Shown: piece after piece, positions 1 to 64,000 of the stretch
Layout of the letters: the number at the start of each line of letters is the position of its first letter
Position numbering within the stretch: the first letter of the stretch is position 1
Assembly: GCA_045126475.1 (NCBI GenBank)
Contig: JBGVOL010000067.1
Location: forward strand, 18,105-82,104
Source: Lachnospiraceae bacterium
GTDB taxonomy: Bacteria; Bacillota; Clostridia; Lachnospirales; Lachnospiraceae
Direction: 5' to 3'
DNA: 64,000 bases
Position numbers and translations under genes: made by a program
The notes under the pieces: model-generated
The model's database searches: none
What the model was told of the DNA's origin: nothing
What the model saw: only the letters and a program-made list of their open reading frames with translations

Positions 1-312
1 GAAGTTCATATAAGACCTGCCTGTCCTCCTCTCCTTTATGGATGTAAGTATCTTAATTTCTCACGTTCAAATTCGGAGATGGATTTGATTACAAGACGTG
101 TTATCGCAAGACTTGAGGGGGAGAATGTGTCAGATGAGGTTTTACAGAAATATGCCGACCCTGAGACGGAGGAGTATGAGCGCATGGTAGAAGAAATCCG
201 CAAGGAGCTCAACTTTACATCACTTAGATTTAACAGACTTGACGACATGCTTGACGCAGTGGGAATCGACAAAGATAAGCTCTGCACATACTGCTGGAAC
301 GGAAAAGAATAA
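1..312 (+). CDS. 3' end of a PurF-family amidophosphoribosyltransferase-like gene (5' end outside window)
   Basis: Frame 1 is open from base 1 (EVHIRPACPPLLYGCKYLNFSRS...DKLCTYCWNGKE, stop 310-312). The listed 79..312 ORF is only an internal Met. The PRTase-like ACPP motif and Cys-containing tail are recognised from memory only. Confidence 0.5.
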   Translation, partial: EVHIRPACPPLLYGCKYLNFSRSNSEMDLITRRVIARLEGENVSDEVLQKYADPETEEYERMVEEIRKELNFTSLRFNRLDDMLDAVGIDKDKLCTYCWNGKE

Positions 313-319
313 TAAAAAT

Positions 320-372
320 AAGGCTGATACAGTATATAATTGAATTATATATTGTATCAGCCTTGAATTTTT
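320..372. terminator. bidirectional rho-independent terminator between convergent genes
   Basis: Near-perfect ~20-bp inverted repeat AAGGCTGATACAGTATATAAT / ATTATATATTGTATCAGCCTT with a 3-nt loop, an A-run upstream and a T-run downstream. Confidence 0.8.
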
Positions 373-1436
373 TAAGCCTCTTCAGCAATAACTTTGTTTT
401 TTCCGTTTCTCTTTGCTTTATACAGGAAAGAATCTGCACGGCTTATGGTTGTTATCGTGGATTCACCTTTATTGTGCATCGCAATTCCACAGGAGATAGT
501 TACCTGTATTTTTTTATCATTTGATTCAACAGAAGAGCCTGCAACATTTACACGGATAAACTCAAGAAGGGCTTTTGCAGTCTCATAGGAATTATTTCCT
601 GATACAGCTACAAGAAATTCTTCACCGCCCCATCTGCTTGCGTGTATATGGTCATTTTCACTCTGCTTTAAAATCTCGGCAACCTTCTTTAAAACTTCAT
701 CACCGATTGTGTGACCATAGGTGTCGTTTACACATTTAAAATCATCTATATCCAGAATGGCAACGGAAAAATTATTCTGTGAGACTGACTCTTCTTTGGC
801 AAGTTCTTCAAATATGGTGTTCATCCGGTAACGGTTGGCAAGACCTGTCAGCACGTCATATTCGGCTGTACGCTGGAGAAGAAGCTCGGTGGTAAGTCCC
901 ATATTCTGGTACAGATAGAGATAGAGGATAAGGAACATAAATACTATAAAGGCATTGATTGAATATACAACTTTTGCCGCTGAATCACTTATGGGTGTAG
1001 AAACTCCGGAGAAGTGTAAACTGTATGTTCTTATGATAAAGTAGCACAGTATAACACTGACAATCATAGGGATTGGATAAACCTTGGTTGTTTTAAATTT
1101 TTTGGAAATATAGTCGCAGTAGTAAATAATAGGAATCACAGCAAAGCAGTACAGCTGAAATCCGCACTCCCAACCCATGCAGATTGATGCAAGAAACATG
1201 TGAATGAGAACTTCTGCGTAAGTAACTATAAGATAGATAACTATGTTCTTAGGTATTACTTTGAACATGGCAAAGTAAATGGCCACACTTAATATGTTTA
1301 CGATAATCATTACAGGAACCCAGATTATTGTAAATGCAATTAAAAGTGCCGTATGTATGCACAGAAGAATAATATTTGTTCTTCGTGCCAGCGCTTCATT
1401 AAATTCGCTGATTTCAGAATTGATATTTGGTGTCAT
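372..1436 (-). CDS. membrane-anchored diguanylate cyclase (GGDEF domain)
   Basis: C-terminal DIDDFKCVNDTYGH and RWGGEEFLVAV motifs. The N-terminal ~200 aa has multiple hydrophobic helices. Start moved to MTPNINSE (ATG at 1436), which is preceded by AGAGGG; the ORF-track start at 1547 has no RBS. Confidence 0.85.
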   Translation of the reverse strand: MTPNINSEISEFNEALARRTNIILLCIHTALLIAFTIIWVPVMIIVNILSVAIYFAMFKVIPKNIVIYLIVTYAEVLIHMFLASICMGWECGFQLYCFAVIPIIYYCDYISKKFKTTKVYPIPMIVSVILCYFIIRTYSLHFSGVSTPISDSAAKVVYSINAFIVFMFLILYLYLYQNMGLTTELLLQRTAEYDVLTGLANRYRMNTIFEELAKEESVSQNNFSVAILDIDDFKCVNDTYGHTIGDEVLKKVAEILKQSENDHIHASRWGGEEFLVAVSGNNSYETAKALLEFIRVNVAGSSVESNDKKIQVTISCGIAMHNKGESTITTISRADSFLYKAKRNGKNKVIAEEA

Positions 1437-1621
1437 TTTATACCCTCTTTTTCCCGCACATAATATTACTCTGATTTTAACACTAAAAATGAGTATATGC
1501 AAGAACTCATGTGAAAGTTTTGTGAAAAATCGGCTAAAGTGTTTCATTATTTCAATTTATATGGTATAAATATGTGGTGCAAAAAAACATTATTAATAAA
1601 TAATATAGGAGAGGAAAAATA

Positions 1622-2770
1622 ATGAAAAAGAGATTACTTGCTATAGCATTATGTTTATGTACAGCTTTTTCGGCAGTAGCCTGTGGAAATAAGGATGGTA
1701 AAGAGGAGACAACCGGAAAAGAAAATAAGACAGAAGGAAAAATCACATTAGGTGAGTATAAGGGAATAAAGGTTGATGCAAGCCTTGCAACTGTTTCTGA
1801 TGAAGAAGTACAGAAGTATCTCCAGTCTGTACTTAATAATTGTGCAGAGACAGAGGAACTCACGGAAGGCGTACTTGAGAAGGATGGAACGGCAAAAATC
1901 AGTTACACATCTACTGTTGACGGTGCCGAGTATAAGAACGCAGAGGGAGCAAGCATTAACCTGACTGAAACAGGTTTTGATGTGGAAGGTTTTGTAGACG
2001 GACTTATTGGTCACAGCGTAGGCGAGACTGTAGAGTTGGACCTTGCACTTGCTGAAGACTTCAGTGATACAGAGGTTGCCGGTAAGAATATACATTTTTC
2101 AGTTACAATTGAGGCAAAGATAAATACAGTTGTTCCGGAATTTACAGATGACTTTGTAAAAGGTAAGTTTGATTATCTTGGCCTTGCTACACAGCAGGAT
2201 TTACTTGATTATCTCAGAAATGAAATTTTTGTCAACCAGATTTACAGCGAAATCTGGCAGGAGGTTCTTGATAGCGCAACAGTAGAAAGCTATGATTCGG
2301 ATGAACTTGAGACTATGGCAAAGGAGTGTGCGGAGTATCAGGAGTATATGATTTATGCGTATACAGGATATGATCTTGCAACTTATCTTGGGGCAATAGG
2401 ACAGTCGGAAGAACAGTTCATGGATGAGATGAGAGAGGCTGCAAAGAATTACCTTAAGCAGGAGATGCTTGTGAAGGCAATTGCAAAAGAGGAAGGCATT
2501 GAGATCACAGATGAATTGTATCAGCAGAAGATGCTTGAGTATGCGAAGTCATACGGTTATGATACTGTTGCAGAGTTTGAAGAAGCAAACGCTGAGAAGA
2601 TGACAAGGGAAGATTTCGAATATGAAATTCTTGCTTACGAAGTTATAGATAATGTGTGCAAGAGCGTTGAATTCGTTGAGAATTTAGGCTTAAGAAGTGA
2701 GAAGGAAACATCATCTGAGGGAGAAACAACAGAGGGTGTTTCGGAAGACACAACAGCAGGTGAAGAGTAA
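1622..2770 (+). CDS. lipoprotein with trigger-factor/FKBP-PPIase-like domains
   Basis: Signal peptide plus lipobox (LCLCTAFSAVAC-GN). Trigger-factor-like layout (GKITLGEYKGIKVDASLATVSDEEVQKYLQ, FKBP-like GHSVGETVELDL, C-terminal helical region). Acidic tail. Confidence 0.6.
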   Translation: MKKRLLAIALCLCTAFSAVACGNKDGKEETTGKENKTEGKITLGEYKGIKVDASLATVSDEEVQKYLQSVLNNCAETEELTEGVLEKDGTAKISYTSTVDGAEYKNAEGASINLTETGFDVEGFVDGLIGHSVGETVELDLALAEDFSDTEVAGKNIHFSVTIEAKINTVVPEFTDDFVKGKFDYLGLATQQDLLDYLRNEIFVNQIYSEIWQEVLDSATVESYDSDELETMAKECAEYQEYMIYAYTGYDLATYLGAIGQSEEQFMDEMREAAKNYLKQEMLVKAIAKEEGIEITDELYQQKMLEYAKSYGYDTVAEFEEANAEKMTREDFEYEILAYEVIDNVCKSVEFVENLGLRSEKETSSEGETTEGVSEDTTAGEE

Positions 2771-3085
2771 ATGATTCCATTACTTACAGCACAGGCTGTG
2801 GAGAAAAAGTGCAGTTTTGAGCATGTGATTCTTCTGGGTAATTATGAGCTGTGTTACAGCCTCGGTGTAATTGCGAAGGCAGCAGGCCTTGAAAAGGAGA
2901 AAGAATTTTCAAATGTCGGTGAACTGAAAGCTAAAGTTTTAAAACAGGCAGAAGGTTACGCACCAAAAGAAGTTGCCATGGAACGCCTTTTGCGTATCAC
3001 AAAAGAGATGGATGCATACACAGATGACTATAACGATCAGATGTATGAACTGTATTCAATGGGATACGCCAAAGGTACAGTATAA
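2771..3085 (+). CDS. hypothetical protein, 104 aa
   Basis: ATG directly abuts the upstream stop (TAAATG) and a strong terminator follows. No recognisable motif. Confidence 0.4.
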   Translation: MIPLLTAQAVEKKCSFEHVILLGNYELCYSLGVIAKAAGLEKEKEFSNVGELKAKVLKQAEGYAPKEVAMERLLRITKEMDAYTDDYNDQMYELYSMGYAKGTV

Positions 3086-3092
3086 TCAAAAA

Positions 3093-3137
3093 GAGACTGC
3101 CGCATTATAAAAAAATAATGCGGCAGTCTTTTTTTGG
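3093..3137 (+). terminator. rho-independent terminator
   Basis: AGACTGCCGCATTAT / ATAATGCGGCAGTCT stem followed by TTTTTTT. Confidence 0.85.
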
Positions 3138-3170
3138 TGATATAATGCTGGAAAAAGTATTTGAGAGGTT

Positions 3171-4349
3171 GTGCACATGATAAGGTTGATTGGTAAATAT
3201 ATTATTAAGAAGAAAAATGCAGAGGAATCTGAACAGATGACCAGACAGATATACGGGACTATCTGCAGTATTACAGGGATTATGCTGAATGTGCTGCTGT
3301 TTGCGGGAAAATATTTTGCAGGAGTAATAAGCGGTTCCATTGCAATTACGGCTGATGCATTTAATAACCTGTCGGATGCCGGCTCATCATTTATAACTCT
3401 TGTAGGCTTTAGGTTTGCAGGTAAGAAGCCTGATGTTGACCATCCCTTCGGACATGGAAGATTTGAGTATATATCGGGATTTATTGTATCGCTGGCTATA
3501 CTGATGATGGGATTTGAACTTGCAAAGTCTTCTGTTTCAAAGATTATTAATCCGGAACCGGTGGATACAAGCAGTGTGGCGATGATTATTCTGGTGGTAT
3601 CAATTGCCGTAAAGCTTTACATGGTTTTGTATAACAGAACCGTTGGCAAAAAAATAAATTCATCAGCTATGAAATCAACCGCCATGGACAGCTTCAGCGA
3701 TGCATTGGCGACAACATTTGTACTGGTATCCATGATTGTGATGAAATTTGCAGAGGTAAACATAGACGGATACACAGGCGTGCTTGTGGCTGCGTTTATT
3801 CTGTTTACAGGTTACAATGCTGCGAAGGATACAATAAATCCTCTTCTCGGAAAGAATCCTGAACCGGAATTTGTGGAAGCTGTGAAGAATATAGTTATGA
3901 GCCACGAGAAGGTTGTGGGAATACATGACATGGTCGTTCACGATTACGGACCGGGCAGAGTTATGGTTTCACTTCATGCGGAGGTGCCGGGAAATGGGGA
4001 TATATTTGAACTCCATGACGCAATCGACCACATAGAGAGGGAACTCGGAGAAGAGCTTGGATGTGAAGCAGTTATACATATGGACCCTATAGAAACGGAT
4101 AATGAAGTTGTAAAACAGGTCAGGGAGAAGGTTGAGAAGAGTATAAAACTTTTGATGGACGGTGCGGGAATACATGACTTTAGAATGGTTCAGGGTCCTA
4201 CCCATACCAATGTGATTTTTGATGTAGTTGTTCCTTATAATATAAAGGAGAGCAACGAGGAGATAAAGCAGAAAGTGTGTCAGATGGTACAGATTATCGA
4301 CAATACATATTATGCGGTTGTAAATGTTGACAGGTCTTATGTCAACTGA
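3171..4349 (+). CDS. cation diffusion facilitator (CDF) family metal efflux transporter
   Basis: Six hydrophobic helices, HPFGHGRFEY motif, and a C-terminal cytoplasmic domain (VHDYGPGRVMVSLHAEV, HMDP). Confidence 0.85.
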   Translation: MHMIRLIGKYIIKKKNAEESEQMTRQIYGTICSITGIMLNVLLFAGKYFAGVISGSIAITADAFNNLSDAGSSFITLVGFRFAGKKPDVDHPFGHGRFEYISGFIVSLAILMMGFELAKSSVSKIINPEPVDTSSVAMIILVVSIAVKLYMVLYNRTVGKKINSSAMKSTAMDSFSDALATTFVLVSMIVMKFAEVNIDGYTGVLVAAFILFTGYNAAKDTINPLLGKNPEPEFVEAVKNIVMSHEKVVGIHDMVVHDYGPGRVMVSLHAEVPGNGDIFELHDAIDHIERELGEELGCEAVIHMDPIETDNEVVKQVREKVEKSIKLLMDGAGIHDFRMVQGPTHTNVIFDVVVPYNIKESNEEIKQKVCQMVQIIDNTYYAVVNVDRSYVN

Positions 4350-4393
4350 AATACAGCTGTAATTAAATCAACAGGAAAGGATGGCATGACACG

Positions 4394-5275
4394 ATGAAAG
4401 AAAAATTTCTTTTTTTAAAAAACCTTAGATTAAGTCGTTTTGCAATGTTGACGGTGGCGGGAATAATCAATGCTTTTGGCATAACGATTTTTCTTTCACC
4501 GGTTAAATTATATGACAGCGGAATTTCGGGAACATCTATGCTTCTGGCACAGATTACACCGGAAGCATTTTCACTGTCAATCTTTCTTCTTTTGTTGAAT
4601 GTACCTTTGTTTTTGTACGGTCTTAAGAAGCAGGGACCTGAGTTTACCGTATATGCCATATATACGGTAGCAATATATTCTGTGGTGGCATGGCTTATTA
4701 CGGATGTGCTACCTGTGGATGTTAGTATAGCGTCACCTCTTGCCGGAACGGATTTGCTTTTGTGCGCAGTCTTCGGAGGTCTTATATCAGGTGTGGGAAG
4801 CGGTCTTGCCATTAGATTCGGCGGTGCCATGGACGGAATAGAAGTTATGGCTGTAATATTTGCAAAGAAGATAGGAATTACGGTTGGAACATTTGTCATG
4901 ATGTACAATGTGGTACTCTACATTGTGTGTGGTTTTGTGATTCACAGCTGGATACTTCCGCTTTATTCAATCGTTACATATGCGGCGGCGTTAAAGACGG
5001 TAGACTTTATTGTAGAGGGTATAAGCCGTTCTAAATCAGCTATGATTGTCACGGCTCATCCAAAGCATGTTTTCGAAGCATTGTCAAAAGAATTTGAATG
5101 CGGCATGACAATGCTTGATGCCAAGGGCGGATATTCGAATTCAGAGGTAACAATGATTTATTTCGTAGTAAACAGATTTCAGATTACAAAGATGAAGGAT
5201 ATAGTTCATGGAATTGACCCGAAAGCATATATAACCATCAGTGATGTGGCTGATGTATTTAAGTCAAACAGTTAA
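4394..5275 (+). CDS. YitT-family membrane protein (with DUF2179-like C-terminal domain)
   Basis: N-terminal polytopic region (AGIINAFGITIFLSPVKLYDSGISG) and a C-terminal soluble domain (MIYFVVNRFQITKMKDIVHGIDPKAYITISDV). Confidence 0.8.
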   Translation: MKEKFLFLKNLRLSRFAMLTVAGIINAFGITIFLSPVKLYDSGISGTSMLLAQITPEAFSLSIFLLLLNVPLFLYGLKKQGPEFTVYAIYTVAIYSVVAWLITDVLPVDVSIASPLAGTDLLLCAVFGGLISGVGSGLAIRFGGAMDGIEVMAVIFAKKIGITVGTFVMMYNVVLYIVCGFVIHSWILPLYSIVTYAAALKTVDFIVEGISRSKSAMIVTAHPKHVFEALSKEFECGMTMLDAKGGYSNSEVTMIYFVVNRFQITKMKDIVHGIDPKAYITISDVADVFKSNS

Positions 5276-5837
5276 CAGAGCCACCGCATAGTTCGGCTTC
5301 TGCTTTATCATGAGTTACCAGCAGGACAGTTTTACCGACGGTCCTGCTTTTTATATACTCAATAACAATCTTTTTTGTATCATCATCAAGACCGGTAAAT
5401 GGTTCGTCCAGAAGAAGAATATCGTAGTCGGCAAGTAACGCTCTTGCTATTGCCACACGCTGTCTCTCTCCACCGCTTAAATGACGGACTTTTTTATGCT
5501 CATATCCTTCAAGTACGAGAGCCTTCAGGCAGCCGGCAATATCACATGCAGAAAGCTTAGAATTGGCAAGCTTGATATTTTTGAAAACACTTATGGAATC
5601 AATGAGGCGGTCGTCCTGAAAAACCATCGAAAAAACCGGATTGTCATGGGAATATGAAACACTTCCTGACGACGGAGTAAGAAGACCAGCGATAAGGAAG
5701 AGCAGAGTCGTTTTTCCTCTTCCTGAAGGCGACATTACAGCAGAAAATTCTCCGGCAGTAAATTTTGCGGAGAAGTTCTCAAAAACAGCCTTTTCACCAT
5801 ATGAAAAAGATATATTGTCAATGGAAATATAATTCAT
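5259..5837 (-). CDS. ABC transporter ATP-binding protein (nitrate/sulfonate/taurine-type importer)
   Basis: Walker A SPSGRGKTT, signature LSGGERQRVAIARAL, Walker B ILLLDEPFTGLD. Short (192 aa). The 3' end overlaps the convergent YitT gene by 17 nt. Confidence 0.85.
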   Translation of the reverse strand: MNYISIDNISFSYGEKAVFENFSAKFTAGEFSAVMSPSGRGKTTLLFLIAGLLTPSSGSVSYSHDNPVFSMVFQDDRLIDSISVFKNIKLANSKLSACDIAGCLKALVLEGYEHKKVRHLSGGERQRVAIARALLADYDILLLDEPFTGLDDDTKKIVIEYIKSRTVGKTVLLVTHDKAEAELCGGSVNCLT

Positions 5838-5859
5838 AATCGTACCTTTCTGCGTGAAA

Positions 5860-6627
5860 TCACCTACGCTCTATAAGTTTTGCGGTGAATTTAATGACAG
5901 ATTCACATAAAATACTTAATAACACAATAACTATTGTCCATGCAAAAAGCTCAGGTGTCATAAGATATAGTTTGGCTTTATAAAGCTCATTTCCGATGGA
6001 ATTTTTTGCAAGACCTATTATCTCAGCAGCGACGCCTGCCTTCCACGCCATTCCCGTTGCCAGCGAACATGCGGACAATATGAAGGGAAGTGTGGCGGGA
6101 ACATAAATATATACAAATTTCTTTAGGGCTGAAATGCGGAAAAGCTCTGCCATTTCAAGAAGCTTAATGTCAGTCTGCATTATGCCTGTAAGGGTATTTA
6201 TATATAGTGTGGGAAGAACTATTACTGTAGGAATAAGAATTGACAAATCCTCGGCATCTGTCCACAAAAGCGCCAATATAACAAAGGAGGCAACGGGAAC
6301 AGATTTCAAAACTCTTATGGGAAACCACAGAATAGTTTTAACAACAGAGCAGAAATAAGATAGCACTGCCAGAAGTATTCCTGCTGCGGCACCTATTATA
6401 AAGCCTGTACCTATATGTAAAAGAGATGCGGATACACTTGACCAGAACTGTTTATCGGTAAGTAAATCATTAAACAGAACGGTCAGTACCCTGCCCGGTG
6501 TCGGGAGAAAAATCTCTTTGTCTATGGCGTCCGCAGCCAATTGCCATATAACGAGCCATATGACAACTGATGCGGTGAAGGATATATATTTATAATATTT
6601 TTTTTCAGGTTTACCAAGCTTAGTCAA
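5860..6627 (-). CDS. ABC transporter permease (SsuC/TauC-like)
   Basis: Six hydrophobic helices, an EAA-like loop (MAELFRISALKKFVYIYVPATLP), and operon position between the ATPase and the binding protein. Confidence 0.8.
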   Translation of the reverse strand: MTKLGKPEKKYYKYISFTASVVIWLVIWQLAADAIDKEIFLPTPGRVLTVLFNDLLTDKQFWSSVSASLLHIGTGFIIGAAAGILLAVLSYFCSVVKTILWFPIRVLKSVPVASFVILALLWTDAEDLSILIPTVIVLPTLYINTLTGIMQTDIKLLEMAELFRISALKKFVYIYVPATLPFILSACSLATGMAWKAGVAAEIIGLAKNSIGNELYKAKLYLMTPELFAWTIVIVLLSILCESVIKFTAKLIERR

Positions 6628-7621
6628 TATAGAACATTCCTTCCTCTATCTTGCCGCCGACGGCAGCTGGGTTCTGGTCGTAGATAACCTTAAGATATGA
6701 AAGTACTTTTTCTTTCATATCATCACCGGTAATGTATGTCACGTTGCAGTAAGGTATTGCTTTTTTAGCAATGGCAGCCTTAAATATATCAAAGGATTCA
6801 AGAAGTGCGGCGGTATCATCAATGTTGGCTGATGCATATGATGTTGAAGCCTTGTATTCATCTAAAAATGCATTGAAGGCTTCTTTATTTTTTTCAATAA
6901 AATCTTTGCGGGCTACGAGCACACCTGTGACAACGGTACCGTCGTTAAGCTTTTCCCATTCCTTTGTTACATCAAGGGCAATGCGGTAAGTGTCATTGCT
7001 GTTTAATGCCACTGTTGTGTAAGGCTGTGGAAGCATTGCCACGGCATCAGGATTCTGTGTTAAAGCGGCAAGTACTTCGGGAGCCTCTGATTTGTACTGT
7101 ATGTCAACATCACTGTCAGGGTTAATTCCTGCAGAAGTCAATAAAAATCTGAGAGTATATTCAGGTGTAGTACCCTGACCTGTGGAATATATGGTCTTTC
7201 CCTTTAAGTCCTGAACACTGTTTACAGCTTCACCGGCTTCGACAATGTAAAGAACACCGAGAGTATTAACTGCAACAGTTACAATTTCACCCTCTGTCTT
7301 ATTGTAAAGAACGCTTGCAAGATTGCAGGGAACCGCAGCGACATCCAAATCACCTTTGATAAGTCCTGTACTGATTTCGTCGGCTGTTCCGGCAATTGTG
7401 TAATGGTATGTATTTACGGATTTTTCTGCATCGGAATCAGAAAGAAGCTTAATCATACCGATAGCTGTAGGGCCTTTCATGCAACCGATATTTATATCTG
7501 CAGATACAACCTGTTTTTGTGTGCCTTGTTCATTTTGTGGTTTGTCGTTATTTCCACAGCCTGTCATAACAGAAAGAAATGTACATAAGGCCATGGTCAG
7601 AGATAATATCTTTTTTTTCAT
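6620..7621 (-). CDS. ABC transporter substrate-binding lipoprotein (NMT1/SsuA-like)
   Basis: Start moved to MKKKILSLTMALCTFLSVMTGC-GNN (ATG at 7621), a signal peptide plus lipobox. The listed longer ORF adds an implausible N-terminal extension. Overlaps the permease start by 8 nt. Confidence 0.75.
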   Translation of the reverse strand: MKKKILSLTMALCTFLSVMTGCGNNDKPQNEQGTQKQVVSADINIGCMKGPTAIGMIKLLSDSDAEKSVNTYHYTIAGTADEISTGLIKGDLDVAAVPCNLASVLYNKTEGEIVTVAVNTLGVLYIVEAGEAVNSVQDLKGKTIYSTGQGTTPEYTLRFLLTSAGINPDSDVDIQYKSEAPEVLAALTQNPDAVAMLPQPYTTVALNSNDTYRIALDVTKEWEKLNDGTVVTGVLVARKDFIEKNKEAFNAFLDEYKASTSYASANIDDTAALLESFDIFKAAIAKKAIPYCNVTYITGDDMKEKVLSYLKVIYDQNPAAVGGKIEEGMFYID

Positions 7622-7717
7622 TGTAAGTGTCCTCCTGCCTATAATATTAAAATTAATATACGAAAAGTATACCAAAATCACACAATTATTACAACATAAA
7701 CGAAAATACGCCATAAA

Positions 7718-7746
7718 TTGACAAAAACCATGTTGTAATGTATAAT
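7718..7746 (+). promoter_or_regulatory. sigma-A-type promoter for the hydrogenase-like MCP gene
   Basis: Consensus TTGACA (7718-7723), 17-nt spacer, consensus TATAAT (7741-7746), about 70 nt upstream of the ATG at 7819. Confidence 0.6.
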
Positions 7747-7818
7747 ATTTCAAGATGATTGCGTGAGCACAATTGAATAAATAACATTATATCATAATAA
7801 AATAGGAGGGTGTAATTT

Positions 7819-9774
7819 ATGTCTAAAACTATTAATGACGGACTGGTGTATACCAACGAAAAGTGTGTTGCGTGTAATAAGTGTATTTCTGCCTGCCCTG
7901 TGCCGGGAGCTAACTACGCAGTTATTGATGCAGACGGAAATTCAAGAATTGAAGTTGACGGAGAGGCTTGTATTGCGTGTGGTGCATGTATGGACGCGTG
8001 TAAGCATGAGGCGAGAGCATTCAGGGATGACACGGAGAGGTTTTTCGAGGATTTAAAGAAGGGAACCAGGATTTCCCTGCTGCTGGCACCGGCTTTTATG
8101 GCAAATTATCCGGCTGAGTATGAGAAGTATCTTGGAATACTTAAGGCGGCAGGCGTGAATCGTATTATAAGTATATCTTTTGGCGCAGATATCACAACAT
8201 GGGCATATATTAACTATATTACAAAGAATAATTTTACAGGAGGAATATCACAGCCATGTCCTGCAGTTGTAGGATATATTGAAAAGTATATTCCGGAACT
8301 GCTTCCGAGACTTATGCCTGTGCACAGTCCGATGATGTGCGGCGCAATTTATGCAAAAAAATATATGGGCATATCGGATAAGCTTGCGTTTATAAGCCCA
8401 TGCATAGCGAAGAAAAATGAGATTGATGACCCGAACTGCGGCGGATATATTTCGTACAATATTACATTCGATCATCTGGTTAAATATATTAAGGAGCATA
8501 AACTCACCGGTCAGCAGCTTGCCAAGGACGAGATTGAATATGGACTTGGTTCTGTTTATCCGATGCCGGGCGGACTTAAGGAGAATGTTTACTGGTTTCT
8601 GGGTGATGAAATATTGGTTCGTCAGGTGGAGGGTGAAAAGCATATGTATGAGTATCTTAGGGAATACAGTGAGAGGGTAAAGAAGAGTAAACCTCTCCCG
8701 TTTATGGTGGATGCCTTAAACTGTTCTCAGGGATGTCTGTACGGGACGGGCGTCGAAGATACAAAAGCCCAAGGTGATGATACGCTGATGAATCTCTGGA
8801 AGATTCGTGAAAACAGTAAAACAAAGCGGGGTGCATGGGGAAAGGATCTCACTCCGAAGAAAAGGCTGGATGCATTTAATGCTCAGTTCAAAAACCTAAG
8901 ACTTGAAGACTTTATAAGAAAATATTCAGACAGGTCAAAAGAGGTGGCACTTGCTGAGCCGTCAGCGGCAGAGATTAATGCTATATTTGATGCTATGCAT
9001 AAGAATGTGGAGTCAAAGAAACATATTGACTGCTCGGCATGCGGTTATGAGGATTGTCATTCTATGGCAAAGGCGATATATAACGGAATAAACTGCAAGG
9101 AGAATTGTGTTCATTATGCAAAGGATCTTGCAGAACTTGAGACAAAGAAAGCAGTTGAACTTAAGGATGAGATAGAAAAACAGACGGAGGATAGACTAAA
9201 GAGAGCACAAAGGATAGACGAGATTATGGGCGATATTTCAACAGATTTTGAGACTTTGCTCAATTCTCTTGAGGGCTTAAGTCAAGGCAATGAAGGAAAT
9301 GCGGAAGAAAGTACGGAAATTGCCAATAATATGCATGATGTCAGCAAAGCAAGCGAAGAGATGATAAATCTGTTTGGCAGAATCGCGGAATTCCTTGTGA
9401 TGATTGAAGGAAATAATGATGCGATTTTTGGCATTGCCTCAAAGACAAATCTTTTGTCACTCAATGCTTCAATTGAGGCTGCAAGGGCAGGAGAGGCAGG
9501 AAGAGGTTTTGCGGTAGTTGCGGGACAGATTAAAGACCTTTCGGATTCGAGCCGAAATGCAGCACAGGATTCAAACCAGAATTCTGTGGAGATACGAAAA
9601 TTTATGGAGAATCTAAAAGAGCAGGCAGATTTGTTAGGAAGTCTTGTAAAGGAAATCAATGACCGTGTCAGCAATCTTGCCGCTGCTACGGAGGAAATCT
9701 CAGCGAGCTCAAAGGTTGTGGAAGATATGTCAAGAAGCATACAGGATAAATTGGAAGAGTTAGTGAAGATGTAA
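7819..9774 (+). CDS. cytoplasmic chemoreceptor: 2x[4Fe-4S] ferredoxin + [FeFe]-hydrogenase large-subunit-like domain fused to an MCP signalling domain
   Basis: Ferredoxin motifs [12 protein letters not shown] and [12 protein letters not shown]. Hydrogenase-like motifs [31 protein letters not shown]-terminal MCP hairpin tip [31 protein letters not shown]. No hydrophobic helices. Confidence 0.8.
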
Positions 9775-9805
9775 TATTTTCAAATACGCATATTGATACG
9801 GAAAT

Positions 9806-9848
9806 AAATACGGAAATATATCAGAATGTTTGATATATTTCCGTATTT
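9806..9848 (+). terminator. hairpin terminator after the hydrogenase-like MCP gene
   Basis: AAATACGGAAATATATCA / TGATATATTTCCGTATTT 18-bp perfect stem with a 7-nt loop. The T-tract is weak. Confidence 0.55.
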
Positions 9849-9866
9849 GAGCTATAATTAGCGGAA

Positions 9867-10685
9867 ATGGATATGACAGCGGCAATGAATGAAACAACCC
9901 AGGCAATTACCGGAATTGCAACGGCATCAGGCAATGCCCAGAATTTATCAGGAAAGGTATACAGACAGGCGAGGGAGAATGCTGATAATGCGTCTCGTAT
10001 TAGGAATCATGCAGATGAGGTGAAGGAAAGAAATCAAAAAATGAAAAGCCGGACCATGGAGCTTACCGGGCGTATTGCTGCAGATGTAAGCAATCAGATT
10101 GAGGAAGTAAGAAAAGTTGAACGTATTGTGAAGTTGACAGATGCAATTTTGGAGATTTCGGAGCAGACACAGTTACTTGCGTTGAATGCCAGTATTGAAG
10201 CTGCAAGAGCCGGCGAAGGCGGAAGAGGCTTTGCGGTTGTGGCAGATGAAATTGGTAAACTGGCGGAAGAGACAACTAGGACAGCACAGGCAATTGTAGA
10301 GATAAATCAGTTTACTCTTGATGCTGTGAATGGTCTTTCTGATGCGTCAAAGGATATGATTGCATTTATTCAGAATGATATACAGGGTGATTATGAGAAG
10401 ATGGTTACCGTTGGTGAGGATTATAGTGCAGATGCCCTTGGTTTTATGGAGCAGATGGAACAATTTAGCCAATTGTCGCAAAATCTTAATAATGAACTGT
10501 CTGAGATTGAAAATGATATAAGCCAGATTATGGCGGTTGTGAAAGAGGAGACTGCAAGTATTACTGATGTGACTAATAATGCAGAGAATATAAGTAATAA
10601 AATGAATGTAGTAAATGAAAGCAGTAAGACCAATGGCGAGATTGTAAATGAGTTAGAGGAGGTACTTTCCAAATTTACACTTTAG
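9867..10685 (+). CDS. methyl-accepting chemotaxis protein consisting of the signalling domain only (no sensor or TM region)
   Basis: [34 protein letters not shown] hairpin tip flanked by heptad-rich arms. 272 aa with no hydrophobic helices. Weak RBS, and it starts 19 nt after the upstream terminator, so it may be a truncated remnant. Confidence 0.6.
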
Positions 10686-10698
10686 ATAATAGTAAATA

Positions 10699-10816
10699 AA
10701 AACTGTAAATTCGTGTTAAAATTAGAAGATAAAAAGTGTAAAATCGTGCAAAAATATGTTTATAAAAACTGTAAATCCGGTATTGATATTTTTATGCTAA
10801 GACTGTAAAATGTAAT
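10699..10816. repeat. four direct copies of an AAAACTGTAAA(T/A)-type box at 33-34-bp spacing
   Basis: AAAACTGTAAATTCGTG (10699), AAAAGTGTAAAATCGTG (10732), AAAACTGTAAATCCGGT (10765), AAGACTGTAAAATGTAAT (10799). Lies in the intergenic region upstream of the 10862 gene. Confidence 0.6.
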
Positions 10817-10861
10817 AAACATAGCTGCTGTTTAATGTATTTTGCGTAATGGGAGGTAAAG

Positions 10862-12208
10862 ATGTTCAAGAGAAAGATATACAGTGATATTTTAAAGTGG
10901 AAGGAAGAGTCAGAAGGAACATCGGCACTGCTTATCGAAGGAGCAAGGCGTATTGGAAAGAGCACAGTCGTTGAGGAATTTGCCAGAAATGAATATAAAG
11001 ACTATGTAATTATTGATTTTTCCATAGCAGAACAGGCACTGAAAGATAACTTTGATAATATTGGAAATATAGACACATTTTTTCGAAATTTTTTTCTTAT
11101 AGTGGGGAAGACACTGCCTCAAAGAGAGTCGGTTATTGTTTTTGATGAGGTTCAATTTTTTCCAAAGGCGAGACAGGCGATTAAACATTTGGTAAAAGAT
11201 GGAAGGTTTGATTATATTGAAACGGGTTCTTTAATTTCAATTAATAAAAATGTGAAAGATATTCTGATTCCGTCTGAAGAGGAAAGTATGCAAATGTACC
11301 CTATGGATTTTGAGGAATTTCTCTGGGCTATAGGAAATAATGTTTATGCTGATGTCATCAGGGATGCATTCATTAATAGGAAACCGTTGGGAGCAGATAA
11401 TCATAGAAGGATAATGCAGACATTTAGAAACTATATGGCTGTAGGTGGAATGCCACAGGCGGTGAGTGCATATGTGGACGGAAAGGATTTTGCATATATA
11501 GACAGAGTGAAAAGGAATATATTAAAGTTATATATAAAAGATTTACAAAAACATGATGAGGACGATAGCGATAGGGCTGGTGCGGTGTTTAAGTCACTCC
11601 CGGAACAACTGTCAAATCATAATCATATATTCAAAATGTCAACTGTTGATGCAAATGCAAGAACCAGAAACTGCAAAAGTGCAATTGATTTCCTGGACCA
11701 ATCCATGATAGTGAACAACTGCATAAATGTAACACAGCCGGAAGTAGCTTTGGAACTATACGCAGACAGGTCCAGATTCAAAATGTTTATGGGTGATACG
11801 GGCCTTTTAGTAACATATATTTTGCAAAATAGTAAAGAGGCTCCTGAGAAGCTGTATCGCTCACTTGTTTTGGATGATATTGATATAAATCAGGGAATGA
11901 TATTTGAAAATATGGTGGCTCAGATGTTGAAAGCGTCGGGTTATGATTTGTATTTCCACGAATATGCTTTTAAGGCTGCAGAAAATGAGTCGGAGAAGCG
12001 TTATGAGATTGATTTCTTAATTGTAAAGGGTAAACGGATTGTTCCAATCGAAGTTAAATCCTCCGATTATAAAAGTCACAAGTCGTTTGACTACTTTAAG
12101 GAGAAATATCAGCTGAAAATGAATGAGAGATATATGATATATACAAAAGATCTGGAATGGAAGGACAATATTTTATTCATGCCAATCTATATGACTATGT
12201 GCTTATAA
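10862..12208 (+). CDS. AAA-family ATPase with DUF4143-like C-terminal domain
   Basis: N-terminal ALLIEGARRIGKST Walker A, VIVFDEVQ Walker B, and a C-terminal YEIDFLIVKGKRIVPIEVKSS restriction-endonuclease-like fold motif typical of this family. Confidence 0.75.
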   Translation: MFKRKIYSDILKWKEESEGTSALLIEGARRIGKSTVVEEFARNEYKDYVIIDFSIAEQALKDNFDNIGNIDTFFRNFFLIVGKTLPQRESVIVFDEVQFFPKARQAIKHLVKDGRFDYIETGSLISINKNVKDILIPSEEESMQMYPMDFEEFLWAIGNNVYADVIRDAFINRKPLGADNHRRIMQTFRNYMAVGGMPQAVSAYVDGKDFAYIDRVKRNILKLYIKDLQKHDEDDSDRAGAVFKSLPEQLSNHNHIFKMSTVDANARTRNCKSAIDFLDQSMIVNNCINVTQPEVALELYADRSRFKMFMGDTGLLVTYILQNSKEAPEKLYRSLVLDDIDINQGMIFENMVAQMLKASGYDLYFHEYAFKAAENESEKRYEIDFLIVKGKRIVPIEVKSSDYKSHKSFDYFKEKYQLKMNERYMIYTKDLEWKDNILFMPIYMTMCL

Positions 12209-12261
12209 ATAGTAAATACGAAAACCTTATGTAATAACGATTGAACATGTGAGGAAGAACA

Positions 12262-12786
12262 ATGGATATTAAGATTCTTGATAAAGAAGTTTATAAGGGC
12301 AAAAAATATTCTTTTGAGTATCTGACACCGGGATACTATGATTTAATAGTGAAAGATATGACATTCAGTTTTGTATACAAAGAATACGAAAAAGCCCGGA
12401 AAAAGGGTTTTGAAGATGAGCTGCTGGGTGATTGGTTAGAAGCTCCTGTTTTGTATGGTGCTTATATAAACGGAGAATTGGCCGGTATCATTGAAGGAAG
12501 TATAGAGGGATGGAATAACCGTTTCCGCATAAGTAACATCCTGGTGTTTGATGGCTATAGGCATAATCAGGTCGGAACGAGGCTGATTCAGCATATGATC
12601 AATGAAGCCAGAGAAATGGGTGCCAGAATGGTTGTTTTGGAAACTCAGAGCTGCAATATACCGGCAATTCACTGTTATATGAAAAATGGATTTAAAATCA
12701 TAGGTTTTGATACGCATTCATATTCCAATAATGACATAGAAAAATGTGAAGTACGAATAGAAATGGGGATAGAACTAAAAAAATGA
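12262..12786 (+). CDS. GNAT-family N-acetyltransferase
   Basis: Acetyl-CoA binding motif RHNQVGTRLIQHMINEAREMGARMVVLETQSCNIPAIHCYMKNGFKI. Confidence 0.75.
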   Translation: MDIKILDKEVYKGKKYSFEYLTPGYYDLIVKDMTFSFVYKEYEKARKKGFEDELLGDWLEAPVLYGAYINGELAGIIEGSIEGWNNRFRISNILVFDGYRHNQVGTRLIQHMINEAREMGARMVVLETQSCNIPAIHCYMKNGFKIIGFDTHSYSNNDIEKCEVRIEMGIELKK

Positions 12787-12879
12787 TATTATTTTTGAAG
12801 GTGGAATTTTTGAATTGAAATTAAGAGTAGCAATTAAGTAAGAACGATAAATTATTATGTTAAAGAAGGAACTGTAAGG

Positions 12880-13500
12880 ATGGAATGTAAAGCGTACTTA
12901 GATAATCCGTGCAAGGCATCAAGTCTGCCTTTTTGGAAAACGAACGCAATGGAGATTCCCAAGGGCATAAGGATTTTATTGGATGAAGATTTGCAGAGTG
13001 TTGATACTGATGAATATACAGATGAAAAATATTTTAAGTTGATTCATCGTTTGAACGGTGTAGAGAGACCTCTGCTTGATAGTGATTTTAGAATGGTTTC
13101 TGCAGATGTGCTGGAATATGTAAAACATATAGAAGAATGCTATGACGATATAGGCATTTCATTTGAGGAGCTTACAAGATACAAATTCCATGAAGTCTAC
13201 GATTCAAGTTTGTGGGTTGCGGTAAAGAGTTGTGATGACAACAGAATTGTTGCAAGCGGAATAGCTGAACTTGACACCTTTATTAAAGAAGGTATTTTAG
13301 AATGGATTCAGGTTTCAAAGGATTATCGAGGCAAGGGTCTGGGAAAGTTTATTGTAAAAGAATTACTATGGAGGATGAAAGGTAAAGCAGATTTTGTTAC
13401 TGTTTCCGGAAAAGTTGATAATTCTTCTAATCCTAAGGTTTTGTATGAAAGTTGTGGGTTTGCCGATGGAGAAATATGGCATATATTGACCAGAAGGTAA
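12880..13500 (+). CDS. GNAT-family N-acetyltransferase with N-terminal extension
   Basis: WIQVSKDYRGKGLGKFIVKELL...NPKVLYESCGF motif in the C-terminal half. Confidence 0.7.
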   Translation: MECKAYLDNPCKASSLPFWKTNAMEIPKGIRILLDEDLQSVDTDEYTDEKYFKLIHRLNGVERPLLDSDFRMVSADVLEYVKHIEECYDDIGISFEELTRYKFHEVYDSSLWVAVKSCDDNRIVASGIAELDTFIKEGILEWIQVSKDYRGKGLGKFIVKELLWRMKGKADFVTVSGKVDNSSNPKVLYESCGFADGEIWHILTRR

Positions 13501-13617
13501 ATTCGGCATTTCGGAATATTTTCTGAAAAGTAAATGGAGGTAATATCTATGACGTTGCTTTATTTATAAAATTTGAAAATTTGCAATATATAATGTCGAA
13601 AAAATGGAGGAAATATA

Positions 13618-14028
13618 ATGGAATTTTCAATTAAAGAATACACAGAGTACAACGAAGAGGAAATATTGAATCTGTATCGGAGCGTGGGCTGGTCTAATTA
13701 TTTTAATAACCCGTTAATGCTTAAAAACGCATATGCACACTCTTTGAAAGTATTAGGTGCGTATTCAGAAGACAAACTCCTTGGAATTATAAGAGTTGTT
13801 GGAGACGGATACTCTATTGTACACATTCAGGATATTTTGATTCTGCCGGAGTATCAACGTAGCGGAATAGGCACAGCTTTAATAAAAAGAATTCTTGAAA
13901 TGTATAAGGATGTTTACCAGAAGTCGTTGCTTACTGACAATACAGAGAAGACCGTTCAATTCTATAAATCCCTTGGATTTGAAATGGATACAGATATTGA
14001 ATGTAGAGCGTTTATGAAAATGTATTAA
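13618..14028 (+). CDS. GNAT-family N-acetyltransferase
   Basis: ILILPEYQRSGIGTALIKRILE...QFYKSLGFE. Good RBS (GGAGG). Confidence 0.8.
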   Translation: MEFSIKEYTEYNEEEILNLYRSVGWSNYFNNPLMLKNAYAHSLKVLGAYSEDKLLGIIRVVGDGYSIVHIQDILILPEYQRSGIGTALIKRILEMYKDVYQKSLLTDNTEKTVQFYKSLGFEMDTDIECRAFMKMY

Positions 14029-14055
14029 AAATTCAGGTATTTATAAAAACGTGGA

Positions 14056-14086
14056 CACTCTCAGGTGGAAACCTGGGAGTGCTTTT
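14056..14086 (+). terminator. rho-independent terminator after the GNAT genes
   Basis: CACTCTCAGG / CCTGGGAGTG stem (one G-U pair), 6-nt loop, then CTTTT. Confidence 0.5.
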
Positions 14087-14445
14087 GATATAACGGAGAA
14101 TGGTACAGAGAACCTTTGAAAAAATTGAGATTGAGAATGTATTTTACTTTAAATAAAAGTGAGGGAATAAAATTGGAATATGTTAAATTGACAGAAGAAA
14201 ATATTACTGAAGTAGTTCATAATTACGTCGACTATTATAACAACTGTGAACGACGAGCATCATATGCATTTTTACAAGAAATTGGGATTCTATGCGGCGA
14301 GTAATCTGGCGATGATGGGAAAGCATGGTTTGGAAGTAAGGTAATATGGGAAGTTGAATTGAGTCAAACATGAAAAAGAGCCATGATTTCAAATTGACGC
14401 TTAGAATACTTTTCTTTATCAATCAATGAAAAGCAGAAATCGACA

Positions 14446-14640
14446 ATGAGGGCAACGTTATGTTTTTTGTATATGAAAGCTGGCAGAGAAGATAAAGCAA
14501 ATAAACTTGCCTCAGAACTTCCGCATACCAGAGAGAGTAGAGAAGTTATTCAGCCCCTTATCCAACAGGGATTAAGCAACTCGGAAATAGATGAAAATAT
14601 AAAAAATATTCTTTTAGGAGATGGAAAAGGGATTTGGTAG
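14446..14640 (+). pseudogene. 3'-terminal remnant of a decayed gene (copy A)
   Basis: 64-aa ORF with no credible N-terminal domain. Stop-riddled sequence and short ORF fragments lie upstream (14116-14445). Its tail REVIQPLIQQGLSNSEIDENIKNILLGDGKGIW recurs at 18289-18394. Confidence 0.4.
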
Positions 14641-14880
14641 AATTCTGAATACATTTCAAAAAGGAATAAAAGTTATCATGAACCGGTGAGATTACAAAGA
14701 GTAGTTTCGCTGGTTTTTTGCTTAGTAAAAAGGTTAAAGGTTCTTTTGACCCCCGGGACCAAAGGTGTACAAACATGGGTCATAGGGATACCCTAAAACA
14801 AACGACATAGGAGTTTGGGAGTGTCAGCCGAGTTGACAATGCAACTCAAGGCGTATCCTGTTCTTCTTTATTTTGTAGTA

Positions 14881-15015
14881 TGGTCAATGGTCATGACACT
14901 TGACCAAATCTCTTGAAAACTGCATAAAATCAAGGAATTTTAGATGTCAATCGTGTTGACATCTATTTTTTTATGGTCAAAAGCATTGACACATTTTGTC
15001 AACGTGATTGACCAT
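14881..15015. promoter_or_regulatory. array of operator-like palindromes built on GTCAA/TTGAC
   Basis: TGGTCAA-N12-TTGACCA (14881-14906). GATGTCAA-tcgtg-TTGACATC (14943-14963). ATGGTCAA-aagca-TTGACA-catt-TGTCAA-cgtga-TTGACCAT (14973-15015). Ten TTGAC/GTCAA pentamers occur within ~270 bp. Confidence 0.5.
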
Positions 15016-15170
15016 ATTTTTTCCCCAATTTTTGAAAAAAATATGAAGATTTTTTGAAATCAGCTTTTTCGAACCCTAAGTACTTAATGAGAAACGAAAA
15101 TAGGTCTAACTCAAGAATCAATCTCATAGTATTGAAAAAGAAAGAAAGGCAGAGGAGGTGGAGATTCCGC

Positions 15171-15395
15171 TTGAATAAGAGAAAATTGAATTATCGATTT
15201 CATAATCCGAATTCGGCGGAGGATACCGCTGGCTTCTTGTGTAAGCTTTTGATTGAAGCAAATGCAGGCAAGGTGGAACGTGCGATTGAAGAGGCTGCAT
15301 CAAGGTGTGCAGAGGAGAGTGAGTACATAGCAGAACCGGGGGATATAGAAACGGTGGAGGAACAGGTGAACATAAGACGTAGAAGAGCAAGGTAG
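15171..15395 (+). CDS. small hypothetical protein (~74 aa), start uncertain
   Basis: GGAGGTGGAG lies 7 nt before an in-frame TTG at 15171. Product is (M)NKRKLNYRFHNPNSAEDTAGFLCKLLIEANAGKVERAIEEAA..., followed by a GCAAGG/CCTTGC hairpin. The listed 15054 start lacks an RBS. Confidence 0.35.
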   Translation: MNKRKLNYRFHNPNSAEDTAGFLCKLLIEANAGKVERAIEEAASRCAEESEYIAEPGDIETVEEQVNIRRRRAR

Positions 15396-15650
15396 GGATG
15401 CCTTGCTTTTGTATTGTATAAAAAGTGAAATTGAAACTAAAAAACAATTTTACTTTCTACTGAAATTTAAGCATTTTAAACGAAAACTTAAATAGAAACT
15501 CAAATAATTGCATAAAATTTAAGACTCTATTTGAGTTCCTGAACGATTTTAGAGATTTTATTGAAGTGGTTATGAGTGTAGAAAATACGGTGTCAAAATT
15601 TATTAAAGATAATTTCAAACAAAAATATGAGACAAAATCTCAAATATATG

Positions 15651-15678
15651 TTGCAAAACGAGAAAAACGGGATATAAT
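15651..15678 (+). promoter_or_regulatory. sigma-A-type promoter of the ATPase/RloB cassette
   Basis: TTGCAA (15651-15656), 16-nt spacer, TATAAT (15673-15678), 25 nt upstream of the ATG at 15704 (RBS GGAGGG). Confidence 0.5.
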
Positions 15679-15703
15679 ATAGATAGAATGGAGGGTAAAA
15701 GAT

Positions 15704-16927
15704 ATGTTATGTCAGTTTACTGTGAAGAATTACAAGAGTATAAGAGATGAAGTGACCTTTGATATGCAAGCAGCAGCAATCTCAGAGCATGAAGATAGAA
15801 TAATCAAAGACCAGGATGGTGAGATGTATTTACCGGTGTCTGCCATTTACGGTCCTAATGGTGGAGGAAAATCCAATGTTCTGGCAGCGTTACACACATT
15901 GGTTGCAAAAATTCTGCGCCCGTTGTATGCGACAGAAGACAACGAAGATAAGGTTCTTTTACAAAAAAGAATTATTGTTGAGCCATTTGCTTTTTCAAAT
16001 AGCAAAAATGAACCAACAGAGTTTGAACTGTTTTTCCGTACAAAGTCTGCAGAGTACAGGTATATCTTGCATGTGAAACGTGATGTGGTTATATATGAGA
16101 GCTTGGACAGAGTGAAGCTTGAGACCGGAAGACGTTCTGCATTATTCACAAGAGACGATAAAGGGATTGTTTTAAAGGGTGCATTTGCAAAACTGAAAGT
16201 CAGTGATGATTTATCAAAGACACTTACCTTGCTTTCCTACTTGGGTATCGCTTATAAGGAAAATGCAGTTGTTAATGATGTATTGAATTGGTTCCAGTTC
16301 GGTGTGAATTTCTTGAATTATGGTAATCCTATTCAGGAGCTTAGAATGGCAATATCCACATCAGAAGATGTGAAGCATCTGATGCTTGAAATGATTCAGG
16401 AAATGAATTTGGACATCGTTGATTTTAGAGTGGAAGAAAAAGAGAATGATAGGATAGAAGTGTTCACAAAACACCTTGTGGATGACGTGGAAACAGAGCT
16501 TAGTTTATCCGATGAATCCAGCGGAACAAAGAAGTTGTTTGGTCTGCTTCCTTTTATTGCGGCAAGTTTGCTTGATGGAACTGTGCTTGTAATTGATGAA
16601 TTGGATGCGAAAATTCATCCGGTGTTGTTGCGTCATATTATCATGATGTTTAATGATATGAACATCAACAGACACAAAGCACAGCTTATTTTCACATCTC
16701 ATGATTTATCGACCATGAACAGCGAAGTGTTCCGCAGAGATGAGATTTGGTTTGTGGCAAAGGGAAATGCACAAAATTCCAAACTATACTCGTTGGTAGA
16801 GTTCAAGAATGAAAAGGGTGAGTCTGTCAGAAAGGATGCAAAGTTTGATAAGCAGTATCTTGAAGGTAAGTACGGCGCTGATCCATACCTCAGAAGAATT
16901 ATAGATTGGGGGAAAGTCAATGCCTAA
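15704..16927 (+). CDS. AAA_15/AAA_21-type ABC-like ATPase (AbiLi/RloA-like defence ATPase)
   Basis: FTVKNYKSIRDEV N-terminus, Walker A GPNGGGKSNVL, Walker B/D-loop VLVIDELDAKIHPVLL, FTSHD, C-terminal YLEGKYGADP. Confidence 0.8.
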   Translation: MLCQFTVKNYKSIRDEVTFDMQAAAISEHEDRIIKDQDGEMYLPVSAIYGPNGGGKSNVLAALHTLVAKILRPLYATEDNEDKVLLQKRIIVEPFAFSNSKNEPTEFELFFRTKSAEYRYILHVKRDVVIYESLDRVKLETGRRSALFTRDDKGIVLKGAFAKLKVSDDLSKTLTLLSYLGIAYKENAVVNDVLNWFQFGVNFLNYGNPIQELRMAISTSEDVKHLMLEMIQEMNLDIVDFRVEEKENDRIEVFTKHLVDDVETELSLSDESSGTKKLFGLLPFIAASLLDGTVLVIDELDAKIHPVLLRHIIMMFNDMNINRHKAQLIFTSHDLSTMNSEVFRRDEIWFVAKGNAQNSKLYSLVEFKNEKGESVRKDAKFDKQYLEGKYGADPYLRRIIDWGKVNA

Positions 16928-17615
16928 AAAAGCCGGAATGGAGAAATGGAAAAAGAAACGTCGTCAAGAATACTTGGAGATGAAACAATATAGATATTAC
17001 ATCTTCTGCGAGGGACAACAGACAGAACCATTATATTTTGCAGCCTTTAAGAAACTGATTGAGGAAAATCCAATCTATAAGGATATGGTTTTGATAGAGA
17101 TTGAACCTTGCCAGGCAGAAACCATGCGAGTAATCGGCATGGCAGAGGATTATGTAAAGAAAAATAAAATCAATAAGGGGCAAATCTGGTGCGTTTATGA
17201 CAAGGATAGTTTTCCGGCAGAGCACTTTAATGGTGTTGTGGAACGCGCAGAGAGTTTAAACAAAGAAAATCCGGAATTACAGTATCATACCGCATGGAGT
17301 AATGAGTGTATTGAGTTCTGGTTCCTGCTTCACTTTGCATATTACACGGCTAATAACCATAGAACGGAGTATATATCGTTCTTGAATGAAAAGTTCAAGG
17401 AATTGGGGATTGGTAAGTATCAGAAGAACATGAATAATATCTTTGAGATTCTGATGGAGTATGGTAATCCGAAGCTGGCGATTCGATATGCGAAGCGAAT
17501 TATAAAGGATGGAACAGGTAAAACACCGACAGAGATTGCGCCGGGAACTAAGGTGTATGAGTTGGTAGAGGAACTGGCAAAGTATTTGCCGGGGGAAATA
17601 AATATGTGCATCTAA
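16920..17615 (+). CDS. RloB-like (Toprim-related) protein, AbiLii-like partner
   Basis: YYIFCEGQQTEPLYF, VWCVYDKD and AWSNECIEFWFLLHF motifs. The start overlaps the ATPase stop by 8 nt (ATGCCTAA), suggesting translational coupling. Confidence 0.8.
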   Translation: MPKKAGMEKWKKKRRQEYLEMKQYRYYIFCEGQQTEPLYFAAFKKLIEENPIYKDMVLIEIEPCQAETMRVIGMAEDYVKKNKINKGQIWCVYDKDSFPAEHFNGVVERAESLNKENPELQYHTAWSNECIEFWFLLHFAYYTANNHRTEYISFLNEKFKELGIGKYQKNMNNIFEILMEYGNPKLAIRYAKRIIKDGTGKTPTEIAPGTKVYELVEELAKYLPGEINMCI

Positions 17616-17631
17616 CGGAGAGTTATAAAAA

Positions 17632-18255
17632 ATGATAGAGCAAAAAATGAAGAATAGAAAAACACGAACTCAGAAAGAAAGAATGGAAATAAAAAGGTTA
17701 AAGGAAGAAAATTACAGATTGAGAGAAATAAATGCTGATTTAGTGGGAAAACTTGGAGAAAATAAGAAAAATGATAAGTCGATGAGTTCTTGTCCGAGTA
17801 GAAAGCAAGTGTTATATACATATATATATGATAGTGTGGTTTCTTCTTTGATACTAGTATTTTTATATTGGCTAGCAATTAACGGGTATGATAATTTTAA
17901 TTTACCTTATAACTGCTCTTTGATTTTGATAGTTATGGTTTCATTAAAGTGTATATTAGGCAATAAAAAGCTAAATTTTAAAGTAGTAATAAGAGTTATT
18001 GTAAATGATTTATTAAAGCCGTTTGGGGCAATGCTTTTAGGTCTATTTTTATGTATATATTGTTTGGGGAAAGAATGGAGAAGTGCATTCGGTTATGCTT
18101 TGGATGTTGCAAATATGGGAGTTTTAATTATTTTTGTTATTGCTGTAGTAATAGCTATTTTTTTAACAACTTATGCAATATTATTCCTAAAAAAACAATA
18201 TAGAAAACTTTATGTGATAATAAAACGCATGATGAAGCAGAGATGCTGCAAATGA
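17632..18255 (+). CDS. hypothetical membrane protein: basic coiled-coil N-terminus plus ~4 TM helices
   Basis: GGAGAG RBS 16 nt after the RloB stop. N-terminus KNRKTRTQKERMEIKRLKEENYRLREINADL, then four hydrophobic segments. Very AT-rich codons. Confidence 0.55.
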   Translation: MIEQKMKNRKTRTQKERMEIKRLKEENYRLREINADLVGKLGENKKNDKSMSSCPSRKQVLYTYIYDSVVSSLILVFLYWLAINGYDNFNLPYNCSLILIVMVSLKCILGNKKLNFKVVIRVIVNDLLKPFGAMLLGLFLCIYCLGKEWRSAFGYALDVANMGVLIIFVIAVVIAIFLTTYAILFLKKQYRKLYVIIKRMMKQRCCK

Positions 18256-18288
18256 AACAAGATTTAATATCAAAATAGACAAGATATA

Positions 18289-18394
18289 ATTTCGGGAAGT
18301 AATCCAGCTACTTATTCAGCAAGAACTTGACAATTCGAAAAATGATGAAAATATCAAAAGTATACTTCTTGGTAATTGGAAAGGAATTTGGTAG
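18289..18394 (+). pseudogene. 3'-terminal remnant of a decayed gene (copy B, paralogue of 14446..14640)
   Basis: An in-frame stop lies two codons upstream. It reads REVIQLLIQQELDNSKNDENIKSILLGNWKGIW*, roughly two-thirds identical by eye at nucleotide level to 14536-14640. Confidence 0.4.
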
Positions 18395-18470
18395 ATTTTA
18401 GGATAAAGATAGAATAACTGTAAATCCCCTGCATACAATTTAGAAAACAAGTATTCCGAGGGGACTACTT

Positions 18471-18731
18471 TTGAAAGGATATATTGAGGAGCGTGCTATC
18501 GATATAGCACATTACATAATAGCCAATAATGCCACGGTCAGGCAGGCAGCAAAAAAATTCGGCGTCAGTAAGTCAACCGTACATAAGGATGTAGCAGACC
18601 GCCTTGCAGGGATTCATCCGGCTCTGGCGGCGGAAGCGAGAAAAGTTCTCGACCAGAATAAGGCAGAACGTCATATTCGCGGTGGCATGGCAACGAAGGA
18701 CAGGTACCTAAGAGAAAAAAGTGCAGAATAG
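18471..18731 (+). CDS. spoIIID: sporulation transcriptional regulator SpoIIID
   Basis: IEERAIDIAHYIIANNATVRQAAKKFGVSKSTVHKDV...AERHIRGG matches the SpoIIID HTH family. TTG start. Followed by mbl as in B. subtilis. Confidence 0.9.
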   Translation: MKGYIEERAIDIAHYIIANNATVRQAAKKFGVSKSTVHKDVADRLAGIHPALAAEARKVLDQNKAERHIRGGMATKDRYLREKSAE

Positions 18732-18740
18732 AAAAAGGAG

Positions 18741-18770
18741 AAGAGCGTCTTGTTAACAAGGCGCTCTTTT
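18741..18770 (+). terminator. rho-independent terminator after spoIIID
   Basis: AGAGCGTCTTG / CAAGGCGCTCT stem (one G-U pair), TTAA loop, then TTTTG. Confidence 0.6.
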
Positions 18771-19250
18771 GTGTTCTCCTTCATTAAATGAAAAGGAGTG
18801 GATATGAAGAATGAAAAACATGTATGCAATCTGCAATTGCAACCGATATATAGGAACTCACATGTAATTGTGAGATTAATTCTAGGGGGCATGACAGCTT
18901 GTTCGGCTGTCATGCAGAGTTATGAAAATGTTAAGTTGCATACTATCTTTTTAATAGTATGGTTATAATATAAAGGTAAATTGTGTTGAAAGTGTGTTTT
19001 AAAAATGAAAAAAATATGTTTTATTCATTTTGTTGAAATTACTGCTTTTGAGGATTGATTTATAGACAGAAATGTAAAGAAAAGAGACAAAAATGACGAT
19101 ATATAATTCGAAACTGAAAATTTCCTTAAAAAGTTCTTTCATATTTTAAAGTTATTGTATATAATAAAATGGTTCATTGTGACTAAGTAATTAATTATGC
19201 ATATGGTGCAAGACAATAAATTGTGTTAAGGATTTTGAAAGGAGTTTAAT

Positions 19251-20243
19251 ATGATAGCAACAGATATCGGTATAGATTTGGGAACAGCGAGTATTCTCGT
19301 ATATATCAAGGGCAAGGGCGTAGTTTTAAAGGAGCCTTCAGTAGTTGCATTTGACAGGGATACAAACAAGATAAAGGCAATCGGTGAGGAAGCCAGACTT
19401 ATGATTGGTAGAACACCGGGAAATATTGTTGCAGTAAGACCACTTCGTCAGGGAGTAATTTCCGATTATACAGTTACGGAAAAGATGCTTAAGCATTTCA
19501 TTACAAAGGCCATCGGAAAGAGAATGATTAGAAAGCCTAGAATCAGTGTTTGTGTACCTAGTGGTGTCACAGAAGTAGAGAAGAAGGCGGTTGAGGATGC
19601 AACATATCAGGCAGGTGCAAGAGAAGTGGCTATTATCGAGGAGCCTATTGCAGCAGCAATCGGTGCAGGCATTGACATTGCAAAGCCTTGTGGAAATATG
19701 ATAGTAGATATCGGCGGCGGTACTACAGATATAGCAGTTATTTCACTTGGCGGAACTGTAGTCAGCACATCCATAAAGGTTGCCGGCGATGACTTTGATG
19801 AAGCTATTGTTCGTTACATGAGAAAGAAACACAATCTTTTAATTGGTGAGAGAACTGCCGAGGAGATAAAGATAAAAATCGGTGCTGCATTCCCAAGAGC
19901 AGAAGTTGCCACACTTGACGTAAGAGGACGTAATCTTGTAACAGGTCTTCCAAAGACAATAACAGTTACATCAGAGGAGACAGAAGAGGCACTTCGCGAG
20001 ACTACTTCACAGATAGTAGAAGCTGTTCACGGCGTACTTGAGAAAACTCCACCTGAACTTGCAGCAGATATCGCTGACAGAGGTATCGTGCTTACAGGAG
20101 GCGGAAGCCTTCTTCAGGGACTTGAGGAGTTGATTGAGGATAAGACCGGTATCAATACAATGACTGCGGAAGATCCGATGACTGCCGTAGCTATCGGTAC
20201 AGGAAAATACATTGAGTTTTTAACTGACCATACGGTAAGCTAG
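19251..20243 (+). CDS. mbl: MreB-family rod-shape/actin-like protein (Mbl by synteny)
   Basis: DIGIDLGTASILVY, MIVDIGGGTTDIAVISLGG, GIVLTGGGSLLQGL. Position spoIIID-mbl-flhO-flhP as in B. subtilis. Confidence 0.9.
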   Translation: MIATDIGIDLGTASILVYIKGKGVVLKEPSVVAFDRDTNKIKAIGEEARLMIGRTPGNIVAVRPLRQGVISDYTVTEKMLKHFITKAIGKRMIRKPRISVCVPSGVTEVEKKAVEDATYQAGAREVAIIEEPIAAAIGAGIDIAKPCGNMIVDIGGGTTDIAVISLGGTVVSTSIKVAGDDFDEAIVRYMRKKHNLLIGERTAEEIKIKIGAAFPRAEVATLDVRGRNLVTGLPKTITVTSEETEEALRETTSQIVEAVHGVLEKTPPELAADIADRGIVLTGGGSLLQGLEELIEDKTGINTMTAEDPMTAVAIGTGKYIEFLTDHTVS

Positions 20244-20270
20244 TCGGAACATTTCCTGAAAGGAGAAAGA

Positions 20271-21047
20271 ATGGTTAGAGGACTGTATACTGCTTATACA
20301 GGAATGGTTAACCAGCAGAAGAGACTGGACACCATTACTAATAATCTTGCCAATGCCTCAACAACAGGTTACAAGCGTGAGGGTGCTACAGCCAGAGCGT
20401 TTGACGAGTATATGGGTGTAAGGGTAAATGACCGTACATCTGCATATCAGATTACACCTATAGGTAACATGAGCCTTGGTGTTAAGATTGGCGAGAACTA
20501 CACAGACTATTCACAGGGATCTCTCAGAAATACGGAGAATACCTATGATTTAGCATTAGAGGGAAACGGATTTTTCTCTATATCATTCACCAACAAGCAG
20601 GGCGAACAATCGATAAAGTATACCAGGGATGGTAATTTTACATTAGATGCAGAAGGTGCTCTTCGTACCACTGACGGAGATTATGTTCAGGGCGAAGGCG
20701 GCGATATATACATTCCGACGGAGGCGGTGCAGGTAGCCATAACAACAAGCGGCGACATTTATGCCGACGGAGAGTATATTGATACGATTAAAATAGTAGA
20801 TTTTGAGAATTATGATTATCTTAAGAAGTACGGTGAAAACATGTATGATGCAGTTGACGGAGCTGTGGAGACAGAGCCCAGAGCCGTAGTTCAGCAGGGA
20901 TATCTTGAAGCTTCAAATATTAATGCAGTAAGCGAAATGGTAGAGATGATTACTATTACAAGAGCTTACGAAGCAAACCAGAAAGCAGTCCAGACAGCCG
21001 ATACCATGATTGAGAAGGCTGTTAATGAAGTTGGCAGACTGGGATAA
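20271..21047 (+). CDS. flhO: flagellar basal-body rod protein, FlgF/FlgG family (FlhO position)
   Basis: N-terminal LYTAYTGMVNQQKRLDTITNNLANASTTGYK and C-terminal GYLEASNINAVSEMVEMITITRAYEANQK rod-protein motifs. Confidence 0.8.
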   Translation: MVRGLYTAYTGMVNQQKRLDTITNNLANASTTGYKREGATARAFDEYMGVRVNDRTSAYQITPIGNMSLGVKIGENYTDYSQGSLRNTENTYDLALEGNGFFSISFTNKQGEQSIKYTRDGNFTLDAEGALRTTDGDYVQGEGGDIYIPTEAVQVAITTSGDIYADGEYIDTIKIVDFENYDYLKKYGENMYDAVDGAVETEPRAVVQQGYLEASNINAVSEMVEMITITRAYEANQKAVQTADTMIEKAVNEVGRLG

Positions 21048-21066
21048 AAGATAGGAGGCAGTTAGT

Positions 21067-21888
21067 ATGATGAGAGCACTTTGGACAGCTGCATCCGGTA
21101 TGACTTCACAGCAGACCAATGTAGATGTTATTGCAAACAATTTATCAAATGTTAATACAACGGGTTATAAGACCCAGACAGCACAGTTTAAGACATTGTT
21201 GTATCAGACAATACAGTCAAAGACAACAAGTGCAAACGGGGAGTCAAAGCCTGTGGGAGCGCAGGTTGGTCTTGGCGTAAGAAATGCGTCTATCACAACA
21301 AGCTTCAGACAGGGTTCATTGACACAGACAGACCTCAATACAGATTTTGCCATTGACGGAAAGGCATTCTTTGCGGTGCAGAACCTCGACGGTGAAACTG
21401 TGTATACGAGAAATGGTTCGTTTAACTGGGCTATCGGAGATGAGAACGGTGGCGTGATGCTCTGTACATCAGAAGGTTTTCCGGTTCTTGATACAAACGG
21501 ACTTCCGATTGAACTTGGAACGGAATACAATACAAGTAAAGTAACAATCGATGCAGATGGTAATGTCTGCTATCCTGATGAGAATAATAATCCTCAGCCA
21601 ATCGGCATGCAGATAGGACTTGTGCAGTTTTCAAATCCGAATGGTCTTGAGAAGTCGTCAGGCAGTACATATAAGCAGTCAGATGCGTCAGGCGAGCCTA
21701 TGATGGAAGTTGATGATGATACGCTGCAGAAGTCTAAGATTCGTCAGGGATACCTTGAGGCGTCAAATGTGCAGACGGTTGACGAGATGGTTAACCTTAT
21801 TGTTGCACAGAGAGCATATGAGATGAATTCAAAGGCAATTCAGGCAGCAGATGAGATGCTTGGACAGGCTAACCAGCTTAAGCGATAG
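21067..21888 (+). CDS. flgG: flagellar distal rod protein FlgG (FlhP position)
   Basis: MRALWTAASGMTSQQTNVDVIANNLSNVNTTGYK and GYLEASNVQTVDEMVNLIVAQRAYEMNSKAIQ. Confidence 0.85.
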   Translation: MMRALWTAASGMTSQQTNVDVIANNLSNVNTTGYKTQTAQFKTLLYQTIQSKTTSANGESKPVGAQVGLGVRNASITTSFRQGSLTQTDLNTDFAIDGKAFFAVQNLDGETVYTRNGSFNWAIGDENGGVMLCTSEGFPVLDTNGLPIELGTEYNTSKVTIDADGNVCYPDENNNPQPIGMQIGLVQFSNPNGLEKSSGSTYKQSDASGEPMMEVDDDTLQKSKIRQGYLEASNVQTVDEMVNLIVAQRAYEMNSKAIQAADEMLGQANQLKR

Positions 21889-21902
21889 TTAGGAGGTAAA
21901 AT

Positions 21903-22277
21903 ATGAGTATGTCATTAGATGGTTTATACAACCAGTACAGTGATTTATATACTTCCGCTTCGGCAAAAAATTCTGCGGCAGCAGATAAACTTAAAGATAC
22001 ATTATCCAAAACAGACTACTCAAAGAGCAATGATGATGAGCTCATGGAAGTCTGCAGGGAATTTGAATCATATTTTATCGAGCAGACATATAAGGCACTT
22101 GAAAAAATGGTTCCTGAGAGTGAGGAAGGCAGCGGAATGTCAACATATATGGACTATTTTGGTGATATGCTGACACAGGAGTATGCCAAGAACACAGCCG
22201 AGAGCAACAACGGAAAAGGTCTCGGAATAGCGCAGATGCTCTATGAGCAGATGAAGCGCAACTACGGAATTGAGTAA
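21903..22277 (+). CDS. rod-binding protein (FlgJ N-terminal-domain-like, no muramidase domain)
   Basis: EVCREFESYFIEQTYKALEKM ... GLGIAQMLYEQMKRNY, typical of the Rod_binding domain. Confidence 0.7.
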   Translation: MSMSLDGLYNQYSDLYTSASAKNSAAADKLKDTLSKTDYSKSNDDELMEVCREFESYFIEQTYKALEKMVPESEEGSGMSTYMDYFGDMLTQEYAKNTAESNNGKGLGIAQMLYEQMKRNYGIE

Positions 22278-22310
22278 GCTTCGGATTATTGTACGAGCGA
22301 TTTGACATAG

Positions 22311-22365
22311 AGAGCTGCGTTTTTATTCTGTGCACATACTCCGCAATGAATAAAAACGCAGCTCT
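22311..22365 (+). terminator. long hairpin after the rod operon (probable terminator)
   Basis: AGAGCTGCGTTTTTATTC / GAATAAAAACGCAGCTCT perfect 18-bp stem with a 19-nt loop. No clean T-tract. Confidence 0.5.
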
Positions 22366-22624
22366 ATGTTTAAATATGTGTTTTAGGTAATTCATTGTAA
22401 AAACGGTTGAAAAAACAAAAACAAGAAAAAAGCCGAAATGCCAAGGCTGAAACTACGGTTACAAATATAAAAACTAAGTAATTAATCATATTTTTCTAAA
22501 TGAATCACGGCTGTCGCCGTATAAATCCCGAAATAAAAGATTTAAACCAAAGCAGATTCTCATTTAAAGCTTTTATTTCCGGATTTGCATAGCTATATAA
22601 ATTGTAAATATTAGGAGGTTTCCC

Positions 22625-24859
22625 ATGGATATTGTGGAGGGATATGTAGAGAAAATTGTATATAGAAACTCTGATAACGGATACACGGTTCTCTCCGTAG
22701 ATTATGAAGGTGATGAGATTACCTGCGTGGGAACCTTTCAATATATAAATGAAGGCGAATATGTCGTACTTGAAGGACATTTCAAGACACATGCTTCTTA
22801 CGGAGAACAGCTTGTAGTGGAAAAGTATGAAATAAAGGTACCGGAGGATGAACAGGCTGTTGTGAGATACCTCGGTTCGGGAGCAATTAAAGGCGTCGGA
22901 CCTGCTCTGGCAGACAGAATTGTACGAAGATTTAAGGATGATACCTTTAGAATAATAGAGGAGGAGCCGGAGAGGCTTTCAGAGGTAAAGGGTATAAGTA
23001 AGCGCATGGCTATAGAGATAGCAAGCCAGCTTGAAGAGAAAAAAGACATGAGAAAAGCCATGATATTTCTTCAGCAATACGGAATATCCATGACACTTGC
23101 GGTAAAAATATACAGCAGATACGGTCAGGATATGTACAGGATAATTAAAGAAAATCCGTATAAGCTGGCAGATGATATATCCGGCGTAGGTTTTAAGATA
23201 GCCGATGAGATAGCCGAAAAGGCAGGAATAAGCAGAGATTCGGATTTCAGAATAAAGAGTGCCATACAGTATCTGCTGGCGCAGGCGGGAGCAAACGGTC
23301 ACGCATGTCTGCCGGTTGAGCAGCTTGAAAACATGGCATCACAGATGCTTCTTCTTGAAGATATTGACATGGAGAAGTATCTTATGGACATGCAGCTTGA
23401 AAAGCGGGTTGTCATAAAGAAAAAAGAATTTGAAGACGGCGAACACCAGATGGTATACAGCTCAAATTATTATTATACAGAGCTTAATATTGCAACAATG
23501 CTGTCAAATCTAAATATCAGAGATAATATTCCCAAGGAAAGAATTTTAAAAAAACTTGAAAAAATAGAGTCAGAGGCAGGGATTGAGCTGGATGAACTTC
23601 AAAGACAAGCAGTGATTGAGGCTGTCAACAGCGGAATAATGATTATTACCGGAGGTCCGGGTACAGGAAAAACGACGACTATAAACACGATTATCAAGAT
23701 GTTTGAGTCGGAAGGAATGGAGATAATGCTTGGCGCACCTACAGGCCGTGCGGCAAAGAGAATGACAGAGGCCACGGGTACACCGGCACAGACTGTCCAC
23801 AGAATGCTTGAGTTAAGCGGAGTACCGGATGAAAATAATACAACTGCCATGAGATTTGAGAAAAATGAGCAGAATCCCCTGGAGGCAGATGCAATCATTA
23901 TTGATGAGATGTCCATGGTTGACATGTTTCTCATGCATGCGCTTCTAAAGGCAATACCTGTGGGAACAAGACTTATCCTTGTGGGGGATGTAAACCAGCT
24001 TCCGTCGGTGGGGCCGGGAAATGTGCTTAAGGATATTATCGCGTCTCATATGTTTAATGTTGTGATGCTTACGAAAATATTCAGACAGGCAACTCAGAGT
24101 GACATAGTTATTAATGCACATAAAATAAATAACGGTGAGAAGGTGAGTCTTGACAATAACAGCAAAGACTTTTTATTTGTTAAACGCCTTGAGGCTAATC
24201 AGGTTATCGGTGCTACGCTGACACTTGTAAGGGAAAAACTTCCGAAGTATGTGAATGCGGATGTTATGGATGTGCAGGTGCTGACTCCTATGCGAAAGGG
24301 TGTCCTTGGAGTAGAAAATCTCAATGCCGTACTTCAACAGAACCTTAATCCTAAAAGTGACAAAAAGCGTGAGAAGGAGACAACTGACGGAATATTCCGC
24401 GAGGGCGACAAGGTCATGCAGATAAAGAATAATTATCAGATGGAATGGGAAGTACGGGGAAGACACGGCATAGTGACAGAAAGAGGAATGGGTGTTTTTA
24501 ACGGTGATGTAGGTATTATCAGAACCATAAATACATACATGGAAAATCTTGAAGTGGAATTTGATGATGGAAAGTTTGTTACTTACAGTTTCAAGCAGCT
24601 TGATGAATTGGAACTTGCCTATGCAGTGACTATTCATAAGTCACAGGGAAGTGAGTATCCGGCGGTTGTGCTTCCGCTTCTGTCGGGACCGAGAATGCTT
24701 ATGAACAGAAATTTGTTGTATACGGCAGTTACAAGAGCAAAGAAATGCGTAACAATTGTGGGGACAGGAGCGGCTGTTGATGAGATGATTGCAAATATCA
24801 ATGAACAAAAGAGGTATTCGGGACTGGTGGACAGACTCAGGGAAATAGACAGGATGTGA
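22625..24859 (+). CDS. recD2: RecD2-type SF1B DNA helicase (YrrC-like)
   Basis: N-terminal OB/HhH region, Walker A ITGGPGTGKTT, IIIDEMSMVD, LVGDVNQLPSVGPG, C-terminal AVTIHKSQGSEYPAVV...LYTAVTRAK. Confidence 0.85.
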   Translation: MDIVEGYVEKIVYRNSDNGYTVLSVDYEGDEITCVGTFQYINEGEYVVLEGHFKTHASYGEQLVVEKYEIKVPEDEQAVVRYLGSGAIKGVGPALADRIVRRFKDDTFRIIEEEPERLSEVKGISKRMAIEIASQLEEKKDMRKAMIFLQQYGISMTLAVKIYSRYGQDMYRIIKENPYKLADDISGVGFKIADEIAEKAGISRDSDFRIKSAIQYLLAQAGANGHACLPVEQLENMASQMLLLEDIDMEKYLMDMQLEKRVVIKKKEFEDGEHQMVYSSNYYYTELNIATMLSNLNIRDNIPKERILKKLEKIESEAGIELDELQRQAVIEAVNSGIMIITGGPGTGKTTTINTIIKMFESEGMEIMLGAPTGRAAKRMTEATGTPAQTVHRMLELSGVPDENNTTAMRFEKNEQNPLEADAIIIDEMSMVDMFLMHALLKAIPVGTRLILVGDVNQLPSVGPGNVLKDIIASHMFNVVMLTKIFRQATQSDIVINAHKINNGEKVSLDNNSKDFLFVKRLEANQVIGATLTLVREKLPKYVNADVMDVQVLTPMRKGVLGVENLNAVLQQNLNPKSDKKREKETTDGIFREGDKVMQIKNNYQMEWEVRGRHGIVTERGMGVFNGDVGIIRTINTYMENLEVEFDDGKFVTYSFKQLDELELAYAVTIHKSQGSEYPAVVLPLLSGPRMLMNRNLLYTAVTRAKKCVTIVGTGAAVDEMIANINEQKRYSGLVDRLREIDRM

Positions 24860-24885
24860 GAGAAAGGAATGGGTGAGACGCCGGG

Positions 24886-25626
24886 GTGGATTTAGACAAA
24901 GTTATATATGGGGTTAAAAAGATAAGCGGTATAGCAATGGATGTGGTCTTTCCGAAAAGTTGTCCTATGTGTGATGAGGTCATGGAAAGGGGAAGGCTCA
25001 TTTGTAAAAAATGCGAGCCTAAGCTAGTGTATATTGCTGAACCAAAGTGCAAGAAGTGTGGAAAACAGATTGACAGTGATGAAGCGGAATACTGTGAGGA
25101 CTGCGGGAAGACGAATCATTATTACAGGAAAGGAATAGCAGCATTTCAATACAATGACATGGTAAGCCATTCCATATACAGGTTCAAATATCATAACAGA
25201 AGAACATATGCGGAATTTTACGGAAGTGCAATTGCGGCAAAATACAGAGAAGAAATAGAGCGGTGGCATGCGGATGTCATAATACCTGTTCCCATACATG
25301 AGCGGAAGATGATAAAAAGGGGATACAATCAGGCAGAGCTTATAGCAAAGGAACTGGGAAAAAATCTCGGTATAAAAGTTGACGGAAATTATTTAAAAAG
25401 AGTGGTTAATACACGGCCACAGAAAGAGATGAGCAGAAGCGAAAGAAAGAAAAATATGGAAAAGGCTTTTAAAATAAGTAATTCTGTAGTAAAATATAGG
25501 AAGATTATTTTAGTGGACGATATATATACGACAGGGAGTACAGTGGACGCATGTGCGAAGGTATTGCTGGCTGCCGGAGCTTGTGAGGCTAATTGCGTGT
25601 GCCTGTCTATAGGTCAGGGAATTTAA
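24886..25626 (+). CDS. comFC: ComF-family protein (ComFC-like phosphoribosyltransferase-fold protein)
   Basis: N-terminal zinc-finger cysteines (CPMCDEV...CKKC, CKKCGK...CEDC) and a C-terminal PRT motif ILVDDIYTTGSTV. The start (GTG 24886 or ATG 24937) is uncertain. Confidence 0.8.
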   Translation: MDLDKVIYGVKKISGIAMDVVFPKSCPMCDEVMERGRLICKKCEPKLVYIAEPKCKKCGKQIDSDEAEYCEDCGKTNHYYRKGIAAFQYNDMVSHSIYRFKYHNRRTYAEFYGSAIAAKYREEIERWHADVIIPVPIHERKMIKRGYNQAELIAKELGKNLGIKVDGNYLKRVVNTRPQKEMSRSERKKNMEKAFKISNSVVKYRKIILVDDIYTTGSTVDACAKVLLAAGACEANCVCLSIGQGI

Positions 25627-25648
25627 AAAACTTAAGGAGGTAAAAGAC

Positions 25649-26056
25649 ATGGAGGTAAGAAACTGTAAAGGCTGCGGAAGACTTTTTAATTATATCGGAG
25701 GAGTGCCGTTATGCGGTGATTGTAAAGCAAAGCTTGAAGACAAATTTGTTGAGGTAAAAAGATATATAGAGGATAATAAGCATGCAACCATACCTGAAGT
25801 ATCCGAGGCTATGGATGTAAGCCAGAGACAGATTACACAGTGGATACGAGAGGAAAGACTGGCGTTTGCCGACGATTCGGCTATAACATTAAACTGTGAA
25901 GCATGTGGTGCACCTGTCAGAACGGGACGCTACTGCGAGGCATGTAAGACGGAAATGTCAAGGAATTTTGGCAATATGTATAAGAGTGCGGCTACACCAC
26001 CGTCTCCGACAAAGGATAAGAGAGAGCCTGCAAGAATGAGATACCTTGACGATTAA
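25649..26056 (+). CDS. yvyF: flagellar operon zinc-ribbon protein (YvyF family)
   Basis: CKGCGRLFNYIGGVPLCGDCK...VKRYIEDNKHATIPEVSEAMDVSQRQITQWIREERL. Position comFC-yvyF-flgM as in B. subtilis. Confidence 0.75.
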   Translation: MEVRNCKGCGRLFNYIGGVPLCGDCKAKLEDKFVEVKRYIEDNKHATIPEVSEAMDVSQRQITQWIREERLAFADDSAITLNCEACGAPVRTGRYCEACKTEMSRNFGNMYKSAATPPSPTKDKREPARMRYLDD

Positions 26057-26089
26057 AATTTAACAAAAAAAACGGACATGCAGATGACA

Positions 26090-26125
26090 GCCGGAAGGAG
26101 GAAAAAGACTCCCTCCGGTTGTTTT
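26090..26125 (+). terminator. rho-independent terminator after yvyF
   Basis: CCGGAAGGAG / CTCCCTCCGG stem (one mismatch) followed by TTGTTTT. Confidence 0.55.
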
Positions 26126-26146
26126 AACAAAAATTATAAAAAGATG

Positions 26147-26173
26147 TAAAGAAAAAAATATTTCGACCGATAA
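26147..26173 (+). promoter_or_regulatory. sigma-D (sigma-28) type promoter of the flgM operon
   Basis: TAAA (26147-26150), 15-nt spacer, ACCGATAA (26166-26173). The B. subtilis SigD consensus is TAAA-N15-GCCGATAT. Confidence 0.55.
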
Positions 26174-26227
26174 TATATACAGAAAGCTAATCAGGGCAAC
26201 CTGATAATAAACAAGGAGGCGATGTAT

Positions 26228-26500
26228 ATGCGTATAGATGCTTACAACCAGATATCTCAGATTTATGGGGTTAACGGTAAGATGAAAACATCACAGGCAA
26301 GCCGCGTATCTAAGACCGATAAGGTTGAAATCTCAAGCTTCGGCAGGGATTTACAGATAGCAAAGCAGGCTGTAGCAAACAGCCCTGACGTACGTACAGA
26401 CAAAGTAGAGCAGCTTAAGAGCCAGATTAAGAACGGCACTTATAATGTTGATGCTGACAGCTTTGCAGAGATGCTCCTGCAAAAGTTTTCTGAAATCTAG
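26228..26500 (+). CDS. flgM: anti-sigma-28 factor FlgM
   Basis: Small protein with C-terminal DKVEQLKSQIKNGTYNVDADSFAEMLL. Start set to the second ATG (26228), 8 nt after AGGAGG. Confidence 0.85.
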   Translation: MRIDAYNQISQIYGVNGKMKTSQASRVSKTDKVEISSFGRDLQIAKQAVANSPDVRTDKVEQLKSQIKNGTYNVDADSFAEMLLQKFSEI

Positions 26501-26519
26501 ATGGGAGAGGTAGTATAAA

Positions 26520-27032
26520 GTGGCAAGTTTAATTGATGAACTTATAGATGTTCTCGGAAAAGAAGAAAAAGAATATCAGGACTTGATACTACTCTCCCGG
26601 GAAAAAACTCCCGTGTTGGTTAAGGGAGATTTGGAGAAACTTCAGAAGATAACGGATGCAGAGCAGTTCGTTATAGGGAAAATAAATAAGTTAGAGAAAA
26701 GGAGAACAGAGGTAGTAACAGATATAGCTCTTGTTCTCGGAAAAAACAAGGATACACTTAAAGTAACAGAGATAGCAGAATTGTTGAACAGTCAGCCGGA
26801 AGAACAGAAGAGGCTTCTGGAAATCTACGACAAGCTTAAAGATACCCTGAATAAGATTCAGACAGTAAATGACCTTAACAGGGAACTGGTCAATGAATCA
26901 CTTGATTTTATCAAGTACAATCTGGATCTTTTTAAGAGTGCTTATCAGGAACCGGTGACAGGAAATTATACAAAGGAAGCATCCAATGCTTCAACCGTTC
27001 CCGGTGCAGGAGTATTCGATGCGAAACAGTAA
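26520..27032 (+). CDS. flgN: FlgN-like flagellar export chaperone (YvyG position)
   Basis: All-helical 170-aa protein (LIDELIDVLGKEEKEYQDLILLSREK) between flgM and flgK. GTG start after GGGAGAGG. Confidence 0.65.
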   Translation: MASLIDELIDVLGKEEKEYQDLILLSREKTPVLVKGDLEKLQKITDAEQFVIGKINKLEKRRTEVVTDIALVLGKNKDTLKVTEIAELLNSQPEEQKRLLEIYDKLKDTLNKIQTVNDLNRELVNESLDFIKYNLDLFKSAYQEPVTGNYTKEASNASTVPGAGVFDAKQ

Positions 27033-27047
27033 AGGCGGTGCAGACTT

Positions 27048-28964
27048 ATGTCACTTATGACAAGTATGTGGGTCGGAGTATCAGGATTACGCGCCCAGCA
27101 GAATGCCATAAATACCACATCTCATAACCTGGCAAATATATATTCCGATGGTTATGTAAGACAGCAGGTAAGCATGGCTGACAATACATATCAGAATTTG
27201 GGTCTTACACAGGCAAATACGAAACAGTTGGGTCTCGGTGTTGTGTCAGCAGAAACACGGCATATAAGAGACCTTTTATTAGATAGAGCGTTCCGTGAAG
27301 AGGGAGGACGGTACGGCTTCTATACTGCAAGATATGAAGCAGCAGAAGAAGTACAGGATATCCTTGGAGAAACAGAAGGAGTTCAGTTTCAGGAATCCTT
27401 AAAGGACCTTTGGAATGCAATCAGCGAGGTGGCAAAGACACCGGACAGCCTTGTTGCACGCTCAGGACTTGTAATGAGTGCAGAGGCATTTATAAGCAGA
27501 GCAAACGGTATTTATCAGGAACTTATCGACTATCAGCAGAAAATAGATAAAAAAGTAACCGATACGGTAGATAAGATAAACAGTCTTGCAGACAAGATAT
27601 ATGCTTTAAGCGAAAAAATATCAGTGGTTGAGGCGGCAAAGGTTGAGACTGCAGCAGATTTAAGAGACCAGAGGGATCTGGCACTTGATGAACTGGGAAA
27701 ACTGGTGAAGATAACATATAGTGAAGACGAAAACGGATATATGAACGTCCGGGCTGAAGGACAGGAATTTATATCAAAAGCAGGTGTGTGGCATATGGAA
27801 CTGGCACATCTTGAAGGAGATGAAGGTTCTACGTATTTGTCTCCCGTATGGCCACAGCTTGACGGAGGACCTGTTTTTAACCTGAAGGAAGCAATTACAC
27901 CTCAGAAGAATAACGATATCGGAGAACTGAAAGGATATCTTCTTGCAAGAGGCGGATATGTTGCAAATTATAAAGATATTCCTGTTAAACCGGAGAGACA
28001 GAATTATCCTGACGGGGATGCAGGCACAGCCCAGTTCAGGGCGGATCTTGAGAATTACTATAATGTAGAAGCAGTTGAATACAACAAAAATGTTGGCAAT
28101 ACAGTAGTAATGAAGTCTCAGGCCATGTTAGACCAGCTTGTAAACAAGATAGTAACGCTGGTAAATGATATACTTTCACCTACAAAGAAAATTGATACAG
28201 GTGGCGGACTGACGGTTACAGTTCCGGCGGGAACATGCATTAACAATGTGGATGACTCATTGAAGGAAGCACTGAAAAAAGCAGTGGATAACGGCACAGC
28301 CACAGTCGACAGATTTGGTGTGCTGCAAAATCCCGGAGGAGTGACTGTTACAATCGCAGCGGATGCAGAGCTTACAATTCTTGATATGGATAAAACATCT
28401 TACGGAACAGACCCAGATAAGACACCGGGAACAGAGCTTTTTGTGAGAAATAACCAGCCTGAAAGATATACAAAGGTAACAGGCGCCGACGGAACAGAGT
28501 ATTATGTTTATAATAAAAACGACGATTTTGGCGATGAGTCTTTATATACTCTCGGAAATTTAGGAATTAATGAAAAGGTTCTTGATGATTACTCATATCT
28601 TCCGTTTAAAACAAAAGAGGAAGATGTGGATTTACAGATGGGAGAGAGACTTCTGGCAGCGTGGGATTCGGCGGATGTATGTATTGACCCGAACAACACC
28701 ACAAAGAAAGATATTAACGATTATTACAGTGCTATGGTTGGTATAATCGGCAATGACGGATATATGTATAATGCCGTTGCGGAAAGCCAGTCAAGTCTTA
28801 TATCTTCCATAGACGAGAAAAGGGAGTCAAAGCAGGGAGTTACATCAGAAGAAGAACTTACAAATCTGATAAAATTCCAGAATGCGTACAATGCTTCATC
28901 AAGATATATTACAACTATAGCAGATATGATAGATACACTTATCAACAAGGTTGGCAACTGGTAA
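27048..28964 (+). CDS. flgK: flagellar hook-associated protein 1 (FlgK), long form
   Basis: N-terminal VGVSGLRAQQNAINTTSHNLANIYSDGYVRQ and C-terminal EELTNLIKFQNAYNASSRYITTIADMIDTLINK. Confidence 0.85.
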   Translation: MSLMTSMWVGVSGLRAQQNAINTTSHNLANIYSDGYVRQQVSMADNTYQNLGLTQANTKQLGLGVVSAETRHIRDLLLDRAFREEGGRYGFYTARYEAAEEVQDILGETEGVQFQESLKDLWNAISEVAKTPDSLVARSGLVMSAEAFISRANGIYQELIDYQQKIDKKVTDTVDKINSLADKIYALSEKISVVEAAKVETAADLRDQRDLALDELGKLVKITYSEDENGYMNVRAEGQEFISKAGVWHMELAHLEGDEGSTYLSPVWPQLDGGPVFNLKEAITPQKNNDIGELKGYLLARGGYVANYKDIPVKPERQNYPDGDAGTAQFRADLENYYNVEAVEYNKNVGNTVVMKSQAMLDQLVNKIVTLVNDILSPTKKIDTGGGLTVTVPAGTCINNVDDSLKEALKKAVDNGTATVDRFGVLQNPGGVTVTIAADAELTILDMDKTSYGTDPDKTPGTELFVRNNQPERYTKVTGADGTEYYVYNKNDDFGDESLYTLGNLGINEKVLDDYSYLPFKTKEEDVDLQMGERLLAAWDSADVCIDPNNTTKKDINDYYSAMVGIIGNDGYMYNAVAESQSSLISSIDEKRESKQGVTSEEELTNLIKFQNAYNASSRYITTIADMIDTLINKVGNW

Positions 28965-29009
28965 GATTAGAAATCAATGGCAGAGATGCCGGAGAAGGAG
29001 GAGCAGGCT

Positions 29010-30491
29010 ATGGCAAATTCATTTTTTGGATTGCATATTGGAACATCAGGATTATATGCGGCCAATACATGGCTTAATATAACGGCCAATAATATTTCAA
29101 ATGAACAGACAAAAGGATATTCGAGACAGACAGCCACACAGCAGGCTTCAAAGGCACTCCGCGTATACCAGAGATACGGTGAGATTGGAAGTGGTGTGGA
29201 GGTAAGCGACATCACAAGAGTCAGGGATGAGTATTATGACGTAAAGTACTGGAATAACCAGTGCAAGTATGGTGACAGTACAACGAAAGCATATTATCTT
29301 ATGCAGATTGAAGACTATTTTGCTGATGACGGTAAGTCGGGATTTACCACAGAATTCAGCGGCTTTTATAACAGCCTTGATGAACTTTCAAAGACACCTG
29401 CCGATTTGTCGGCAAGAAGTTCAATGCTCAATTATGCAGAAAACTTTCTCGAATATATGAGCACCATTAAGACAAATCTTCAGAATACTCAGGCAGACCT
29501 CAATGCCGAGATATACAGTAATGTTGACAAGATTAACTCATTGTCAAAGGAAATCGCCATAATTAATAAACAGATAAATGTTATTGAGCTTCAGGGCGCA
29601 AATGCCAATGAACTTCGTGACAAAAGGTCACTTCTTGTAGATGAACTTTCGTCAATTGTTGAGGTAGATACTCATGAAGTGTTTTATGAAAACGGAAAAT
29701 CAGAGTACTACGTGACTATCTGCGGAAAATCACTTGTTAATAATTATGACTGTTTTACACTTGAGACAAAGGCAAGAGAGGAAAAGGCAGATGAAGATGA
29801 CCTTGTAGGACTTTATGATATAAAGTGGAGTTACGGTGAAGATTTTGACCCGGCAGCTTCGGGAACAAGGGGAACCCTCTCGGCACTTATACTGCTGAGA
29901 GACGGTAATAACAGCGTTGCGGAAGCAGGCAACCCGGTGGCGGAGAAAGTTGATTTCAAGGGTATACCTTATTATATTGATGAGATAGATAAGTTCCTTG
30001 ATAAGTTTACGGAGACAATTAATGAGGTTCATGCTAAGGGAGTTAATCTTTATGATGAACCTACGACAGACATACCATTCTTTATACAGGATAAATCAGG
30101 CAAGTACATTGTAAATCCTGAGATAATGGAAGATCCGATGAAGCTTGCCACAAGTACATACGGCACGGCTGAAATCAGTGCATCTGACATTGTGGATGAA
30201 CTGGTGAATACAAAGAATTATAAGAATTTTGACGGCGGAACGGCGAAGGAAGCTCTTAATACTATTATTACGGAGTTATCCATAGATTCAAAAAAAGCAC
30301 AGTCACAGGAGAAAAATTATACTAACTTCCAAAAACTTATACAGAACCAGAGATTGTCAATCATGGGTGTTGATAAAGATGAGGAAGCAATGAATCTGGT
30401 AAAGTATCAGGAAGCATATGATTTGTCGGCAAAGGTTATTCAGATTATGTCTGAAATATACGATAAACTTATAAATGAAACAGGATTATAG
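29010..30491 (+). CDS. second FlgK-family hook-associated protein
   Basis: FFGLHIGTSGLYAANTWLNITANNISNEQTKGYSRQ and EEAMNLVKYQEAYDLSAKVIQIMSEIYDKLINE. Start moved to MANSFFG (29010), 6 nt after GGAGGAG. Confidence 0.75.
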   Translation: MANSFFGLHIGTSGLYAANTWLNITANNISNEQTKGYSRQTATQQASKALRVYQRYGEIGSGVEVSDITRVRDEYYDVKYWNNQCKYGDSTTKAYYLMQIEDYFADDGKSGFTTEFSGFYNSLDELSKTPADLSARSSMLNYAENFLEYMSTIKTNLQNTQADLNAEIYSNVDKINSLSKEIAIINKQINVIELQGANANELRDKRSLLVDELSSIVEVDTHEVFYENGKSEYYVTICGKSLVNNYDCFTLETKAREEKADEDDLVGLYDIKWSYGEDFDPAASGTRGTLSALILLRDGNNSVAEAGNPVAEKVDFKGIPYYIDEIDKFLDKFTETINEVHAKGVNLYDEPTTDIPFFIQDKSGKYIVNPEIMEDPMKLATSTYGTAEISASDIVDELVNTKNYKNFDGGTAKEALNTIITELSIDSKKAQSQEKNYTNFQKLIQNQRLSIMGVDKDEEAMNLVKYQEAYDLSAKVIQIMSEIYDKLINETGL

Positions 30492-30512
30492 AATGGATAA
30501 GGAGGAAACAGG

Positions 30513-31955
30513 ATGCGTATTACAAACAGTATTATGATAAATAATTCGCTAAATAATATCAGCAAGAATAAAACACTTTCTGATAAACTTAATACACAGC
30601 TTTCTACGACAAAAAAGATACAGCGTCCTTCGGAGGACCCTATCGTAGCTATTCGCGCACTGAGACTTCGCTCCACATACAATGAAATTGAACAGTATCT
30701 TGATAAGAATATATCGGATGCAAGGTCGTGGATGGAGACAACACAGGAGGCTATTGAAAGTATCAATTCAGTTCTTACGGATATTTCGGGGTATTGCAAT
30801 CAGGGTGTAAACGGGTATAATACAGTTGAGGAGAGAAATACTCTTATTACGACCTTGAAGCAGCTTCGTGATCAGATATATTCCGATGGTAACGCCAATC
30901 TTGTTGACAGAACATTGTTCACGGGATACAAGACAGACGCCGACCTGACATTCAGGGATGATGAGCCGAATACAAAATACGAGATGACTCAGGAATTTAC
31001 GGCAGATGATATAAAAAATACTAACCGTATTCTGGGACTTGACATATCTACCATAAACGGAAATGTATCAGGCTCAAGCATATACAATAACCAGCATCAC
31101 GTAATTAATCTGGGGTATACTGAGATTGACTCTGTATCGGAGATTACAATAGGTAATACAACATACAGTCTCGGAGCAGGAAATCTTATTGAACTGACAA
31201 ATACAAATCCGACAGTATACAGAACCGTTCCGGCAGGCTCCATTGCATATGTGAAGGAAACGGGAGAAATCCTTCTTGGAAGTAATGCCTTTAATGCAAT
31301 GTCGGCAGGCGAAAATATGTCGGTTACATACAGTAAGACGGGTTTTGATACAGGAGAATTAAGACCGGAGCATTACTTTACATGTACTAACGTTACAAAA
31401 GGCGTCTCATATACAAAGAAGGATATGCCGATTAATTATACCATTAATTTCAATCAGACAATTACCATAAATACTCAGGCACAGAATGTACTTCCTCATG
31501 CTATTGCAAGAGACCTTGATGAGATAATCAACAGTGTTGTGACTGCGGTTGATGTGCAGACAAAAATTGATTCCCTTAATAAAAGACTGGAAACAGAACA
31601 GGACGGGACAACAATTAAGAATATCAACTATATGCTTGATGTGTTGAAACTTGAGTTGTCATATGCGGAAGATAATATGAAGAACTGCTTTTCAGCAGGT
31701 ATTACGGAATATAAGAAGCATCAGGAAAAACTCAGCACAGAGCTTTCAGATATAGGTGCGAGACTTATAAGACTGTCACTGAATGAAGAAAGACTTACAA
31801 CTCAGAAACTCAATGTAGAGGATTTGAAGAGTAAGAATGAAGAGATAGAGGAAGAGGAAGTGGCAGTAGAATGGGCGGCAGCACAGGCAGTATACGATGC
31901 GTCACTTGCTACATCGGCAAAGGTAGTTCAGAAGTCATTGCTAGATTTCTTATAA
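30513..31955 (+). CDS. flgL: flagellar hook-associated protein 3 (FlgL), enlarged (480 aa)
   Basis: MRITNSIMINNSLNNISKNKTLSDKLNTQLSTTKKIQRPSEDPIVAIRALRLRS, a flagellin-like N-terminus typical of FlgL. Confidence 0.8.
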   Translation: MRITNSIMINNSLNNISKNKTLSDKLNTQLSTTKKIQRPSEDPIVAIRALRLRSTYNEIEQYLDKNISDARSWMETTQEAIESINSVLTDISGYCNQGVNGYNTVEERNTLITTLKQLRDQIYSDGNANLVDRTLFTGYKTDADLTFRDDEPNTKYEMTQEFTADDIKNTNRILGLDISTINGNVSGSSIYNNQHHVINLGYTEIDSVSEITIGNTTYSLGAGNLIELTNTNPTVYRTVPAGSIAYVKETGEILLGSNAFNAMSAGENMSVTYSKTGFDTGELRPEHYFTCTNVTKGVSYTKKDMPINYTINFNQTITINTQAQNVLPHAIARDLDEIINSVVTAVDVQTKIDSLNKRLETEQDGTTIKNINYMLDVLKLELSYAEDNMKNCFSAGITEYKKHQEKLSTELSDIGARLIRLSLNEERLTTQKLNVEDLKSKNEEIEEEEVAVEWAAAQAVYDASLATSAKVVQKSLLDFL

Positions 31956-31971
31956 AATAGGAGGAAAAAAG

Positions 31972-32427
31972 ATGAAGGTAAATACGAAAATATTTGGGGA
32001 AATTGAAGTGGATGAGAGCAGATTCCTGCAGTTTGAGGATGGTATATTGGGCTTTCCTGAACTTAAGAGATTCATGCTTATTCATGATGAGGAGAGCAGT
32101 GGAAAAAACCTTATATCATGGATGCAGTCAATAGATGAGCCGGGTTTTGCAATGCCGGTCATTGATCCGCTTCGTGTATGTCCGGATTACAATCCGGAGG
32201 TGGAAGATGAACTTTTAAAACCACTTGGTGAGATTAAGGGAGAAGAGATACTTGTTCTTACTACGGTTACTGTCCCTGCTGAAATTGAGAAGATGACTTC
32301 AAATCTTAAGGCTCCGTTTATTATCAATACTGATAACCTTAAGGCATGTCAGATAATACTTGAGGATGAAAAATATCTTATAAAATACCCAATCTATGAG
32401 GTACTTAAAGGTAAAAAGGAAAAATAG
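31972..32427 (+). CDS. fliW: flagellar assembly factor FliW (CsrA antagonist)
   Basis: FGEIEVDESRFLQFEDGILGFPELKRFMLI, NLKAPFIIN. Lies immediately upstream of csrA. Confidence 0.9.
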   Translation: MKVNTKIFGEIEVDESRFLQFEDGILGFPELKRFMLIHDEESSGKNLISWMQSIDEPGFAMPVIDPLRVCPDYNPEVEDELLKPLGEIKGEEILVLTTVTVPAEIEKMTSNLKAPFIINTDNLKACQIILEDEKYLIKYPIYEVLKGKKEK

Positions 32428-32439
32428 GGAGGGAAGAAT

Positions 32440-32658
32440 ATGTTAGCATTATCAAGAAAAAAGGATGAAGCCATTGTTATAAACAACAATGTTGAGATTA
32501 CAATTATTGAGATAAAAGGTGATCAGGTAAAGCTTGGCATATCAGCGCCAAAGTCAGTGCCGATTTATCGTAAAGAGGTATATTTACAGATTCAGGAAGC
32601 TAACAAGGCAGCGGCTAATGAAGGAGCAATGGAGGCACTTAAGAATCTGTTGAAGTAG
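32440..32658 (+). CDS. csrA: carbon storage regulator CsrA
   Basis: MLALSRKKDEAIVINNNVEITIIEIKGDQVKLGISAPKSVPIYRKEVY. Confidence 0.95.
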   Translation: MLALSRKKDEAIVINNNVEITIIEIKGDQVKLGISAPKSVPIYRKEVYLQIQEANKAAANEGAMEALKNLLK

Positions 32659-32683
32659 TTTGTCATAATTTTTTTTAAAAATA

Positions 32684-32711
32684 TAATTTTTTTTGGCAGC
32701 GATGCCGATAA
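32684..32711 (+). promoter_or_regulatory. possible sigma-D promoter upstream of flaG-fliD-fliS
   Basis: Good -10 GCCGATAA (32704-32711) but only a TAAT at the -35 position (16-nt spacer). B. subtilis has a SigD promoter at the equivalent place. Confidence 0.3.
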
Positions 32712-32758
32712 AGGGATTAAAGGTAACGATTAATTTAGTTTTCCAAGGAGGGATTAAC

Positions 32759-33106
32759 ATGGCAATCGAAGGAGTAAAAAATGTACAGGCAGCGGGCTAT
32801 CAGGCTTCGCAGACAGCAACAAAGCCGGTAGAGCAGGTTAGCATTGGAATACCTGATACAGCGGTGGACACACAGCGCAGGGAAGCGTCAAATGAGCAGA
32901 TTAAGAAGGCTGTATCAGATATGAATAAGAGAATGTCAAACACATCATGTCAGTTTGGCGTTCATGAGGGTACAGGAAGAGTTACCATAAAAATAATTGA
33001 CAAAGATACAAAAGATGTAATAAAGGAGTTTCCGGCAGAAAAAACGCTGGAGATGATAGAAAAAGCATGGGAGCTTGCGGGCATCATGGTTGATGAAAAA
33101 CGCTAG
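32759..33106 (+). CDS. flaG: flagellar protein FlaG
   Basis: Start moved to MAIEGVK (32759) after AAGGAGGG. C-terminal FGVHEGTGRVTIKIIDKDTKDVIKEFP is the FlaG signature. Confidence 0.75.
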   Translation: MAIEGVKNVQAAGYQASQTATKPVEQVSIGIPDTAVDTQRREASNEQIKKAVSDMNKRMSNTSCQFGVHEGTGRVTIKIIDKDTKDVIKEFPAEKTLEMIEKAWELAGIMVDEKR

Positions 33107-33118
33107 GAGGTGACCTAG

Positions 33119-35104
33119 ATGGCAATGCGTTTATCAGGTTTAGTGTCAGGTATGGATACGGATGCGATGATTGAAGAGCTGGTATCGGCATACAGCACTA
33201 AAAAAGACAAAATATTTAAACAGAAAAAAACACTTGAATATAAGCAGGATGCGTGGAAAGAGATGAACACAAAGATTTACGGTTTCTATACCGGAAAGCT
33301 CAGCAATATGCAGCTTACATCAAACTACGCATTAAAGACCACAAAGTCATCCAATGAAGATAAAGCTACAGTTACGGCTGCTTCCAATGCGGTAAACGGA
33401 ACACAGGAGCTTAAGATTAAGCAGCTTGCAAAGACAGGATATCTTACAGGCGCAGCCATAAAGACATCTGCCGGAAGTGAAGTGACTGCGGCAACAAAGC
33501 TCAGTGAACTTGGTATATCCGACAGCAAGATAAATGTAACTGTCGGTGAAGAGACAAAGACAATAGATATTAAGGGAACAATGAGCATAAAAGAGCTTCA
33601 GGCATCATTCTCAGATGCAGGGCTTACAGCAAACTTTGATGAGCAGAACGGAAGATTTTTTATAAGCTCTAAGACCGGAGGAGTAAAAGCTGACTTTATC
33701 ATGACGGGAGCAGGAAAGACCGGTAATGACACTCTTACAAAACTTGGTCTGAGCACTGTATCGAAGTCTGTGATAGACGGTTACAGAGCATATGCTGCGG
33801 AAAATGATGCGGCAAAGATAGAGAGTGATGCCAAGACCGACTATGTGGCAGAAGTTCTTCGTAAGGCTAATGAGGCAAATAAAGCAAGAATTACCGAACT
33901 CAATGAAAAGGCAGCAACTGACGCCGGACTTACTCAGGATGAGACAGATGAGCTTGACCTGCTTAAAAGTCAGGTTACAGAGATATCAGAGCTTCTTGCG
34001 GAGAGAGATTTCACTGCAATGGAAGAGTATGTAACAGTTGCACTTGGGGAAACTCTTGATTATTCAGAGAGCAATGCAGATTATCAGAAATATGTTGACT
34101 TATATCAGTCAGAGGCAGAATATGCACAGAATATGGTGGACTACGCTGACCTTTATGAGAAGAGCAAGACAAAGGTAGGCCTTACGACTGATGAGCAGAC
34201 GAAGTATGATGAGCTTGTGGCAAAATACGGTCAGCTTTACAATGACGGCGCTATAAAAATTGACGGTCAGGATGCCATTGTAGAGTTAAACGGTGCCGAG
34301 TTTACATCAAATACAAATACATTACAGATAAATGGTCTTACAATCAATGCAAAAGCAGTTACGGCAGATGACGAGATTATTACAATTACTACCGATACGG
34401 ATGTTGATGCTATTTATAACAAGATTAAGGACTTCTTCAAAGAGTACAACGAGCTTATGACAGAGATGTCGACAAAGTACAATGCGGCATCGGCAGGCGA
34501 TTATGAGCCGTTGACAGAAGAAGAAGAGGATGAGTTGTCTGATAAGCAGATTGAGAAGTGGGAAAAGATTTTGACAACTGCGGCTCTAAGAAGAGATTCT
34601 ACACTCAGCAGTGTAATGTCTTCGATGAAGACCGTTATGATGAAGGGATATGAGATAAACGGGAAGAATTACACACTTTCATCATTTGGTATTAAGACAA
34701 TGAGTTACTTTAATGCAGAGGATAATGAGAAGGCAAACTTCCACATTGACGGAGATAAGGACGACGAGAGCGTATCAGGAAATACTGATAAGCTTAGGGC
34801 AGCACTTGCATCAGACCCGGAGAATACCATAGAGTTCTTTTCTTCACTTATGAAAGACCTTTACAAAACATTGTCGGACAAGATGGCTAAGTCAACATCG
34901 ACTCACAGTGCATTTAAGATATACAATGACAAGACAATGACAACACAGATGAACAGTTATACTAAGAAGATTAGCGAGTGGGAGAAAAAGATAGATGATT
35001 ACAGAGATAAATATGTTAAGAAGTTCTCTGCAATGGAAACTGCCATGGCGAAGCTTCAGTCGCAGACATCTGCGATGTCGTCATTTTTCGGCACAGGAGG
35101 CTGA
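33119..35104 (+). CDS. fliD: flagellar filament cap protein FliD
   Basis: RLSGLVSGMDTDAMIEELVSAYSTKKDK N-terminus, and C-terminal KKFSAMETAMAKLQSQTSAMSSFF. Confidence 0.9.
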   Translation: MAMRLSGLVSGMDTDAMIEELVSAYSTKKDKIFKQKKTLEYKQDAWKEMNTKIYGFYTGKLSNMQLTSNYALKTTKSSNEDKATVTAASNAVNGTQELKIKQLAKTGYLTGAAIKTSAGSEVTAATKLSELGISDSKINVTVGEETKTIDIKGTMSIKELQASFSDAGLTANFDEQNGRFFISSKTGGVKADFIMTGAGKTGNDTLTKLGLSTVSKSVIDGYRAYAAENDAAKIESDAKTDYVAEVLRKANEANKARITELNEKAATDAGLTQDETDELDLLKSQVTEISELLAERDFTAMEEYVTVALGETLDYSESNADYQKYVDLYQSEAEYAQNMVDYADLYEKSKTKVGLTTDEQTKYDELVAKYGQLYNDGAIKIDGQDAIVELNGAEFTSNTNTLQINGLTINAKAVTADDEIITITTDTDVDAIYNKIKDFFKEYNELMTEMSTKYNAASAGDYEPLTEEEEDELSDKQIEKWEKILTTAALRRDSTLSSVMSSMKTVMMKGYEINGKNYTLSSFGIKTMSYFNAEDNEKANFHIDGDKDDESVSGNTDKLRAALASDPENTIEFFSSLMKDLYKTLSDKMAKSTSTHSAFKIYNDKTMTTQMNSYTKKISEWEKKIDDYRDKYVKKFSAMETAMAKLQSQTSAMSSFFGTGG

Positions 35105-35141
35105 TAATAGATTTAATAAATAATAAAAGAGGTGTTTGAGT

Positions 35142-35528
35142 ATGGCATTACAAAATGGATATTCTAATTATGCAAACAACAAAATAATGACTGCTTCACC
35201 GGCTCAGCTTACTCTGATGCTCTATGACGGCGCAATAAAGTTTTGCAATATTGCGATTGCGGGAATCGAAGCAAATGATATTGAGAAGGCTCACAACAAT
35301 ATAAGAAAAGTGGAGAAGATTATTGAGGAGTTTAGAAATACTCTTGATTTCAAGTATCCTGTAGCAAAGGATTTTGACAGAGTGTATGAGTATCTTATAT
35401 ACAGACTCCGTCAGGCAAATATTCACAAGGACAAGGAGATGCTTGAGGAAGTATTGAAGCATTTGCGTACAATGCGTGGAACATGGGAAGAGGTAATGAA
35501 GAGTGCAAAGCAGAAAGACAGAGCATAG
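35142..35528 (+). CDS. fliS: flagellin-specific chaperone FliS
   Basis: YANNKIMTASPAQLTLMLYDGAIKFCNIA...VYEYLIYRLRQANI. ATG at 35142 lies 7 nt after AGAGGTG. Confidence 0.9.
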   Translation: MALQNGYSNYANNKIMTASPAQLTLMLYDGAIKFCNIAIAGIEANDIEKAHNNIRKVEKIIEEFRNTLDFKYPVAKDFDRVYEYLIYRLRQANIHKDKEMLEEVLKHLRTMRGTWEEVMKSAKQKDRA

Positions 35529-35994
35529 TTACATAGATATTTTGCAGCAGAGCCTTGAGAAAAAATCTAAAGTCTTGGACCGGATTATGGAGGCAAACAA
35601 GGAGCATGCGGTGATTGCTGCAGCCGAAAAGTTTGATCCGGAGGCATTTGACGAGGTATTTGACAAGAAGGATGCTCTTATAAAGGAACTTGAGCAGCTT
35701 GACAGAGGCTTTAATACCGTTTATGCAAGGGTGAAAGAGGAACTGACAGGCAACAAGGAGGCGTACAGGGAACAGATTGCCACCCTGCAGCGTCTTATCA
35801 GTGAAATTACCGACAAGTCAGTTGCCATACAGGTAGAGGAAAAGCGAAATCAGGAAGCTCTTATGGGACGTATGGATTTGCTTAAGCGTGAAGTGCATCA
35901 GGCAAAAAATACCAAAAAGATTGCAGCGAATTATTATAAAAACATGAGTGGACTGAACGTTGTGGAACCACAGTTCATGGATAGAAAGAAATAG
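35503..35994 (+). CDS. helical flagellar protein in the FliT position (FliT/FlgN-like)
   Basis: All-helical, charged 163-aa ORF directly after fliS, as fliT is in B. subtilis. No diagnostic motif. The start (GTG 35503 or TTG 35545) is uncertain. Confidence 0.45.
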   Translation: MQSRKTEHSYIDILQQSLEKKSKVLDRIMEANKEHAVIAAAEKFDPEAFDEVFDKKDALIKELEQLDRGFNTVYARVKEELTGNKEAYREQIATLQRLISEITDKSVAIQVEEKRNQEALMGRMDLLKREVHQAKNTKKIAANYYKNMSGLNVVEPQFMDRKK

Positions 35995-36182
35995 GGGACG
36001 GTTCCGGTGTATCGAGGAGCGTCCCCGTGTATCAATCAAAAGAAATCTATGCTGAATACAAATTACACTACAACAGCAGGAGATTTCTTTTTTGTATTAT
36101 AGCAAGCTGCAGGAGCAACAGTGATACAGGGGGACGCTCCTTGATACAGGGGGACACTCCCCGATACAGAGGAACCGTCCCC
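35994..36182. repeat. GC-rich nested inverted/direct repeat element abutting the RBS of the first glycosyltransferase gene
   Basis: Left arm GGGGACGGTTCCGGTGTATCGAGGAGCGTCCCCGTGTATCA (35994-36034). Right arm TGATACAGGGGGACGCTCCTTGATACAGGGGGACACTCCCCGATACAGAGGAACCGTCCCC (36122-36182), which is three ~20-nt direct units. Outer 12 nt are perfectly complementary. Confidence 0.7.
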
Positions 36183-36195
36183 AAGGAGGTAGGCA

Positions 36196-38133
36196 ATGAA
36201 AAAATACACATTAACAATATCAATACTGGCATCAAACAGAAAGGATACTCTGCCGAAAACATTGGAGTCCATAAAGCCAATCCTTGATAATGTATCAAGT
36301 GAGCTTATAATTGTAGACACAGGCTGCGATGAGGATTTGCTTGAGATTATCAGAAAATATACGGACAAGATTGAGAAGTTTACATGGTGCAATGACTTCT
36401 CAAAAGCGAGAAACGTGGGCATAGAGAAAGCTCAGGGCGACTGGTTTATGTTCATAGATGATGATGAGTGGTTTGAGGATGTAACACAGTTTATAGAGTT
36501 TTTTAACAGTAAAGAAAAGGATAAATATAACTACGCAAAATATATAGTCAGAAACTATGATGATTTTGAAGGAACTGCATGGATGGACTCGGTTGCAGGC
36601 CGTATGTTCCGCTTGTTTGAGGGAACGAAATTCATAGATGCAATCCACGAAAGACCGGTAAATATAGCCGGACCTACAAAAGATTTTACCGCATACGCAC
36701 ATCACTACGGATATGTATTCAAATCAGACGAGGAAAAACAGGCTCATCTTAAAAGAAATATGACGCTTATCAAATCGCAGGTTGAGAAGGAACCTCATAT
36801 AGTGCGTCATTACTGCCATCTTACCCAGGAATACAACACTATAAAAGATTATGACAATTCATTGAAGTACGCATATGAAGGTATTGAAAAAGCGGATATG
36901 TCAATCAGTGACAATCAGAAAGATTTGGTTGGCCTTTTCGGAAATGTGGTGTGGGTGCTTGTAAATCAGAGTAAGCATGAGGAAGTCCTGGAAAAATCAA
37001 AGGAATATATGGCAAGCCCATATATGAATAAGCTTGGAGAGATGGCACTTTACGGCTTCTGCGCCATAGCGGAATATTTATTGCATCATTATGATAAGGC
37101 CGTAGAATGTGTTGATGAATTTATAGAGAGATATGATTATCTTGACGTCCATGTAGCAGAAAGATTTGAGATGGATGCCATACTTATTACGTCTGCCATG
37201 GAGAAGACAAACTACATAAGAGTTGTGGGAATAGGTATGACGGCAGCTGCTACGATACACGACGAAGGTGCTTTAAAAAGATTTGCTAAGCTCCTTGATT
37301 TTTCAGAATTGAAGTCTATTGTAGACGGAGCATTCTGTATGGAATATATAGTGGACATGATGAAAGAAACAGCGGAGCAGGACATGTATGCTGACATTGT
37401 TCAGAATATATCAAGTCATAGTTGCTATCTTGGAAATATAATTAACAGGATAATAGCTGTCAGGGAGGAAGACTATGAGGCCTTCTTAAAGGTAGCAGAC
37501 ATCATGGAAAAAACAACCATAAATCACGGTTATGTTCAATATCTTAGAATTATTTCCACTGCGAACCATGGTGATACAGACAAATTGCAGGAATTGTACG
37601 AAAAGGCGGTTCATGACATTTCGGATATAGTTGATGTGGACCATGAATTCTGGCAGATAGCTAAAGACAACGACATTGCTGTAGGGGCGATGATAGAAAA
37701 GCAACCTATATACAGATTTAACAATGCAGTAGACCAGTGGGTAGCGGACGCCAAGATAAAGAAACTCATAGAAAAAGTACAGGATTTATCGGCAGTACTC
37801 CCGGGTGACGGCATACATATGAAGTATTTTGGTGTAAAGATTGCTGAAGCATTTCTTATAAGGAAACGTCTTGAGGATATCTCTTTAGAAGAACTCAGGG
37901 CAGAGATAAAGAAGTATTATGTGGCTGTCATAAGCTTCTACAGGGGAATATACAAGGAAGTTGTATTTGACATGTACAGCAGTATCCTGTCGAAAAACTG
38001 CCAGGCAGCATTGCTTATGATGAAAATGGAAGAGGAAGACGACAAAGAGGAACTGCAAAAAATGATTTGCAATGTAAGCACACTTATGCCGGTTCTTGGC
38101 AAGGTAATGGACAAGTACGCAGAGTTAACATAA
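36196..38133 (+). CDS. GT2 glycosyltransferase with long helical (TPR-like) C-terminal region; GmaR/CD0240-like candidate flagellin glycosyltransferase, paralogue 1 (645 aa)
   Basis: LTISILASNRKDTLPKTLESIKPILDNVSSELIIVDTGCDED...WCNDFSKARNVGIEKAQGDWFMFIDDDEWFED (GT2 DxD region). Located between fliT and the flagellin genes. Confidence 0.75.
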   Translation: MKKYTLTISILASNRKDTLPKTLESIKPILDNVSSELIIVDTGCDEDLLEIIRKYTDKIEKFTWCNDFSKARNVGIEKAQGDWFMFIDDDEWFEDVTQFIEFFNSKEKDKYNYAKYIVRNYDDFEGTAWMDSVAGRMFRLFEGTKFIDAIHERPVNIAGPTKDFTAYAHHYGYVFKSDEEKQAHLKRNMTLIKSQVEKEPHIVRHYCHLTQEYNTIKDYDNSLKYAYEGIEKADMSISDNQKDLVGLFGNVVWVLVNQSKHEEVLEKSKEYMASPYMNKLGEMALYGFCAIAEYLLHHYDKAVECVDEFIERYDYLDVHVAERFEMDAILITSAMEKTNYIRVVGIGMTAAATIHDEGALKRFAKLLDFSELKSIVDGAFCMEYIVDMMKETAEQDMYADIVQNISSHSCYLGNIINRIIAVREEDYEAFLKVADIMEKTTINHGYVQYLRIISTANHGDTDKLQELYEKAVHDISDIVDVDHEFWQIAKDNDIAVGAMIEKQPIYRFNNAVDQWVADAKIKKLIEKVQDLSAVLPGDGIHMKYFGVKIAEAFLIRKRLEDISLEELRAEIKKYYVAVISFYRGIYKEVVFDMYSSILSKNCQAALLMMKMEEEDDKEELQKMICNVSTLMPVLGKVMDKYAELT

Positions 38134-38143
38134 AGGAGAATGT

Positions 38144-39232
38144 ATGAAAGAATACAAGCTGACCATATCAATATTAGCTTCAAACAGGAAGGATACACTT
38201 CCAAAAACTCTTGAATCCATAAAGTCTATTCTTGATAATGTATCAAGTGAACTTATTGTGACGGATACGGGATGTGATGAGGAACTTCTTTTGCATATAA
38301 GAAAATACACTCAGAATATAATTAAGTTTACATGGTGTAATGATTTCTCCAAAGCGAGAAATGTGGGACTTAGGGAAGCAAAGGGAGAATGGTTTCTGTT
38401 TCTGGATGATGATGAGTGGTTTGAAGATGTACATGAGATTATAGACTTCTTTAACAGTGGTGATTGTGATAATTACGATAAAATAGAATACTTACAGAGA
38501 AATTATCACACTATGGAAGGTGTGTCATGGACAGACAATCCTGTTGACAGAGGAGCACGTATTACGGAAGGTATACAGTTTGTCGATGCAATCCATGAAC
38601 ATCTGAATACAGTCGGAGGAAGGATAAAGAGATTTTCTTCTTGCGTTCATCACTACGGATATGTGTTTAAGACAGATGAAGAGAAGAGGAAACATATAGA
38701 AAGAAACCTGACACTGTTAAAACGACAGGCGGAAGAACGACCAAATGACTGCAGGACATATGCTCATATCATCCAGGAATATATCGGGACAGATGACTAT
38801 GAGGAAATCCTTAGGTGGAGTGAAAGAGCGTTAGATAAGACGGACTATTTTAATATAAATAATTACAGATATATAGGTGCATTTTACTGCATGAACGTAT
38901 ATGCGAAGATAAAATTGGGACAGACAGAATGTGCTGTAAATACCGCAGAAAATGTATTAGGATTAGAATATATATCAGGACTGTCAAAGGGAATGATGTA
39001 CTATCTTATATGTACAATGCAGGGCAGCAGAGGTATCGAAGGACACATCTGCACAGACAGAAAGCTTGTGTCATATGTCAACGGATATTTATCCTTGAGA
39101 AAATATTACATGGAAAATCCGCAAAAGCTGTATGACGAATCTACAATATACATAAAGCATGCCTTTGATGATGACAAGGTAGGGGATATGCTTCGTGTGG
39201 GTCGTATTTTAACCCAAAAGTATGCGGGATAG
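38144..39232 (+). CDS. GT2 glycosyltransferase, paralogue 2 (362 aa)
   Basis: The N-terminal ~100 aa are nearly identical to paralogue 1 (KLTISILASNRKDTLPKTLESIKSILDNVSSELIVTDTGCDEE...FLDDDEWFED). The C-terminal region is shorter and divergent. Confidence 0.75.
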   Translation: MKEYKLTISILASNRKDTLPKTLESIKSILDNVSSELIVTDTGCDEELLLHIRKYTQNIIKFTWCNDFSKARNVGLREAKGEWFLFLDDDEWFEDVHEIIDFFNSGDCDNYDKIEYLQRNYHTMEGVSWTDNPVDRGARITEGIQFVDAIHEHLNTVGGRIKRFSSCVHHYGYVFKTDEEKRKHIERNLTLLKRQAEERPNDCRTYAHIIQEYIGTDDYEEILRWSERALDKTDYFNINNYRYIGAFYCMNVYAKIKLGQTECAVNTAENVLGLEYISGLSKGMMYYLICTMQGSRGIEGHICTDRKLVSYVNGYLSLRKYYMENPQKLYDESTIYIKHAFDDDKVGDMLRVGRILTQKYAG

Positions 39233-39242
39233 GAAGGTAAAT

Positions 39243-40466
39243 ATGAATTGTAAACTGACCATTTCAATATTGGCTTCAAACAGGAAGGATACATTGCCAA
39301 GAACATTGGAATCCATTAAACCTATTCTTGATAATGTTTCAAGTGAACTTATAGTGACAGACACCGGCTGCGACGAGGAGCTGGTTTCTTACATAAGAAA
39401 ATATACCGACAAGATAATCAAATATACATGGAATGATGACTTCTCGGAAGCCAGAAATGTGGGGCTTAATGCTGCGCAGGGTGAGTGGTTTATGTTTATT
39501 GATGATGATGAGTGGTTTGAAGATGTGGCACCAATCATAGAATTCTTTAATAAAGAAGATGACGGAACATACAATAAGCTCCAGTATATGGTGCGTAATT
39601 ACCATACAAGAGACGGAGAAAAATGGAGCGAGATGATGGTGGACAGGGGTTTTAGAACAGGTGATGGTGTTAAATTCATAGAGCCGGTACATGAGCATGT
39701 GAATATTGTCGGAGGAACAGTAAAACGCTTTTACTGCTTTGCTCACCATTTCGGTTATGTGTTTGACAGTGACGAGGACAAGAAAAAACATGCCATGAGA
39801 AATATTCCGTTAGTCAAAAAACAACTGGAAACAGATCTTAATGATAGCAGAGCATATGCGCAGCTTTTGCAGGAATATAACAGTATAGAAGAATATGAGA
39901 AAGCATTTGCATACGCAGAGATGGCACTGGAATGTGTGGATTTTGAGAATAAGGCAAACAGAAGACACATAAGCGGTTTTCTTGCAGAAAAGGTGTTTGC
40001 AACACAGCAGATGGGGGACATGGAAACAGCAGTAAAGTACGCATATGAGGCACTGGAATATGAAAACTTAAGTAACACAGGTAAGGCTTATATATATATG
40101 TATCTTAACGCAGCATGCATGGAGAGCGGTGATAAGGATAAGGCCTTATATTATGGTGAGAAATATTTTAGGACGATAGATTATTTAAATGAAAATAGAA
40201 ATATCCGCTTTGATGAAGAGACAGTGCTCGTAGGTGAAGTGTTTAACGAAGAAATATTTTTTAAGGTTTTTTACATAGCACTTGAAACAGCAGCAATGAA
40301 ACAGGATGAAGAGACGTGCCTGTACATAATGAGTCATGCGGACCCAAGCCGGAAGATTAAGTACCTTGACAATGGATTATGGATATCGGATTTGGCAAAG
40401 CTTATGCTTAAAAGTGAGCATAAAGAACTGTATGGGGATACATTTAAAATGTTTATGAAAAAATAG
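39243..40466 (+). CDS. GT2 glycosyltransferase, paralogue 3 (407 aa)
   Basis: Start moved to MNCKLTISILASNRKDTLPRTLESIKPILDNVSSELIVTDTGCDEE (ATG at 39243 after AGGAAGG). Same GT2 core with a divergent helical C-terminus. Confidence 0.75.
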   Translation: MNCKLTISILASNRKDTLPRTLESIKPILDNVSSELIVTDTGCDEELVSYIRKYTDKIIKYTWNDDFSEARNVGLNAAQGEWFMFIDDDEWFEDVAPIIEFFNKEDDGTYNKLQYMVRNYHTRDGEKWSEMMVDRGFRTGDGVKFIEPVHEHVNIVGGTVKRFYCFAHHFGYVFDSDEDKKKHAMRNIPLVKKQLETDLNDSRAYAQLLQEYNSIEEYEKAFAYAEMALECVDFENKANRRHISGFLAEKVFATQQMGDMETAVKYAYEALEYENLSNTGKAYIYMYLNAACMESGDKDKALYYGEKYFRTIDYLNENRNIRFDEETVLVGEVFNEEIFFKVFYIALETAAMKQDEETCLYIMSHADPSRKIKYLDNGLWISDLAKLMLKSEHKELYGDTFKMFMKK

Positions 40467-40509
40467 AAAAAATCTCTTGCAAAAAAATAAAAAATTTTGT
40501 AAAATAATC

Positions 40510-40536
40510 TAAAGAATCAATTTGTTGTGTCGATAT
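40510..40536 (+). promoter_or_regulatory. sigma-D (sigma-28) promoter of flagellin gene 1
   Basis: TAAA (40510-40513), exactly 15 nt, GTCGATAT (40529-40536). About 180 nt upstream of the ATG. Confidence 0.7.
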
Positions 40537-40647
40537 ATAGAGTAACAAGATAGAGAAACAGTCATACAAATCCTAGGGCGTGTGAAAGATTTCTGTATTT
40601 TGTTGTCGGAACTTTTACATAACAATGATTATTTAACAATTCAACAA

Positions 40648-40710
40648 ACAGCAAGGATGCTGTTTCAACAAAAATCTATGCGGCTCAGACCGCAGGATAA
40701 TTCAAGGAGG
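40648..40710 (+). promoter_or_regulatory. CsrA-type GGA motifs in the flagellin-1 leader
   Basis: Hairpin ACAGCA-AGGA-TGCTGT presents GGA in its loop (40648-40663). A second motif follows the GCGG/CCGC stem (CAGGAT, 40693-40698). The third overlaps the SD AAGGAGG (40704-40710). Confidence 0.5.
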
Positions 40711-40717
40711 AATTATT

Positions 40718-42163
40718 ATGGTAGTACAGCACAACATGACAGCGATGAACGCTAACAGAATGCTTGGTCTTACAACAGCCCAGCAGTCAAAGGCAACTGA
40801 AAAGTTATCATCTGGTTACAGAATCAACAGAGCAGCTGATGATGCAGCAGGTCTTTCTATCAGTGAGAAGATGAGAAAGCAGATTAACGGTCTTGACAGA
40901 GCTTCTACAAACGCAGAAGACGGTGTATCAGCAGTTCAGACAGCAGAAGGTGCGTTGAACGAAGTTCAGGACATGCTTCAGAGAATGAACGAGTTGGCAG
41001 TACAGGCAGCTAACGGTACAAACTCAGCAAATGACCGTGCATATCTTCAGTCAGAAATTGATCAGTTAGTAACTGAAATTGATCGTGTATCTGAGACAAC
41101 AAAGTTCAACGAGACATACCTCTTAAAGGGTGACGGCATTGGCGGTAAGTATGTAGAACTTGGAACAACAACTGGAATTACTGGAAGCTTTGCAGTAACA
41201 GGTGATCAGACAGGGGCGGCTACAGGAAAAGATTACTCTACAGATAGAGATGTAAAACTTAAGGCAACGAATGACCTTCAGTTTGGTGCAGAAGCAACAC
41301 AGAGTGTTACAGTAGCGGGTGCTTCATACCAGCTTAAAGATTATGCAGATCTTGAAGAACTGACTAGTGCAATTAGTAGTAACTCTAAAGTAAACAGTGT
41401 TGATATTGAGTATAAGAATAACGTAAGTGCATCGACAACAGATACAGCATATTCACTCACAAATACAAATAAGTCAACAACTGTTTCTGGTACAGTAACA
41501 TTTAAGGTTGCATCAAATACAACAACAGCTGCTACAGGACCATCAACTATTACAATTAACGATACAGAAAGCATAAGCATTAGTTTTACATTGGCAACAA
41601 AGATTGGAACTGACGGAAATATTGAGTTTGACGAGGAAACAACAAACCAGAACATTAAGACAGCTCTTAAGAATAAGAATATCAGCTATACAGAAGCTGA
41701 TGGTGTATTCTCTGTTAAACTCGGTGGTACTGTTACAGTAAATGCTGCAACTAAGGTTGATAACCTTGACTTTAACTTACATGTTGGTGCAGATTCATCT
41801 AATACAAACAAGATTGGTGTAAGCATCGCATCTATGAGTGCAGACGGACTTGGTATCTCTGGCGTTAGTGTATCATCTGAGAAGAATGCAACAAATGCTA
41901 TCGATGTAATAGCGGATGCTATCCAGAAGGTATCTAAGCAGAGATCAGACCTTGGTGCTGTTCAGAACAGACTTGAACACACAATCAACAACTTAGACAA
42001 CGTAGTAGAGAATACAACATCTGCTGAATCTCGTATCCGTGATACAGATATGGCAGAGCAGATGGTTAAGTACAGCAACTTAAATATCCTTGGACAGGCA
42101 GGTCAGTCAATGCTTGCACAGGCTAACCAGTCAAATCAGGGTGTACTCTCATTACTTGGCTAA
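40718..42163 (+). CDS. fliC: flagellin 1 (481 aa)
   Basis: MVVQHNMTAMNANRMLG...LSSGYRINRAADDAAGLSISEKMR...LQRMNELAVQAANGT and C-terminal RSDLGAVQNRLEHTINNLDN...MLAQANQSNQGVLSLLG. Ser/Thr-rich central domain. Confidence 0.95.
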   Translation: MVVQHNMTAMNANRMLGLTTAQQSKATEKLSSGYRINRAADDAAGLSISEKMRKQINGLDRASTNAEDGVSAVQTAEGALNEVQDMLQRMNELAVQAANGTNSANDRAYLQSEIDQLVTEIDRVSETTKFNETYLLKGDGIGGKYVELGTTTGITGSFAVTGDQTGAATGKDYSTDRDVKLKATNDLQFGAEATQSVTVAGASYQLKDYADLEELTSAISSNSKVNSVDIEYKNNVSASTTDTAYSLTNTNKSTTVSGTVTFKVASNTTTAATGPSTITINDTESISISFTLATKIGTDGNIEFDEETTNQNIKTALKNKNISYTEADGVFSVKLGGTVTVNAATKVDNLDFNLHVGADSSNTNKIGVSIASMSADGLGISGVSVSSEKNATNAIDVIADAIQKVSKQRSDLGAVQNRLEHTINNLDNVVENTTSAESRIRDTDMAEQMVKYSNLNILGQAGQSMLAQANQSNQGVLSLLG

Positions 42164-42212
42164 TCAAAATCACATAAGTAAGCCGTACATGCAATTGTAT
42201 GGCAGGGCTTTA

Positions 42213-42250
42213 AATCGCACGAGCAGAAAATCGCTCGTGCGATTTTTTTT
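42213..42250 (+). terminator. rho-independent terminator of flagellin 1
   Basis: ATCGCACGAGC / GCTCGTGCGAT stem followed by TTTTTTTT. Confidence 0.85.
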
Positions 42251-42271
42251 ACACAAAATTTCATATTGATG

Positions 42272-42298
42272 TAAATTAAAAAGAAGAAGTGCCGATAT
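42272..42298 (+). promoter_or_regulatory. sigma-D promoter of flagellin gene 2
   Basis: TAAA (42272-42275), 15 nt, GCCGATAT (42291-42298): a perfect match to the SigD consensus. Confidence 0.75.
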
Positions 42299-42400
42299 AA
42301 AATACAGAAGGTTATATGATATGTGGTATTGCCTAGGGTACGTTACATTCATATACCGGTCATGCTTTAATGCGTGACGATGCTAAAACAAATAGAAACG

Positions 42401-42462
42401 GGCGATAAGGATGTTGCCTATGTAGTCCATGCAGTATAAACTGCAGGATATATTCAAGGAGG
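42401..42462 (+). promoter_or_regulatory. CsrA-type GGA motifs in the flagellin-2 leader
   Basis: GGCGA-TAAGGATG-TTGCC hairpin, TGCAG/CTGCA stem followed by GGAT, and SD AAGGAGG (42456-42462). Confidence 0.45.
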
Positions 42463-42469
42463 AATAATT

Positions 42470-43927
42470 ATGGTAGTACAACACAATTTAACGGCTATGA
42501 ATGCCAACAGAATGCTTGGCCTTACAACAAGCAAACAGTCAAAAGCAACAGAGAAGTTATCATCTGGCTACAGAATCAACAGAGCAGCAGATGATGCAGC
42601 AGGACTTTCTATCAGTGAGAAGATGAGAAAGCAGATGAGAGGTCTTGACAGAGCTTCCACAAACGCTGAAGATGGTGTCTCATGTGTGCAGACAGCAGAA
42701 GGTGCGTTGAATGAAGTTCAGGACATGCTTCAGAGAATGAATGAGCTGGCAGTACAGGCAGCCAATGGTACAAACTCAGAGAATGACCGTTCATACCTTC
42801 AGTCGGAGATTGACCAGTTAGTAACTGAGATTGACCGTGTATCTGAGACAACAAAGTTCAATGAGACATACCTCTTAAAAGGTGACGGTGTTGGCGGAAA
42901 GTATGTAGAACTCGGTACGACTGACGATTGTACCAGTATTACATGTGCTACTGCAGATGACCAGACACCAGCGGCTACCGGAAAGGACTATTCTACAGAC
43001 AGGGATATAAGACTTATTGCCAATAACACCATACAGTTTGGTGAAGAGGCAACAGAGAGTATTACGGTTGCAGGCACCTCATACCAGCTTAAGGATTACG
43101 CAGACCTTGAAGATTTAACAAACGCTATCAGCAGTAACTCAAAGGTTAACAGCGTTGATATTGAGTACAAGAATAATGTAAGCGCGTCAAAAGGTACAGG
43201 CGGAAATGGGGATTTCACCCTTACACATACCAATAAGTCATCTACGGTATCAGGTACGGTAACATTTAAGGTTGCTTCAAATACTACAGCAAATGCCAGT
43301 GATTTATCACATATTGTAATTGATGATACACAGAATATTGCTATTGACTTTACTCTGGCTACGAAGATTGGTAACGATGGAAATATTGAGTTTGATGAAG
43401 CTACAACAAATCAGAACATCAAATCGGCTCTTAAGAATATGAACATAAGCTATACAGAAGCTGATGGTGTATTTTCAATCAATCTTGGAGGAACTGTTAC
43501 TGTAAATGCTGCGACTAAGGTGGATGATTTGGAGTTCAATCTTCATGTAGGTGCTGATTCATCAGGTGCCAATAAGATTGGCGTCAACATTGCATCTATG
43601 AGCGCAGACGGACTTGGTATTTCAGGCATAAGCGTTTCTTCTGAGAGAAACGCAACGGATGCTATCGATGTAATAGCAAATGCTATTCAGATGGTGTCAA
43701 AGCAGAGGTCTGATCTCGGTGCTATCCAGAACAGACTTGAGCACACAATCAACAACTTAGATAACATAGTAGAGAATACAACAGCTGCTGAATCTCGTAT
43801 CCGTGATACAGATATGGCAGAGCAGATGGTTGAGTACAGCAACTTAAATATCCTTGGACAGGCAGGTCAGTCAATGCTTGCACAGGCTAACCAGTCAAAT
43901 CAGGGAGTACTCTCATTACTTGGCTAA
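42470..43927 (+). CDS. fliC: flagellin 2 (485 aa)
   Basis: Same conserved N- and C-terminal flagellin domains as flagellin 1. The central domain is related to flagellin 1 but heavily substituted. Confidence 0.95.
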   Translation: MVVQHNLTAMNANRMLGLTTSKQSKATEKLSSGYRINRAADDAAGLSISEKMRKQMRGLDRASTNAEDGVSCVQTAEGALNEVQDMLQRMNELAVQAANGTNSENDRSYLQSEIDQLVTEIDRVSETTKFNETYLLKGDGVGGKYVELGTTDDCTSITCATADDQTPAATGKDYSTDRDIRLIANNTIQFGEEATESITVAGTSYQLKDYADLEDLTNAISSNSKVNSVDIEYKNNVSASKGTGGNGDFTLTHTNKSSTVSGTVTFKVASNTTANASDLSHIVIDDTQNIAIDFTLATKIGNDGNIEFDEATTNQNIKSALKNMNISYTEADGVFSINLGGTVTVNAATKVDDLEFNLHVGADSSGANKIGVNIASMSADGLGISGISVSSERNATDAIDVIANAIQMVSKQRSDLGAIQNRLEHTINNLDNIVENTTAAESRIRDTDMAEQMVEYSNLNILGQAGQSMLAQANQSNQGVLSLLG

Positions 43928-43997
43928 CAAATACTATAGATTATAATCTGATTGTTGATGTGCAATAATTGTGATTATATTCCTAGGTAAAGTGACA

Positions 43998-44024
43998 GAA
44001 CCCCGCCAAAATGGCGGGGTTTTG
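43998..44024 (+). terminator. rho-independent terminator of flagellin 2
   Basis: AACCCCGCC-AAAAT-GGCGGGGTT followed by TTG. Confidence 0.85.
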
Positions 44025-44063
44025 TTAGCAAAAGAAAAAATACATTTTTTTACAAAAAAACTA

Positions 44064-44090
44064 TAAAGTAAAAAAAAACACTGCCGATAT
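44064..44090 (+). promoter_or_regulatory. sigma-D promoter of flagellin gene 3
   Basis: TAAA (44064-44067), 15 nt, GCCGATAT (44083-44090): a perfect match to the consensus. Confidence 0.75.
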
Positions 44091-44185
44091 ATATGACATG
44101 AAGATGAAATAACAGCTTTAAATCACCTAGGGCAGATTGAAAGTGTTATCTTATCCATAACTGCAAGGAAGCGGAAAATTAAATC

Positions 44186-44249
44186 GGGCAAGGATGCTGA
44201 AACTAAAAAAATATTAAAGAAGGAATCTAAAAAAGGATTTTCAAGGAGG
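44186..44249 (+). promoter_or_regulatory. CsrA-type GGA motifs in the flagellin-3 leader
   Basis: GCA-AGGA-TGC mini-hairpin, then AGGAAT, AAGGAT and SD AAGGAGG (44243-44249). Confidence 0.4.
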
Positions 44250-44256
44250 AATTATT

Positions 44257-45711
44257 ATGGTAGTACAGCATAACCTTACAGCAATGAACGCAAACAGAAT
44301 GCTCGGTTTAACAACAGGCAAGCAGACAAAGGCAACAGAGAAGTTATCTTCCGGATACAGAATAAATAGAGCTGCAGATGATGCAGCAGGTCTCTCAATC
44401 AGTGAGAAAATGAGAAAGCAGATAAGAGGTCTTGACCAGGCTTCATCAAATGCAGAGGACGGAGTTTCTTGTGTACAGACAGCAGAAGGCGCACTTAATG
44501 AAGTACAGGATATGCTCCAGAGAATGAACGAACTTGCAGTACAGGCAGCTAATGGTACAAATTCGGAAAATGACCGCACATATATACAGTCAGAGATTGA
44601 CCAGCTTATTACAGAAATTGACCGTGTATCAGAGACAACAAAGTTCAATGAGACATACCTTTTAAAAGGTGATGGAATCGGTGGTAAATATACAGATATA
44701 GGCACAATAAGTGTGACAACAGGCGGAAGTATTTCTAAAAGCGCTGATCAGCAGGGAACTGTAGCGGGTCAGGATTACAAGACTGACAGAGATGCGGTGC
44801 TTGTTGCAGGTAATGATGTAAGATATGGTAAGAATGCAACTGAGACAATCGTGGTCGGTGGTATAGCATATGATCTCAAGGAGTATAAGGATCTTGATGA
44901 ACTTGCAGGGGCAATCAGCAGTAATAAAAAAATAAACAGTGTAGACCTAGTGTATAAAGATGGTGTATCAGCAGTAGCAAATACAGCAAAGGATGACTTT
45001 ACACTTACAAATACAAATAAGACAACAACTGTGTCAGGAGATATTACATTTAAGGTAACATCAAACTATACTGGAACATCAAAAGCAGCATCAATAGATA
45101 TTGAAGATGATGTTAAGATGACTGTAGACTTTACCCTTGCGACAAAAGTGGCAAAGGACGGAGGACTTGAGTTTGATGAGCAGACAACAATTAACAATAT
45201 TAAAGCAAATCTTGAGGCGAAGGGTTACAGTTATACAGAAAGTGATGGTGTATTTGTGGTTAAGGCAAAGGCTACAATGACCATAAATGCCGCATCTCAG
45301 GTTGATGATTTGAAGTTTAATCTTCATGTAGGTGCAGATGGAACATCAACAAATAAGATTGAAGTAAAGGTCGTTGCTCTAAGCTCAGATGGCCTCGGAA
45401 TATCGGGCTTAAATGTTGAGTCTGAAAAGAATGCAACTGATGCCATAAATATTATCGCAGATGCACTTCAGACTGTATCAAAACAGAGATCAGACCTTGG
45501 TGCTGCACAGAACAGATTAGAGCATACAATAAACAACCTTGATAATATTGTAGAAAATACAACAGCAGCCGAGTCACGTATCCGTGATACAGATATGGCA
45601 GAGCAGATGGTTGAGTACAGTAACCTTAATATCTTAGCGCAGGCAGGTCAGTCAATGCTTGCACAGGCTAATCAGTCAAATCAGGGAGTGCTCTCATTAC
45701 TTCAGGGTTAA
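44257..45711 (+). CDS. fliC: flagellin 3 (484 aa), most divergent central domain
   Basis: Conserved termini (MVVQHNLTAMNANRMLG..., ...MLAQANQSNQGVLSLLQG). The central ~200 aa differ clearly from flagellins 1 and 2. Confidence 0.95.
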   Translation: MVVQHNLTAMNANRMLGLTTGKQTKATEKLSSGYRINRAADDAAGLSISEKMRKQIRGLDQASSNAEDGVSCVQTAEGALNEVQDMLQRMNELAVQAANGTNSENDRTYIQSEIDQLITEIDRVSETTKFNETYLLKGDGIGGKYTDIGTISVTTGGSISKSADQQGTVAGQDYKTDRDAVLVAGNDVRYGKNATETIVVGGIAYDLKEYKDLDELAGAISSNKKINSVDLVYKDGVSAVANTAKDDFTLTNTNKTTTVSGDITFKVTSNYTGTSKAASIDIEDDVKMTVDFTLATKVAKDGGLEFDEQTTINNIKANLEAKGYSYTESDGVFVVKAKATMTINAASQVDDLKFNLHVGADGTSTNKIEVKVVALSSDGLGISGLNVESEKNATDAINIIADALQTVSKQRSDLGAAQNRLEHTINNLDNIVENTTAAESRIRDTDMAEQMVEYSNLNILAQAGQSMLAQANQSNQGVLSLLQG

Positions 45712-45737
45712 TATAAAATAAAAGAATCAGTTCATAA

Positions 45738-45769
45738 AGCTTCACTTTTGAATAGAGTGGAGCTTTTTT
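45738..45769 (+). terminator. rho-independent terminator of flagellin 3
   Basis: AGCTTCACT / AGTGGAGCT stem (one G-U pair) followed by TTTTTTG. Confidence 0.6.
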
Positions 45770-45785
45770 GTTAGTCTAAAAAACT

Positions 45786-45811
45786 ATAAATTATATAAAA
45801 AATGGTCGATA
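45786..45811 (+). promoter_or_regulatory. sigma-D-like promoter in front of the glycan island
   Basis: TAAA (45786-45789), 14-nt spacer (one short of consensus), GTCGATAT (45804-45811). This is the same -10 variant as flagellin 1, 33 nt before the ATG at 45845. Confidence 0.5.
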
Positions 45812-45844
45812 TATACTATATGATTTATAGTTGAGGAGGTAGTT

Positions 45845-46615
45845 ATGAAGGTTGTAATATTAGCAGGTGGTTACGGAACAAGAATTTCAGAGGAGTCCCA
45901 CTTACGACCAAAGCCCATGATTGAAGTAGGTGAGAAACCTATTATATGGCATATAATGAAAATGTATGCTCATTATGGCTTTGATGAATTCGTTATATGC
46001 GCCGGATATAAGCAGCAGATTATAAAGGAATGGTTTTCAAATTATTTTCTTTATAACAGCGATATTACCTTTGATTTTACTGACAATAATAGGATGATAG
46101 TTCATAATAATGTTGCGGAACCTTGGAAAGTAACTATTATTGACACTGGAATAAATACTATGACAGGTGGACGAATCAAGAGAATACAGAAGTTTATAGG
46201 CGACGAGACATTTTTAATGACATATGGTGATGGCGTGTCAGATGTAGACATAAGAAATGTTGTGGAGTTTCATAAAAAGAAAGGGGGTTATGCGACTCTT
46301 ACCGCAGTACAGCCTGAGGGTAGATTTGGAAATATTGATATTGAAAATGGTAAGATTAAGTCGTTTAGGGAGAAAGATAAGCACGATATGGGGTGGATAA
46401 ATGGTGGTTTTATGGTGTTAGAACCTAGTGTTTTTAATTATATTAGTGGTGATAGCACTATATTTGAACAAGAACCATTGGAAAAAATGGCTAATGAAGG
46501 ACAGCTTAATAGTTTTAAGCATTATGGATTTTGGCAGTGTATGGACACGATGAGGGATCATGAAAAATTGGAAGAATTATGGGCAGCCGGGATTGCCCCG
46601 TGGAAGGTTTGGTAG
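45845..46615 (+). CDS. rfbF: glucose-1-phosphate cytidylyltransferase (RfbF/DdhA-type)
   Basis: Co-linear by memory with Salmonella RfbF: MKVVILAGGYGTRISEE..PKPMIEVGEKPIIWHIMKMY...MTGGRIKR...TYGDGVSDVDI...INGGFMVLEPSV...FWQCMDTMRD...APWKVW. Confidence 0.9.
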   Translation: MKVVILAGGYGTRISEESHLRPKPMIEVGEKPIIWHIMKMYAHYGFDEFVICAGYKQQIIKEWFSNYFLYNSDITFDFTDNNRMIVHNNVAEPWKVTIIDTGINTMTGGRIKRIQKFIGDETFLMTYGDGVSDVDIRNVVEFHKKKGGYATLTAVQPEGRFGNIDIENGKIKSFREKDKHDMGWINGGFMVLEPSVFNYISGDSTIFEQEPLEKMANEGQLNSFKHYGFWQCMDTMRDHEKLEELWAAGIAPWKVW

Positions 46616-46736
46616 GGGGGGCTTTGAATAATATTTAAACTTTTGAATGAATATGTAAATAAAGTCAAGTGGTAATAGTGACTTTTTATGAAAAACTGAT
46701 ATAATTAAATAGAGAGAAAAAAGGAGGAAAGTACAT

Positions 46737-47561
46737 ATGGCAACAAAAATAATTGCAGAAATTGGAATTAATCATAACGGAGATATAAGTCTTGCTAAAA
46801 AAATGATAGATTTGGCTGTGATAGCAGGTTGTGATGCAGTAAAGTTTCAGAAGAGAACAGTGGATAAAGTATATACAAAGGAATATTTGGATGGATACAG
46901 AGAGAGTCCATGGGGAACAACACAAAGAGAGCAAAAAGAAGGTCTGGAGTTTTCTTATGATGAGTACAGTGAGATTGACAGATATTGTAAAGAAAAAAAG
47001 ATAGATTGGTTTGCTTCAGCGTGGGATATAGATTCACAGAAATTTTTGCAAAAATTTGATTTGAAGTATAATAAAGTAGCATCAGCAATGCTTACAAATG
47101 ATGAACTTTTAGAGGAAATAGCAAAAGAAGGCAGATATACATATATTGCTACAGGTATGAGCACATATGAGGAAATTGATCATGCAGTTGAGGTATTCAA
47201 CAAAAAAAATTGTCCGTATGAAATTATGCACTGTAACAGCACATATCCTATGAAGAATCAAGATGCTAATATAAGTTTAATTCCTGTTTTGAGAGAAAGA
47301 TATAGATGTAATATAGGATATAGCGGTCATGAGTCAGGATATTTAGCAAGCCTTGTTGCAGTTTCTTTGGGAGCAACATCAATCGAAAGGCATATTACAA
47401 TGGACAAGAATATGTATGGAAGTGATCAGAAAGCATCGATTGAACCATCAGAACTGATTTTAATGGTTAAAGAAATACGTGAGATAGAAAAGATACTTGG
47501 AGATGGTCAAAAAGTATTATCTGAAGCAGAAAATGAAGTAAAGAAGAAGTTAAGAGGTTAG
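46737..47561 (+). CDS. NeuB-family (sialic/ulosonic acid synthase-like) enzyme lacking the C-terminal SAF domain
   Basis: IIAEIGINHNGDISLAKKMIDLAVIAGCDAVKFQKR...HCNSTYP...GYSGHE...IERHIT. The protein ends (274 aa) where NeuB/PseI/LegI enzymes start their SAF/antifreeze-like domain. Confidence 0.75.
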   Translation: MATKIIAEIGINHNGDISLAKKMIDLAVIAGCDAVKFQKRTVDKVYTKEYLDGYRESPWGTTQREQKEGLEFSYDEYSEIDRYCKEKKIDWFASAWDIDSQKFLQKFDLKYNKVASAMLTNDELLEEIAKEGRYTYIATGMSTYEEIDHAVEVFNKKNCPYEIMHCNSTYPMKNQDANISLIPVLRERYRCNIGYSGHESGYLASLVAVSLGATSIERHITMDKNMYGSDQKASIEPSELILMVKEIREIEKILGDGQKVLSEAENEVKKKLRG

Positions 47562-47562
47562 G

Positions 47563-48615
47563 ATGATAAAACTTGTAGTTTTTGATATTGACGGAGTTCT
47601 TACTGATGGTACAGTTATTATAGGTGAGGATGGTCATGAACAGAAAAAGATTAATTTAAGAGATATAGATGCAGTATACCAAATTCATAGGCAGGGTTTT
47701 AAAATTGCTGCGATTACAGGAGAAGAAACAAGTATAGTTGGATATTTTGAAAAAAGATTTCCATGGGAGCATTTTGTTAAAGGGTGCAAAAATAAAGTTG
47801 ATGCGCTTAAAAAAATATGTGATAAGTGTGATGTAAAAGCAGATGAAATATGTTATGTAGGTGATGGAAAATATGATATTGAGCCGCTTTGTTTTGCAGG
47901 TATCGGAATATGCCCATCAGATGCTATAGATGATGCAAAAAAAAATGCTGATATAATATTAAAATCATCTAGCGGTACAGGCGGATTATGGGAAATCATT
48001 TCTATATTACATGACATAAATGATGAAAATAGTGCAGGTAACTACTTCTTTGATAGAGTTTTTAAACATGCAGAGATTTTTAAAAAGATGTCATCAGATG
48101 TTGATATGAGAGATAAGGTAATGAAGGTTGCAGAGAATGTTATTAACATTCAGAAAAATGGAGGACAGGTTTTTCTTTGTGGAAATGGAGGGAGTGCAGC
48201 TGATGCACAACATATTGCAACTGAATTTATTAGTAGATTTTATAAGGACAGACCTGCTATGAATGCGGAAGCATTATCGGTCAATACATCTACACTCACG
48301 GCTGTTAGTAATGACTACAGTTACGATAGAGTTTTTGTAAGACAATTGCAAGCTAAAGCCAGAACAGGGGATATGCTTATCGGAATATCTACCAGTGGTA
48401 AGTCAAAGAATGTTATTGAAGCATTAAGATATGCAAAAAATAATGGTGTATTTACGGTTATGCTTATGGGAGAATTTTGTTATAGGGAACTAGATGAAAT
48501 TTGTGATGTTATAATAAAAGTTCCATCAATAGATACACCTAGAATTCAGGAAGCCCATATTTTTATCGGGCATTTGATTGCAGAATATGTGGAATATGTT
48601 CTATATGGAAACTGA
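47563..48615 (+). CDS. fusion protein: KdsC/YrbI-type HAD sugar-phosphate phosphatase (N) + GmhA-type SIS phosphosugar isomerase (C)
   Basis: N-half VVFDIDGVLTDG...AAITGEE...YVGDGKYDIEPL. C-half FLCGNGGSAADAQHIATEF...NDYSYDRVF.RQ...GDMLIGISTSGKSKNVIEAL...RIQEAHIFIGHLI is co-linear with E. coli GmhA by memory. Confidence 0.8.
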   Translation: MIKLVVFDIDGVLTDGTVIIGEDGHEQKKINLRDIDAVYQIHRQGFKIAAITGEETSIVGYFEKRFPWEHFVKGCKNKVDALKKICDKCDVKADEICYVGDGKYDIEPLCFAGIGICPSDAIDDAKKNADIILKSSSGTGGLWEIISILHDINDENSAGNYFFDRVFKHAEIFKKMSSDVDMRDKVMKVAENVINIQKNGGQVFLCGNGGSAADAQHIATEFISRFYKDRPAMNAEALSVNTSTLTAVSNDYSYDRVFVRQLQAKARTGDMLIGISTSGKSKNVIEALRYAKNNGVFTVMLMGEFCYRELDEICDVIIKVPSIDTPRIQEAHIFIGHLIAEYVEYVLYGN

Positions 48616-48627
48616 AGGAGTTAGAGA

Positions 48628-50373
48628 ATGATAAAGGTTTCAGATTATGTATATGAATTTTTAAAGGAAAAGAAAGTCGAACATGTTTTTATGCTTCCAG
48701 GTGGTGGAGCCATGCATCTGGTTGATTCTCTCGGAAAGTCAGGAATTAATTATATATGTTTCCAGCATGAACAGGGCGCTTCAATTGCAGCAGAGGCTTA
48801 TGGACAGCATACTAACAAGCCGGGGGTGGTTTTAACTACATCAGGTCCCGGAGCGACAAATGCTATTACGGGTGTTACAGCGGGATGGATTGATTCTACG
48901 CCAATGATTGTTATATCTGGACAGGCAAAAAGATGCGATTTGGTAGGAAGCAAGGGAGTTAGACAAATAGGATCTCAAGAAGTACAGGTAGTAGATATGG
49001 TTAAGTCTATTACAAAATATGCTGTAGAGGTAATGAATCCAATAGATATCAAATACCATCTGGAAAGGGCATATTATGAGGCTACAACTGGAAGACCGGG
49101 GCCTGTATGGCTGTCTATTCCTTTAGACGTTCAAGGGGCATTTGTTGATAAGAATGGTCTTAGAGGATATGAACAAGTATATAAAAATAATCAGGAAGAT
49201 TTTGACGAGAAAATAAATCATATAGTTAATTGTATTTATAATTCCAGAAAACCGCTTATCATAGCGGGAAATGGTATTAAGTTATCAGGAGCTACAAGGG
49301 AATTTTATAAGTTTATAGAAAAATTAAATATTCCTGTGATTACTACATGGAAAACTATTGATATGTTTGATGAAAATTATAAATTGTATATTGGCCATCC
49401 TGGAATAATGGGTGACAGAGCAACTAATAAGCTGATTCAAGAAGCAGACTTGCTCATATCAATTGGAAGCAGATTAGACACAAGTATTACAGCATTTGAT
49501 GAGCCAAACTTTGCAAAAAATGCAAAAAAAATTATTATTGATATAGATGAAAATGAAATAAAAAGAATGAACATGGAAAAAGAGGTTTGGATGGCATGTG
49601 ATGCAAAGTGTGTTCTGTTAGCTCTAAATTCCAAGATTGGAGGAAAGTTTAATGTAAACCAATGGTTAGATTATTGCAGACAAATGAGAAAAAAGTACCC
49701 TGTTATAACGTCAAAACATAGGGATACAGGGAATTATGTCAGTGCATATTATTTTATTGAAGAATTATGTAGACTTTTAAGGGATGATGATGTTATAGTG
49801 CCAGAAAGCTCTGGAGCAGCAGGAGAAATAACATATCAGGCATTTAAGATAAAACAAGGACAGAAGATGAAAAATGCAGCAGGACTTGGCTCTATGGGAT
49901 TTGGACTTCCGTATGCAATAGGTTCGTGCATTGCCAATGATAAAAGAAGAACTATTCTTATAAATGGAGATGGTGCGTTTCAATTAAATATTCAAGAACT
50001 AGAGACGTTGCACAGGCTAGCACTTCCTGTAAAAATTTTTATTTGGAATAATAATGGGTATGCAAGCATTAGAAGTATGCAGAGAGGGAATTTTGATGGA
50101 CATTATGTTGCTAGCAATGAAGAGAGTGGATTCTCAGTTCCAAATTGTACAAAAATTGCTGCTGCTTATGGATTTGAAACTTGCACAATATCAGATAATG
50201 ATGAAATGTTAGAAAAATTGCCACGAATTCTCGCTGATGATAGAATGATATTATGTGAAGTTATTATTTCTCCTGATGAAACCGTTTGGCCAAGAGTAAA
50301 AGCTAAAATCTTACCGGATGGAGGTATGAAATCAGGAGCTTTAGAAGATATGTGGCCATATGAGGAGAATTAG
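48628..50373 (+). CDS. thiamine-diphosphate-dependent enzyme, acetolactate-synthase-like fold
   Basis: N-terminal PYR domain (FMLPGGGAMHLVD...TSGPGATNAITGVTAGWIDSTPMIVISGQ) and C-terminal ThDP motif (GLGSMGFGLPYAIG...INGDGAFQLNIQEL...IWNNNGY). Confidence 0.8.
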   Translation: MIKVSDYVYEFLKEKKVEHVFMLPGGGAMHLVDSLGKSGINYICFQHEQGASIAAEAYGQHTNKPGVVLTTSGPGATNAITGVTAGWIDSTPMIVISGQAKRCDLVGSKGVRQIGSQEVQVVDMVKSITKYAVEVMNPIDIKYHLERAYYEATTGRPGPVWLSIPLDVQGAFVDKNGLRGYEQVYKNNQEDFDEKINHIVNCIYNSRKPLIIAGNGIKLSGATREFYKFIEKLNIPVITTWKTIDMFDENYKLYIGHPGIMGDRATNKLIQEADLLISIGSRLDTSITAFDEPNFAKNAKKIIIDIDENEIKRMNMEKEVWMACDAKCVLLALNSKIGGKFNVNQWLDYCRQMRKKYPVITSKHRDTGNYVSAYYFIEELCRLLRDDDVIVPESSGAAGEITYQAFKIKQGQKMKNAAGLGSMGFGLPYAIGSCIANDKRRTILINGDGAFQLNIQELETLHRLALPVKIFIWNNNGYASIRSMQRGNFDGHYVASNEESGFSVPNCTKIAAAYGFETCTISDNDEMLEKLPRILADDRMILCEVIISPDETVWPRVKAKILPDGGMKSGALEDMWPYEEN

Positions 50374-50382
50374 CATAGTGAT

Positions 50383-51414
50383 ATGAAAAAAAATAAATGG
50401 ATAACAATATGGAGTTATGCTCAAAGAAAAACTACTTTTACTCGCTGGGAAAATCAGAATAGTTTTGAAATCAGATTTAAAAATAATATTGAAGGAACTA
50501 AAGTTAGAATAAGATTCAGCAATTGGTATGGTGTTCACGACACAGGCATTAAAAGTGTATATATGTTGTATGAGGGTCGTAGATACGTTACAAAATGTAA
50601 TAATGAAGAAAGATTTAGGGTTTTTCCTGATAGCGATTTAACATCAGATTATATTGAAATACATGTGGTCCCAGGAACAAATATAGGTGTGGTGGTAGAA
50701 TTTGAAAGTTTTATTAGGCCAGACTCCGGAAATACATTTGATGGTTGTATAGCAATGATTCTTCAGTCTGTAGATGTGTATACAGATAGTAAGGTGTCGG
50801 GGGTAGCATTTTTTGGAGATAGTATAACTCATAGAAGAAAATGGACAGAGCCACTTATAGATATGTGGTACGAGAAGTACAGAGGGATGATTGTAGCTTA
50901 TGAGGTGTCGATAGATGGTTCCAGGCTGTTAAAAGATTCACCGAAAGAATGTGATAACACGTTGGGTTTTTCGGCAAGAGCAAGATTTAGTCATGACATA
51001 CTAAAAAATAATGGTATTACACATATTTTTTTTGAATTAGGATTAAATGACTTGTCGCTTGAAGATATTGATAATACGTTGTCAGTGGATAATTTGATTA
51101 AAGAGATGAAAGAAATTGTTAATATGGCTCACGAACACAACATTATGGTAATTGGGATGACAATCACACCTCGAAGAGAAGACCATATATATGATTATAA
51201 AAGAAATAATATGAGAAAAAAAGTAAACGAAATAATATTGAATGGGCACATCTTTGATAAAGTAATAGATATATCTGGATTGCTTGGAAATGAGGATGAT
51301 ACTCAGTTGAGTCCTGAGTATGGATGTGAAGACGGAGTTCATTTGAATAATAAAGCAGGAGAATTTCTGTCAAAGTATATTTATAACAATATATCAGAAG
51401 ATATTCTCTTCTAA
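50383..51414 (+). CDS. SGNH/GDSL-type hydrolase with N-terminal beta-rich domain
   Basis: Block I AFFGDSITH, block III GLNDL, block V DGVHLN. Confidence 0.7.
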   Translation: MKKNKWITIWSYAQRKTTFTRWENQNSFEIRFKNNIEGTKVRIRFSNWYGVHDTGIKSVYMLYEGRRYVTKCNNEERFRVFPDSDLTSDYIEIHVVPGTNIGVVVEFESFIRPDSGNTFDGCIAMILQSVDVYTDSKVSGVAFFGDSITHRRKWTEPLIDMWYEKYRGMIVAYEVSIDGSRLLKDSPKECDNTLGFSARARFSHDILKNNGITHIFFELGLNDLSLEDIDNTLSVDNLIKEMKEIVNMAHEHNIMVIGMTITPRREDHIYDYKRNNMRKKVNEIILNGHIFDKVIDISGLLGNEDDTQLSPEYGCEDGVHLNNKAGEFLSKYIYNNISEDILF

Positions 51415-51429
51415 AGGAGAACAGAGATA

Positions 51430-52539
51430 ATGAAGAAGGTAATACTATATGGTGCAGGCACTCAAAATTTGCGAATGGCATTTCAGCCTATAGTTTCAGC
51501 GGGATATGAGGTTTTTGCAATTGTTGATAAAGATAGACAAAAACAAGGGAAAGACTTTTATGGTGTAGAAATCAATGCACCAGAAATAATAAAAAGTATT
51601 AAAGAAAATGCAGATGATTATCAGATAGTGGTTACCATTAGAACAGAAGAAACTGTACTTGAAGTAAAAGAATATTTAAAACAGATTACGAGTATTCGTG
51701 TTTATTCATTTAGTGAGTTTATTGAAAATGAAAAGCTAAACAGTAAGATTAAGAGATTTTCCTGCGTTATGTTTCATTTGGTAGATCACTGTAATATGTC
51801 TTGTGTTAGATGTTCGCACTTTTCACCATTGGCAAAGAAAAACGGGTATTATTTGTCACTTGATGAGTTTGAAAGAGATATTAAAAGGCTGAAGATACTT
51901 ACAAATGGAGATATAGATGAGATTCAGTTATCGGGTGGAGAACCATTACTGCATCCTCAAGTACATATTTTCCCTTATATTGTGCATAAGTATTTTCCGG
52001 ATACTCAGATAATAATTATAACAAATTCAATAAAAATTAAAGATATGGGTCGGGACTTTTTTGATTCATGCAGAGCAAATAAAGTAAATATATGGATATC
52101 CAGATATCCAATTGGATTGGATTATGGTGCAATAATGAAGAGATTGGAGGAAGAGGAAATATATGCTATCTTCGGAAATTCTGGAAATTCAGACAATAAG
52201 CCGAAAGAGATGTGGGGTTTACCAATGAAACTTGATGGTGGGCTTGATGGAAGAAAGAATTTTGATTGTTGCCTTTGCATGCAATATATTCTGAGAAACG
52301 GAATTATGTACCCATGTGCGAATAGTGCGTATATTGATTTGTTCAATGAATATTTCGATAAGAAATTACCAGGACCGCAAGTAAATGGTGTTGATATATA
52401 TAAAGTCAGGAATATGGAGGAATTGGCAAGAGAAATATCAAGGCCGGTTCCACTTTGTGACTATTGTGATGCAAAACACCGAAAAAGTGGAATACCATGG
52501 TGTGTGTCAAAGAAAGATATTGAAGAATGGACTATATAG
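51430..52539 (+). CDS. radical SAM enzyme (twitch/SPASM-like C-terminus) with N-terminal GxG Rossmann-like module
   Basis: N-module KKVILYGAGTQN...FAIVDKDRQKQGKDFYGVEINAPEII. Radical SAM triad HCNMSCVRC (CX3CX2C). Auxiliary CMQYILRNGIMYPC (C-X7-G-X4-C) and CDYCD. Confidence 0.8.
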   Translation: MKKVILYGAGTQNLRMAFQPIVSAGYEVFAIVDKDRQKQGKDFYGVEINAPEIIKSIKENADDYQIVVTIRTEETVLEVKEYLKQITSIRVYSFSEFIENEKLNSKIKRFSCVMFHLVDHCNMSCVRCSHFSPLAKKNGYYLSLDEFERDIKRLKILTNGDIDEIQLSGGEPLLHPQVHIFPYIVHKYFPDTQIIIITNSIKIKDMGRDFFDSCRANKVNIWISRYPIGLDYGAIMKRLEEEEIYAIFGNSGNSDNKPKEMWGLPMKLDGGLDGRKNFDCCLCMQYILRNGIMYPCANSAYIDLFNEYFDKKLPGPQVNGVDIYKVRNMEELAREISRPVPLCDYCDAKHRKSGIPWCVSKKDIEEWTI

Positions 52540-52549
52540 TGGAGGTTAT

Positions 52550-53716
52550 ATGAGTGTAGAAGAAAAAGCTGTTAGCATTGTAGGGGAAAAATATTTATTG
52601 GGATATGAATTTTATAGAAATCAAGGAATGAAAAGTTTTTTTCAAATTAAGAGGGAACAATATAAATATATGTGTATATTTGGAGCCGGAGTTCTCGGAA
52701 CTACATTGTGCAGATGGCTTAAGAATAATGGAATAGAGGTTGATTATTTCTGTGATAATAATAGAGATAGGGACAGCGCGAGAATTATGGATATTCCTTA
52801 TATAACATTTGAAGAACTTGAAGAGATTAAAAATGATGTATATGTTATGGTTTCTGTAACAAATAAGGGATGCGGTAAGAAGTATAATGAAGAGATAAAT
52901 AATCAGTTAAAAGGATTTCCGAATGTTATGCCTAATATATTGCAGTTTATTGGCTTTTATACTAATGACTATAAACTAAATTATGATATATGTATAAAGT
53001 ATGTAGAGAAAATAGTATCAACGCTGGAAGACAATAAGTCAAAAGAATTATTTCTTGAAAATCTAAAATACAAATTTATATCAGATGGTGAACCTGTTTC
53101 ATACAATACTTTGGAGAAGTTCTATAGTCCTGTTCAATACTTTTCGGAAGAATATTATAAAAATACTTCAGATGCGGTTATTGTAGACTGTGGAGCATAT
53201 AAAGGAGATACACTTTTGGAGTATATTAACCTTTTTGGAGATGAATTCACAGAATATCATTGTTTTGAAATGGATGTTGAAGCATTAGAAAAATTAAAAG
53301 TAAATGTGTCAAAACTTCCTTTGAAGATAAAGAGTAAAGTTAAGATACATCCATATGGTGTGTACAAAGAAAGAGGAGAAGCCTATTATGATATATCCAC
53401 GGAAACATTGGCATCTTGTATAAGTGAAACTGGTCAAATGAAGGCTAAATTGATTTCATTGGATGAGGAATTATATGAAAACAGGGTGACTATGATAAAT
53501 ATGGATATAGAAGGCTCTGAGTTATCGGCCCTTCAAGGTGCTGATAAAATTATTAAAAGGTGTAAGCCAATGCTTGCAATAAGTATATACCACTCTACGG
53601 AGCAATTTTTAGGTGTACCATTTTATCTGATGAATAAGTACCCATTTTATAAATACTATATGGGACTACATACTACTATAACAGATGACTGTGTATTATA
53701 TGCGGTTCCAAAGTAA
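52550..53716 (+). CDS. FkbM-family methyltransferase with N-terminal GxG Rossmann-like module
   Basis: Start moved to MSVEEK (ATG at 52550, GGAGG 5 nt upstream). N-module YMCIFGAGVLG...DYFCDNNRDRDSARIMDIPYITFEEL. FkbM motifs VIVDCGAYKGDT and INMDIEGSELSALQGA. Confidence 0.75.
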   Translation: MSVEEKAVSIVGEKYLLGYEFYRNQGMKSFFQIKREQYKYMCIFGAGVLGTTLCRWLKNNGIEVDYFCDNNRDRDSARIMDIPYITFEELEEIKNDVYVMVSVTNKGCGKKYNEEINNQLKGFPNVMPNILQFIGFYTNDYKLNYDICIKYVEKIVSTLEDNKSKELFLENLKYKFISDGEPVSYNTLEKFYSPVQYFSEEYYKNTSDAVIVDCGAYKGDTLLEYINLFGDEFTEYHCFEMDVEALEKLKVNVSKLPLKIKSKVKIHPYGVYKERGEAYYDISTETLASCISETGQMKAKLISLDEELYENRVTMINMDIEGSELSALQGADKIIKRCKPMLAISIYHSTEQFLGVPFYLMNKYPFYKYYMGLHTTITDDCVLYAVPK

Positions 53717-53737
53717 GTTTAGTTAGGAGGAATTCTT

Positions 53738-54748
53738 ATGGTAAAACGAGATAGGTTAGAATATTCTAATTTGAGAACTAGATTAGAAGAAGCGGTTCCA
53801 TTGCCCGCACCATTTGTTGTTTTTTTAGATCCATGTGGTGCCTGCAATTTTTTTTGTAAGTTTTGTCCATGCAATAATAGCGATTTCATGAGAGAACAGA
53901 GGCATGAAAAAATGTCCATGGAATTATTCTATAAAATTCTTAATGACCTTGAAGAATTCACTGAAAAGGTAAAAGTTATAAATTTGTATGGATTTGGAGA
54001 GCCACTGTTACATCCTCAATATATTGAAATGATAAAAGAGATAAAGGATAGAAATATTTGTCGAGAACTTAGGTGTACTACAAACGGATTTCTTTTATCG
54101 GAGCAAATGAACAAAAAACTAGTAGAGGCAGGAATTGATATGGTTAGAATATCGGTAGAGGCTCTAAATAGTAAAGATTATTTAGACATTTGTAATGTGA
54201 AGATAGATTTTGAACAATTTGTCAGAAACATAAAAAATTTGTATGAAATAAGCAGAGGAACAAGTACAAAGGTTTCTGTTAAAATTTTAAATGTTGCTCT
54301 TAAAGATGACAATGATGCCAACAGATTTTATGATATTTTTGAACCTATATCAGATTATACATATATTCAGGATACTACACAGGCATGGTCTGAGTTTGAT
54401 GCCTATGTACCTGAGAATAATTATAGTGCAGGTAACATTGGAGATATGAAAGATGAGGACAAAATATGCTCGTTTGCTTTAACTAATATGGCCATTCATT
54501 CAAATGGAAGTGTGGGTGTATGTCCTCAAGATTGGAAATTTGCAACCGAATATGGAAGTGTTAAAAACACATCGCTTAAAGATTTATGGGATTCAAATAA
54601 GCTTTTGGGATTTAGAGTTGCACATTTAAGTGGAAATAGGAGAAAAATTCCATATTGCAAAGATTGTGATGTTTGCGTGTCTAATGATGATGTAAGAAAA
54701 AGTGCAGACATAATAATTAAAAGATTAAAAGATAATAAAAATAGGTGA
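53738..54748 (+). CDS. radical SAM/SPASM-type enzyme (no N-module)
   Basis: FLDPCGACNFFCKFCP (CX3CX2C). C-terminal CSFALTNMAIHSNGSVGVC (C-X12-G-X4-C) and PYCKDCDVC. Confidence 0.8.
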   Translation: MVKRDRLEYSNLRTRLEEAVPLPAPFVVFLDPCGACNFFCKFCPCNNSDFMREQRHEKMSMELFYKILNDLEEFTEKVKVINLYGFGEPLLHPQYIEMIKEIKDRNICRELRCTTNGFLLSEQMNKKLVEAGIDMVRISVEALNSKDYLDICNVKIDFEQFVRNIKNLYEISRGTSTKVSVKILNVALKDDNDANRFYDIFEPISDYTYIQDTTQAWSEFDAYVPENNYSAGNIGDMKDEDKICSFALTNMAIHSNGSVGVCPQDWKFATEYGSVKNTSLKDLWDSNKLLGFRVAHLSGNRRKIPYCKDCDVCVSNDDVRKSADIIIKRLKDNKNR

Positions 54749-54753
54749 AGTGT

Positions 54754-55602
54754 ATGACAGCATTTGAACAGATGACGAAGATAATCGAAAGGCTAATACA
54801 AGATGGCTGCAAAAATTTTATTATTTACCCATATGGTATACCAGGTAAAGCTGTGCATAGAATTCTTATTGAAAAGTATGGTATAGAGCCGGTAGCAATT
54901 ATTGATGAAAAAAAAGCAACGGATGATGGTAAAATATGTAAATCAGAGCATCTTGATAGTATTGATGGAGGGGTAGTTCTTGTAGCAACAAAAAATCCTG
55001 AATGTTTGAAAGAAATTAAAGAAAAAGTAAAGGAAAAAGGTCAACGGTTCAGAGTTGAAGATGTATTACCTGTCGAGGTTGGCAGACATACATGGGGGGA
55101 AGGTATATTACCAGAATGCTCTGGATTTACAATAGAGAGAATAGGTTCTTTTTGTAGTTTCGCTAAGGGTTCGTGTGTAGTTGGAAATCATCAGATTGAT
55201 ACTGTATCCTCTAGTGCTTTATTCAATGGAATTAATTTAGATGGTGCAGATATTTTTAAGGAAAAGTGTGAAAATGTAAAACTTGGGGATATGACAGACG
55301 TAAAGAGATGTATCATAGGAAATGATGTTTGGCTTGGACGCAATGTAATTGTGTGCAATGGTGCAATAATAGGAGATGGAGTTGTGGCGGCGGCAGGAGC
55401 TGTTATAACGAAAGATGTTCCGGACTATGCGATTGTAGGCGGGGTTCCGGCGAAAATCATAAAGTATAGATATTCAGAAGAACAGATAAAAAAGTTGAAG
55501 AAAATAAAATGGTGGGATTGGAGCGATGAAAAGATTGTAGATAATTTTGAAGATTTTCATAATATAGAACGATTTTTAGATAAGCATTACCGAGATGAAT
55601 AA
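54754..55602 (+). CDS. CatB/Vat-type (XAT) hexapeptide acetyltransferase with N-terminal Rossmann-like module
   Basis: N-module NFIIYPYGIPGKAVHRIL...VAIIDEKKATDDGK. LbH repeats IGNDVWLGRNVIVCNGAIIGDGVVAAAGAVITKDVPDYAIVGGVPAKIIKYRY and tail KIKWWDWSDEKI. Start taken at ATG 54754 (AGGTGA upstream); GTG 54745 is possible. Confidence 0.8.
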   Translation: MTAFEQMTKIIERLIQDGCKNFIIYPYGIPGKAVHRILIEKYGIEPVAIIDEKKATDDGKICKSEHLDSIDGGVVLVATKNPECLKEIKEKVKEKGQRFRVEDVLPVEVGRHTWGEGILPECSGFTIERIGSFCSFAKGSCVVGNHQIDTVSSSALFNGINLDGADIFKEKCENVKLGDMTDVKRCIIGNDVWLGRNVIVCNGAIIGDGVVAAAGAVITKDVPDYAIVGGVPAKIIKYRYSEEQIKKLKKIKWWDWSDEKIVDNFEDFHNIERFLDKHYRDE

Positions 55603-55629
55603 AAAGTACATATGAAAGGAAAATAAAAA

Positions 55630-56727
55630 ATGAATATATTTGGAGAGCCTAGAACAAAGGCAGATATAATAAAACATGAGAAGTTGTTTTTGTGGGGAGC
55701 AGGATTTGCCTGCACAATGACGGTAAATTGTTTTGGAAAAGAGAAAGTTAACGGAATATTTGATAATGATGAGAGGAAATGGGGCGAAAAGCTCTGTGGT
55801 ATTGACATAATATCACCACAAAAATTAGAAGAATATAAAAATGATGATTATGTAATAGTAATTTCAACTAATGGATACGAATATGAGATAGCAGAAGGTA
55901 TAAAAGAAAAATGGAATGTTCCACAGGATAGGATTTACTGCAATTCAAACGATATACTTGAGGAATGTAGATATTTACCAAGGATTATAGAAGAAAATAT
56001 GGATAGGATATTTGCGGTAAAGGAGATGCTGGCAGATAATGATTCAAAAGAATTTTATATGAATTTTATAAAAGCGTGTTATAACAGAAATCCGTTTTTG
56101 TTTAGGGATAACAAAAGTGCAGTTGATGCTTACGAATACGCTACTGATATGGCATCTGTTGGACTGAAAGGTGGAGAAACAATTCTTGATTGTGGTGCAT
56201 TCATTGGAGATACAGCAAGATTATTTATGGGCAAGACAAAAAATAATTGTAAAATATATTGTTTTGAACCTGTTGTAGAAAATTGTAAAGAGATGGAGAA
56301 GTGGATAAAAGAAGAAAAGATAGATAATGTTTTTGTGCACAATGTAGGTGTGGGGGAGAAAAAACATAAAGACTATGTTTACTCCAATGAGGAAGTTACA
56401 ACTATGGGTGCAGTGGGGGATAACAGATTTAGAGCAGACAATCCGGTTGTAAATGAAATACTGGTAGATACTATTGATAATTTGGCAGAAGGAATAGCGG
56501 TCGACTATATAAAAATGGATATTGAGGGAGCTGAAATGGCAGCAATAAGAGGTGGAAAAAACACTATACTAAAAAATAAACCACAAATGCTAATTAGTGG
56601 ATATCACAGAATAGCGGATATGTGGGAGATTCCAGAATATGTTATTGGATTATGCAGTGAGTACAAGATATTTTTAGGTCATCAGCCACACGCACCGTTT
56701 GAGCCGGAGTTTATGTTTGTAAGATAG
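55630..56727 (+). CDS. second FkbM-family methyltransferase with N-terminal GxG Rossmann-like module
   Basis: N-module KLFLWGAGFAC...NGIFDNDERKWGEKLCGIDIISPQKL. FkbM motifs ILDCGAFIGDT and IKMDIEGAEMAAIRGG. Confidence 0.75.
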   Translation: MNIFGEPRTKADIIKHEKLFLWGAGFACTMTVNCFGKEKVNGIFDNDERKWGEKLCGIDIISPQKLEEYKNDDYVIVISTNGYEYEIAEGIKEKWNVPQDRIYCNSNDILEECRYLPRIIEENMDRIFAVKEMLADNDSKEFYMNFIKACYNRNPFLFRDNKSAVDAYEYATDMASVGLKGGETILDCGAFIGDTARLFMGKTKNNCKIYCFEPVVENCKEMEKWIKEEKIDNVFVHNVGVGEKKHKDYVYSNEEVTTMGAVGDNRFRADNPVVNEILVDTIDNLAEGIAVDYIKMDIEGAEMAAIRGGKNTILKNKPQMLISGYHRIADMWEIPEYVIGLCSEYKIFLGHQPHAPFEPEFMFVR

Positions 56728-56737
56728 GAGAATACGT

Positions 56738-57808
56738 ATGAAAAAAATGGGAATAGCGACGTTATACTTTTACAATAATTTTGGCTCAGTACTTCAGGCG
56801 TATGCTCTGAAAAATGTTTTAGAAGGAATGAACGTGGACGTTGAGTTTTTGCCGTATAAGCCGGCTATTCCTAATGTGAAGTATTTTCAAGATACGAAGC
56901 TTCAGAAAAAGTATTTTGAGAAAGGTCAGAAATTTGATGCGTTTAGGAATAAAATTTTAAATATAAAGGATGGAGATATTCGTGAGTCAAATTTACTAAA
57001 CAAGGAGTTAGATGGCTACATAGTAGGAAGCGATATAGTATGGGGAAGGGAATTTTCAAACTTGGATCCTGTTTATTTCTTGGATTTTGTTGATAAAGGT
57101 AAAGTACGTGCAACGTATGCTGCAAGTATGATTTTTAATAGTAATGGATTGCCAGAAAATGATGCAATATACGAAAAATATATACCAAAGTTTGATTACT
57201 TATCTGTTAGGGAACAATCAAGTGTTCCATACATTCAAAAACTTACAGAAAAGAAAGTATATACTGTGTTGGATCCTACACTTCTACTTAATAGTAGTCA
57301 GTATGATTCTATAGCTGATTGCACGTGCGGCAGAGAACAAAAATCGCCATATCTTTTATCGTATTTTTTAACACATGATCCTGCGGTAGTAGATTACACA
57401 AATATGATTGCAAAAAAGTTAGGCTTAAGGGTAGTTCATTTTTTTGCGGATTATCCTAAAAGGGTGTTTGATGAAAATGCAGGGGATTTCACTTTTGTAG
57501 GACCATCAGAATTTTTGGGTTTGGTAAAAAATGCCGCGTGTATTTTTACAAATTCATTCCATGGAACATGTTTCTCAATTATATATCGTAAACCCTTTTA
57601 TACATATACAGCAAAGAGGAGTTTGTTATCTAGAGTTGATAATATGGCGGAAAGATTAGATATAAAAGCACGTTGCTTTACAGATTTTAGGGATTTGAAT
57701 AAGGTTACATTGGATATTGATTACACAGAGGTAGAAAGAAGAATTGAAGTTGAAAAGAAATACTCTTTGGAATATTTAAGAAGTGTTGTGGAGGGGTTGT
57801 ATGTATAA
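56738..57808 (+). CDS. polysaccharide pyruvyl transferase family protein
   Basis: N-terminus MGIATLYFYNNFGSVLQAYALKNVLEGM and overall layout typical of PS_pyruv_trans proteins in Firmicute glycan loci (recognition by memory). Confidence 0.7.
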   Translation: MKKMGIATLYFYNNFGSVLQAYALKNVLEGMNVDVEFLPYKPAIPNVKYFQDTKLQKKYFEKGQKFDAFRNKILNIKDGDIRESNLLNKELDGYIVGSDIVWGREFSNLDPVYFLDFVDKGKVRATYAASMIFNSNGLPENDAIYEKYIPKFDYLSVREQSSVPYIQKLTEKKVYTVLDPTLLLNSSQYDSIADCTCGREQKSPYLLSYFLTHDPAVVDYTNMIAKKLGLRVVHFFADYPKRVFDENAGDFTFVGPSEFLGLVKNAACIFTNSFHGTCFSIIYRKPFYTYTAKRSLLSRVDNMAERLDIKARCFTDFRDLNKVTLDIDYTEVERRIEVEKKYSLEYLRSVVEGLYV

Positions 57809-58205
57809 TGGAGTTTATGATCAAGAGCAGTTTGCCTATATGTATGATACTTTAACAAAGTGGTTAAATGTAAAGATAAATAAAGGATCATTGGGAAAAT
57901 GTCTTATAAATAAAAACATTAATAAGATATATATATATGGTTTGGGTAATATAGGAAAAATGGCTTATGATGATATAGTCACCGAACAGGTTGAGGTAAA
58001 GTCGTTTGTTGATAAGAAATATAAAAAATACGTAGATGGATATAAGGGAATTCAAGTTATTGGAATCGAAAAATTAGGAGAACTGGATGAGGATACATAT
58101 ATCCTTGTGACGCCAGAGTATTATTTTAACGATATACTAAATGATTTAAGGGAAGGGGGAATACCATTGGATAAAATAATTACAATACCAATGGTAATTG
58201 TCTGA
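57801..58205 (+). CDS. stand-alone copy of the GxG Rossmann-like module (134 aa)
   Basis: KIYIYGLGNIGKMAYDDIV...KSFVDKKYKKYVDGYKGIQVIGIEKLGELDEDTYILVT. ATG at 57801 after GGAGGGG. Overlaps the upstream stop (ATGTATAA) and the downstream start (TGATG). Confidence 0.5.
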   Translation: MYNGVYDQEQFAYMYDTLTKWLNVKINKGSLGKCLINKNINKIYIYGLGNIGKMAYDDIVTEQVEVKSFVDKKYKKYVDGYKGIQVIGIEKLGELDEDTYILVTPEYYFNDILNDLREGGIPLDKIITIPMVIV

Positions 58206-59545
58206 TGAGAGATATTACATTAAAAGAATTTATGGAAAAGATACAATCTGAAAACAAGAAGATTGTATGTTTTGGAACAGGTCTTATGCTGGAAGATGCA
58301 ATGAGGAATAAAGATATTCTTGAAAGAATAGTTTATCTTGTAGATAATAATAGAGAAAAACAGGGAAGAAATCTGTTGGTTTTTGGAAGAGAATATAGCG
58401 TGTATTCGCCGGAGGAAATTGTTGAGAGATTAGATGAACAAACCGTGATTCTAATAACATCGGGGTATTACAAAGAGATATTAAATCAGTTGGAAACAAT
58501 GAATGGAATTGATAATACAGAAATTTATTCCTATCCTGAAATACGTGTGAATTTAAAAAAAGGGAGCGAAGAGTTTTTTGAAAAAAGAATTCTTGATGAA
58601 TGCTTAAAAGAGTATGATGAATTACTGGTACAGTTTGGAATAGATAAAGATAAAAAAAACAGGCTTATAGAAGAGAAAAAGAAATATATATTAGGTTCAA
58701 GTGTATCAGAACGCCCAGTTGTACTTCCGAGAATAATGATTATGCCTACAACAAAGTGTAATCTTAGGTGTAAAGGATGTTCGTCGCTTCTTCCTTTATT
58801 CGATAAACCATGTGATGTTGAAATAGATAAAATAATCACTGATTTAAACAGTTTTTTTGCGGCTATTGATCAATGTATAAGGATTACTATCGGGGGTGAG
58901 CCTTTTTTATATCCTCGTTTAAAGGAGGTTCTGGAATATCTTATAGATGAACAGAAGGTGCTTGGCATTATTATGATTACAAATAGTACCATTTTGCCCA
59001 AAACTGAGATAATTGAACTAATGAAGAATAAAAAGGTAATGGTTGAGGTAAGTGATTATGGTCATCTTGAGAAAATGAGTCGGCTCATTACTTTGTTGGA
59101 AAAAAATGATGTTTATTTTAAAGTTTTGACAGAGCAGAAATGGACAGACATGGGAGGCGTGCAGTATAGAAATAGAACACAAGAGGAACTGAGATTTTCA
59201 TATTTAAATTGTGAACAAAGTAGAATAATTAAAGGCGTGCACGATGGAAAGTTTTTTACGTGTGCAAGATGCGCCAGAATGCTTGCATTAGGAGTATTTA
59301 AATCCGAGAGAGATTATTTTGATTTGAGTGACGATTCTGAATATATAAGAGGAAGAATAAAAGAAATGTACAGTTATGATTATGCTGATGCCTGCAATTA
59401 TTGTGATTTGGGAAGTTTGCCGACGAAGGTTATTGATGCAGGTGTACAACTTAATGGTAGTATAGAAAAGTCAGCATACACTATTGTGAATAGAGAAGAA
59501 TATGAAAGGTTAAAAAGTGAATCGGTATTAAGAGGAAGACAATAA
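58205..59545 (+). CDS. radical SAM enzyme (twitch/SPASM-like) with N-terminal GxG Rossmann-like module
   Basis: N-module KIVCFGTGLML...VYLVDNNREKQGRNLLVFGREYSVYSPEEI. Triad KCNLRCKGC. Auxiliary CEQSRIIKGVHDGKFFTC (C-X11-G-X4-C), CARC and CNYCD. Confidence 0.8.
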   Translation: MRDITLKEFMEKIQSENKKIVCFGTGLMLEDAMRNKDILERIVYLVDNNREKQGRNLLVFGREYSVYSPEEIVERLDEQTVILITSGYYKEILNQLETMNGIDNTEIYSYPEIRVNLKKGSEEFFEKRILDECLKEYDELLVQFGIDKDKKNRLIEEKKKYILGSSVSERPVVLPRIMIMPTTKCNLRCKGCSSLLPLFDKPCDVEIDKIITDLNSFFAAIDQCIRITIGGEPFLYPRLKEVLEYLIDEQKVLGIIMITNSTILPKTEIIELMKNKKVMVEVSDYGHLEKMSRLITLLEKNDVYFKVLTEQKWTDMGGVQYRNRTQEELRFSYLNCEQSRIIKGVHDGKFFTCARCARMLALGVFKSERDYFDLSDDSEYIRGRIKEMYSYDYADACNYCDLGSLPTKVIDAGVQLNGSIEKSAYTIVNREEYERLKSESVLRGRQ

Positions 59546-59547
59546 AT

Positions 59548-61692
59548 ATGAATAATATGTCGTATTATAGTGCTGAACAGAAGCAGGTAATTGAACTGTT
59601 TAGAAATGGATTAAAAAAATATATTGATAAAAATATAGTTCTATATGGTATTGGAAGGAATACAGATGCTATTGTTGGAGAGGTAAAAGAATATAACATA
59701 ATGGGGTTAATGGATGTTTCTTCTACAGGACAAACTGTTTATGGAATGAAAGTCTTGGATGAGAGTGAGGTTATTAAATTAAAAGCAATCGTGGTTATAG
59801 TTGCAAGAGATTCAGTAATACCAATAATTTATAGCAGAATTAAGCATTTGAAAGAAAATGGAATCATTATAGTTGACTATGCAGGTAGATGTATAAATGA
59901 GTCGGAGAAATATGAGAATGATTTTCTAGAATATTGGAGTATTACAGAAGACGACCTTTTAAAAGAAATCGATAAGCATAAGGTGATTTCCTTTGATTTG
60001 TTTGATACACTTATAATGAGAAAGATTCTTAATCCGGATAATGTTTTTGAATTGGTAGAGAGAGTATTGCCTTTTGATGAAAATAAAAAAAGGGGGTTTT
60101 CTAAAATACGTCGAAAAACGGGAAAAGAATTAAGAGGGTGTCCTGACATAAATGAAATTTATAAAGAAATGGAAAAGTATGGGTTTGACACAAAAATACT
60201 TGAAGAAGGAAAGAAAATAGAAATAGATATAGAAAAAAAAATGCTTTGTCAAAGGAAAAAGATGGTTGAAATATTTGAGTATGCAGTTAATACAGGAAAA
60301 CAAGTATATATTGTTTCAGATATGTACTTGAATAAGAGTATTATTGAGAATATAGTGAATTCGTTAGGAATAACAGGATATTTGAACATTCTTGTTTCTT
60401 GCGAATATGGCAAAAGTAAGGAAAGTGGAGAATTATATAGGGAGTTAAAAAAGGAATCAGGTAGTGGACAAATACTTCATATTGGTGACAATAGAATTGT
60501 CGATGGAGAATTGGCAGAAAAGGAGGGGATAGATTCATTTTTGATTTATAGTGCATATGATATTTTTATGGCATCTTCGATGAATAAATTGCTAGTTGAT
60601 ATAAACAGTTTGGAAGAAAAGATAATATTGGGATTGCTGGCAGAGAACTTATTTAACAATCCATTTGTACTTTCTGATAGTAAGGGTAAAGTATGTATTA
60701 ATGATTTTAAACTATTTGGAAAAGCAATTATTGGTCCAATTATGGGGGAGTTCGTACATTGGCTTGTTTGTCAGGTAAATGAAAGTAAACAAGATGAGCT
60801 TTTGCTACCATCAAGAGATGGATATCTTATAAAAGTGTTGTTAGATAGTTTAAAATGTAAAAAAAACTTTTCATATAGTTATTTTAAAAGCTCCAGACGA
60901 ACGGTGTCAGTGGCAGCTACAAAAAACATGGCAGATATATTAGGATTACTAGAAAGAAAATACAATGGCACTTATGGAGATTTTCTTTATGACAGATTTG
61001 GCGTAGAACCATGTAGAGATGATGATATGAGAAATAAAATTATTGTGTGGGACAGGGACTATAGCAGCGTCAAAAAATATATATTGTCTTATGCAGAAAG
61101 TATATTAAAAAATGCTAGTAAGGAAAGAGATAATTATAATAAATATTTAAAGAAAAATAATATTATGCATGGAAGGTCATACGCTATATTTGATTTTATT
61201 GCTGGCGGAACGGTACAGCATTATTTAGAAAAAATTATTGGAAATAGGCTTGAGGGCTTTTATTTTGCAACAATGAATCTTCCTAATCGCTGGTTTGGCG
61301 TTGGAGATATAAAAAGTGCCTATGGTAATATATGTTCATATGGAGGTAAAAGCTATATAGAGAAGTATTATCTTTTACTTGAGGGTATTATGACGGATGA
61401 AAATGCTACACTTATACGTGTGGAAGATTCTGGAGAAATGGTATATGAAGAGAAAAAAAATAATAATTATAAAAATATTGCTTTGATTCAAGCAGGAATA
61501 GTAGATTATGTAAATGAACAAGATGAAATAAAACGGTTAATGGATGATTGGAAATTGTCATTCGAAATGTCTGATAAAATATTTGGGCAGATATTTGAAA
61601 ACGGATGCGTTGTCAGTGAGGATATTAAGAAAAGTTTTGAGAATGACGATAAATACATGGGGATAAAGACATATAGAATGTGGAGTAAGTAG
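59548..61692 (+). CDS. large multidomain protein: GxG Rossmann-like module + HAD-like hydrolase domain + ~350-aa domain of unknown function
   Basis: N-module NIVLYGIGRNT...MGLMDVSSTGQTVYGMKVLDESEV. HAD motif I ISFDLFDTLIMRK, motif III-like ILHIGDN. The C-terminal half has no recognisable motif. Confidence 0.55.
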   Translation: MNNMSYYSAEQKQVIELFRNGLKKYIDKNIVLYGIGRNTDAIVGEVKEYNIMGLMDVSSTGQTVYGMKVLDESEVIKLKAIVVIVARDSVIPIIYSRIKHLKENGIIIVDYAGRCINESEKYENDFLEYWSITEDDLLKEIDKHKVISFDLFDTLIMRKILNPDNVFELVERVLPFDENKKRGFSKIRRKTGKELRGCPDINEIYKEMEKYGFDTKILEEGKKIEIDIEKKMLCQRKKMVEIFEYAVNTGKQVYIVSDMYLNKSIIENIVNSLGITGYLNILVSCEYGKSKESGELYRELKKESGSGQILHIGDNRIVDGELAEKEGIDSFLIYSAYDIFMASSMNKLLVDINSLEEKIILGLLAENLFNNPFVLSDSKGKVCINDFKLFGKAIIGPIMGEFVHWLVCQVNESKQDELLLPSRDGYLIKVLLDSLKCKKNFSYSYFKSSRRTVSVAATKNMADILGLLERKYNGTYGDFLYDRFGVEPCRDDDMRNKIIVWDRDYSSVKKYILSYAESILKNASKERDNYNKYLKKNNIMHGRSYAIFDFIAGGTVQHYLEKIIGNRLEGFYFATMNLPNRWFGVGDIKSAYGNICSYGGKSYIEKYYLLLEGIMTDENATLIRVEDSGEMVYEEKKNNNYKNIALIQAGIVDYVNEQDEIKRLMDDWKLSFEMSDKIFGQIFENGCVVSEDIKKSFENDDKYMGIKTYRMWSK

Positions 61693-61700
61693 AGGTATAT

Positions 61701-62390
61701 ATGGAGCTTTCACTTGGAACAGATCAACTTAAAACATTTTTAAAATATCAGTTAGAGAATCATTTTCCGGATGGTTTAACAGAAAAAGGGTTTGGAGGAA
61801 AAGATATTGATCGTGCTATGGATATGGCATTATATAGATTAGAGAAATGTTTTAGAGCAGTGATTTTACCTGCATATAGTGATGATAGGGGAAATACATT
61901 TTTTAATCATTTACATTCGGATCAATATGCCCAGTTTTTGTATTTTTTTATGAATTCGTTATGGAAGGAATCGGAAAATAAACTAATATGCGATAAGGTT
62001 ATGTTACTTTTAAGGGATTTGAATGGCATTTTTATGACATATAAGTGCGAGATGCCTGATATTTTTTTGCTATTGCACGCAGTAGGAACGGTGATAGGAA
62101 ATGTTAAGTTTTCCGATTATCTTGTAATTCTTCAGAACGTAACCATAAATACTGGAGTAGATAATCTTGGCGCCCTGAAAATAGGAAAGGGTGTTACATT
62201 TTGTGCGGGATCAAAAGTTATTGGTGATGAACCGATAGGTGACAGAGTGAATGTTGGTGTAGATGCAGTTATTTATAAGACTAGAGTTGATAATGATAAA
62301 AGTGTTATCAGAGCATATGATGGTAGTATACAGATAAAAAAGAGTAATTTTTGCATGGCGCAGAGACATTTTAGAGATGAGATAGTGTAG
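61701..62390 (+). CDS. left-handed beta-helix acyltransferase (serine-acetyltransferase/WcaB-like)
   Basis: Helical N-terminal half followed by hexapeptide-type repeats (IGNVKFSDYLVILQNVTINTGVDNLGALKIGKGVTFCAGSKVIGDEPIGDRVNVGVDAVI). Confidence 0.6.
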   Translation: MELSLGTDQLKTFLKYQLENHFPDGLTEKGFGGKDIDRAMDMALYRLEKCFRAVILPAYSDDRGNTFFNHLHSDQYAQFLYFFMNSLWKESENKLICDKVMLLLRDLNGIFMTYKCEMPDIFLLLHAVGTVIGNVKFSDYLVILQNVTINTGVDNLGALKIGKGVTFCAGSKVIGDEPIGDRVNVGVDAVIYKTRVDNDKSVIRAYDGSIQIKKSNFCMAQRHFRDEIV

Positions 62391-62444
62391 CATTTTGACC
62401 GGGGAATTCTTATAGAGCTAAAACTAATTATGAGGAGATGTAAT

Positions 62445-64000
62445 ATGGATAGAAAGCAATATAACGAACAGTTAGATAAAGTTGAAAGAATGATTGACAA
62501 ATCGGAATATGTTGATAAATCAGTTTTTGAAGTTCTTGATGAGTTGTATGCTTTTAAGCCTGTATCTACCAGATATCATCAGCTAAAATGTAAAGCTCTA
62601 ATGAAAAATGGTGATATTTCAAATCTTTTGACAATGTATGGTGAGTTGTACAGTAAGGAAGCTGTGTATGAAGGAAATATAGAATTATGGCAGCAGTTAA
62701 TAGAGGTAATGCACCTTCAAAATAATGAAATGGAGGCTGAGAGGCAGACTTATCTACTTAACAAACTTTTATTTAATAATAAGAATTCAATAACAGAAAA
62801 GGAGTTGGATGATGTCAAAAAAGAGTTTATTAATGGTAATGAGAGTGTAGGTGTAGTTGCAAAAATGGAACAAAAATACTTTTCTTCTAATCAACAGCTT
62901 TTGGCTATGATTACATATTTGTATGGATGCCTTATGTATGAAGGTTATCGTGATAAAGAAAGAGAAAAACAGTATTATAACACGGATAATATGTTATATA
63001 TGAGTGAACGTATAAGTGATAAGTCGACAGTTATTATTATTTCGGATAAAGAAGACGAATCCGATTATGATATTTTATCCTATATGCTCCATAAGCTGGG
63101 AGTATCAGTGTATATGATATCTAAGCCAATAGAGATAGAGGGCGCATACAATCTTAAGGATACGGTTAGTATTAGTATAGATAACATTATTCAGTATGAT
63201 GATTGTGTAGTTATTCCATCTGTGTCAAATAATAGTGAAGATAAGATTAGTGAGCAGTGCAGGAATAACATTCCGTATTTAGTTGACTATATATGTAAAG
63301 AATATACAAATAAAGATTTTGCGATGGTAATTGGGCAGAATAAAAATCTTGAGAAACTTGGCAGTAACAAAGATATATCAAAAAGATTTACTAGATTAAG
63401 TTCCTATGAAGTAACTTATATGGAGGACAGAGTAGGATTTGCTAGGGCAGGAAATTACCTTTCATATATTGAAAATATGTTTGAGTGTCAGGTGAAGGAA
63501 CTTGTATATAGAAAGCCGACATGTAAATTTTCTATAGTTATTCCGGCAAGAAATTCATCAAAAACCCTAGAGTACACACTTAAAACCTGCCTTTCTCAGG
63601 ATTACCCAGGTGAGTATGAAATAGTGTTGAGTGATAATTCGTCACAAGGTAATGAACAGATATATGAACTGTATAAGGAGCTGAATGATAAGAAAATTGT
63701 ATATTATAGGACACCAAGACAGTTATCCTTATCAAAAAGTTTTGAGTATGCTTATTTGCAAACAAAAGGGGAGTTTGTCATTCCTGTTGGTTCGGATGAT
63801 GGAATATTTCCATGGGCATTACAGGCATTAGATGTAATCTTAAATAGCCGAGAATACGCTGATATTGTTGTTTGGGAAAGAGGCTTCTATGCATGGCCGG
63901 GATTTAACGGAGGACAGCAAAATCAGTTGGATATATTTAGGATTCAAGATAAGTTTGAAATAAATGTAGTTGATGTAAATAAAAAATCTATGTGGGATTT
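62445..64000 (+). CDS. large glycosyltransferase: ~370-aa N-terminal extension + GT2 domain (3' end outside window)
   Basis: Not in the ORF track because it runs off the window. My translation from ATG 62445 (GAGGAG RBS) has no stop to base 64000. The GT2 core is KFSIVIPARNSSKTLEYTLKTCLSQDYPGEYEIVLSDNSS...VIPVGSDDG. Confidence 0.7.
   Translation, partial: MDRKQYNEQLDKVERMIDKSEYVDKSVFEVLDELYAFKPVSTRYHQLKCKALMKNGDISNLLTMYGELYSKEAVYEGNIELWQQLIEVMHLQNNEMEAERQTYLLNKLLFNNKNSITEKELDDVKKEFINGNESVGVVAKMEQKYFSSNQQLLAMITYLYGCLMYEGYRDKEREKQYYNTDNMLYMSERISDKSTVIIISDKEDESDYDILSYMLHKLGVSVYMISKPIEIEGAYNLKDTVSISIDNIIQYDDCVVIPSVSNNSEDKISEQCRNNIPYLVDYICKEYTNKDFAMVIGQNKNLEKLGSNKDISKRFTRLSSYEVTYMEDRVGFARAGNYLSYIENMFECQVKELVYRKPTCKFSIVIPARNSSKTLEYTLKTCLSQDYPGEYEIVLSDNSSQGNEQIYELYKELNDKKIVYYRTPRQLSLSKSFEYAYLQTKGEFVIPVGSDDGIFPWALQALDVILNSREYADIVVWERGFYAWPGFNGGQQNQLDIFRIQDKFEINVVDVNKKSMWD

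Follow-up and report, generated by a model that had tools for sequence, protein, structure and literature searches.

The gene at positions 7,819 to 9,774 of the window (the whole stretch of 64,000 nucleotides that was analysed) encodes a soluble protein of 651 residues in which an [FeFe]-hydrogenase-like sensor cassette precedes an MCP signalling hairpin. Its architecture and motifs uphold an earlier interpretation made from the letters of the DNA (the sequence-only reading), which had seen a group-C-type, putatively sensory [FeFe] module in a soluble MCP, and the protein appears to be of HydDB [FeFe] group C2 type, an assignment that rests on architecture. We lean towards the view that it is a cytoplasmic chemoreceptor of this type, in which a slow H-cluster sensor of H2 and/or ferredoxin redox poise is coupled to the MCP hairpin; H2 sensing by the protein is plausible and unproven. 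HydDB describes group C2, 'Chemotactic (putative)', as an H-domain linked to an MCP domain, with proposed H2 sensing (Sondergaard, Pedersen & Greening 2016, PMC5037454). This chemotactic sensory class has been catalogued since 2016, and the protein is a typical member of it and no surprise.

The open reading frame and the consensus sigma-A promoter that the sequence-only reading had claimed are both exact, and the gene has its own transcription signals:

7819..9774, + strand: coding sequence of the 651-residue hydrogenase-like chemoreceptor, ATG start, stop included (from the list of open reading frames)
7718..7746, + strand: Sigma-70/SigA-type promoter TTGACA-17 nt-TATAAT, 12/12 match to the consensus, the best within the 2.4 kb scanned
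7805..7810, + strand: Shine-Dalgarno sequence AGGAGG, 8 nt 5' of the ATG, read from the sequence
9807..9847, + strand: terminator-like hairpin of 19 bp, 3' of the stop codon, from RNA folding

The hairpin has a folding energy of -26.3 kcal/mol (z = -5.7), and 0 of 200 shuffles were equally stable; a scan for consensus terminators made no call at this hairpin, where the U-tract is weak. An identical protein is encoded on 6 contigs from other, independent samples. Comparison of strains gave only 2 synonymous differences, too few to inform on selection.

Two ferredoxin motifs, an H-domain and an MCP hairpin in a soluble protein, as previously claimed, are all present, but a further cluster motif at the C-terminal end of the sensor had been overlooked. 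The features of the sensor are:

7846..8013, + strand: 2x[4Fe-4S] ferredoxin-type domain, residues 10-65 (Pfam Fer4_10/Fer4/Fer4_7, Fer4 dicluster)
8083..8754, + strand: [FeFe]-hydrogenase H-domain, residues 89-312 (Pfam PF02906, Fe_hyd_lg_C; AF2; Foldseek)
8248..8268, + strand: P1 motif S-Q-P-C-P-A-V, residues 144-150; C147 corresponds to ligand C300, and P146 replaces the proton-relay C299
8395..8421, + strand: P2 motif S-P-C-I-A-K-K-N-E, residues 193-201; C195 corresponds to C355, K198 to K358 and E201 to E361, and S193 replaces M353
8710..8751, + strand: P3 motif, residues 298-311; C302 corresponds to C499 and C306 to C503 (the bridging Cys), and L300 replaces M497
9031..9108, + strand: accessory [4Fe-4S] motif Cx2Cx4Cx16C, C405/C408/C413/C430 (weak Pfam PF04060 match at residues 403-431)

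The Fe_hyd_lg_C profile matched residues 89-309 with an E-value of 1.3e-30 (107 bits against a cut-off of 22), and the AF2 model has a pLDDT of 80-95 across the H-domain. When the model of the cassette was searched with Foldseek, the top 50 hits were all [FeFe]-hydrogenases, with probability 1.0 and about 440-480 aligned columns; the sequence matches of the cassette were likewise [FeFe]-hydrogenases only. Classification with profile HMMs, which had been proposed as a check, places the H-domain in the [FeFe]-hydrogenase superfamily and below the cut-offs of the NCBIfam group A and group B1 models (TIGR04105, 131 bits against 450; TIGR02512, 83 against 406). No transmembrane segment was found in hydropathy analysis, the maximum Kyte-Doolittle value in a 19-residue window being 1.23, in agreement with the claimed absence of transmembrane helices, and no PAS family of Pfam matched the protein at E<=0.1. 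Four [4Fe-4S]-type sites are predicted with certainty from these motifs, and residues 1-436 can be read as a complete 'sensory hydrogenase' cassette with two ferredoxin-type clusters, the H-domain, in which the four H-cluster ligands and the CN-binding Lys are retained, and a third accessory cluster.

Conservation was scored in 68 homologues and in 133 divergent clusters (down to about 36% identity). The eight Cys of the N-terminal clusters (C16/19/22/26 and C51/54/57/61) are all invariant in the homologues, and each is present in 131-133 of the 133 clusters. The positions of the three H-cluster motifs were established by HMMER alignment to the solved hydrogenases 8a6t/7p5h, with ligands numbered as in CpI, and all three lie where the sequence-only reading had put them. 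P1 aligns as isqPCPav to tsCCPsw, and Q145, P146, C147 and P148 are invariant among close homologues; the claimed exchange of the proton-relay Cys for Pro is typical of the clade, with Pro at the C299-equivalent site in 108/133 clusters and Cys in none. P2 aligns to vMPCigKKfE, and its Cys (132/133), Lys (127/133, K198 being retained as claimed), Glu (130/133) and the Ser at the M353 site (113/133) are all highly conserved. The alignment of P3 to evMaCpgGCmsGgG falls in a second HMMER stretch that, at about 0 bits, is not significant alone; the assignment is further based on the Pfam match, which reaches residue 309, and on the invariance of C302 and C306, found in 132/133 clusters together with Leu at the M497 site in 122/133. 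The four H-cluster ligand Cys (C147, C195, C302 and C306) and K198 are invariant in the 68 homologues, other pocket sites are also kept in the 133 clusters (S319 in 131, P231 in 130, G502/G506 in 131-132), and each of the 16 cluster Cys occurs in 131-133 of them.

The proton-transfer pathway of catalytic enzymes is dismantled in this protein. Pro stands in for C299, T-W-A-Y and a gap of 4 residues take the place of the E279/E282 segment, and S319 is the only pathway residue kept; both the C299-E279-S319-E282 pathway and the TSCCPxW motif that mark groups A and B are thus missing from it, and slow turnover is to be expected because of these losses. The same loss of the group A proton pathway has been reported for sensory groups C and D. 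Other features of these groups are also present, namely a Cx2Cx4Cx16C motif in 133/133 clusters and a proton-relay Cys that is not conserved. The protein and its close relatives depart from the usual description of group C (M2f, with PAS downstream of the C-terminal cluster) in having no PAS domain.

Conservation of Cys alone does not prove that a [2Fe] subsite is present, because Nar1/NARF-type hydrogenase-like proteins keep the same four ligand Cys and bind only [4Fe-4S] clusters. A first alternative, which we regard as somewhat unlikely, is therefore that the H-domain holds just the [4Fe-4S] subcluster, as in Nar1/NARF, and that the protein is a redox, O2 or NO sensor, with its four cubanes reporting ferredoxin/NADH redox or suffering oxidant damage so that a strict anaerobe would show energy taxis or keep away from O2, and H2 would play no part. 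The certainty of the four [4Fe-4S]-type sites is compatible with this, as is the result that no hydE, hydF or hydG gene was found when all sizeable ORFs of the 64-kb window were scanned. With the proton pathway gone, [2Fe]-site chemistry would not be required for function; the cassette also feeds generic signalling outputs, as PAS/GAF redox sensors do, and cofactor-based energy or aerotaxis receptors (Aer, Aer2, HemAT) are an established MCP theme. The residues that contact the [2Fe] subsite are nevertheless constrained in the 133 clusters (K358 in 127, P231 in 130, G502/G506 in 131-132 and the bridging C503 in 132), which argues for an H-cluster. Furthermore, the nearest characterised relatives, TamHydS and TmHydS, were seen in vitro to assemble an H-cluster, taking up the [2Fe] subsite, and to respond to H2 (PMC8163306), and the host's own lineage makes [FeFe]-hydrogenases: the Roseburia lineage encodes and transcribes fermentative ones (PMC12578642), which implies that maturases are present in the host lineage. 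The Pro at the C299 site, where TamHydS has Ala, may bear on cofactor insertion and is to be counted against an H-cluster receptor.

The third accessory cluster leads into the signalling half of the protein, which contains the following features:

9109..9279, + strand: helical stalk (residues 431-487) that leads away from the last cluster Cys to the MCP bundle and stops at an invariant kink, G490-N491
9289..9771, + strand: MCP signalling hairpin, residues 491-651, with the tip Glu at E559 (Pfam MCPsignal, phmmer, AF2 and Foldseek)
9463..9522, + strand: hairpin tip and CheA-CheW interaction region, residues 549-568, nearly all of them invariant in the family
9682..9705, + strand: candidate CheR/CheB methylation site A-A-T-E-E-I-S-A, residues 622-629, which fits [ASTG]xx[EQ][EQ]xx[ASTG], its function being proposed from this fit

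The four Cys of the accessory motif (C405, C408, C413 and C430) are each found in 133/133 clusters. Cx2Cx4Cx16C, a motif defined in PMC8163306, is the hallmark of group C/D 'HydS' enzymes and the strongest single marker linking the protein to the sensory HydS lineage, and the C-terminal cluster must be the point where the signal exits the sensor. In the AF2 model of residues 396-651 a helix that begins inside the cluster motif runs over residues 427-487, with a break at 488-490; the full-length model has this helix begin at 431. The spacing between C430 and the tip is 129 residues in 110/110 close homologues and in 20 of 42 divergent clusters, where tips were located by local alignment, which also catches variant tips, and it equals 129±7k, that is, it keeps the heptad phase, in 30 of the 42. 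This phase is unlikely to have arisen by chance among the non-129 lengths (p = 4e-4; p = 0.019 with one vote per distinct length) and suggests rigid coiled-coil coupling.

The MCP hairpin is complete, as had been claimed, but short. The MCPsignal profile of Pfam matched residues 534-642 (E 2.2e-21, 77 bits against a cut-off of 34.6), and phmmer matched Tm14 (3g6b) over residues 458-641, covering both arms, with an E-value of 4e-14. The full-length AF2 model was rejected as evidence for the hairpin, being one unbroken DSSP helix over residues 431-650, and was replaced by the model of residues 396-651, for which Foldseek returned MCP hairpins only (Tm14 3g67, TM 0.72, rmsd 3.3 A over 185 columns). 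The tip is canonical and is identical, at 20 of 27 residues, to what we take to be the tip segment of E. coli Tsr. The arm that follows the tip has 92 residues (about 13 heptads), a length similar to that in Tm14, whereas the neighbouring MCP has 155 (22 heptads). The candidate methylation site lies 66 residues from the tip and is well conserved in the 68 homologues (A621 in 67, T624 in 66, E625 in 54, E626 in 62 and A629 in 66).

The surroundings of the gene were examined for functional partners. The sequence-only reading had pointed to a sensor-less MCP next door and to flagellar genes nearby. The former is indeed adjacent, but it is the 3' remnant of a 574-residue TM-HAMP-MCP and not part of the system:

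9867..10685, + strand: truncated MCP remnant of 272 residues, with the deletion junction GGATATG at 9869-9875

Its product matches residues 304-574 of the full-length protein encoded on a sister contig (L001) at 99.6% identity. A deletion of 971 bp between 7-bp direct repeats GGATATG removed the Shine-Dalgarno sequence, the ATG and codons 1-303; it is polymorphic among strains, and the remnant was discarded as a functional partner on these grounds. Genes for FlgF/G, FlgN/K/L, FliW, FliD and three flagellins do lie at 20-46 kb, as claimed, but their proximity cannot be taken as functional evidence, nor can that of the MCP, because the MCP is a remnant and the linkage is not conserved in relatives. 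In 80 other species another MCP was found within 2.5 kb of the gene in 2 and within flanks of up to 10 kb in 3, a second hydrogenase-like gene with an H-domain was present in the fetched flanks in 2, and in three relatives annotated with Pfam the neighbours are housekeeping genes. Conserved synteny was accordingly set aside as functional evidence, since the gene has no constant neighbours among MCP, flagellar, che or hyd genes. No che genes were found in the 64-kb window or in the flanks of relatives that were examined. Three radical-SAM genes (51.4, 53.7 and 58.2 kb) were considered as maturases and rejected, with no match to HydE or HydG models; they lie in an island of the flagellin-glycosylation type.

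The absence of linked che genes at any locus examined, and a hairpin much shorter than that of the neighbouring 44H-like MCP, count against flagellar coupling. They bring up a second alternative, that the protein is a genuine H-cluster sensor which does not serve flagellar chemotaxis and works through a non-motility Che-like pathway or a cytoplasmic array scaffold to control gene expression or metabolism by H2, in parallel to paralogues linked to histidine kinases or GGDEF. Close relatives of the cassette do drive c-di-GMP and two-component outputs, and the assignment of short hairpin classes to pathways is notoriously uncertain in other bacteria (PMC7534058). The canonical tip, the conserved methylation-consensus site and the flagellar regulon in the window all argue for flagellar motility as the output. 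The carriers named at genus level also belong to flagellated genera, and no sign of an alternative Che pathway in Lachnospiraceae is known to us, so that we consider this second alternative improbable.

The family to which the protein belongs is large. More than 120 full-length homologues share 58-80% identity with it, at least 597 species-representative genomes (GTDB) encode a full-length orthologue, and in the alignment of 68 homologues, which has a mean column identity of 70%, all cofactor ligands and the MCP tip are invariant. The MCP-fused family is common in motile gut Lachnospiraceae, with a wide distribution; the carriers that are named at genus level belong to flagellated genera, and cultivable ones include Roseburia yibonii BX0805, R. 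amylophila and Lachnospiraceae P6A3. That the fusion is in decay or has lost its function, leaving a relic pseudo-enzyme without a signalling role, is effectively refuted by this conservation and distribution, and by the perfect promoter and Shine-Dalgarno sequence and the identical protein in six independent samples, even though the adjacent deletion remnant indicates that the locus undergoes gene decay and one survey discarded group C2 matches as not validated hydrogenases (PMC9431212).

The same cassette is found ahead of other outputs. Among the 150 nearest 50%-identity clusters, the tails are MCP in 43, histidine kinase in about 44, GGDEF/EAL in 37 and HD-GYP in 1. HD-GYP, GGDEF/EAL or histidine-kinase outputs, without a PAS domain, follow the cassette in relatives that share up to 58% identity with it, and the cassette studied here is closer to that of an HD-GYP protein (58%) than to many of the MCP type (40-48%). 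In a neighbour-joining tree of cassettes the MCP, histidine-kinase, GGDEF/EAL and HD-GYP outputs are interleaved; the tree has no support values and serves as an indication only. The 436-residue cassette therefore appears to be portable and to behave as a sensor input module.

For the H-cluster chemoreceptor that we favour, a mechanism can be proposed, in which the H-cluster in vivo, H2 as the stimulus, the sign of the response and the coupling to the flagellar Che pathway are the parts that we infer. HydEFG, encoded elsewhere in the genome, would install the [2Fe] subsite, and the cofactor would report the partial pressure of H2 and/or the redox poise of the ferredoxin pool and would not process H2. 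Binding or oxidation of H2 would alter the redox or conformational state of the H-domain, and the change would pass to the C-terminal cluster domain and from there to the helix that starts at its last ligand, C430. [quoted passage not shown] In a dimer, the helix would form a register-locked coiled-coil stalk into the short MCP four-helix hairpin, whose tip would modulate CheA/CheW and, via CheY-P, flagellar rotation, and the conserved EE site would permit adaptation by CheR/CheB. More tentatively, and without committing ourselves to it, we suggest that the protein may be a bona fide H2 chemoreceptor with a maturase-loaded H-cluster, and its PAS-less 436-residue cassette a general H2 input that can be plugged into chemotaxis, c-di-GMP signalling and two-component systems alike and whose signal leaves via a register-locked coiled coil anchored on the C-terminal cluster.

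H2 is a central currency of fermentation in the gut and the rumen, and to our knowledge no chemoreceptor for it has been demonstrated. If the H-cluster chemoreceptor is real, motile, H2-producing, butyrate-forming Lachnospiraceae could follow H2 gradients as they swim, for instance to reach hydrogen-consuming partners or to escape an inhibitory build-up of H2, and the protein is a good candidate for a sensor of hydrogen- or redox-guided swimming. The MCP-fused family is abundant in butyrate-producing, flagellated Lachnospiraceae. Genes of 'group C2' are reported to be strongly depleted in metagenomes of Crohn's disease and to differ between cattle breeds of different methane yield, and what these proteins sense is of ecological relevance. 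The latest work on TamHydS argues against the simplest cluster-redox model of how 'sensory' [FeFe]-hydrogenases transmit their signal (PMC13104023). A member fused to an MCP offers an easy behavioural or CheA-activity read-out, which PAS-type and stand-alone HydS do not, and the heptad-phased link of 129 residues from the last ligand to the tip is a concrete, mutable hypothesis of transduction.

It had been stated that no such fusion was shown to bind an H-cluster or to drive taxis. This agrees with our literature searches, which found no biochemical or genetic study of an MCP-linked member, only in vitro work on TmHydS (PAS-type) and TamHydS (group D) and metagenomic counts of 'group C2'. TamHydS from Thermoanaerobacter mathranii (group D, M2e, about 437 residues) is built from the same module, 2x[4Fe-4S], H-domain and Cx2Cx4Cx16C, and its motifs ISSACPAVV and FISPCAAK are almost identical in P1 and P2 here (xCPAVV, FISPCxAK). 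Both proteins have lost C299 and carry the M353S and M497L exchanges; the site of C299 is Ala in TamHydS and Pro here, and TamHydS has no fused output domain, whereas the cassette studied here runs straight into the MCP hairpin. This comparison holds at the level of motifs and of about 27% identity over the first 200 residues, the TamHydS sequence having been taken from a machine-read supplement with frame errors. TmHydS from Thermotoga maritima (group C, M2f; Chongdar 2018, as cited in PMC8163306) likewise combines N-terminal clusters, an H-domain without the proton-relay Cys, a C-terminal four-Cys cluster and a downstream output. It has PAS after the cluster, where our protein has none and continues as a helix from residue 427/431 onward, and its pocket carries M353G/M497S in place of Ser/Leu (PMC8163306).

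The best structural match of the MCP half, Tm14 of Thermotoga maritima (PDB 3G67/3G6B), is also soluble, with a short hairpin of similar length and a canonical tip, but has no sensor domain, in contrast to the 436-residue metallo-sensor found here. Aer, Aer2 and HemAT also place a soluble or cytoplasm-facing redox or gas cofactor sensor on an MCP hairpin, and an aerotaxis receptor (31cj) is among the PDB sequence matches of the protein. They use FAD or haem in a PAS or globin fold and HAMP linkers, whereas our protein has predicted Fe-S/H-cluster cofactors, neither PAS nor HAMP, and a direct coiled-coil stalk. Nar1/NARF-type proteins, eukaryotic Fe-S assembly factors, keep the H-domain fold without hydrogenase activity and, by description, differ in having neither the C-terminal Cx2Cx4Cx16C cluster nor a signalling output. 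The regulatory [NiFe]-hydrogenases of group 2b (HoxBC/HupUV with the kinase HoxJ/HupT) likewise rely on a catalytically slow hydrogenase to sense H2 and to control a signalling protein (HydDB table), but with an unrelated fold and cofactor, in separate subunits, and with transcription, not motility, as the output. HydDB group C2 itself likewise joins an H-domain to an MCP signalling domain, is found in gut and rumen Clostridia and is routinely counted in metagenomes; our results are in no conflict with it and add the histidine-kinase, GGDEF/EAL and HD-GYP outputs on the same cassette lineage.

Pfam searches with the hydrogenase-MCP protein, the chemoreceptor with an [FeFe]-hydrogenase-like sensor, recovered the architecture proposed by the sequence-only reading: residues 10-65 hold the two ferredoxin motifs in a dicluster domain of ferredoxin type, residues 89-309 match PF02906, the large-subunit domain of [FeFe]-hydrogenases (E 1.3e-30), and residues 534-642 match an MCP signalling domain (E 2.2e-21), with a further weak match to PF04060, "putative Fe-S cluster", at 403-431. 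A search for hydrophobic segments in the protein found none (maximum 19-residue hydropathy 1.23), in agreement with the claimed lack of TM helices. HMMER alignment to the solved hydrogenases 8a6t and 7p5h confirmed that the H-cluster motifs are altered but recognisable, as follows (CpI numbering).

P1: S-Q-P-C-P-A-V against canonical TSCCPxW; ligand C300 retained, proton relay C299 changed to Pro
P2: S-P-C-I-A-K-K-N-E against canonical MPCxxKxxE; C355, K358 and E361 retained, M353 changed to Ser
P3: L-N-C-S-Q-G-C against canonical MACxxGC; C499 and C503 retained, M497 changed to Leu

The P3 alignment is a second HMMER stretch, not significant alone, and its reading is backed by the Pfam match reaching residue 309 and by the family-invariant C302 and C306. 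Where group A enzymes have the segment holding E279 and E282, this protein has T-W-A-Y and a 4-residue gap, and the catalytic proton pathway is therefore lost; the protein also scores far under the NCBIfam cut-offs for group A (131 bits vs 450) and group B1 (83 vs 406). A fourth metal site, C405-x2-C408-x4-C413-x16-C430, had been overlooked. It matches exactly the Cx2Cx4Cx16C feature that unites the putative sensory groups C (M2f) and D (M2e) (PMC8163306, PMC13104023). The full-length AF2 model (pLDDT 81 overall, 80-95 over the cassette, the sensor half at residues 1-436) matched only [FeFe]-hydrogenases in the PDB by Foldseek (probability 1.0, about 440-480 columns), with no group C or D structure among the matches.

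None of the 16 cluster cysteines varies among 68 full-length homologues at 58-80% identity. They are kept in 131-133 of the 133 cassette-sharing clusters, which were built at 50% identity, include all output types and reach down to about 36% identity. In the same clusters K358 is retained in 127, E361 in 130, S319 in 131 and P231 in 130, and the Pro/Ser/Leu triad at C299, M353 and M497 occurs in 95.

In vitro, the putative sensory hydrogenases TamHydS (group D) and TmHydS (group C) both form an H-cluster and react with H2 (PMC8163306), which is the best argument that the hydrogenase-MCP cassette could do likewise. TamHydS shows the same M353S and M497L substitutions (PMC8163306). Its coding sequence, taken from a machine-read supplement, gives about 437 aa overall, the size of the cassette, with ISSACPAVV, FISPCAAK and Cx2Cx4Cx16C in near-identical forms. 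We consider an H-cluster-based H2/redox taxis receptor somewhat probable, and a redox or oxidant sensor operating with Fe-S clusters only rather unlikely.

Turning to the output half, the tail matches Tm14, a soluble T. maritima chemoreceptor, over both arms (E 4e-14). Residues 396-651 were modelled separately (AF2), because DSSP saw nothing but one unbroken helix here in the full-length model. In this model a helix begins at residue 427, within the cluster motif, and extends to 487; the chain then kinks at G490-N491, which are invariant, and continues as a second helix up to the C-terminal end, with pLDDT exceeding 90 near the tip. Foldseek returned only MCP hairpins at E<1e-3, Tm14 being the best geometric match (TM 0.72, rmsd 3.3 A, 185 columns). 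The tip, at E559, is canonical, with 20/27 residues identical to those of the tip segment of E. coli Tsr, and a conserved candidate methylation site, AATEEISA, matches the consensus 66 residues from it.

The tip Glu lies 129 residues beyond the last cluster ligand in each of the 110 close homologues that motif patterns matched. Among 42 divergent MCP-type clusters the spacing is 129 in 20 and 129±7k in 30; those of other length are in heptad phase in 10/22 cases (p = 4e-4), or 6/16 with one vote per distinct length (p = 0.019). The heptad-phased spacing and the helix onset inside the cluster motif support a rigid coiled-coil stalk that joins the C-terminal cluster domain to the hairpin and preserves the register. 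Since H2 does not reduce the C-terminal cluster of TamHydS (PMC13104023), a signal passing down this helix would more likely be conformational than the cluster's own redox change.

After the tip the C-arm has 92 residues (about 13 heptads) vs 155 (22 heptads) in the neighbouring MCP, and by arm length the hairpin would be of the short class, for which pathway assignment is uncertain in other bacteria (PMC7534058). We consider an H-cluster sensor with a Che-like output unrelated to motility improbable, and a non-functional relic scarcely credible.

The gene and its immediate surroundings are arranged as follows.

7718-7746, plus strand: promoter TTGACA-17-TATAAT, 12/12 consensus match
8 nt 5' of the ATG, plus strand: Shine-Dalgarno AGGAGG, read from the sequence
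7819-9774, plus strand: hydrogenase-MCP CDS, 651 aa, in the ORF list
9807-9847, plus strand: 19-bp hairpin 3' of the stop, -26.3 kcal/mol, z = -5.7
9867-10685, plus strand: MCP remnant, equal to residues 304-574 of a 574-aa TM-HAMP-MCP (99.6% identity)

The ORF is exactly the one first read, and the sigma-A promoter noted for it is present. With its own strong promoter, Shine-Dalgarno sequence and a hairpin after the stop, the gene looks monocistronic. Across its 1956 nt, near-identical strains show only 2 nucleotide differences, both synonymous.

The neighbouring gene, earlier taken as a sensor-less MCP lending contextual support, is instead a 5'-truncated deletion remnant, and the arguments from context are rejected. 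Its intact counterpart lies at 10455-12179 of L001, a sister contig from a near-identical strain, and this full-length version shows two distinct TM peaks. Loss of 971 bp between direct repeats of 7 bp, GGATATG (junction 9869-9875), took away the Shine-Dalgarno sequence, the ATG and codons 1-303, that is, the sensor, both TM segments and HAMP. The allele is shared by sister contigs L002 and L003 and is thus polymorphic in the population. The remnant still has an 11/12 promoter upstream of it (9830-9858).

Other loci of the window are listed below.

372-1547, minus strand: GGDEF diguanylate cyclase without the cassette, about 6 kb upstream of hydrogenase-MCP
10862-14028: DUF4143/AAA_14 ATPase with a match (E 6e-105) to PDC-S01, a candidate defence family of PADLOC
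15704-17615: AbiL-type abortive-infection pair (AbiLi, PADLOC E 6e-84, Pfam AAA_21; AbiLii, E 4e-30, Pfam RloB)
26520-27032 and 35503-35994: FlgN-like chaperones
27048-31955: FlgK-like hook-associated genes, two side by side (638 and 504 aa), plus a 480-aa Flagellin_N-only protein (FlgL-like)
31972-32427: FliW
40718-45711: three tandem flagellin genes (481-485 aa)
45845-62390: low-GC island 3' of the flagellins (GC 0.31-0.35 vs about 0.40)

The AbiL pair is absent at the matching position in L001 and L002, where other genes stand, and looks like a variable defence islet. Three small ORFs follow the DUF4143/AAA_14 ATPase; their L001 counterparts are annotated as GNAT-type acetyltransferases. 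A YitT/DUF2179 membrane-protein gene upstream of the ABC transporter (4394-5275), present in the window, L001, L003 and L004 and missing in L002, is another indel polymorphism among these strains. The island is probably devoted to flagellin glycosylation or nonulosonic acids and was possibly acquired horizontally. It encodes NeuB, a nucleotidyltransferase, SIS/HAD, a TPP enzyme, FkbM methyltransferases, a pyruvyl transferase and three radical-SAM proteins (one SPASM), none of the three being HydE or HydG.

No che, hyd or maturase genes were found within the 64-kb window. Maturases would be expected in the lineage, since Roseburia encodes and transcribes fermentative [FeFe]-hydrogenases (PMC12578642). 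Relatives of hydrogenase-MCP are encoded in at least 597 species-representative genomes. The best 80 of these are nearly all labelled Lachnospiraceae or its genera (Roseburia, Acetatifactor, Kineothrix); R. yibonii, R. amylophila and strain P6A3 are cultured examples. In 80 species loci compared, the gene neighbourhood is not conserved. The closest of the representatives listed is 76% identical, and the window's own species is therefore absent from them. A Lachnospiraceae MAG (JAAUZL010000023.1) appears to carry two paralogues about 7 kb apart (10217-11000 and 17306-19165); an extra H-domain match there shares 72.6% identity with the window protein.

When residues 1-440 were searched exhaustively, 3208 representative proteins matched at E<1e-3, of which 724 reached E<1e-30. 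Most of the best 150 match the cassette over its full length and some are truncated; their tails were classified with Pfam-verified seeds.

Tail types among the best 150 of 3208 cassette matches
MCP: 43
Histidine kinase, often hybrid with REC/Hpt: about 44
GGDEF and/or EAL: 37
HD-GYP: 1
None classified, several short (probably fragments) or about cassette length: 24

The cassette is more similar to that of the HD-GYP protein (58% identity) than to those of many MCP-type proteins (40-48%), and output types are interleaved in a cassette NJ tree, which carries no support values. Cassette likeness does not track output type, and the 436-aa hydrogenase-like cassette behaves as a portable input module. 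In one relative (P0126) an HK-REC module lies N-terminal to the cassette.

By every feature that can be judged from sequence, hydrogenase-MCP fits the sensory HydS lineage and HydDB group C2, as the claim of a group C chemotactic-type hydrogenase had it; it falls outside catalytic groups A and B and outside the PAS-containing M2f definition. The original finding is real and its interpretation correct, context arguments excepted. Our literature search turned up neither biochemistry nor genetics on MCP-linked members, in line with the earlier caution about H-cluster binding and taxis; it returned catalogue entries and metagenomic counts only, the latter reporting, for example, depletion of group C2 in Crohn's disease and breed differences in the cattle rumen. 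The protein is a typical member of an already catalogued class, and offers a convenient handle on whether bacteria perform H2 taxis and on how sensory [FeFe]-hydrogenases signal.

Among the HydDB subtypes we found no listing of [FeFe] versions linked to c-di-GMP. Group C is usually described as an "H-domain fused to PAS", whereas PAS is found in 0/10 cassette proteins scanned, and in other organisms the cassette is fused to HD-GYP, GGDEF, GGDEF-EAL and hybrid histidine kinases (P0122-P0148, a set of cassette relatives, and other representatives). The family still fits within the concept of the HydDB regulatory subtypes (PMC5037454).

Follow-up and report, generated by a model that had tools for sequence, protein, structure and literature searches.

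Coupled NeuB-like and KdsC::GmhA genes with a YerE-like ThDP enzyme beside Lachnospiraceae flagellin genes: a possible ulosonic acid donor for sugar branching

In an uncultured Lachnospiraceae bacterium of gut type, four consecutive genes on the + strand form a cassette that adjoins the flagellin genes, at positions 45845–50373 of the window, the 64,000-nt stretch of DNA analysed. The core is a pair of genes encoding a NeuB-like synthase and a KdsC::GmhA fusion, flanked by genes for an RfbF-type cytidylyltransferase and an AHAS-like ThDP enzyme. We propose, at a probability of about 45%, that the core makes an ulosonic acid, probably of C10 type, which would act as acyl donor in a YerE-type reaction that adds a branch to a nucleotide sugar, for use in the flagellin glycan. 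The ORF ends given in the original prediction are exact; the fusion ORF spans 47563–48615, and the intergenic gaps measure 121, 1 and 12 nt.

Genes for FlgK, FlgL, FliW, FlaG and FliD lie upstream of the flagellins, which are likely the glycosylation targets of the island (Table 1). The trio of GT2 genes between late flagellar genes and flagellins encodes candidate flagellin glycosyltransferases, judged by domain content and position; weak matches to the SunS family and to TPR repeats are featured by the 645-aa and the 414-aa protein, respectively. The hairpin located 3' of the third flagellin gene would split the flagellin unit from the island. Immediately past the cassette, the GDSL protein is a putative tailoring enzyme. 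The start of the first FkbM gene is that called on an identical Logan contig, the mechanical ORF opening at 52385. The 229-aa protein gives weak, below-cutoff matches to serine and colanic-acid acetyltransferase models. Past the last GT2 gene, the identical contig L090 carries a gene for a 288-aa extended SDR (equivalent to window positions 64910–65776) and then a terminator-like hairpin; the island thus ends about 2.3 kb beyond the window.

Table 1. Features of the flagellin region and of the adjoining island (window coordinates).
Feature	Position	Strand	Evidence
Three paralogous GT2 glycosyltransferases (645, 362, 414 aa)	36196..40466	+	Pfam Glycos_transf_2 in all three
Three tandem flagellin genes (481, 485, 484 aa)	40718..45711	+	Typical flagellin N-/C-terminal regions in translations
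Terminator-like hairpin 3' of third flagellin gene	45736..45766	+	13-bp stem then T run; consensus match only
RfbF-type glucose-1-phosphate cytidylyltransferase (to CDP-glucose), 256 aa	45845..46615	+	TIGR02623, 1tzf
SAF-less NeuB-family PEP-dependent synthase, 274 aa	46737..47561	+	PF03102 full length
Fusion, N-terminal half: KdsC/YrbI-type (C0 HAD) ulosonate-phosphate phosphatase domain	47563..48030	+	TIGR01670, NF058599
Fusion, C-terminal half: GmhA-type sedoheptulose-7-phosphate isomerase (SIS_2) domain	48040..48615	+	TIGR00441
YerE/JanthE-like ThDP-dependent carboligase (AHAS fold), 581 aa	48628..50373	+	Three TPP domains
GDSL-family esterase/acylhydrolase	50383..51414	+	Pfam Lipase_GDSL_2; orthologue in L009
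Radical SAM enzyme, faint C2185-like/PglD_N-type N-terminal domain	51430..52539	+	Pfam Radical_SAM; 65%-identical L009 orthologue
FkbM-family methyltransferase	52550..53716	+	Pfam Methyltransf_21
Radical SAM/SPASM enzyme	53738..54748	+	Pfam Radical_SAM + SPASM; 75% identical in L009
Hexapeptide-repeat acyltransferase	54754..55602	+	Pfam Hexapep; NCBIfam Vat/CatB-like O-acetyltransferase matches all below cutoff
FkbM methyltransferase with C2185-like N-terminal domain	55630..56727	+	Domain matches
Polysaccharide pyruvyl transferase family protein	56738..57808	+	PF04230, 117.9 bits
Small PglD_N/C2185-like protein (57801–58205), then third radical SAM enzyme (58205–59545)	57801..59545	+
714-aa protein (only weak HAD_2 match) and 229-aa protein	59548..62390	+
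GT2 glycosyltransferase, 766 aa; first two thirds inside window, cut at window end	62445..64000	+

The NeuB-like protein matches the Pfam NeuB domain throughout (1–241 of 241), and spans positions 2–274 of the 329-position NeuB model (263 bits, cutoff 399.65) and 2–273 of the 327-position PseI model (188 bits, cutoff 340.25). Its best solved relative is 6ncs, a chain of 290 aa. The protein ends before the SAF domain, as had been claimed, and since the fusion gene starts 2 nt past the stop codon there is no room for one. The fusion measures 350 aa, and is indeed a single polypeptide made of two recognizable halves: residues 2–153 match the KdsC/YrbI subfamily TIGR01670 (98.4 bits, cutoff 106.95) as well as the KDN-9-P phosphatase model NF058599, residues 193–344 match GmhA TIGR00441 (166.7 bits, cutoff 209.45). 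Among solved structures, the fusion matches GmhA 2x3y (4e-50) and chain 3e81 (1e-19); the latter was deposited under the title 'acylneuraminate cytidylyltransferase', but we take it to be the KDN-9-P phosphatase of B. thetaiotaomicron. Residues D8, D10, T52, K78, D101 and D105 of the HAD half, and H217, E221, Q329 and H337 of the GmhA half, are invariant in 12 homologues; the second set presumably corresponds to the Zn/catalytic positions of GmhA structures. Fusions of this type have thousands of database relatives, and the best 150 representatives, which form about 48 clusters at 50% identity, include both KdsC-GmhA (48) and GmhA-KdsC (3) orders. The term 'non-canonical', originally applied to the module, must not be taken to mean that it is uncommon.

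Genomes of Lachnospiraceae and Clostridium, together with metagenome assemblies, supplied 30 non-redundant loci with related cassettes; the counts below are tblastn matches within flanks of up to 10 kb, taken over phylogenetically non-independent loci. Clostridium chromiireducens and Roseburia are among the bearers of the cassette. The NeuB-like gene (274 aa, 64–78% identity) is accompanied by KdsC and GmhA in 30/30 loci. An AHAS-like ThDP enzyme is found in 27, RfbF in 9, and an RfbF-like nucleotidyltransferase is absent within 10 kb in the other 21. Homologues of the radical SAM/SPASM gene recur 3' of the ThDP gene in 11 loci, and orthologues of the 288-aa SDR are likewise found in 11. At 74 control loci hosting a standalone GmhA, no NeuB-like, KdsC or ThDP neighbour was found (p = 6e-22). 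The constant association, the 1-nt gap, the occurrence of both fusion orders and the invariant residues indicate that the module is a unit. It is widespread and not specific to flagellin regions: at locus L096 the cassette neighbours a Polysacc_synt flippase gene and spore genes.

Loci carry the ThDP enzyme only (26), a CMP-transferase only (2), both (1) or neither (1; Fisher p = 0.02). A CTP_transf_3 CMP-transferase is thus found in two of the three loci lacking the ThDP gene, which suggests that the module yields a free 2-keto-3-deoxy acid with two alternative consumers. At the locus featuring both (L009), the CMP-transferase adjoins a NeuB::cupin gene of its own and a Maf gene. NeuB-like genes (67–71% identity) with KdsC and GmhA, encoded in L172 by separate adjacent genes, reside beside a CMP-transferase homologue, and without a ThDP gene, in L172/L174, L180 and L183/L184. 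PF02348 was confirmed for the transferases of L172 and L184, and a Maf-like gene is also found in the L172/L174 neighbourhood. The route from isomerase through PEP condensation and phosphatase to a free ulosonic acid, as originally envisaged, gains from these divergent relatives support of a comparative kind.

The ThDP enzyme falls under every AHAS cutoff (best TIGR00118, 392.6 bits against 538.35). As foreseen from the precedent of YerE, its best solved relatives are JanthE (8rph, 351 bits) and PpYerE (5ahk, 266 bits), carboligases which accept ketones and use keto acids as donors, ahead of plant AHAS (about 245–249 bits); in pairwise identity it is equally far from all three (31–33%), and the small ThDP tree has a single AHAS outgroup. 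Aligned with Arabidopsis AHAS, it features Ser, Thr and Met at positions which we take to be R377, D376 and W574, the first presumably binding the acceptor carboxylate. Neither an AHAS small subunit nor ilv genes were detected in scans of the window. ThDP partners at the other loci form subgroups only 33–43% identical to the window enzyme; set against the conservation of the NeuB-like proteins, this is the pattern expected of a constant donor and variable acceptors. We propose that the enzyme consumes the ulosonic acid.

The RfbF assignment is firm (416.9 bits, curated cutoff of TIGR02623 300.25; E 6e-101 over the full length of Salmonella RfbF), but from its distribution the gene seems an accessory partner, outside the cassette core. 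When 53 ORFs of the window, a set comprising practically all those of larger size and gene-like character, and the two genes past its end were scanned with Pfam or NCBIfam models, no 4,6-dehydratase, DegT or CTP_transf_3 protein was detected; nor did tblastn, with probes from related loci, find RfbG, RfbH, DegT or CMP-transferase genes in the window. The lack of such genes, claimed at the outset, holds further downstream: canonical genes just past the window had been named in advance as contrary evidence, and no Pse/Leg genes, CDP-glucose 4,6-dehydratase or RfbH occur up to the island end. Since RfbG and RfbH are missing, no known keto-acceptor route is encoded here.

The order RfbF-RfbG-RfbH-NeuB-like-fusion-ThDP is found in L096 and L163, and the same gene set in L089; a complete ddhABC set lies directly 5' of the core in all three; the L096 proteins score 393, 433 and 718 bits, above the NCBIfam cutoffs. 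The locus of JanthE itself reads RfbF-RfbG-RfbH-JanthE-SDR-DmpF-DmpG aldolase. The NeuB-like/fusion pair of the three loci thus fills the slot held by the aldolase in JanthE/erwiniose-type clusters, and a DmpG-type aldolase was found in none of the 30 cassette loci. The cassette SDR and that adjacent to JanthE are only 22% identical.

In the pathway we favour, two translationally coupled genes would supply a three-enzyme unit. The GmhA domain would convert sedoheptulose-7-P to D-glycero-D-manno-heptose-7-P, the SAF-less synthase would condense the latter with PEP, and the KdsC-type domain would remove the terminal phosphate, leaving a free 3-deoxy-2-ulosonic acid, probably of ten carbons. In this lineage the acid would not be activated by a CMP-transferase, but taken by the adjacent ThDP enzyme, which would decarboxylate it and transfer the polyhydroxy-acyl unit to a keto group of a nucleotide sugar, for which CDP-glucose produced by RfbF is the probable source here. 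The SDR at the island end would act on the branch carbonyl as a reductase. Tailoring would fall to the radical SAM enzymes and to the methyl-, acetyl- and pyruvyl-transferases, and transfer to flagellin to GT2 enzymes. Gene identities, catalytic motifs, co-occurrence and synteny are observed, whereas substrates, chain length, the assignment of donor and acceptor, the source of the keto group and the flagellin target are inferred. Points against this pathway are the missing keto-acceptor route, the 21 loci without an RfbF-like nucleotidyltransferase, the equal distance of the ThDP enzyme from plant AHAS, the low identity of the SDRs and the unusual length of the branch.

The original prediction envisaged an ulosonic acid and, as a further product, a branched hexose linked to CDP. 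That the two are made separately, the acid being CMP-activated by a transferase encoded elsewhere and the hexose receiving an acetyl branch from pyruvate, we consider unlikely. CMP-transferase-bearing relatives show that the module product can be CMP-activated, C10 CMP-ulosonic acids have recently been reported from Magnetospirillum, RfbF is a bona fide equivalog, and YerE itself uses pyruvate as donor. Yet the ThDP gene tracks the NeuB-like/fusion pair rather than RfbF, and is a near-exclusive alternative to the CMP-transferase; a Firmicute CMP-transferase probe has no homologue in the window or L090 and finds one in only 3 of the 30 loci, and a YerE-type acceptor would also miss its 4,6-dehydratase, leaving two gaps instead of one. 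Together with the aldolase-slot synteny, association and alternation make one convergent pathway likelier than two. Tight coupling to the module would also fit a ThDP enzyme consuming the acid otherwise, either by adding pyruvate-derived hydroxyethyl-ThDP to the C2 keto group, as AHAS does, or by decarboxylating it to a 2-deoxy-aldose, the product being attached by some other chemistry. The fold and the top-scoring curated family are those of AHAS, and NDP-keto-sugar genes are missing from most loci. This appears quite unlikely, given the Ser at the putative acceptor-carboxylate arginine, solved relatives that accept ketones and use keto acids as donors, and the ddhABC sets upstream in L096, L163 and L089; moreover, the product would lack a nucleotide handle, and genes for a kinase or a suitable activating enzyme are missing. 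Branching alone would give a product that is already nucleotide-activated, with no further enzyme needed for activation, which would account for the absence of a CMP-transferase.

The missing dehydratase might denote an incomplete or decaying pathway. In L009, whose downstream tailoring genes are 50–75% identical to those of the window, RfbG is encoded between the RfbF and NeuB-like genes, and the island could be an L009-like one which lacks this gene and makes no branched sugar. But island ORFs are all intact and tightly spaced, assemblies from five independent sequencing runs contain the same island, L011 has the same RfbF-without-RfbG layout, and the 121-nt spacer, which hosts a ribosome-binding-like AAGGAGG motif and a site resembling a promoter, reveals no obvious RfbG remnant by eye; RfbG could also lie elsewhere in the genome. 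We regard this reading as very unlikely. Gene coupling by itself leaves the sequence of steps free, and the ThDP enzyme could act upstream, a transketolase/DXS-like ligation giving an unusual ketose phosphate to be isomerised by the SIS domain and condensed with PEP. This is scarcely probable: the match to bona fide GmhA and the retained Zn/catalytic residues point to sedoheptulose-7-P, a central metabolite in no need of dedicated synthesis, CMP-type relatives use the module without a ThDP enzyme, and the end product would still be unactivated.

The module resembles the Kdo/Kdn pathway in layout, but the parts differ. Clusters for acyl-branched sugars feature an aldolase, a ThDP enzyme, a reductase and ddh genes (PMC9306805); known sugars of this kind (erwiniose, caryophyllose, gastriose) rely on a pyruvate aldolase, which here would be replaced by a PEP-dependent ulosonate module. 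ErwE rejects pyruvate. A C9 acyl branch would exceed any described length, and we know of no glycan structure from these bacteria. Ulosonic acids have so far been known only as CMP-activated forms (bioRxiv 10.64898/2026.04.20.719630). If the proposed pathway is correct, an ulosonic acid would be used as a side-chain donor, unlike the CMP activation of all known pathways.

The four genes that the original prediction placed between 45845 and 50373 were recovered with the same ends, and lie on the plus strand in operon-like spacing, with intergenic gaps of 121, 1 and 12 nt. The first gene product is an RfbF, as had been proposed: it scores 416.9 bits against TIGR02623 (equivalog cutoff 300.25), with residues 1-256 on model positions 1-255, and matches Salmonella RfbF 1tzf along its whole length (E 6e-101). 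The NeuB-like protein features a complete TIM-barrel domain (PF03102, 1-241 of 241, 246.8 bits) and breaks off at position 274 of 329 in the NeuB model, in agreement with the SAF-less architecture first described. The SAF domain is truly absent, because the following gene begins two bases past the NeuB-like stop. Orthologues measure 274 aa in every annotated locus seen. Scores remain under the equivalog cutoffs of both NeuB (263.2 vs 399.65 bits) and PseI (187.6 vs 340.25 bits). Residues 5-265 align with the PDB chains 6ncs and 8h2c; 6ncs, the best solved relative, is likewise a short chain (290 aa).

In the third gene product, as had been claimed, residues 2-153 form a KdsC/YrbI-type HAD domain and residues 193-344 a GmhA-type SIS domain. 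The HAD half, a predicted phosphatase, scores slightly below the TIGR01670 cutoff (98.4 vs 106.95 bits). Across 12 homologues its motif residues D8, D10, T52, K78, D101 and D105 do not vary, and its best solved relative is the 3e81 chain, which we take to be the B. thetaiotaomicron KDN-9-P phosphatase. The SIS half scores 166.7 bits against TIGR00441 (cutoff 209.45), and matches GmhA 2x3y at E 4e-50. H217, E221, Q329 and H337, presumably the His/Glu/Gln/His metal/catalytic set of GmhA, are invariant in the same number of homologues (12). The catalytic steps assigned to the fusion and to the NeuB-like gene are all read from sequence. The fourth gene product, the AHAS-like enzyme, carries three TPP domains in Pfam scans, HEQ at about residue 47, and the GDGAFQ...NNNGY motif, as befits a ThDP enzyme of the decarboxylase superfamily with its GDG...NN motif and cofactor-activating Glu.

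Features of the window and of related loci (positions refer to the window unless a locus is named)
Feature	Position	Strand	Remarks
Housekeeping, chemotaxis and defence-like genes	1-19 kb
Chemotaxis gene	7819-9774		651 aa; 4Fe-4S ferredoxin motifs, Fe-only-hydrogenase large-subunit domain, methyl-accepting chemotaxis domain; looks like a hydrogenase-like sensory chemoreceptor
MCP-signalling gene	9867-10685		second, short; after the 651-aa gene
Probable defence or mobile islet	10862-18255		G+C 0.34-0.37; DUF4143/NERD ATPase, three GNAT acetyltransferases, AAA_21 (AbiEii-like) ATPase, RloB-like protein
MreB, rod genes, RecD2, then late flagellar genes	19-36 kb
Hook-associated genes	27048-30491		two consecutive FlgK-like (638, 504 aa), then FlgL-like
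Three paralogous GT2 genes	36.2-40.5 kb (36196-40466)		directly 5' of the flagellins; first with weak match to SunS-family S-glycosyltransferases, last with weak TPR match
Three tandem flagellin paralogues	40.7-45.7 kb
Terminator-like hairpin	45736-45766	+	directly 3' of third flagellin gene, upstream of island
Island	45.8 kb to end
Low-G+C stretch of island	46000-64000		G+C 0.31-0.35, vs about 0.38-0.43 upstream
RfbF gene	45845-46615	+
NeuB-like gene	46737-47561	+
KdsC::GmhA fusion gene	47563-48615	+
ThDP enzyme gene	48628-50373	+
Radical SAM genes	51430-52539, 58205-59545		PglD_N/C2185-like N-domain
FkbM genes	52550-53716, 55630-56727		PglD_N/C2185-like N-domain
134-aa protein gene	57801-58205		PglD_N/C2185-like N-domain
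JanthE locus (Janthinobacterium sp. HH01, AMWD01000002.1)	L098:6805-15782		RfbF-RfbG-RfbH-JanthE-SDR-acetaldehyde dehydrogenase-DmpG aldolase-SDR-GT2
Divergent variant of the module, with a xylose-isomerase-like TIM barrel between NeuB-like and CTP_transf_3 genes	L172:4562-13350, L184:9992-16423		also in L174, L180, L183
NeuB with C-terminal cupin, 507 aa	L009:80-3634, L011:1-846		in L009 beside CTP_transf_3 and Maf-like genes

RecD2 of the window is 83% and about 70-73% identical to proteins assigned to Lachnospiraceae MAGs, the host being an uncultured member of that family. Where the island starts, G+C falls from about 0.40. Low G+C content, and a gene content that varies greatly between related loci, would fit a glycosylation island that is hypervariable and exchanged horizontally. 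The presence of three GT2 transferases for three flagellins is suggestive. Profile scans (Pfam or NCBIfam) covered 53 ORFs of the window, essentially all the larger gene-like ones. None encodes a 4,6-dehydratase, a DegT-type aminotransferase or a CTP_transf_3 protein, as originally noted, and tblastn of the window with proteins of dehydratase, DegT and CMP-transferase type from related loci returned nothing. A CMP-transferase probe found no homologue in the window or in L090, the identical Logan contig extending past it, and Pfam scans found none. CDP-glucose 4,6-dehydratase and the PMP-dependent 3-dehydrase (RfbG/RfbH) are missing from the window and up to the end of the island. L090 adds 2.3 kb, made by the remainder of a 766-aa GT2, a 288-aa extended SDR, and non-coding DNA with a terminator-like hairpin. 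Nor do canonical pse/leg or CDP-dideoxyhexose genes follow just downstream, in line with the original prediction, as far as about 500 nt past the end of the island on both Logan contigs.

The fusion has thousands of database relatives. The best 120 all measure 347-363 aa, feature both domains, and reside in Butyrivibrio, Roseburia, Lachnospiraceae MAGs and Clostridium chromiireducens. At 50% clustering, the domain order among the 150 best representatives is KdsC-GmhA in 48 and GmhA-KdsC in 3; the independent origin of fusions in either order speaks for a single pathway containing both activities. P0255, P0283 and P0291 are reverse-order fusions. The same set also contains HddC-like nucleotidyltransferases fused to GmhA, which belong to the ordinary heptose pathway, and P0290 of the representative library (473 aa) combines a KdsC-type domain with an SDR-like region.

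Related loci were drawn from three sources: species-representative genomes, contigs encoding listed homologues, and metagenomes searched with only the HAD half of the fusion as query. The census was limited to loci having no less than 3 kb on the upstream side and 5 kb on the downstream side; collapsing these at 90% fusion identity left 30, analyzed with flanks of up to 10 kb. The scan of genome contigs with the full-length fusion was dominated by the GmhA motif SAADAQHI, and only 6 of 80 loci carried fusions; the other 74 loci provided a negative control. A second scan, with the HAD half alone, succeeded where the former was swamped. The NeuB-like gene (64-78% identical to that of the window) was found in all 30 loci, the ThDP enzyme gene in 27, and the FkbM methyltransferase gene in 22. 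The 288-aa SDR and radical SAM/SPASM genes were each found in 11 loci, RfbF in 9, RfbG and Maf in 4 each, RfbH, a CMP-transferase and flagellin in 3 each, the DmpG-type aldolase in none. No standalone-GmhA control locus (0/74) has a NeuB-like, KdsC or ThDP neighbour (p = 6e-22, for loci that are not phylogenetically independent). Distant nucleotidyltransferase matches, HddC-like and mostly 21-34% identical to RfbF, occur in 24 of the 74. Counts and control together define a core made by the NeuB-like, KdsC/GmhA and ThDP enzymes, to which RfbF is accessory.

ThDP enzyme and CMP-transferase tend to alternate. Of the 30 loci, 26 carry the former only, 2 the latter only, 1 both and 1 (L110, the single exception) neither (Fisher p = 0.02, for loci that are not independent). 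In L009, which has both, the CMP-transferase gene adjoins its own NeuB::cupin and Maf genes, 8 kb away; NeuB::cupin gives such islands a second non-canonical NeuB architecture, distinct from the SAF-less one. In L172/L174, L180 and L183/L184, KdsC/GmhA and a NeuB-like protein (67-71% identical to that of the window) are accompanied by a CMP-transferase homologue, and no ThDP gene is present; PF02348 was confirmed in the CMP-transferase genes of L172 and L184. Separate genes encode KdsC and GmhA in L172/L174, side by side in L172; in L180 and L183/L184 the two are fused. All these loci continue with genes for a class-III aminotransferase, a glyoxalase-like protein and a methyltransferase, to which L172/L174 add a Maf-like gene. 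The L172/L184-type variant has the look of an uncharacterised route to a higher-carbon ulosonic acid that is aminated and CMP-activated. Activation of ulosonic acids is the role of CTP_transf_3 enzymes, whose occurrence in ThDP-less relatives suggests that in the lineage of the window the ThDP enzyme replaces the activating enzyme as consumer of the acid. The same CMP-transferase-bearing relatives support the originally predicted order of isomerase, PEP condensation and phosphatase, which would yield a free ulosonic acid. Ulosonic acids have so far been seen solely as CMP-sugars (bioRxiv 10.64898/2026.04.20.719630).

Pairwise identity does not tell YerE-like enzymes and AHAS apart, the ThDP enzyme being 31-33% identical to JanthE, PpYerE and AHAS alike (the NJ tree includes a single AHAS outgroup), and was dropped as a classifier. 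The protein does not classify as a biosynthetic AHAS. It scores under all AHAS cutoffs (best TIGR00118, 392.6 vs 538.35), scans of the window turned up no AHAS small-subunit or ilv genes, and in the alignment to Arabidopsis AHAS it has Thr, Ser and Met at the positions which we take to be D376, R377 and W574. R377 and W574 are acceptor-binding residues of AHAS. The YerE precedent originally invoked is favoured by phmmer scores, in which the best solved relatives are JanthE (8rph, 351 bits; recognised as such via PMC12188165) and PpYerE (5ahk, 266), ahead of plant AHAS (249). YerE-like enzymes are the sole subclass of the decarboxylase superfamily known to take isolated ketones as acceptors (PMC12247030). 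Donors of ErwE, MMAR_2332 and MyGE are hydroxylated 3-deoxy-2-keto acids, C4-C8 (Steitz et al. 2022, PMC9306805). In the scheme proposed there, the keto acid comes from an aldolase and is ligated by the ThDP enzyme to CDP-4-keto-3,6-dideoxyglucose, after which a reductase completes the branch. Ulosonic acids, being polyhydroxylated 3-deoxy-2-keto acids, fall into the donor class of YerE-like enzymes; the ThDP enzyme of the window probably consumes the ulosonic acid made by the NeuB-like/fusion pair.

Clusters for acyl-branched sugars of the yersiniose, erwiniose, caryophyllose and gastriose type (YerE, ErwE, MMAR_2332, MyGE, JanthE; PMC9306805) share with the cassette an AHAS-fold ThDP enzyme, a partner extended SDR, RfbF and glycosyltransferases. 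The native locus of JanthE is recognisable as an erwiniose-type cluster, and a Pseudomonas relative additionally carries the E3-type reductase. The physiological substrates of JanthE are reported as unidentified; the gene order suggests 4-hydroxy-2-oxovalerate and a CDP-keto-deoxyhexose. Three of the related loci, L096, L163 and L089, carry the full RfbF-RfbG-RfbH set directly upstream, as at JanthE and in contrast to the window. L096 and L163 read RfbF-RfbG-RfbH-NeuB-like-fusion-ThDP, L089 has an equal gene set, and the L096 genes pass the NCBIfam cutoffs for RfbF, CDP-glucose 4,6-dehydratase and RfbH. In L096 and L163 the NeuB-like/fusion pair occupies the position of the aldolase module of proteobacterial clusters, and the two modules are never found together (0/30 loci). 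In place of a pyruvate aldolase (DmpG/HpaI type) and acetaldehyde dehydrogenase, the cassette features the PEP-dependent NeuB-like protein and KdsC::GmhA; the aldolase typical of acyl-branched clusters is missing from the window, and the 288-aa SDR is a candidate for the reductase. The proposed donor is also larger (about C10, against the C4-C8 described), hosts are Firmicutes, the setting is here a flagellin island rather than LPS/LOS, and recurrent partners are radical SAM/SPASM enzymes and FkbM methyltransferases.

Known pathways with related enzymes account for parts of the cassette only. Pse/Leg flagellin islands have in common with it the flagellin neighbourhood, a NeuB-family synthase and many tailoring enzymes. 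PseB/LegB dehydratase, PseC/LegC aminotransferase, PseF/LegF CMP-transferase and Maf are instead missing here, and the synthase is SAF-less and sub-cutoff. The nucleotide-heptose pathway (GmhA, kinase, GmhB, HddC/HldE) shares a GmhA-type isomerase, a HAD phosphatase and a nearby sugar-1-phosphate nucleotidyltransferase; as GmhA plus GmhB plus HddC it was rejected, since a kinase is lacking, the HAD domain belongs to the KdsC type, and the nucleotidyltransferase scores above the RfbF cutoff. Kdo/Kdn synthesis (KdsD-KdsA-KdsC-KdsB; Bacteroides Kdn-9-P) follows the same logic of isomerase, PEP condensation and C0-type HAD phosphatase, and Kdn-9-P is likewise made by a NeuB-type synthase. The cassette differs in having a GmhA-type (heptose) isomerase in place of KdsD, in the fusion of this isomerase to the phosphatase, and in a synthase devoid of SAF. 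What defines the end of the Kdo/Kdn route, a KdsB/NeuA CMP-transferase, is missing from the window, where the ThDP enzyme is found instead, and is kept only in a divergent minority of relatives. Judged by its genes, the cassette would be Kdo/Kdn-like up to the free acid, and not a Pse/Leg, heptose-nucleotide or AHAS system. The original prediction envisaged two separate products, an ulosonic acid and a branched CDP-hexose. Slot replacement, mutual absence of the two modules and donor class point to one convergent pathway, which is favoured over two products on the basis of slot replacement and of the ThDP/CMP-transferase alternation. The donor reading alone gives a nucleotide-activated product with no further activating enzyme.

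In the convergent pathway, the GmhA-type isomerase, the NeuB-like synthase and the KdsC-type phosphatase would convert sedoheptulose-7-P into a free 3-deoxy-ulosonic acid, probably C10. The acid would be used as a ThDP-activated acyl donor, not as a CMP-sugar. The branching step would give a nucleotide sugar with about 15 carbons and a C-branch, exceeding caryophyllose and gastriose in size, to decorate flagellin. We assign the full chain a probability of about 0.45. Flagellin as glycan target in the island is a good deal safer, and may be called likely; related cassettes are also found beside a polysaccharide flippase. The NeuB-like protein is far better conserved across loci (64-78%) than the ThDP partners, which form subgroups whose identity to the enzyme of the window is 60-67%, 43% or 33-34%; such a pattern fits one donor with varying acceptors.

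Confidence in the full chain is held at this level by several misfits: RfbG/RfbH absence, RfbF rarity, ThDP enzyme identity, and the SDR. As RfbF is present and RfbG/RfbH are absent, the route to the keto acceptor has no recognisable gene in the window. L009, whose tailoring genes are closest to those of the window, has RfbG between RfbF and the NeuB-like gene, and L011 shows the RfbF-only layout of the window. Inspection by eye of the 121-nt spacer against L009 revealed no obvious rfbG remnant. Two thirds of the 30 loci have no RfbF-like nucleotidyltransferase within 10 kb; acceptors would therefore often derive from housekeeping nucleotide sugars, if the scheme holds. The 288-aa SDR was rejected as orthologue of the SDR neighbour of JanthE (22% identity), and a YerF-like role is thus suggested by context only. 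Radical SAM/SPASM genes recur 3' of the ThDP gene in related loci, and the combination of radical SAM, FkbM and PglD_N/C2185-like domains recurs in most of them. The PglD_N/C2185-like domain may bind a nucleotide sugar. Where RfbG is absent, radical SAM/SPASM enzymes with such nucleotide-sugar-binding N-domains would make the keto acceptor, a role that is speculation. It is doubtful that gut and rumen Lachnospiraceae and some clostridia combine all of these traits, a C10 acid as acyl donor, a flagellin sugar of about C15, and an acceptor made by radical SAM enzymes; if true, the last would be a new entry into keto-sugar chemistry.

The cassette is not described in the literature searched (flagellin glycosylation, ulosonic acid and ThDP, Lachnospiraceae flagellin glycans). 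Outside the scope of the search is the 2024 Angew. Chem. article by Krug and colleagues, reportedly an in-silico survey of >200 YerE-like clusters. At the genetic level, the cassette would be an exception to the CMP-only activation of ulosonic acids. If true, the pathway joins ulosonic acid biosynthesis and ThDP-dependent sugar branching, fields so far separate, and leads one to expect branched sugars of exceptional size as a class. The ThDP enzymes would offer biocatalysis new carboligases that act on long-chain, polyhydroxylated donors, and thousands of genes annotated as 'SIS domain-containing', 'N-acetylneuraminate synthase family' or 'thiamine pyrophosphate-binding' would gain a testable function. 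The cassette is widespread in gut Lachnospiraceae, its hosts being flagellated members of the family (Roseburia, Butyrivibrio, Acetatifactor and relatives), whose flagellins are prominent gut TLR5 ligands and antigens. Flagellar O-glycosylation in Gram-positives has been described in seven genera only (2026 survey, PMC13317340). An unusual flagellin glycan could affect immune recognition, phage adsorption and motility.

Follow-up and report, generated by a model that had tools for sequence, protein, structure and literature searches.

A widespread Rossmann-like domain, predicted to bind nucleotides, on seven proteins of a flagellin-linked glycan island in a Lachnospiraceae bacterium

The N-terminal module described here has three siblings: PglD_N; the CoA_binding_3 "DUF" of large phosphoglycosyl transferases (PGTs) and PglF-like dehydratases; and the C-terminal half of Methyltransf_14, a domain of sugar C-methyltransferases. 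In a PglD-type enzyme, Asp40 and Ser11 make contacts to the ribose and Asp41 to the uracil; in PglD itself the corresponding residues are D35, S13 and D36 (PMC8040287). The DUF of WbaP has been studied in isolation, where a screen of 20 nucleotides identified uridine nucleotides as its ligands; UMP, UDP and UTP all stabilise it, and UDP-Gal has the opposite effect (PMC10942596). In WbaP the dimer interface consists mostly of this DUF, and the full-length enzyme is inhibited by UMP (IC50 4.1 µM); the authors propose a "one-size-fits-all" regulation shared with PglF-like dehydratases (PMC10942596). Models of EpsZ include beta-sheet augmentation between DUFs as well as a response regulator that acts on the dimer (PMC12802240). 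The preliminary description of this locus knew of no earlier account of its architecture. However, the domain is that of Pfam family PF22674 (C2185-like_N), for which there is a crystal structure (2G6T), the combination of module and FkbM domain is already known from crystal structure 2PY6, and loci with 5-10 genes that carry the module recur in other Lachnospiraceae.

The window, by which we mean the whole 64,000-nucleotide stretch of DNA that was analysed, contains an island of low GC content (31-35%); all features given here are on the + strand. Directly upstream of the island lie three GT2 paralogues (36196-40466; ORFs matching Glycos_transf_2 in Pfam) and three flagellin paralogues (40718-45711), the latter recognised from their ORFs and N-terminal sequences. 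Precursor genes follow (45845-51414), assigned by Pfam to an RfbF-like NTP_transferase, NeuB, a HAD+SIS fusion, a ThDP enzyme and a GDSL hydrolase. Seven of the ten consecutive island genes, A to J, carry the module, and these seven ORFs lie at the coordinates first given for them and agree with independent gene calls on an identical public contig. The other three lack it: C (53738-54748), a radical SAM/SPASM enzyme (Radical_SAM 2.7e-21, SPASM 2e-10), gives a domain E of 13 with the family profile described below, and F (56738-57808), a polysaccharide pyruvyl transferase (PS_pyruv_trans 1e-33), and J (61701-62390), a CysE/WcaB-like hexapeptide acetyltransferase (EpsC/CysE models at ~6e-10, below cutoff), are absent from its matches up to E 10.

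The module had been credited with six different catalytic partners; instead, we find four enzyme families and one stand-alone protein. Radical SAM domains are found in A (51430-52539; 369 aa; Radical_SAM 1.2e-8, CxxxCxxC at aa 121), which begins with the module (51430-51732, aa 1-101; family profile E 8.7e-18) and has a precomputed PF22674 match flagged "faint", and in H (58205-59545; 446 aa; Radical_SAM 1.8e-7, CxxxCxxC at aa 185), in which a linker separates this domain from the module (58247-58555, aa 15-117; E 9.5e-21) and Methyltransf_14 is matched over positions 57-149 at 1.6e-4. FkbM methyltransferase domains follow the module in B (52550-53716; 388 aa; module 52655-52969, aa 36-140, E 1.9e-22), which matches Methyltransf_21 at 1.5e-10 and the NeuD_NnaD model, in its N-terminal part, at 1.1e-6, and, after a helical linker, in E (55630-56727; 365 aa; module 55672-55965, aa 15-112, E 6.7e-25), which has a precomputed PF22674 match. 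D starts at 54745 (GTG) or 54754 and ends at 55602; its module (54802-55077, aa 20-111; leave-out profile E 3.8e-7) precedes a Vat/CatB-type hexapeptide acetyltransferase domain (Vat family 1.3e-31, under the curated cutoff). In I (59548-61692; 714 aa), the module (59620-59901, aa 25-118; leave-out profile E 4.8e-6) is followed by a weak HAD-like region at ~aa 136-340 (HAD_2 1.6e-4 to 1.2e-3, below cutoff) and a C-terminal region of 373 aa in which no family was detectable; a search of PDB sequences found no relative of I. G (57801-58205) is a stand-alone protein of 134 aa, with a helical leader of ~37 aa before the module (57912-58202, aa 38-134; E 9.5e-19). Against Pfam it gives PglD_N at 1.6e-4, C2185-like_N at 4e-3 and, sub-threshold, CoA_binding at 5e-3. 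No nucleotide-sugar-binding domain beyond the module was detected in the radical SAM, FkbM, hexapeptide and HAD-like tailoring enzymes of the island.

Pairwise BLAST detects the resemblance of the N-termini only weakly (best 6e-4, in a database of ten sequences). A family profile was therefore assembled from 234 domains taken from unrelated proteins in the databases, with D and I left out of the seed and relatives of I removed. When the window's 293 six-frame ORFs are all scored, this profile matches exactly the seven (E 6.7e-25 to 4.8e-6), with the next best ORF at 0.055. Since a leave-out profile matches only these ORFs, the N-terminal similarity reflects homology, as the preliminary description had supposed, rather than composition. 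The proposed common G-x-G pattern holds less generally: the module is present in all seven, but the Gly-loop of D is degenerate, with P-Y-G in its place, and the copies in D and I clearly diverge the most.

Membership of PF22674 is shown at the levels of both profile and fold. Among PDB sequences, the family profile matches 3NKL (6e-14), Rex (3e-10), VioB (6e-6), 2G6T (2.5e-5) and the WbaP DUF (3e-3). The AF2 model of G (pLDDT 87), a beta-alpha-beta Rossmann-like fold, has 2G6T as its top Foldseek match (E 9.6e-5, rmsd 2.1 Å, 93 columns), alongside 2PY6, the WbaP DUF, Rex and 3NKL. The suggested likeness to PglD_N or CoA_binding_3-type Rossmann domains is thus borne out. The CoA_binding_3 model itself finds no match among the window modules, which also have no four-helix membrane bundle before them such as the PGT DUF has. 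Among the 150 best representatives of the family, 44 match Methyltransf_14, 36 match PglD_N and 17 have sub-threshold matches to CoA_binding. The model of E (pLDDT 84, pTM 0.83) superposes on 2PY6 over its full length (E 2.9e-21, TM 0.73, 20% identity); this superposition and the pTM suggest that the module is rigidly coupled to the catalytic domain in E.

The domain is not unique to the island: already catalogued, it occurs very widely as an accessory to sugar-pathway enzymes, with 11,316 representative clusters in a search of a representative library and a genomic context that is consistently glycan synthesis. By the preliminary description, a domain of this kind normally partners only with a hexapeptide domain, but dozens of enzyme types carry this family or its siblings as fusions; family fusions, which are N-terminal, C-terminal or tandem, include FkbM, radical SAM, GT2/GT4/GT8/GT-D, LicD and cytidylyltransferases, among others. 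Some partners (GT2, GT4, GT-D and GT32-like glycosyltransferases) have glycosyltransferase domains of their own. Stand-alone proteins also occur, as do proteins with two or three tandem copies, such as P0009, in which residues 1-288 are three back-to-back modules. Orthologues aside, the closest relatives of each window module have different partner types, so the module is portable in the evolutionary sense. Locus L007 has orthologues of all ten island genes (39-72% identity) in another order; the best match of A, B, D, G and H is in each case the L007 orthologue with the same partner (for D, with identical architecture), and for E the L007 orthologue ranks second by a hair. The fusions are old, kept with their partners in an Acetatifactor genome, and are not a recent local invention. 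The module, of ~95 residues and present once in each of the seven proteins, is an ancient and evolutionarily mobile domain.

Across the 234 domains, the two most conserved positions are the Gly-loop after strand 1 (first Gly 98%, second Gly 86%) and the Asp that ends strand 2 (95%). These are exactly the ligand-binding positions, which speaks for selection on a small-molecule site. The profile aligns them with G11-A-S13 and D35 of PglD, in a numbering that agrees with the published paper. Because the loop and the Asp align with the UDP-holding residues of PglD-type enzymes, the best-supported predicted function is nucleotide binding. We propose, with a probability of roughly 0.45, that the module is a nucleotide-binding accessory domain that contributes, to a composite substrate site in the tailoring enzymes, the half that holds the nucleotide. 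The Gly-rich loop and near-invariant Asp would hold the ribose-phosphate of the nucleotide, as PglD-type N-domains hold UDP. The degenerate loop of D counts against such a role, as does the fact that FkbM enzymes of known glycan role, such as NoeI, are known to methylate assembled glycans rather than nucleotide sugars. A single, uniform docking role, first suggested as a means to direct every enzyme at one common nucleotide-linked sugar, is disfavoured because the module is also found on glycosyltransferases with their own glycosyltransferase domains, because the base-contacting position is variable among the seven (K, N, E, N, K, N, V), and because the role assigned to the WbaP DUF, the sole related domain studied biochemically, is dimerisation and allosteric UMP sensing rather than substrate binding. 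Stand-alone proteins such as G, and tandem arrays, do not fit substrate docking for a catalytic partner on the same chain.

It is possible, if somewhat unlikely, that the module is instead a regulatory or dimerisation domain, as proposed for the PGT DUF, which would sense a nucleotide sugar or a released by-product (NMP or NDP) allosterically, dimerise its enzyme, or both; a single metabolite would then restrain many enzymes of the same pathway. Neighbours of the module in both structure and profile include the WbaP DUF, whose dimer interface, stabilisation by uridine nucleotides and inhibition by UMP (PMC10942596) are all consistent with this, as are the modelled sheet augmentation and response regulator of EpsZ (PMC12802240), the stand-alone and tandem forms, and the fusions to cytidylyltransferases and to glycosyltransferases with glycosyltransferase domains of their own. 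By contrast, the window modules lack both the CoA_binding_3 match and the membrane bundle, and the orientation of module and FkbM domain, which in the model appears fixed down to 20% identity, resembles an enzyme core rather than a tethered sensor. Methyltransf_14, a closer sibling, binds the nucleotide of its substrate, which also counts against regulation. The same is true of PglD_N, another closer sibling (PMC8040287).

Less probably, the module serves chiefly as a tag for protein-protein interaction, assembling a multi-enzyme tailoring complex, G included, through its Rossmann-like sheets, with nucleotide binding vestigial. Consistent with this, module-bearing genes are dense here (seven of ten) and number 5-10 per ~20 kb at further Lachnospiraceae loci and at one in Paenibacillus, G is retained in L007 at 52% identity, three-module proteins exist, and related DUFs dimerise via sheet augmentation (PMC10942596, PMC12802240). 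However, conservation peaks at the ligand-binding loop and Asp, and most loci outside Lachnospiraceae carry just one to three module-bearing ORFs (of 80 loci surveyed, 36 have one and 25 have two or three). Binding of NAD(H) or CoA, as in Rex and CoA_binding, which would couple tailoring to redox or acyl-CoA state, seems improbable. Rex is among the top sequence and structure matches, G and 17 of the 150 representatives have sub-threshold CoA_binding matches, and GxGxxG...D is the classic dinucleotide-binding fingerprint; nonetheless, a module of ~95 residues, with the sheet seen in the models, falls short of the size of a complete dinucleotide-binding Rossmann domain, and the genomic context is consistently glycan synthesis. 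Moreover, experiment did not confirm CoA binding as annotated for the sibling DUF: the ligands that emerged from the 20-nucleotide screen were uridine nucleotides (PMC10942596). Lastly, a compositional or convergent coincidence among AT-rich N-termini, for which weak BLAST scores and low GC might speak, was rejected as having a negligible chance of being correct, given the recovery of the held-out D and I (3.8e-7, 4.8e-6) and of the other five copies (1e-17 to 1e-25), the predicted fold in both modelled copies (G with Foldseek, E against 2PY6), and the thousands of clusters in the family.

If the module does hold the nucleotide of a composite substrate site, the tailoring enzymes of the island would thus act on nucleotide-activated sugars from the upstream genes, and not necessarily on one common sugar.

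Seven of ten consecutive forward-strand genes (A to J) in the glycan island carry the same module, a Rossmann-like domain of ~95 residues: A (51430-52539), B (52550-53716), D (54745/54754-55602), E (55630-56727), G (57801-58205), H (58205-59545) and I (59548-61692). Pairwise BLAST among the N-termini is marginal, with best E-values of 6e-4 to 1e-3 in a ten-sequence database, and we therefore took a profile-based approach. A profile of the seven modules, searched exhaustively against 1.84 billion representative proteins, returned 11,316 proteins at E <=1e-3, corresponding to a family of 11,316 clusters at 50% identity, and 237 at E <=1e-10; a word-index homologue search with the same alignment returned just 7 short proteins, the domains being too divergent for that method. 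For a leave-out profile, domains were re-collected from the 150 best representatives using a seed without D and I and with the relatives of I removed, giving 234 domains. Searched against the 293 six-frame ORFs of the window, this profile retrieved proteins E (6.7e-25), B (1.9e-22), H (9.5e-21), G (9.5e-19) and A (8.7e-18), and also the two held-out divergent copies, D (3.8e-7) and I (4.8e-6). The ORF ranked next scored 0.055, and among these 293 ORFs no module was detected in C (53738-54748), F (56738-57808) or J (61701-62390). These scores rule out compositional coincidence. The preliminary description was thus right that seven ORFs, including the divergent D and I, share an N-terminal module, and overcounted in giving it six different catalytic partners, which in fact amount to four enzyme families plus a stand-alone protein.

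Both A and H exceed the PF04055 cutoff of 29.5 bits (35.7 and 31.9 bits, respectively) and carry a CxxxCxxC motif (A, CNMSCVRC at aa 121; H, CNLRCKGC at aa 185), which places them in the radical SAM superfamily; neither reaches the cutoff of any NCBIfam radical SAM subfamily. The module is followed by an FkbM domain in B and E, and by a Vat/CatB-like hexapeptide domain in D, for which the best models are the phosphonate-metabolism hexapeptide transferase (5.2e-32) and Vat (1.3e-31), then ApmA and CatB, with TIGR03570 covering the C-terminal 50 residues only. In I, it is followed by a weak HAD-like region that scores below cutoff on HAD_2 (19.4-22.3 bits; cutoff 23.8) and HAD-IA (22.5 bits; cutoff 23.3) and has the motif F-D-L-F-D-T-L (D-x-x-D-T), the spacing of which departs from the canonical DxDx[TV]. 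For the C-terminal 373 residues of I (60571-61689), sequence searches of Pfam and the PDB found no relative. Residues 136-575 of I are shared with a 1366-aa database representative (P0042) that bears at least two modules. G consists of the module alone (134 aa). The three genes without a module encode a radical SAM/SPASM protein (C), a pyruvyl transferase (F) and a protein with a CysE/WcaB-like hexapeptide domain (J).

These genes are part of a single-strand gene array (45.8-64 kb) with a GC content of 31-35%, compared with 38-43% upstream; the drop spans the glycan island (46000-64000), and the higher values are those of the flagellar genes upstream of it. Immediately before the array come three flagellin paralogues (40718-45711) and, before these, three GT2 paralogues (36196-40466). 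The surrounding flagellar locus also contains genes for rod/hook-type proteins and, judging by N-terminal sequences, probably for FliD and FliS. The three tandem GT2 paralogues have near-identical N-termini (KLTISILASNRKDTLPKTLESIK...), as do the three tandem flagellin paralogues (481-485 aa), and the two triplets look like recent local duplications of a glycosyltransferase and its presumed substrate. On the forward strand, the array opens with precursor genes (45845-51414) for an RfbF-like NTP_transferase, NeuB, a HAD+SIS fusion, a ThDP enzyme and a GDSL hydrolase, which suggest two sugar routes, one involving the NTP_transferase and the ThDP enzyme, the other NeuB and the HAD+SIS fusion. We take the combination of an RfbF-like NTP_transferase and a large ThDP enzyme to be reminiscent of branched-chain CDP-sugar pathways such as YerE. 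NeuB (274 aa) consists of the NeuB domain alone and the HAD part of the fusion is KdsC-like, a pair that points to an ulosonic acid; inspection of the window revealed no CMP-sugar synthetase.

The gene calls in the window were reproduced on an identical public contig (L001). C and D overlap by 4 nt (54745-54748) if D uses a GTG start, F and G overlap by 8 nt (57801-57808), and G and H overlap by 1 nt in TGATG (58203-58207); these stop/start codon overlaps suggest that the stand-alone G is translationally coupled with its neighbours. Downstream of J, a gene that runs off the end of the window (62445-64000) encodes a GT2 protein of 766 aa, the N-terminal part of which is a long non-GT region, and is followed on L001 by an NAD-dependent epimerase/dehydratase gene; neither has a module. 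Elsewhere in the window, at 15704-17615, a gene for an AAA_21 ATPase (AbiEii/OLD-like, 407 aa) overlaps one for an RloB-like protein (231 aa) by 8 nt, a pair typical of candidate anti-phage defence systems.

Sub-threshold Pfam and NCBIfam matches of the modules all point to one group of domains: PglD_N, C2185-like_N, CoA_binding, the second half of Methyltransf_14, the N-terminal part of NeuD_NnaD, and Rex. When a 66-sequence family profile was searched against PDB sequences, the best match was the N-domain of 3NKL (E-value 6.3e-14), a protein deposited as UDP-D-quinovosamine 4-dehydrogenase and, by our reading of the entry, of the WbpM/PglF type. Other matches were to Rex (2VT2, 3e-10; 5ZZ5, 1.9e-9), VioB (7TXP, 6.4e-6), residues 3-90 of 2G6T, an uncharacterised Clostridium acetobutylicum protein (2.5e-5), residues 148-240 of WbaP, in its DUF (3e-3), residues 319-393 of the sugar C-methyltransferase 4RV9 (0.19), and the FkbM protein 2PY6 (0.5). 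The fold of the isolated domain was compared for G alone. Its AlphaFold2 model (pLDDT 87, pTM 0.79) has a beta-alpha-beta Rossmann-like domain after a helical leader, and Foldseek placed 2G6T first (E-value 9.6e-5, 27% identity, rmsd 2.1 A, 93 columns), followed by 2PY6, WbaP, Rex and 3NKL. The Rossmann-like model of G agrees with what had been proposed from sequence; of the PglD_N- or CoA_binding_3-like sequence matches expected alongside it, we found PglD_N for G, below threshold, and WbaP and 3NKL by family profile, and no match to PF13727 itself.

For membership of the C2185-like_N family, PF22674, the results at curated thresholds are mixed, with the fold and common-profile tests positive. 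Using PF22674.2 (gathering score 27 bits), G alone matches, at 16.2-17.8 bits, which is below the cutoff; precomputed PF22674.3 matches include proteins E and G (E-values of at most 1e-5) and, faintly, A, with none on B, D, H or I. A stand-alone module from a locus in a Lachnospiraceae MAG (L076) scores 62 bits on PF22674 and 5e-10 against 2G6T, and one common profile retrieves this module and all seven in the window. Together with the precomputed matches, this ties PF22674, the 2G6T crystal structure and the window modules together. No window module reaches the thresholds of PF17836, PF13727 or PF08484. The module is homologous to the PglD_N, CoA_binding_3 and C2185-like_N domains, and probably functions in a similar way. 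The 2G6T protein is an HI1244 homologue with the same fold as the module of G; it differs in that its subgroup has a W-G-x-N type loop, unlike the window modules, and in that a ~200-aa C-terminal domain follows the N-domain.

For two of the seven proteins, the N-terminal extension is a normal, structurally solved part of an FkbM subfamily. Indeed, the model of E (pLDDT 84, pTM 0.83) superposes along its full length on 2PY6, an FkbM protein of Methylobacillus flagellatus from structural genomics (TM 0.73/0.71, 380 columns, E-value 2.9e-21), and B aligns with E along its full length by sequence. The order of N-terminal module, helical linker and FkbM domain is the same in 2PY6 and E, making it a standard, solved architecture, and a genome scan found the module+FkbM subfamily in Acidobacteriota, Bacteroidota, Firmicutes, Proteobacteria, Planctomycetota, Verrucomicrobiota and others. 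Nonetheless, 2PY6 and E are only 20% identical, the N-domain of 2PY6 is barely seen by the sequence profile, and 2PY6 is a precedent for the B/E type only, not for the radical SAM, hexapeptide or HAD-like fusions.

The module also resembles three domains of sugar-pathway enzymes. In PglD, NeuD and VioB (PF17836, TIGR03570), as in the window proteins, a Rossmann-like N-domain precedes the catalytic domain, and its Gly-loop and the Asp ending strand 2 align with those of the module. The N-terminal part of the NeuD_NnaD model matches B, E and G (B scores 28.4 bits on TIGR03570; threshold 160.8), and the best window score on PF17836 is that of G, at 21.6-22.6 bits (cutoff 23.4). The 'K-x-G....G-x-V-x-S-P' segment of the module is absent from PglD, however, and the PglD-type partner is always a NeuD-type left-handed beta-helix, whereas the sole hexapeptide partner here, that of D, is of the Vat/CatB type and the other partners have unrelated folds. 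The PglD/NeuD/VioB-type N-domain demonstrably holds the UDP of the substrate (PMC8040287). The CoA_binding_3 (PF13727) DUF of the large monotopic phosphoglycosyl transferases (PGTs) WbaP and EpsZ, of PglF/WbpM-like dehydratases and of 3NKL has the motif G-x-G...[FI]-x-D-[DN]-x-x-x-K-x-x-x-x-x-x-G-[IV] in common with the module, and the WbaP DUF resembles it both by profile (3e-3) and by fold. Like the module, this DUF is a glycan-pathway accessory domain found on unrelated catalytic domains, and it binds uridine nucleotides (PMC10942596). PF13727 gave no match to the excised modules up to an E-value of 10, or to the full proteins up to an E-value of 1. The DUF of large PGTs is preceded by a four-helix transmembrane bundle, whereas, judged from the sequences by eye, the window modules start 0-37 residues in, after hydrophilic or helical leaders, and the proteins look soluble. 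Methyltransf_14 (PF08484; TcaB9, KijD1/4RV9) is the commonest Pfam neighbour of the family, matching 44 of 150 representatives. Its matches to A, B, E and H cover only positions ~57-150 of 160 and score 13.6-21.9 bits against a cutoff of 23.5, and it is a C-terminal domain that follows a zinc domain and a class I methyltransferase, whereas the window modules are N-terminal. In TcaB9, the Methyltransf_14 domain reportedly holds the dTDP-sugar.

We took a census of partner domains among the 150 best representatives, a list that is biased to multi-copy proteins. The partners include FkbM (25), GT2 (16), GT1/GT4 (12), cytidylyltransferase-like (7), radical SAM (7), LicD (6) and NKWYS (6) domains, as well as class I methyltransferases, GT8, sulfatase, TupA-type ATP-grasp and GDSL. 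The module is N-terminal in 98 cases, internal in 72, C-terminal in 46 and stand-alone in 10; about half of these representatives bear two modules, and a few bear three in tandem. Three back-to-back modules occupy residues 1-288 of one representative (P0009) and residues 36-354 of another (P0008), in which a cytidylyltransferase-like domain follows. We also surveyed 80 loci that were retrieved with the FkbM+module alignment, and hence are biased to FkbM-containing loci. The number of module-bearing ORFs per ~20 kb is 0 in 11 loci, 1 in 36, 2 in 19, 3 in 6 and 4-10 in 8. Seven of the eight densest loci are from Lachnospiraceae (Acetatifactor with 8 copies, Roseburia with 9, and five MAGs with 4, 5, 7, 7 and 10); the eighth, from Paenibacillus qinlingensis, has 6 copies and lies near a flagellin gene. 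The richest, L076 (3-17074), has ten module-bearing ORFs in 17 kb, on a stand-alone protein, a 158-aa protein, a radical SAM/SPASM protein, two GT2, two FkbM, a GT32-like, a GT4 and a GT-D protein. In its GT-D, GT4, GT32-like and two GT2 proteins the module is C-terminal, and the 158-aa protein has a hydrophobic N-terminal segment. Flagellin genes were found within the flanks (<=10 kb) of 2 of the 80 loci, a distance at which the window's own flagellin, ~10 kb from E, is already marginal. The dense loci in other Lachnospiraceae indicate that the density in the window is a recurrent trait of Lachnospiraceae glycan islands rather than the mark of a singular system. The earlier remark that no described system with this architecture was known therefore does not stand: PF22674 and 2G6T exist, the module+FkbM arrangement is that of 2PY6, and dense loci recur elsewhere.

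The fusions in the island are old. The modules of A, B, D, G and H each find their closest match beyond the window in the orthologue from an Acetatifactor sp. MAG locus (L007; CAJTOJ010000004.1, 7853-21073), on the same partner; for E, the L007 orthologue ranks second by a narrow margin, after a 132-aa representative, apparently a fragment of an E-type protein. The module of I has weak matches only, because L007 ends inside the I orthologue. L007 has orthologues of all ten genes, A-J, at 39-72% identity and in a different order; it also has an extra module+FkbM-like gene (11786-13003). Once orthologues are set aside, the nearest relatives of any one module carry mixed partner types, and the seven window modules are not mutually closest. 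These observations show that the domain is mobile over long evolutionary times, and that the fusions in the island are stable as well as old. Recent duplication or shuffling within the island is ruled out, since the window modules are not each other's nearest relatives and the L007 orthologues keep their partners.

The best-conserved positions in the 234 domains are two glycines after strand 1 (98% and 86%) and the Asp ending strand 2 (95%). The Asp is present in all seven window copies and the Gly-loop in six, with P-Y-G in D. The family profile aligns these positions with G11-A-S13 and D35 of PglD, in a numbering that agrees with PMC8040287. In a PglD-type enzyme, the ribose is contacted by Asp40 and Ser11 and the uracil by Asp41, which correspond to D35, S13 and D36 of PglD, respectively (PMC8040287), and UMP, UDP and UTP stabilise the WbaP DUF in isolation (PMC10942596). 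Taken together, these data make nucleotide binding the best-supported biochemical function, and the module probably binds a nucleotide. The base is another matter: we dropped a prediction of cytosine or uracil specificity from the D-N versus D-D motif, since D-N also occurs in the dTDP-sugar enzyme VioB and the seven window copies differ at this position. No nucleotide-sugar-binding domain besides the module was detected in the island tailoring enzymes. We tentatively favour, with a probability of roughly 0.45, a reading in which the module would supply these enzymes with binding of the substrate handle, the nucleotide, because of the PglD precedent and because the rigid geometry of module and FkbM domain is conserved between the E model and 2PY6. 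The precedent of the sugar C-methyltransferases is further support.

The main rival to substrate-handle binding is that the module is a regulation and dimerisation domain, like the WbaP DUF, for which dimerisation and UMP-dependent regulation have been shown (PMC10942596), and as has been modelled for EpsZ (PMC12802240). This alternative is favoured by glycosyltransferase and cytidylyltransferase fusions of the module, by its tandem arrays and by its stand-alone copies, as the PglD precedent and the conserved FkbM geometry favour substrate-handle binding. It is less likely that the module is a pure assembly tag, and also less likely that it binds an adenine dinucleotide. With respect to the latter, the redox-sensing repressor Rex gives strong profile (3e-10 and 1.9e-9) and fold matches and has the G-x-G...D...K-x-G motif in common with the module; however, Rex has a winged-helix DNA-binding domain and an NAD(H) ligand, whereas the window proteins have no such domain and occur in a glycan-synthesis context. 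Lastly, nothing directly supports the earlier idea of a single nucleotide-linked sugar on which all seven enzymes act. The island encodes at least two precursor routes, and the base-contact residue differs among the seven copies.

A broader proposal, which we consider improbable, is that the module and its CoA_binding_3 sibling organise bacterial glycan islands pathway-wide, as a common tag that reads nucleotides and/or self-associates. Up to ten enzymes of unrelated chemistry per locus (radical SAM enzymes and methyl-, acetyl-, glycosyl- and phospho-transferases) would thereby be coupled to one nucleotide pool or into one complex, with stand-alone copies such as G as adaptors. If true, the tag would be functionally comparable to PKS/NRPS docking domains, and would generalise the 'one-size-fits-all' regulation hypothesis for Lg-PGT/PglF to whole pathways.

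Databases already show both the domain and its promiscuity. In the literature searched, we found no functional work on C2185, 2G6T, 2PY6, CAC2185, HI1244 or the PF22674 family, only two unpublished structural-genomics structures, and no account of whole islands decorated with the module. The gene set is not unique to the window, being present in an Acetatifactor genome, with richer examples elsewhere; in some Lachnospiraceae loci, the module decorates most enzymes. Under any reading, the stand-alone 134-aa G is a handy soluble test object. If the module is a by-product sensor or an assembly tag, the regulation proposed for WbaP/PglF would extend to entire pathways. If it is a nucleotide-handle reader, it would mark radical SAM, FkbM and HAD-like enzymes that act at the nucleotide-sugar stage, and would aid the prediction of flagellin and cell-wall glycan structures in gut Firmicutes.
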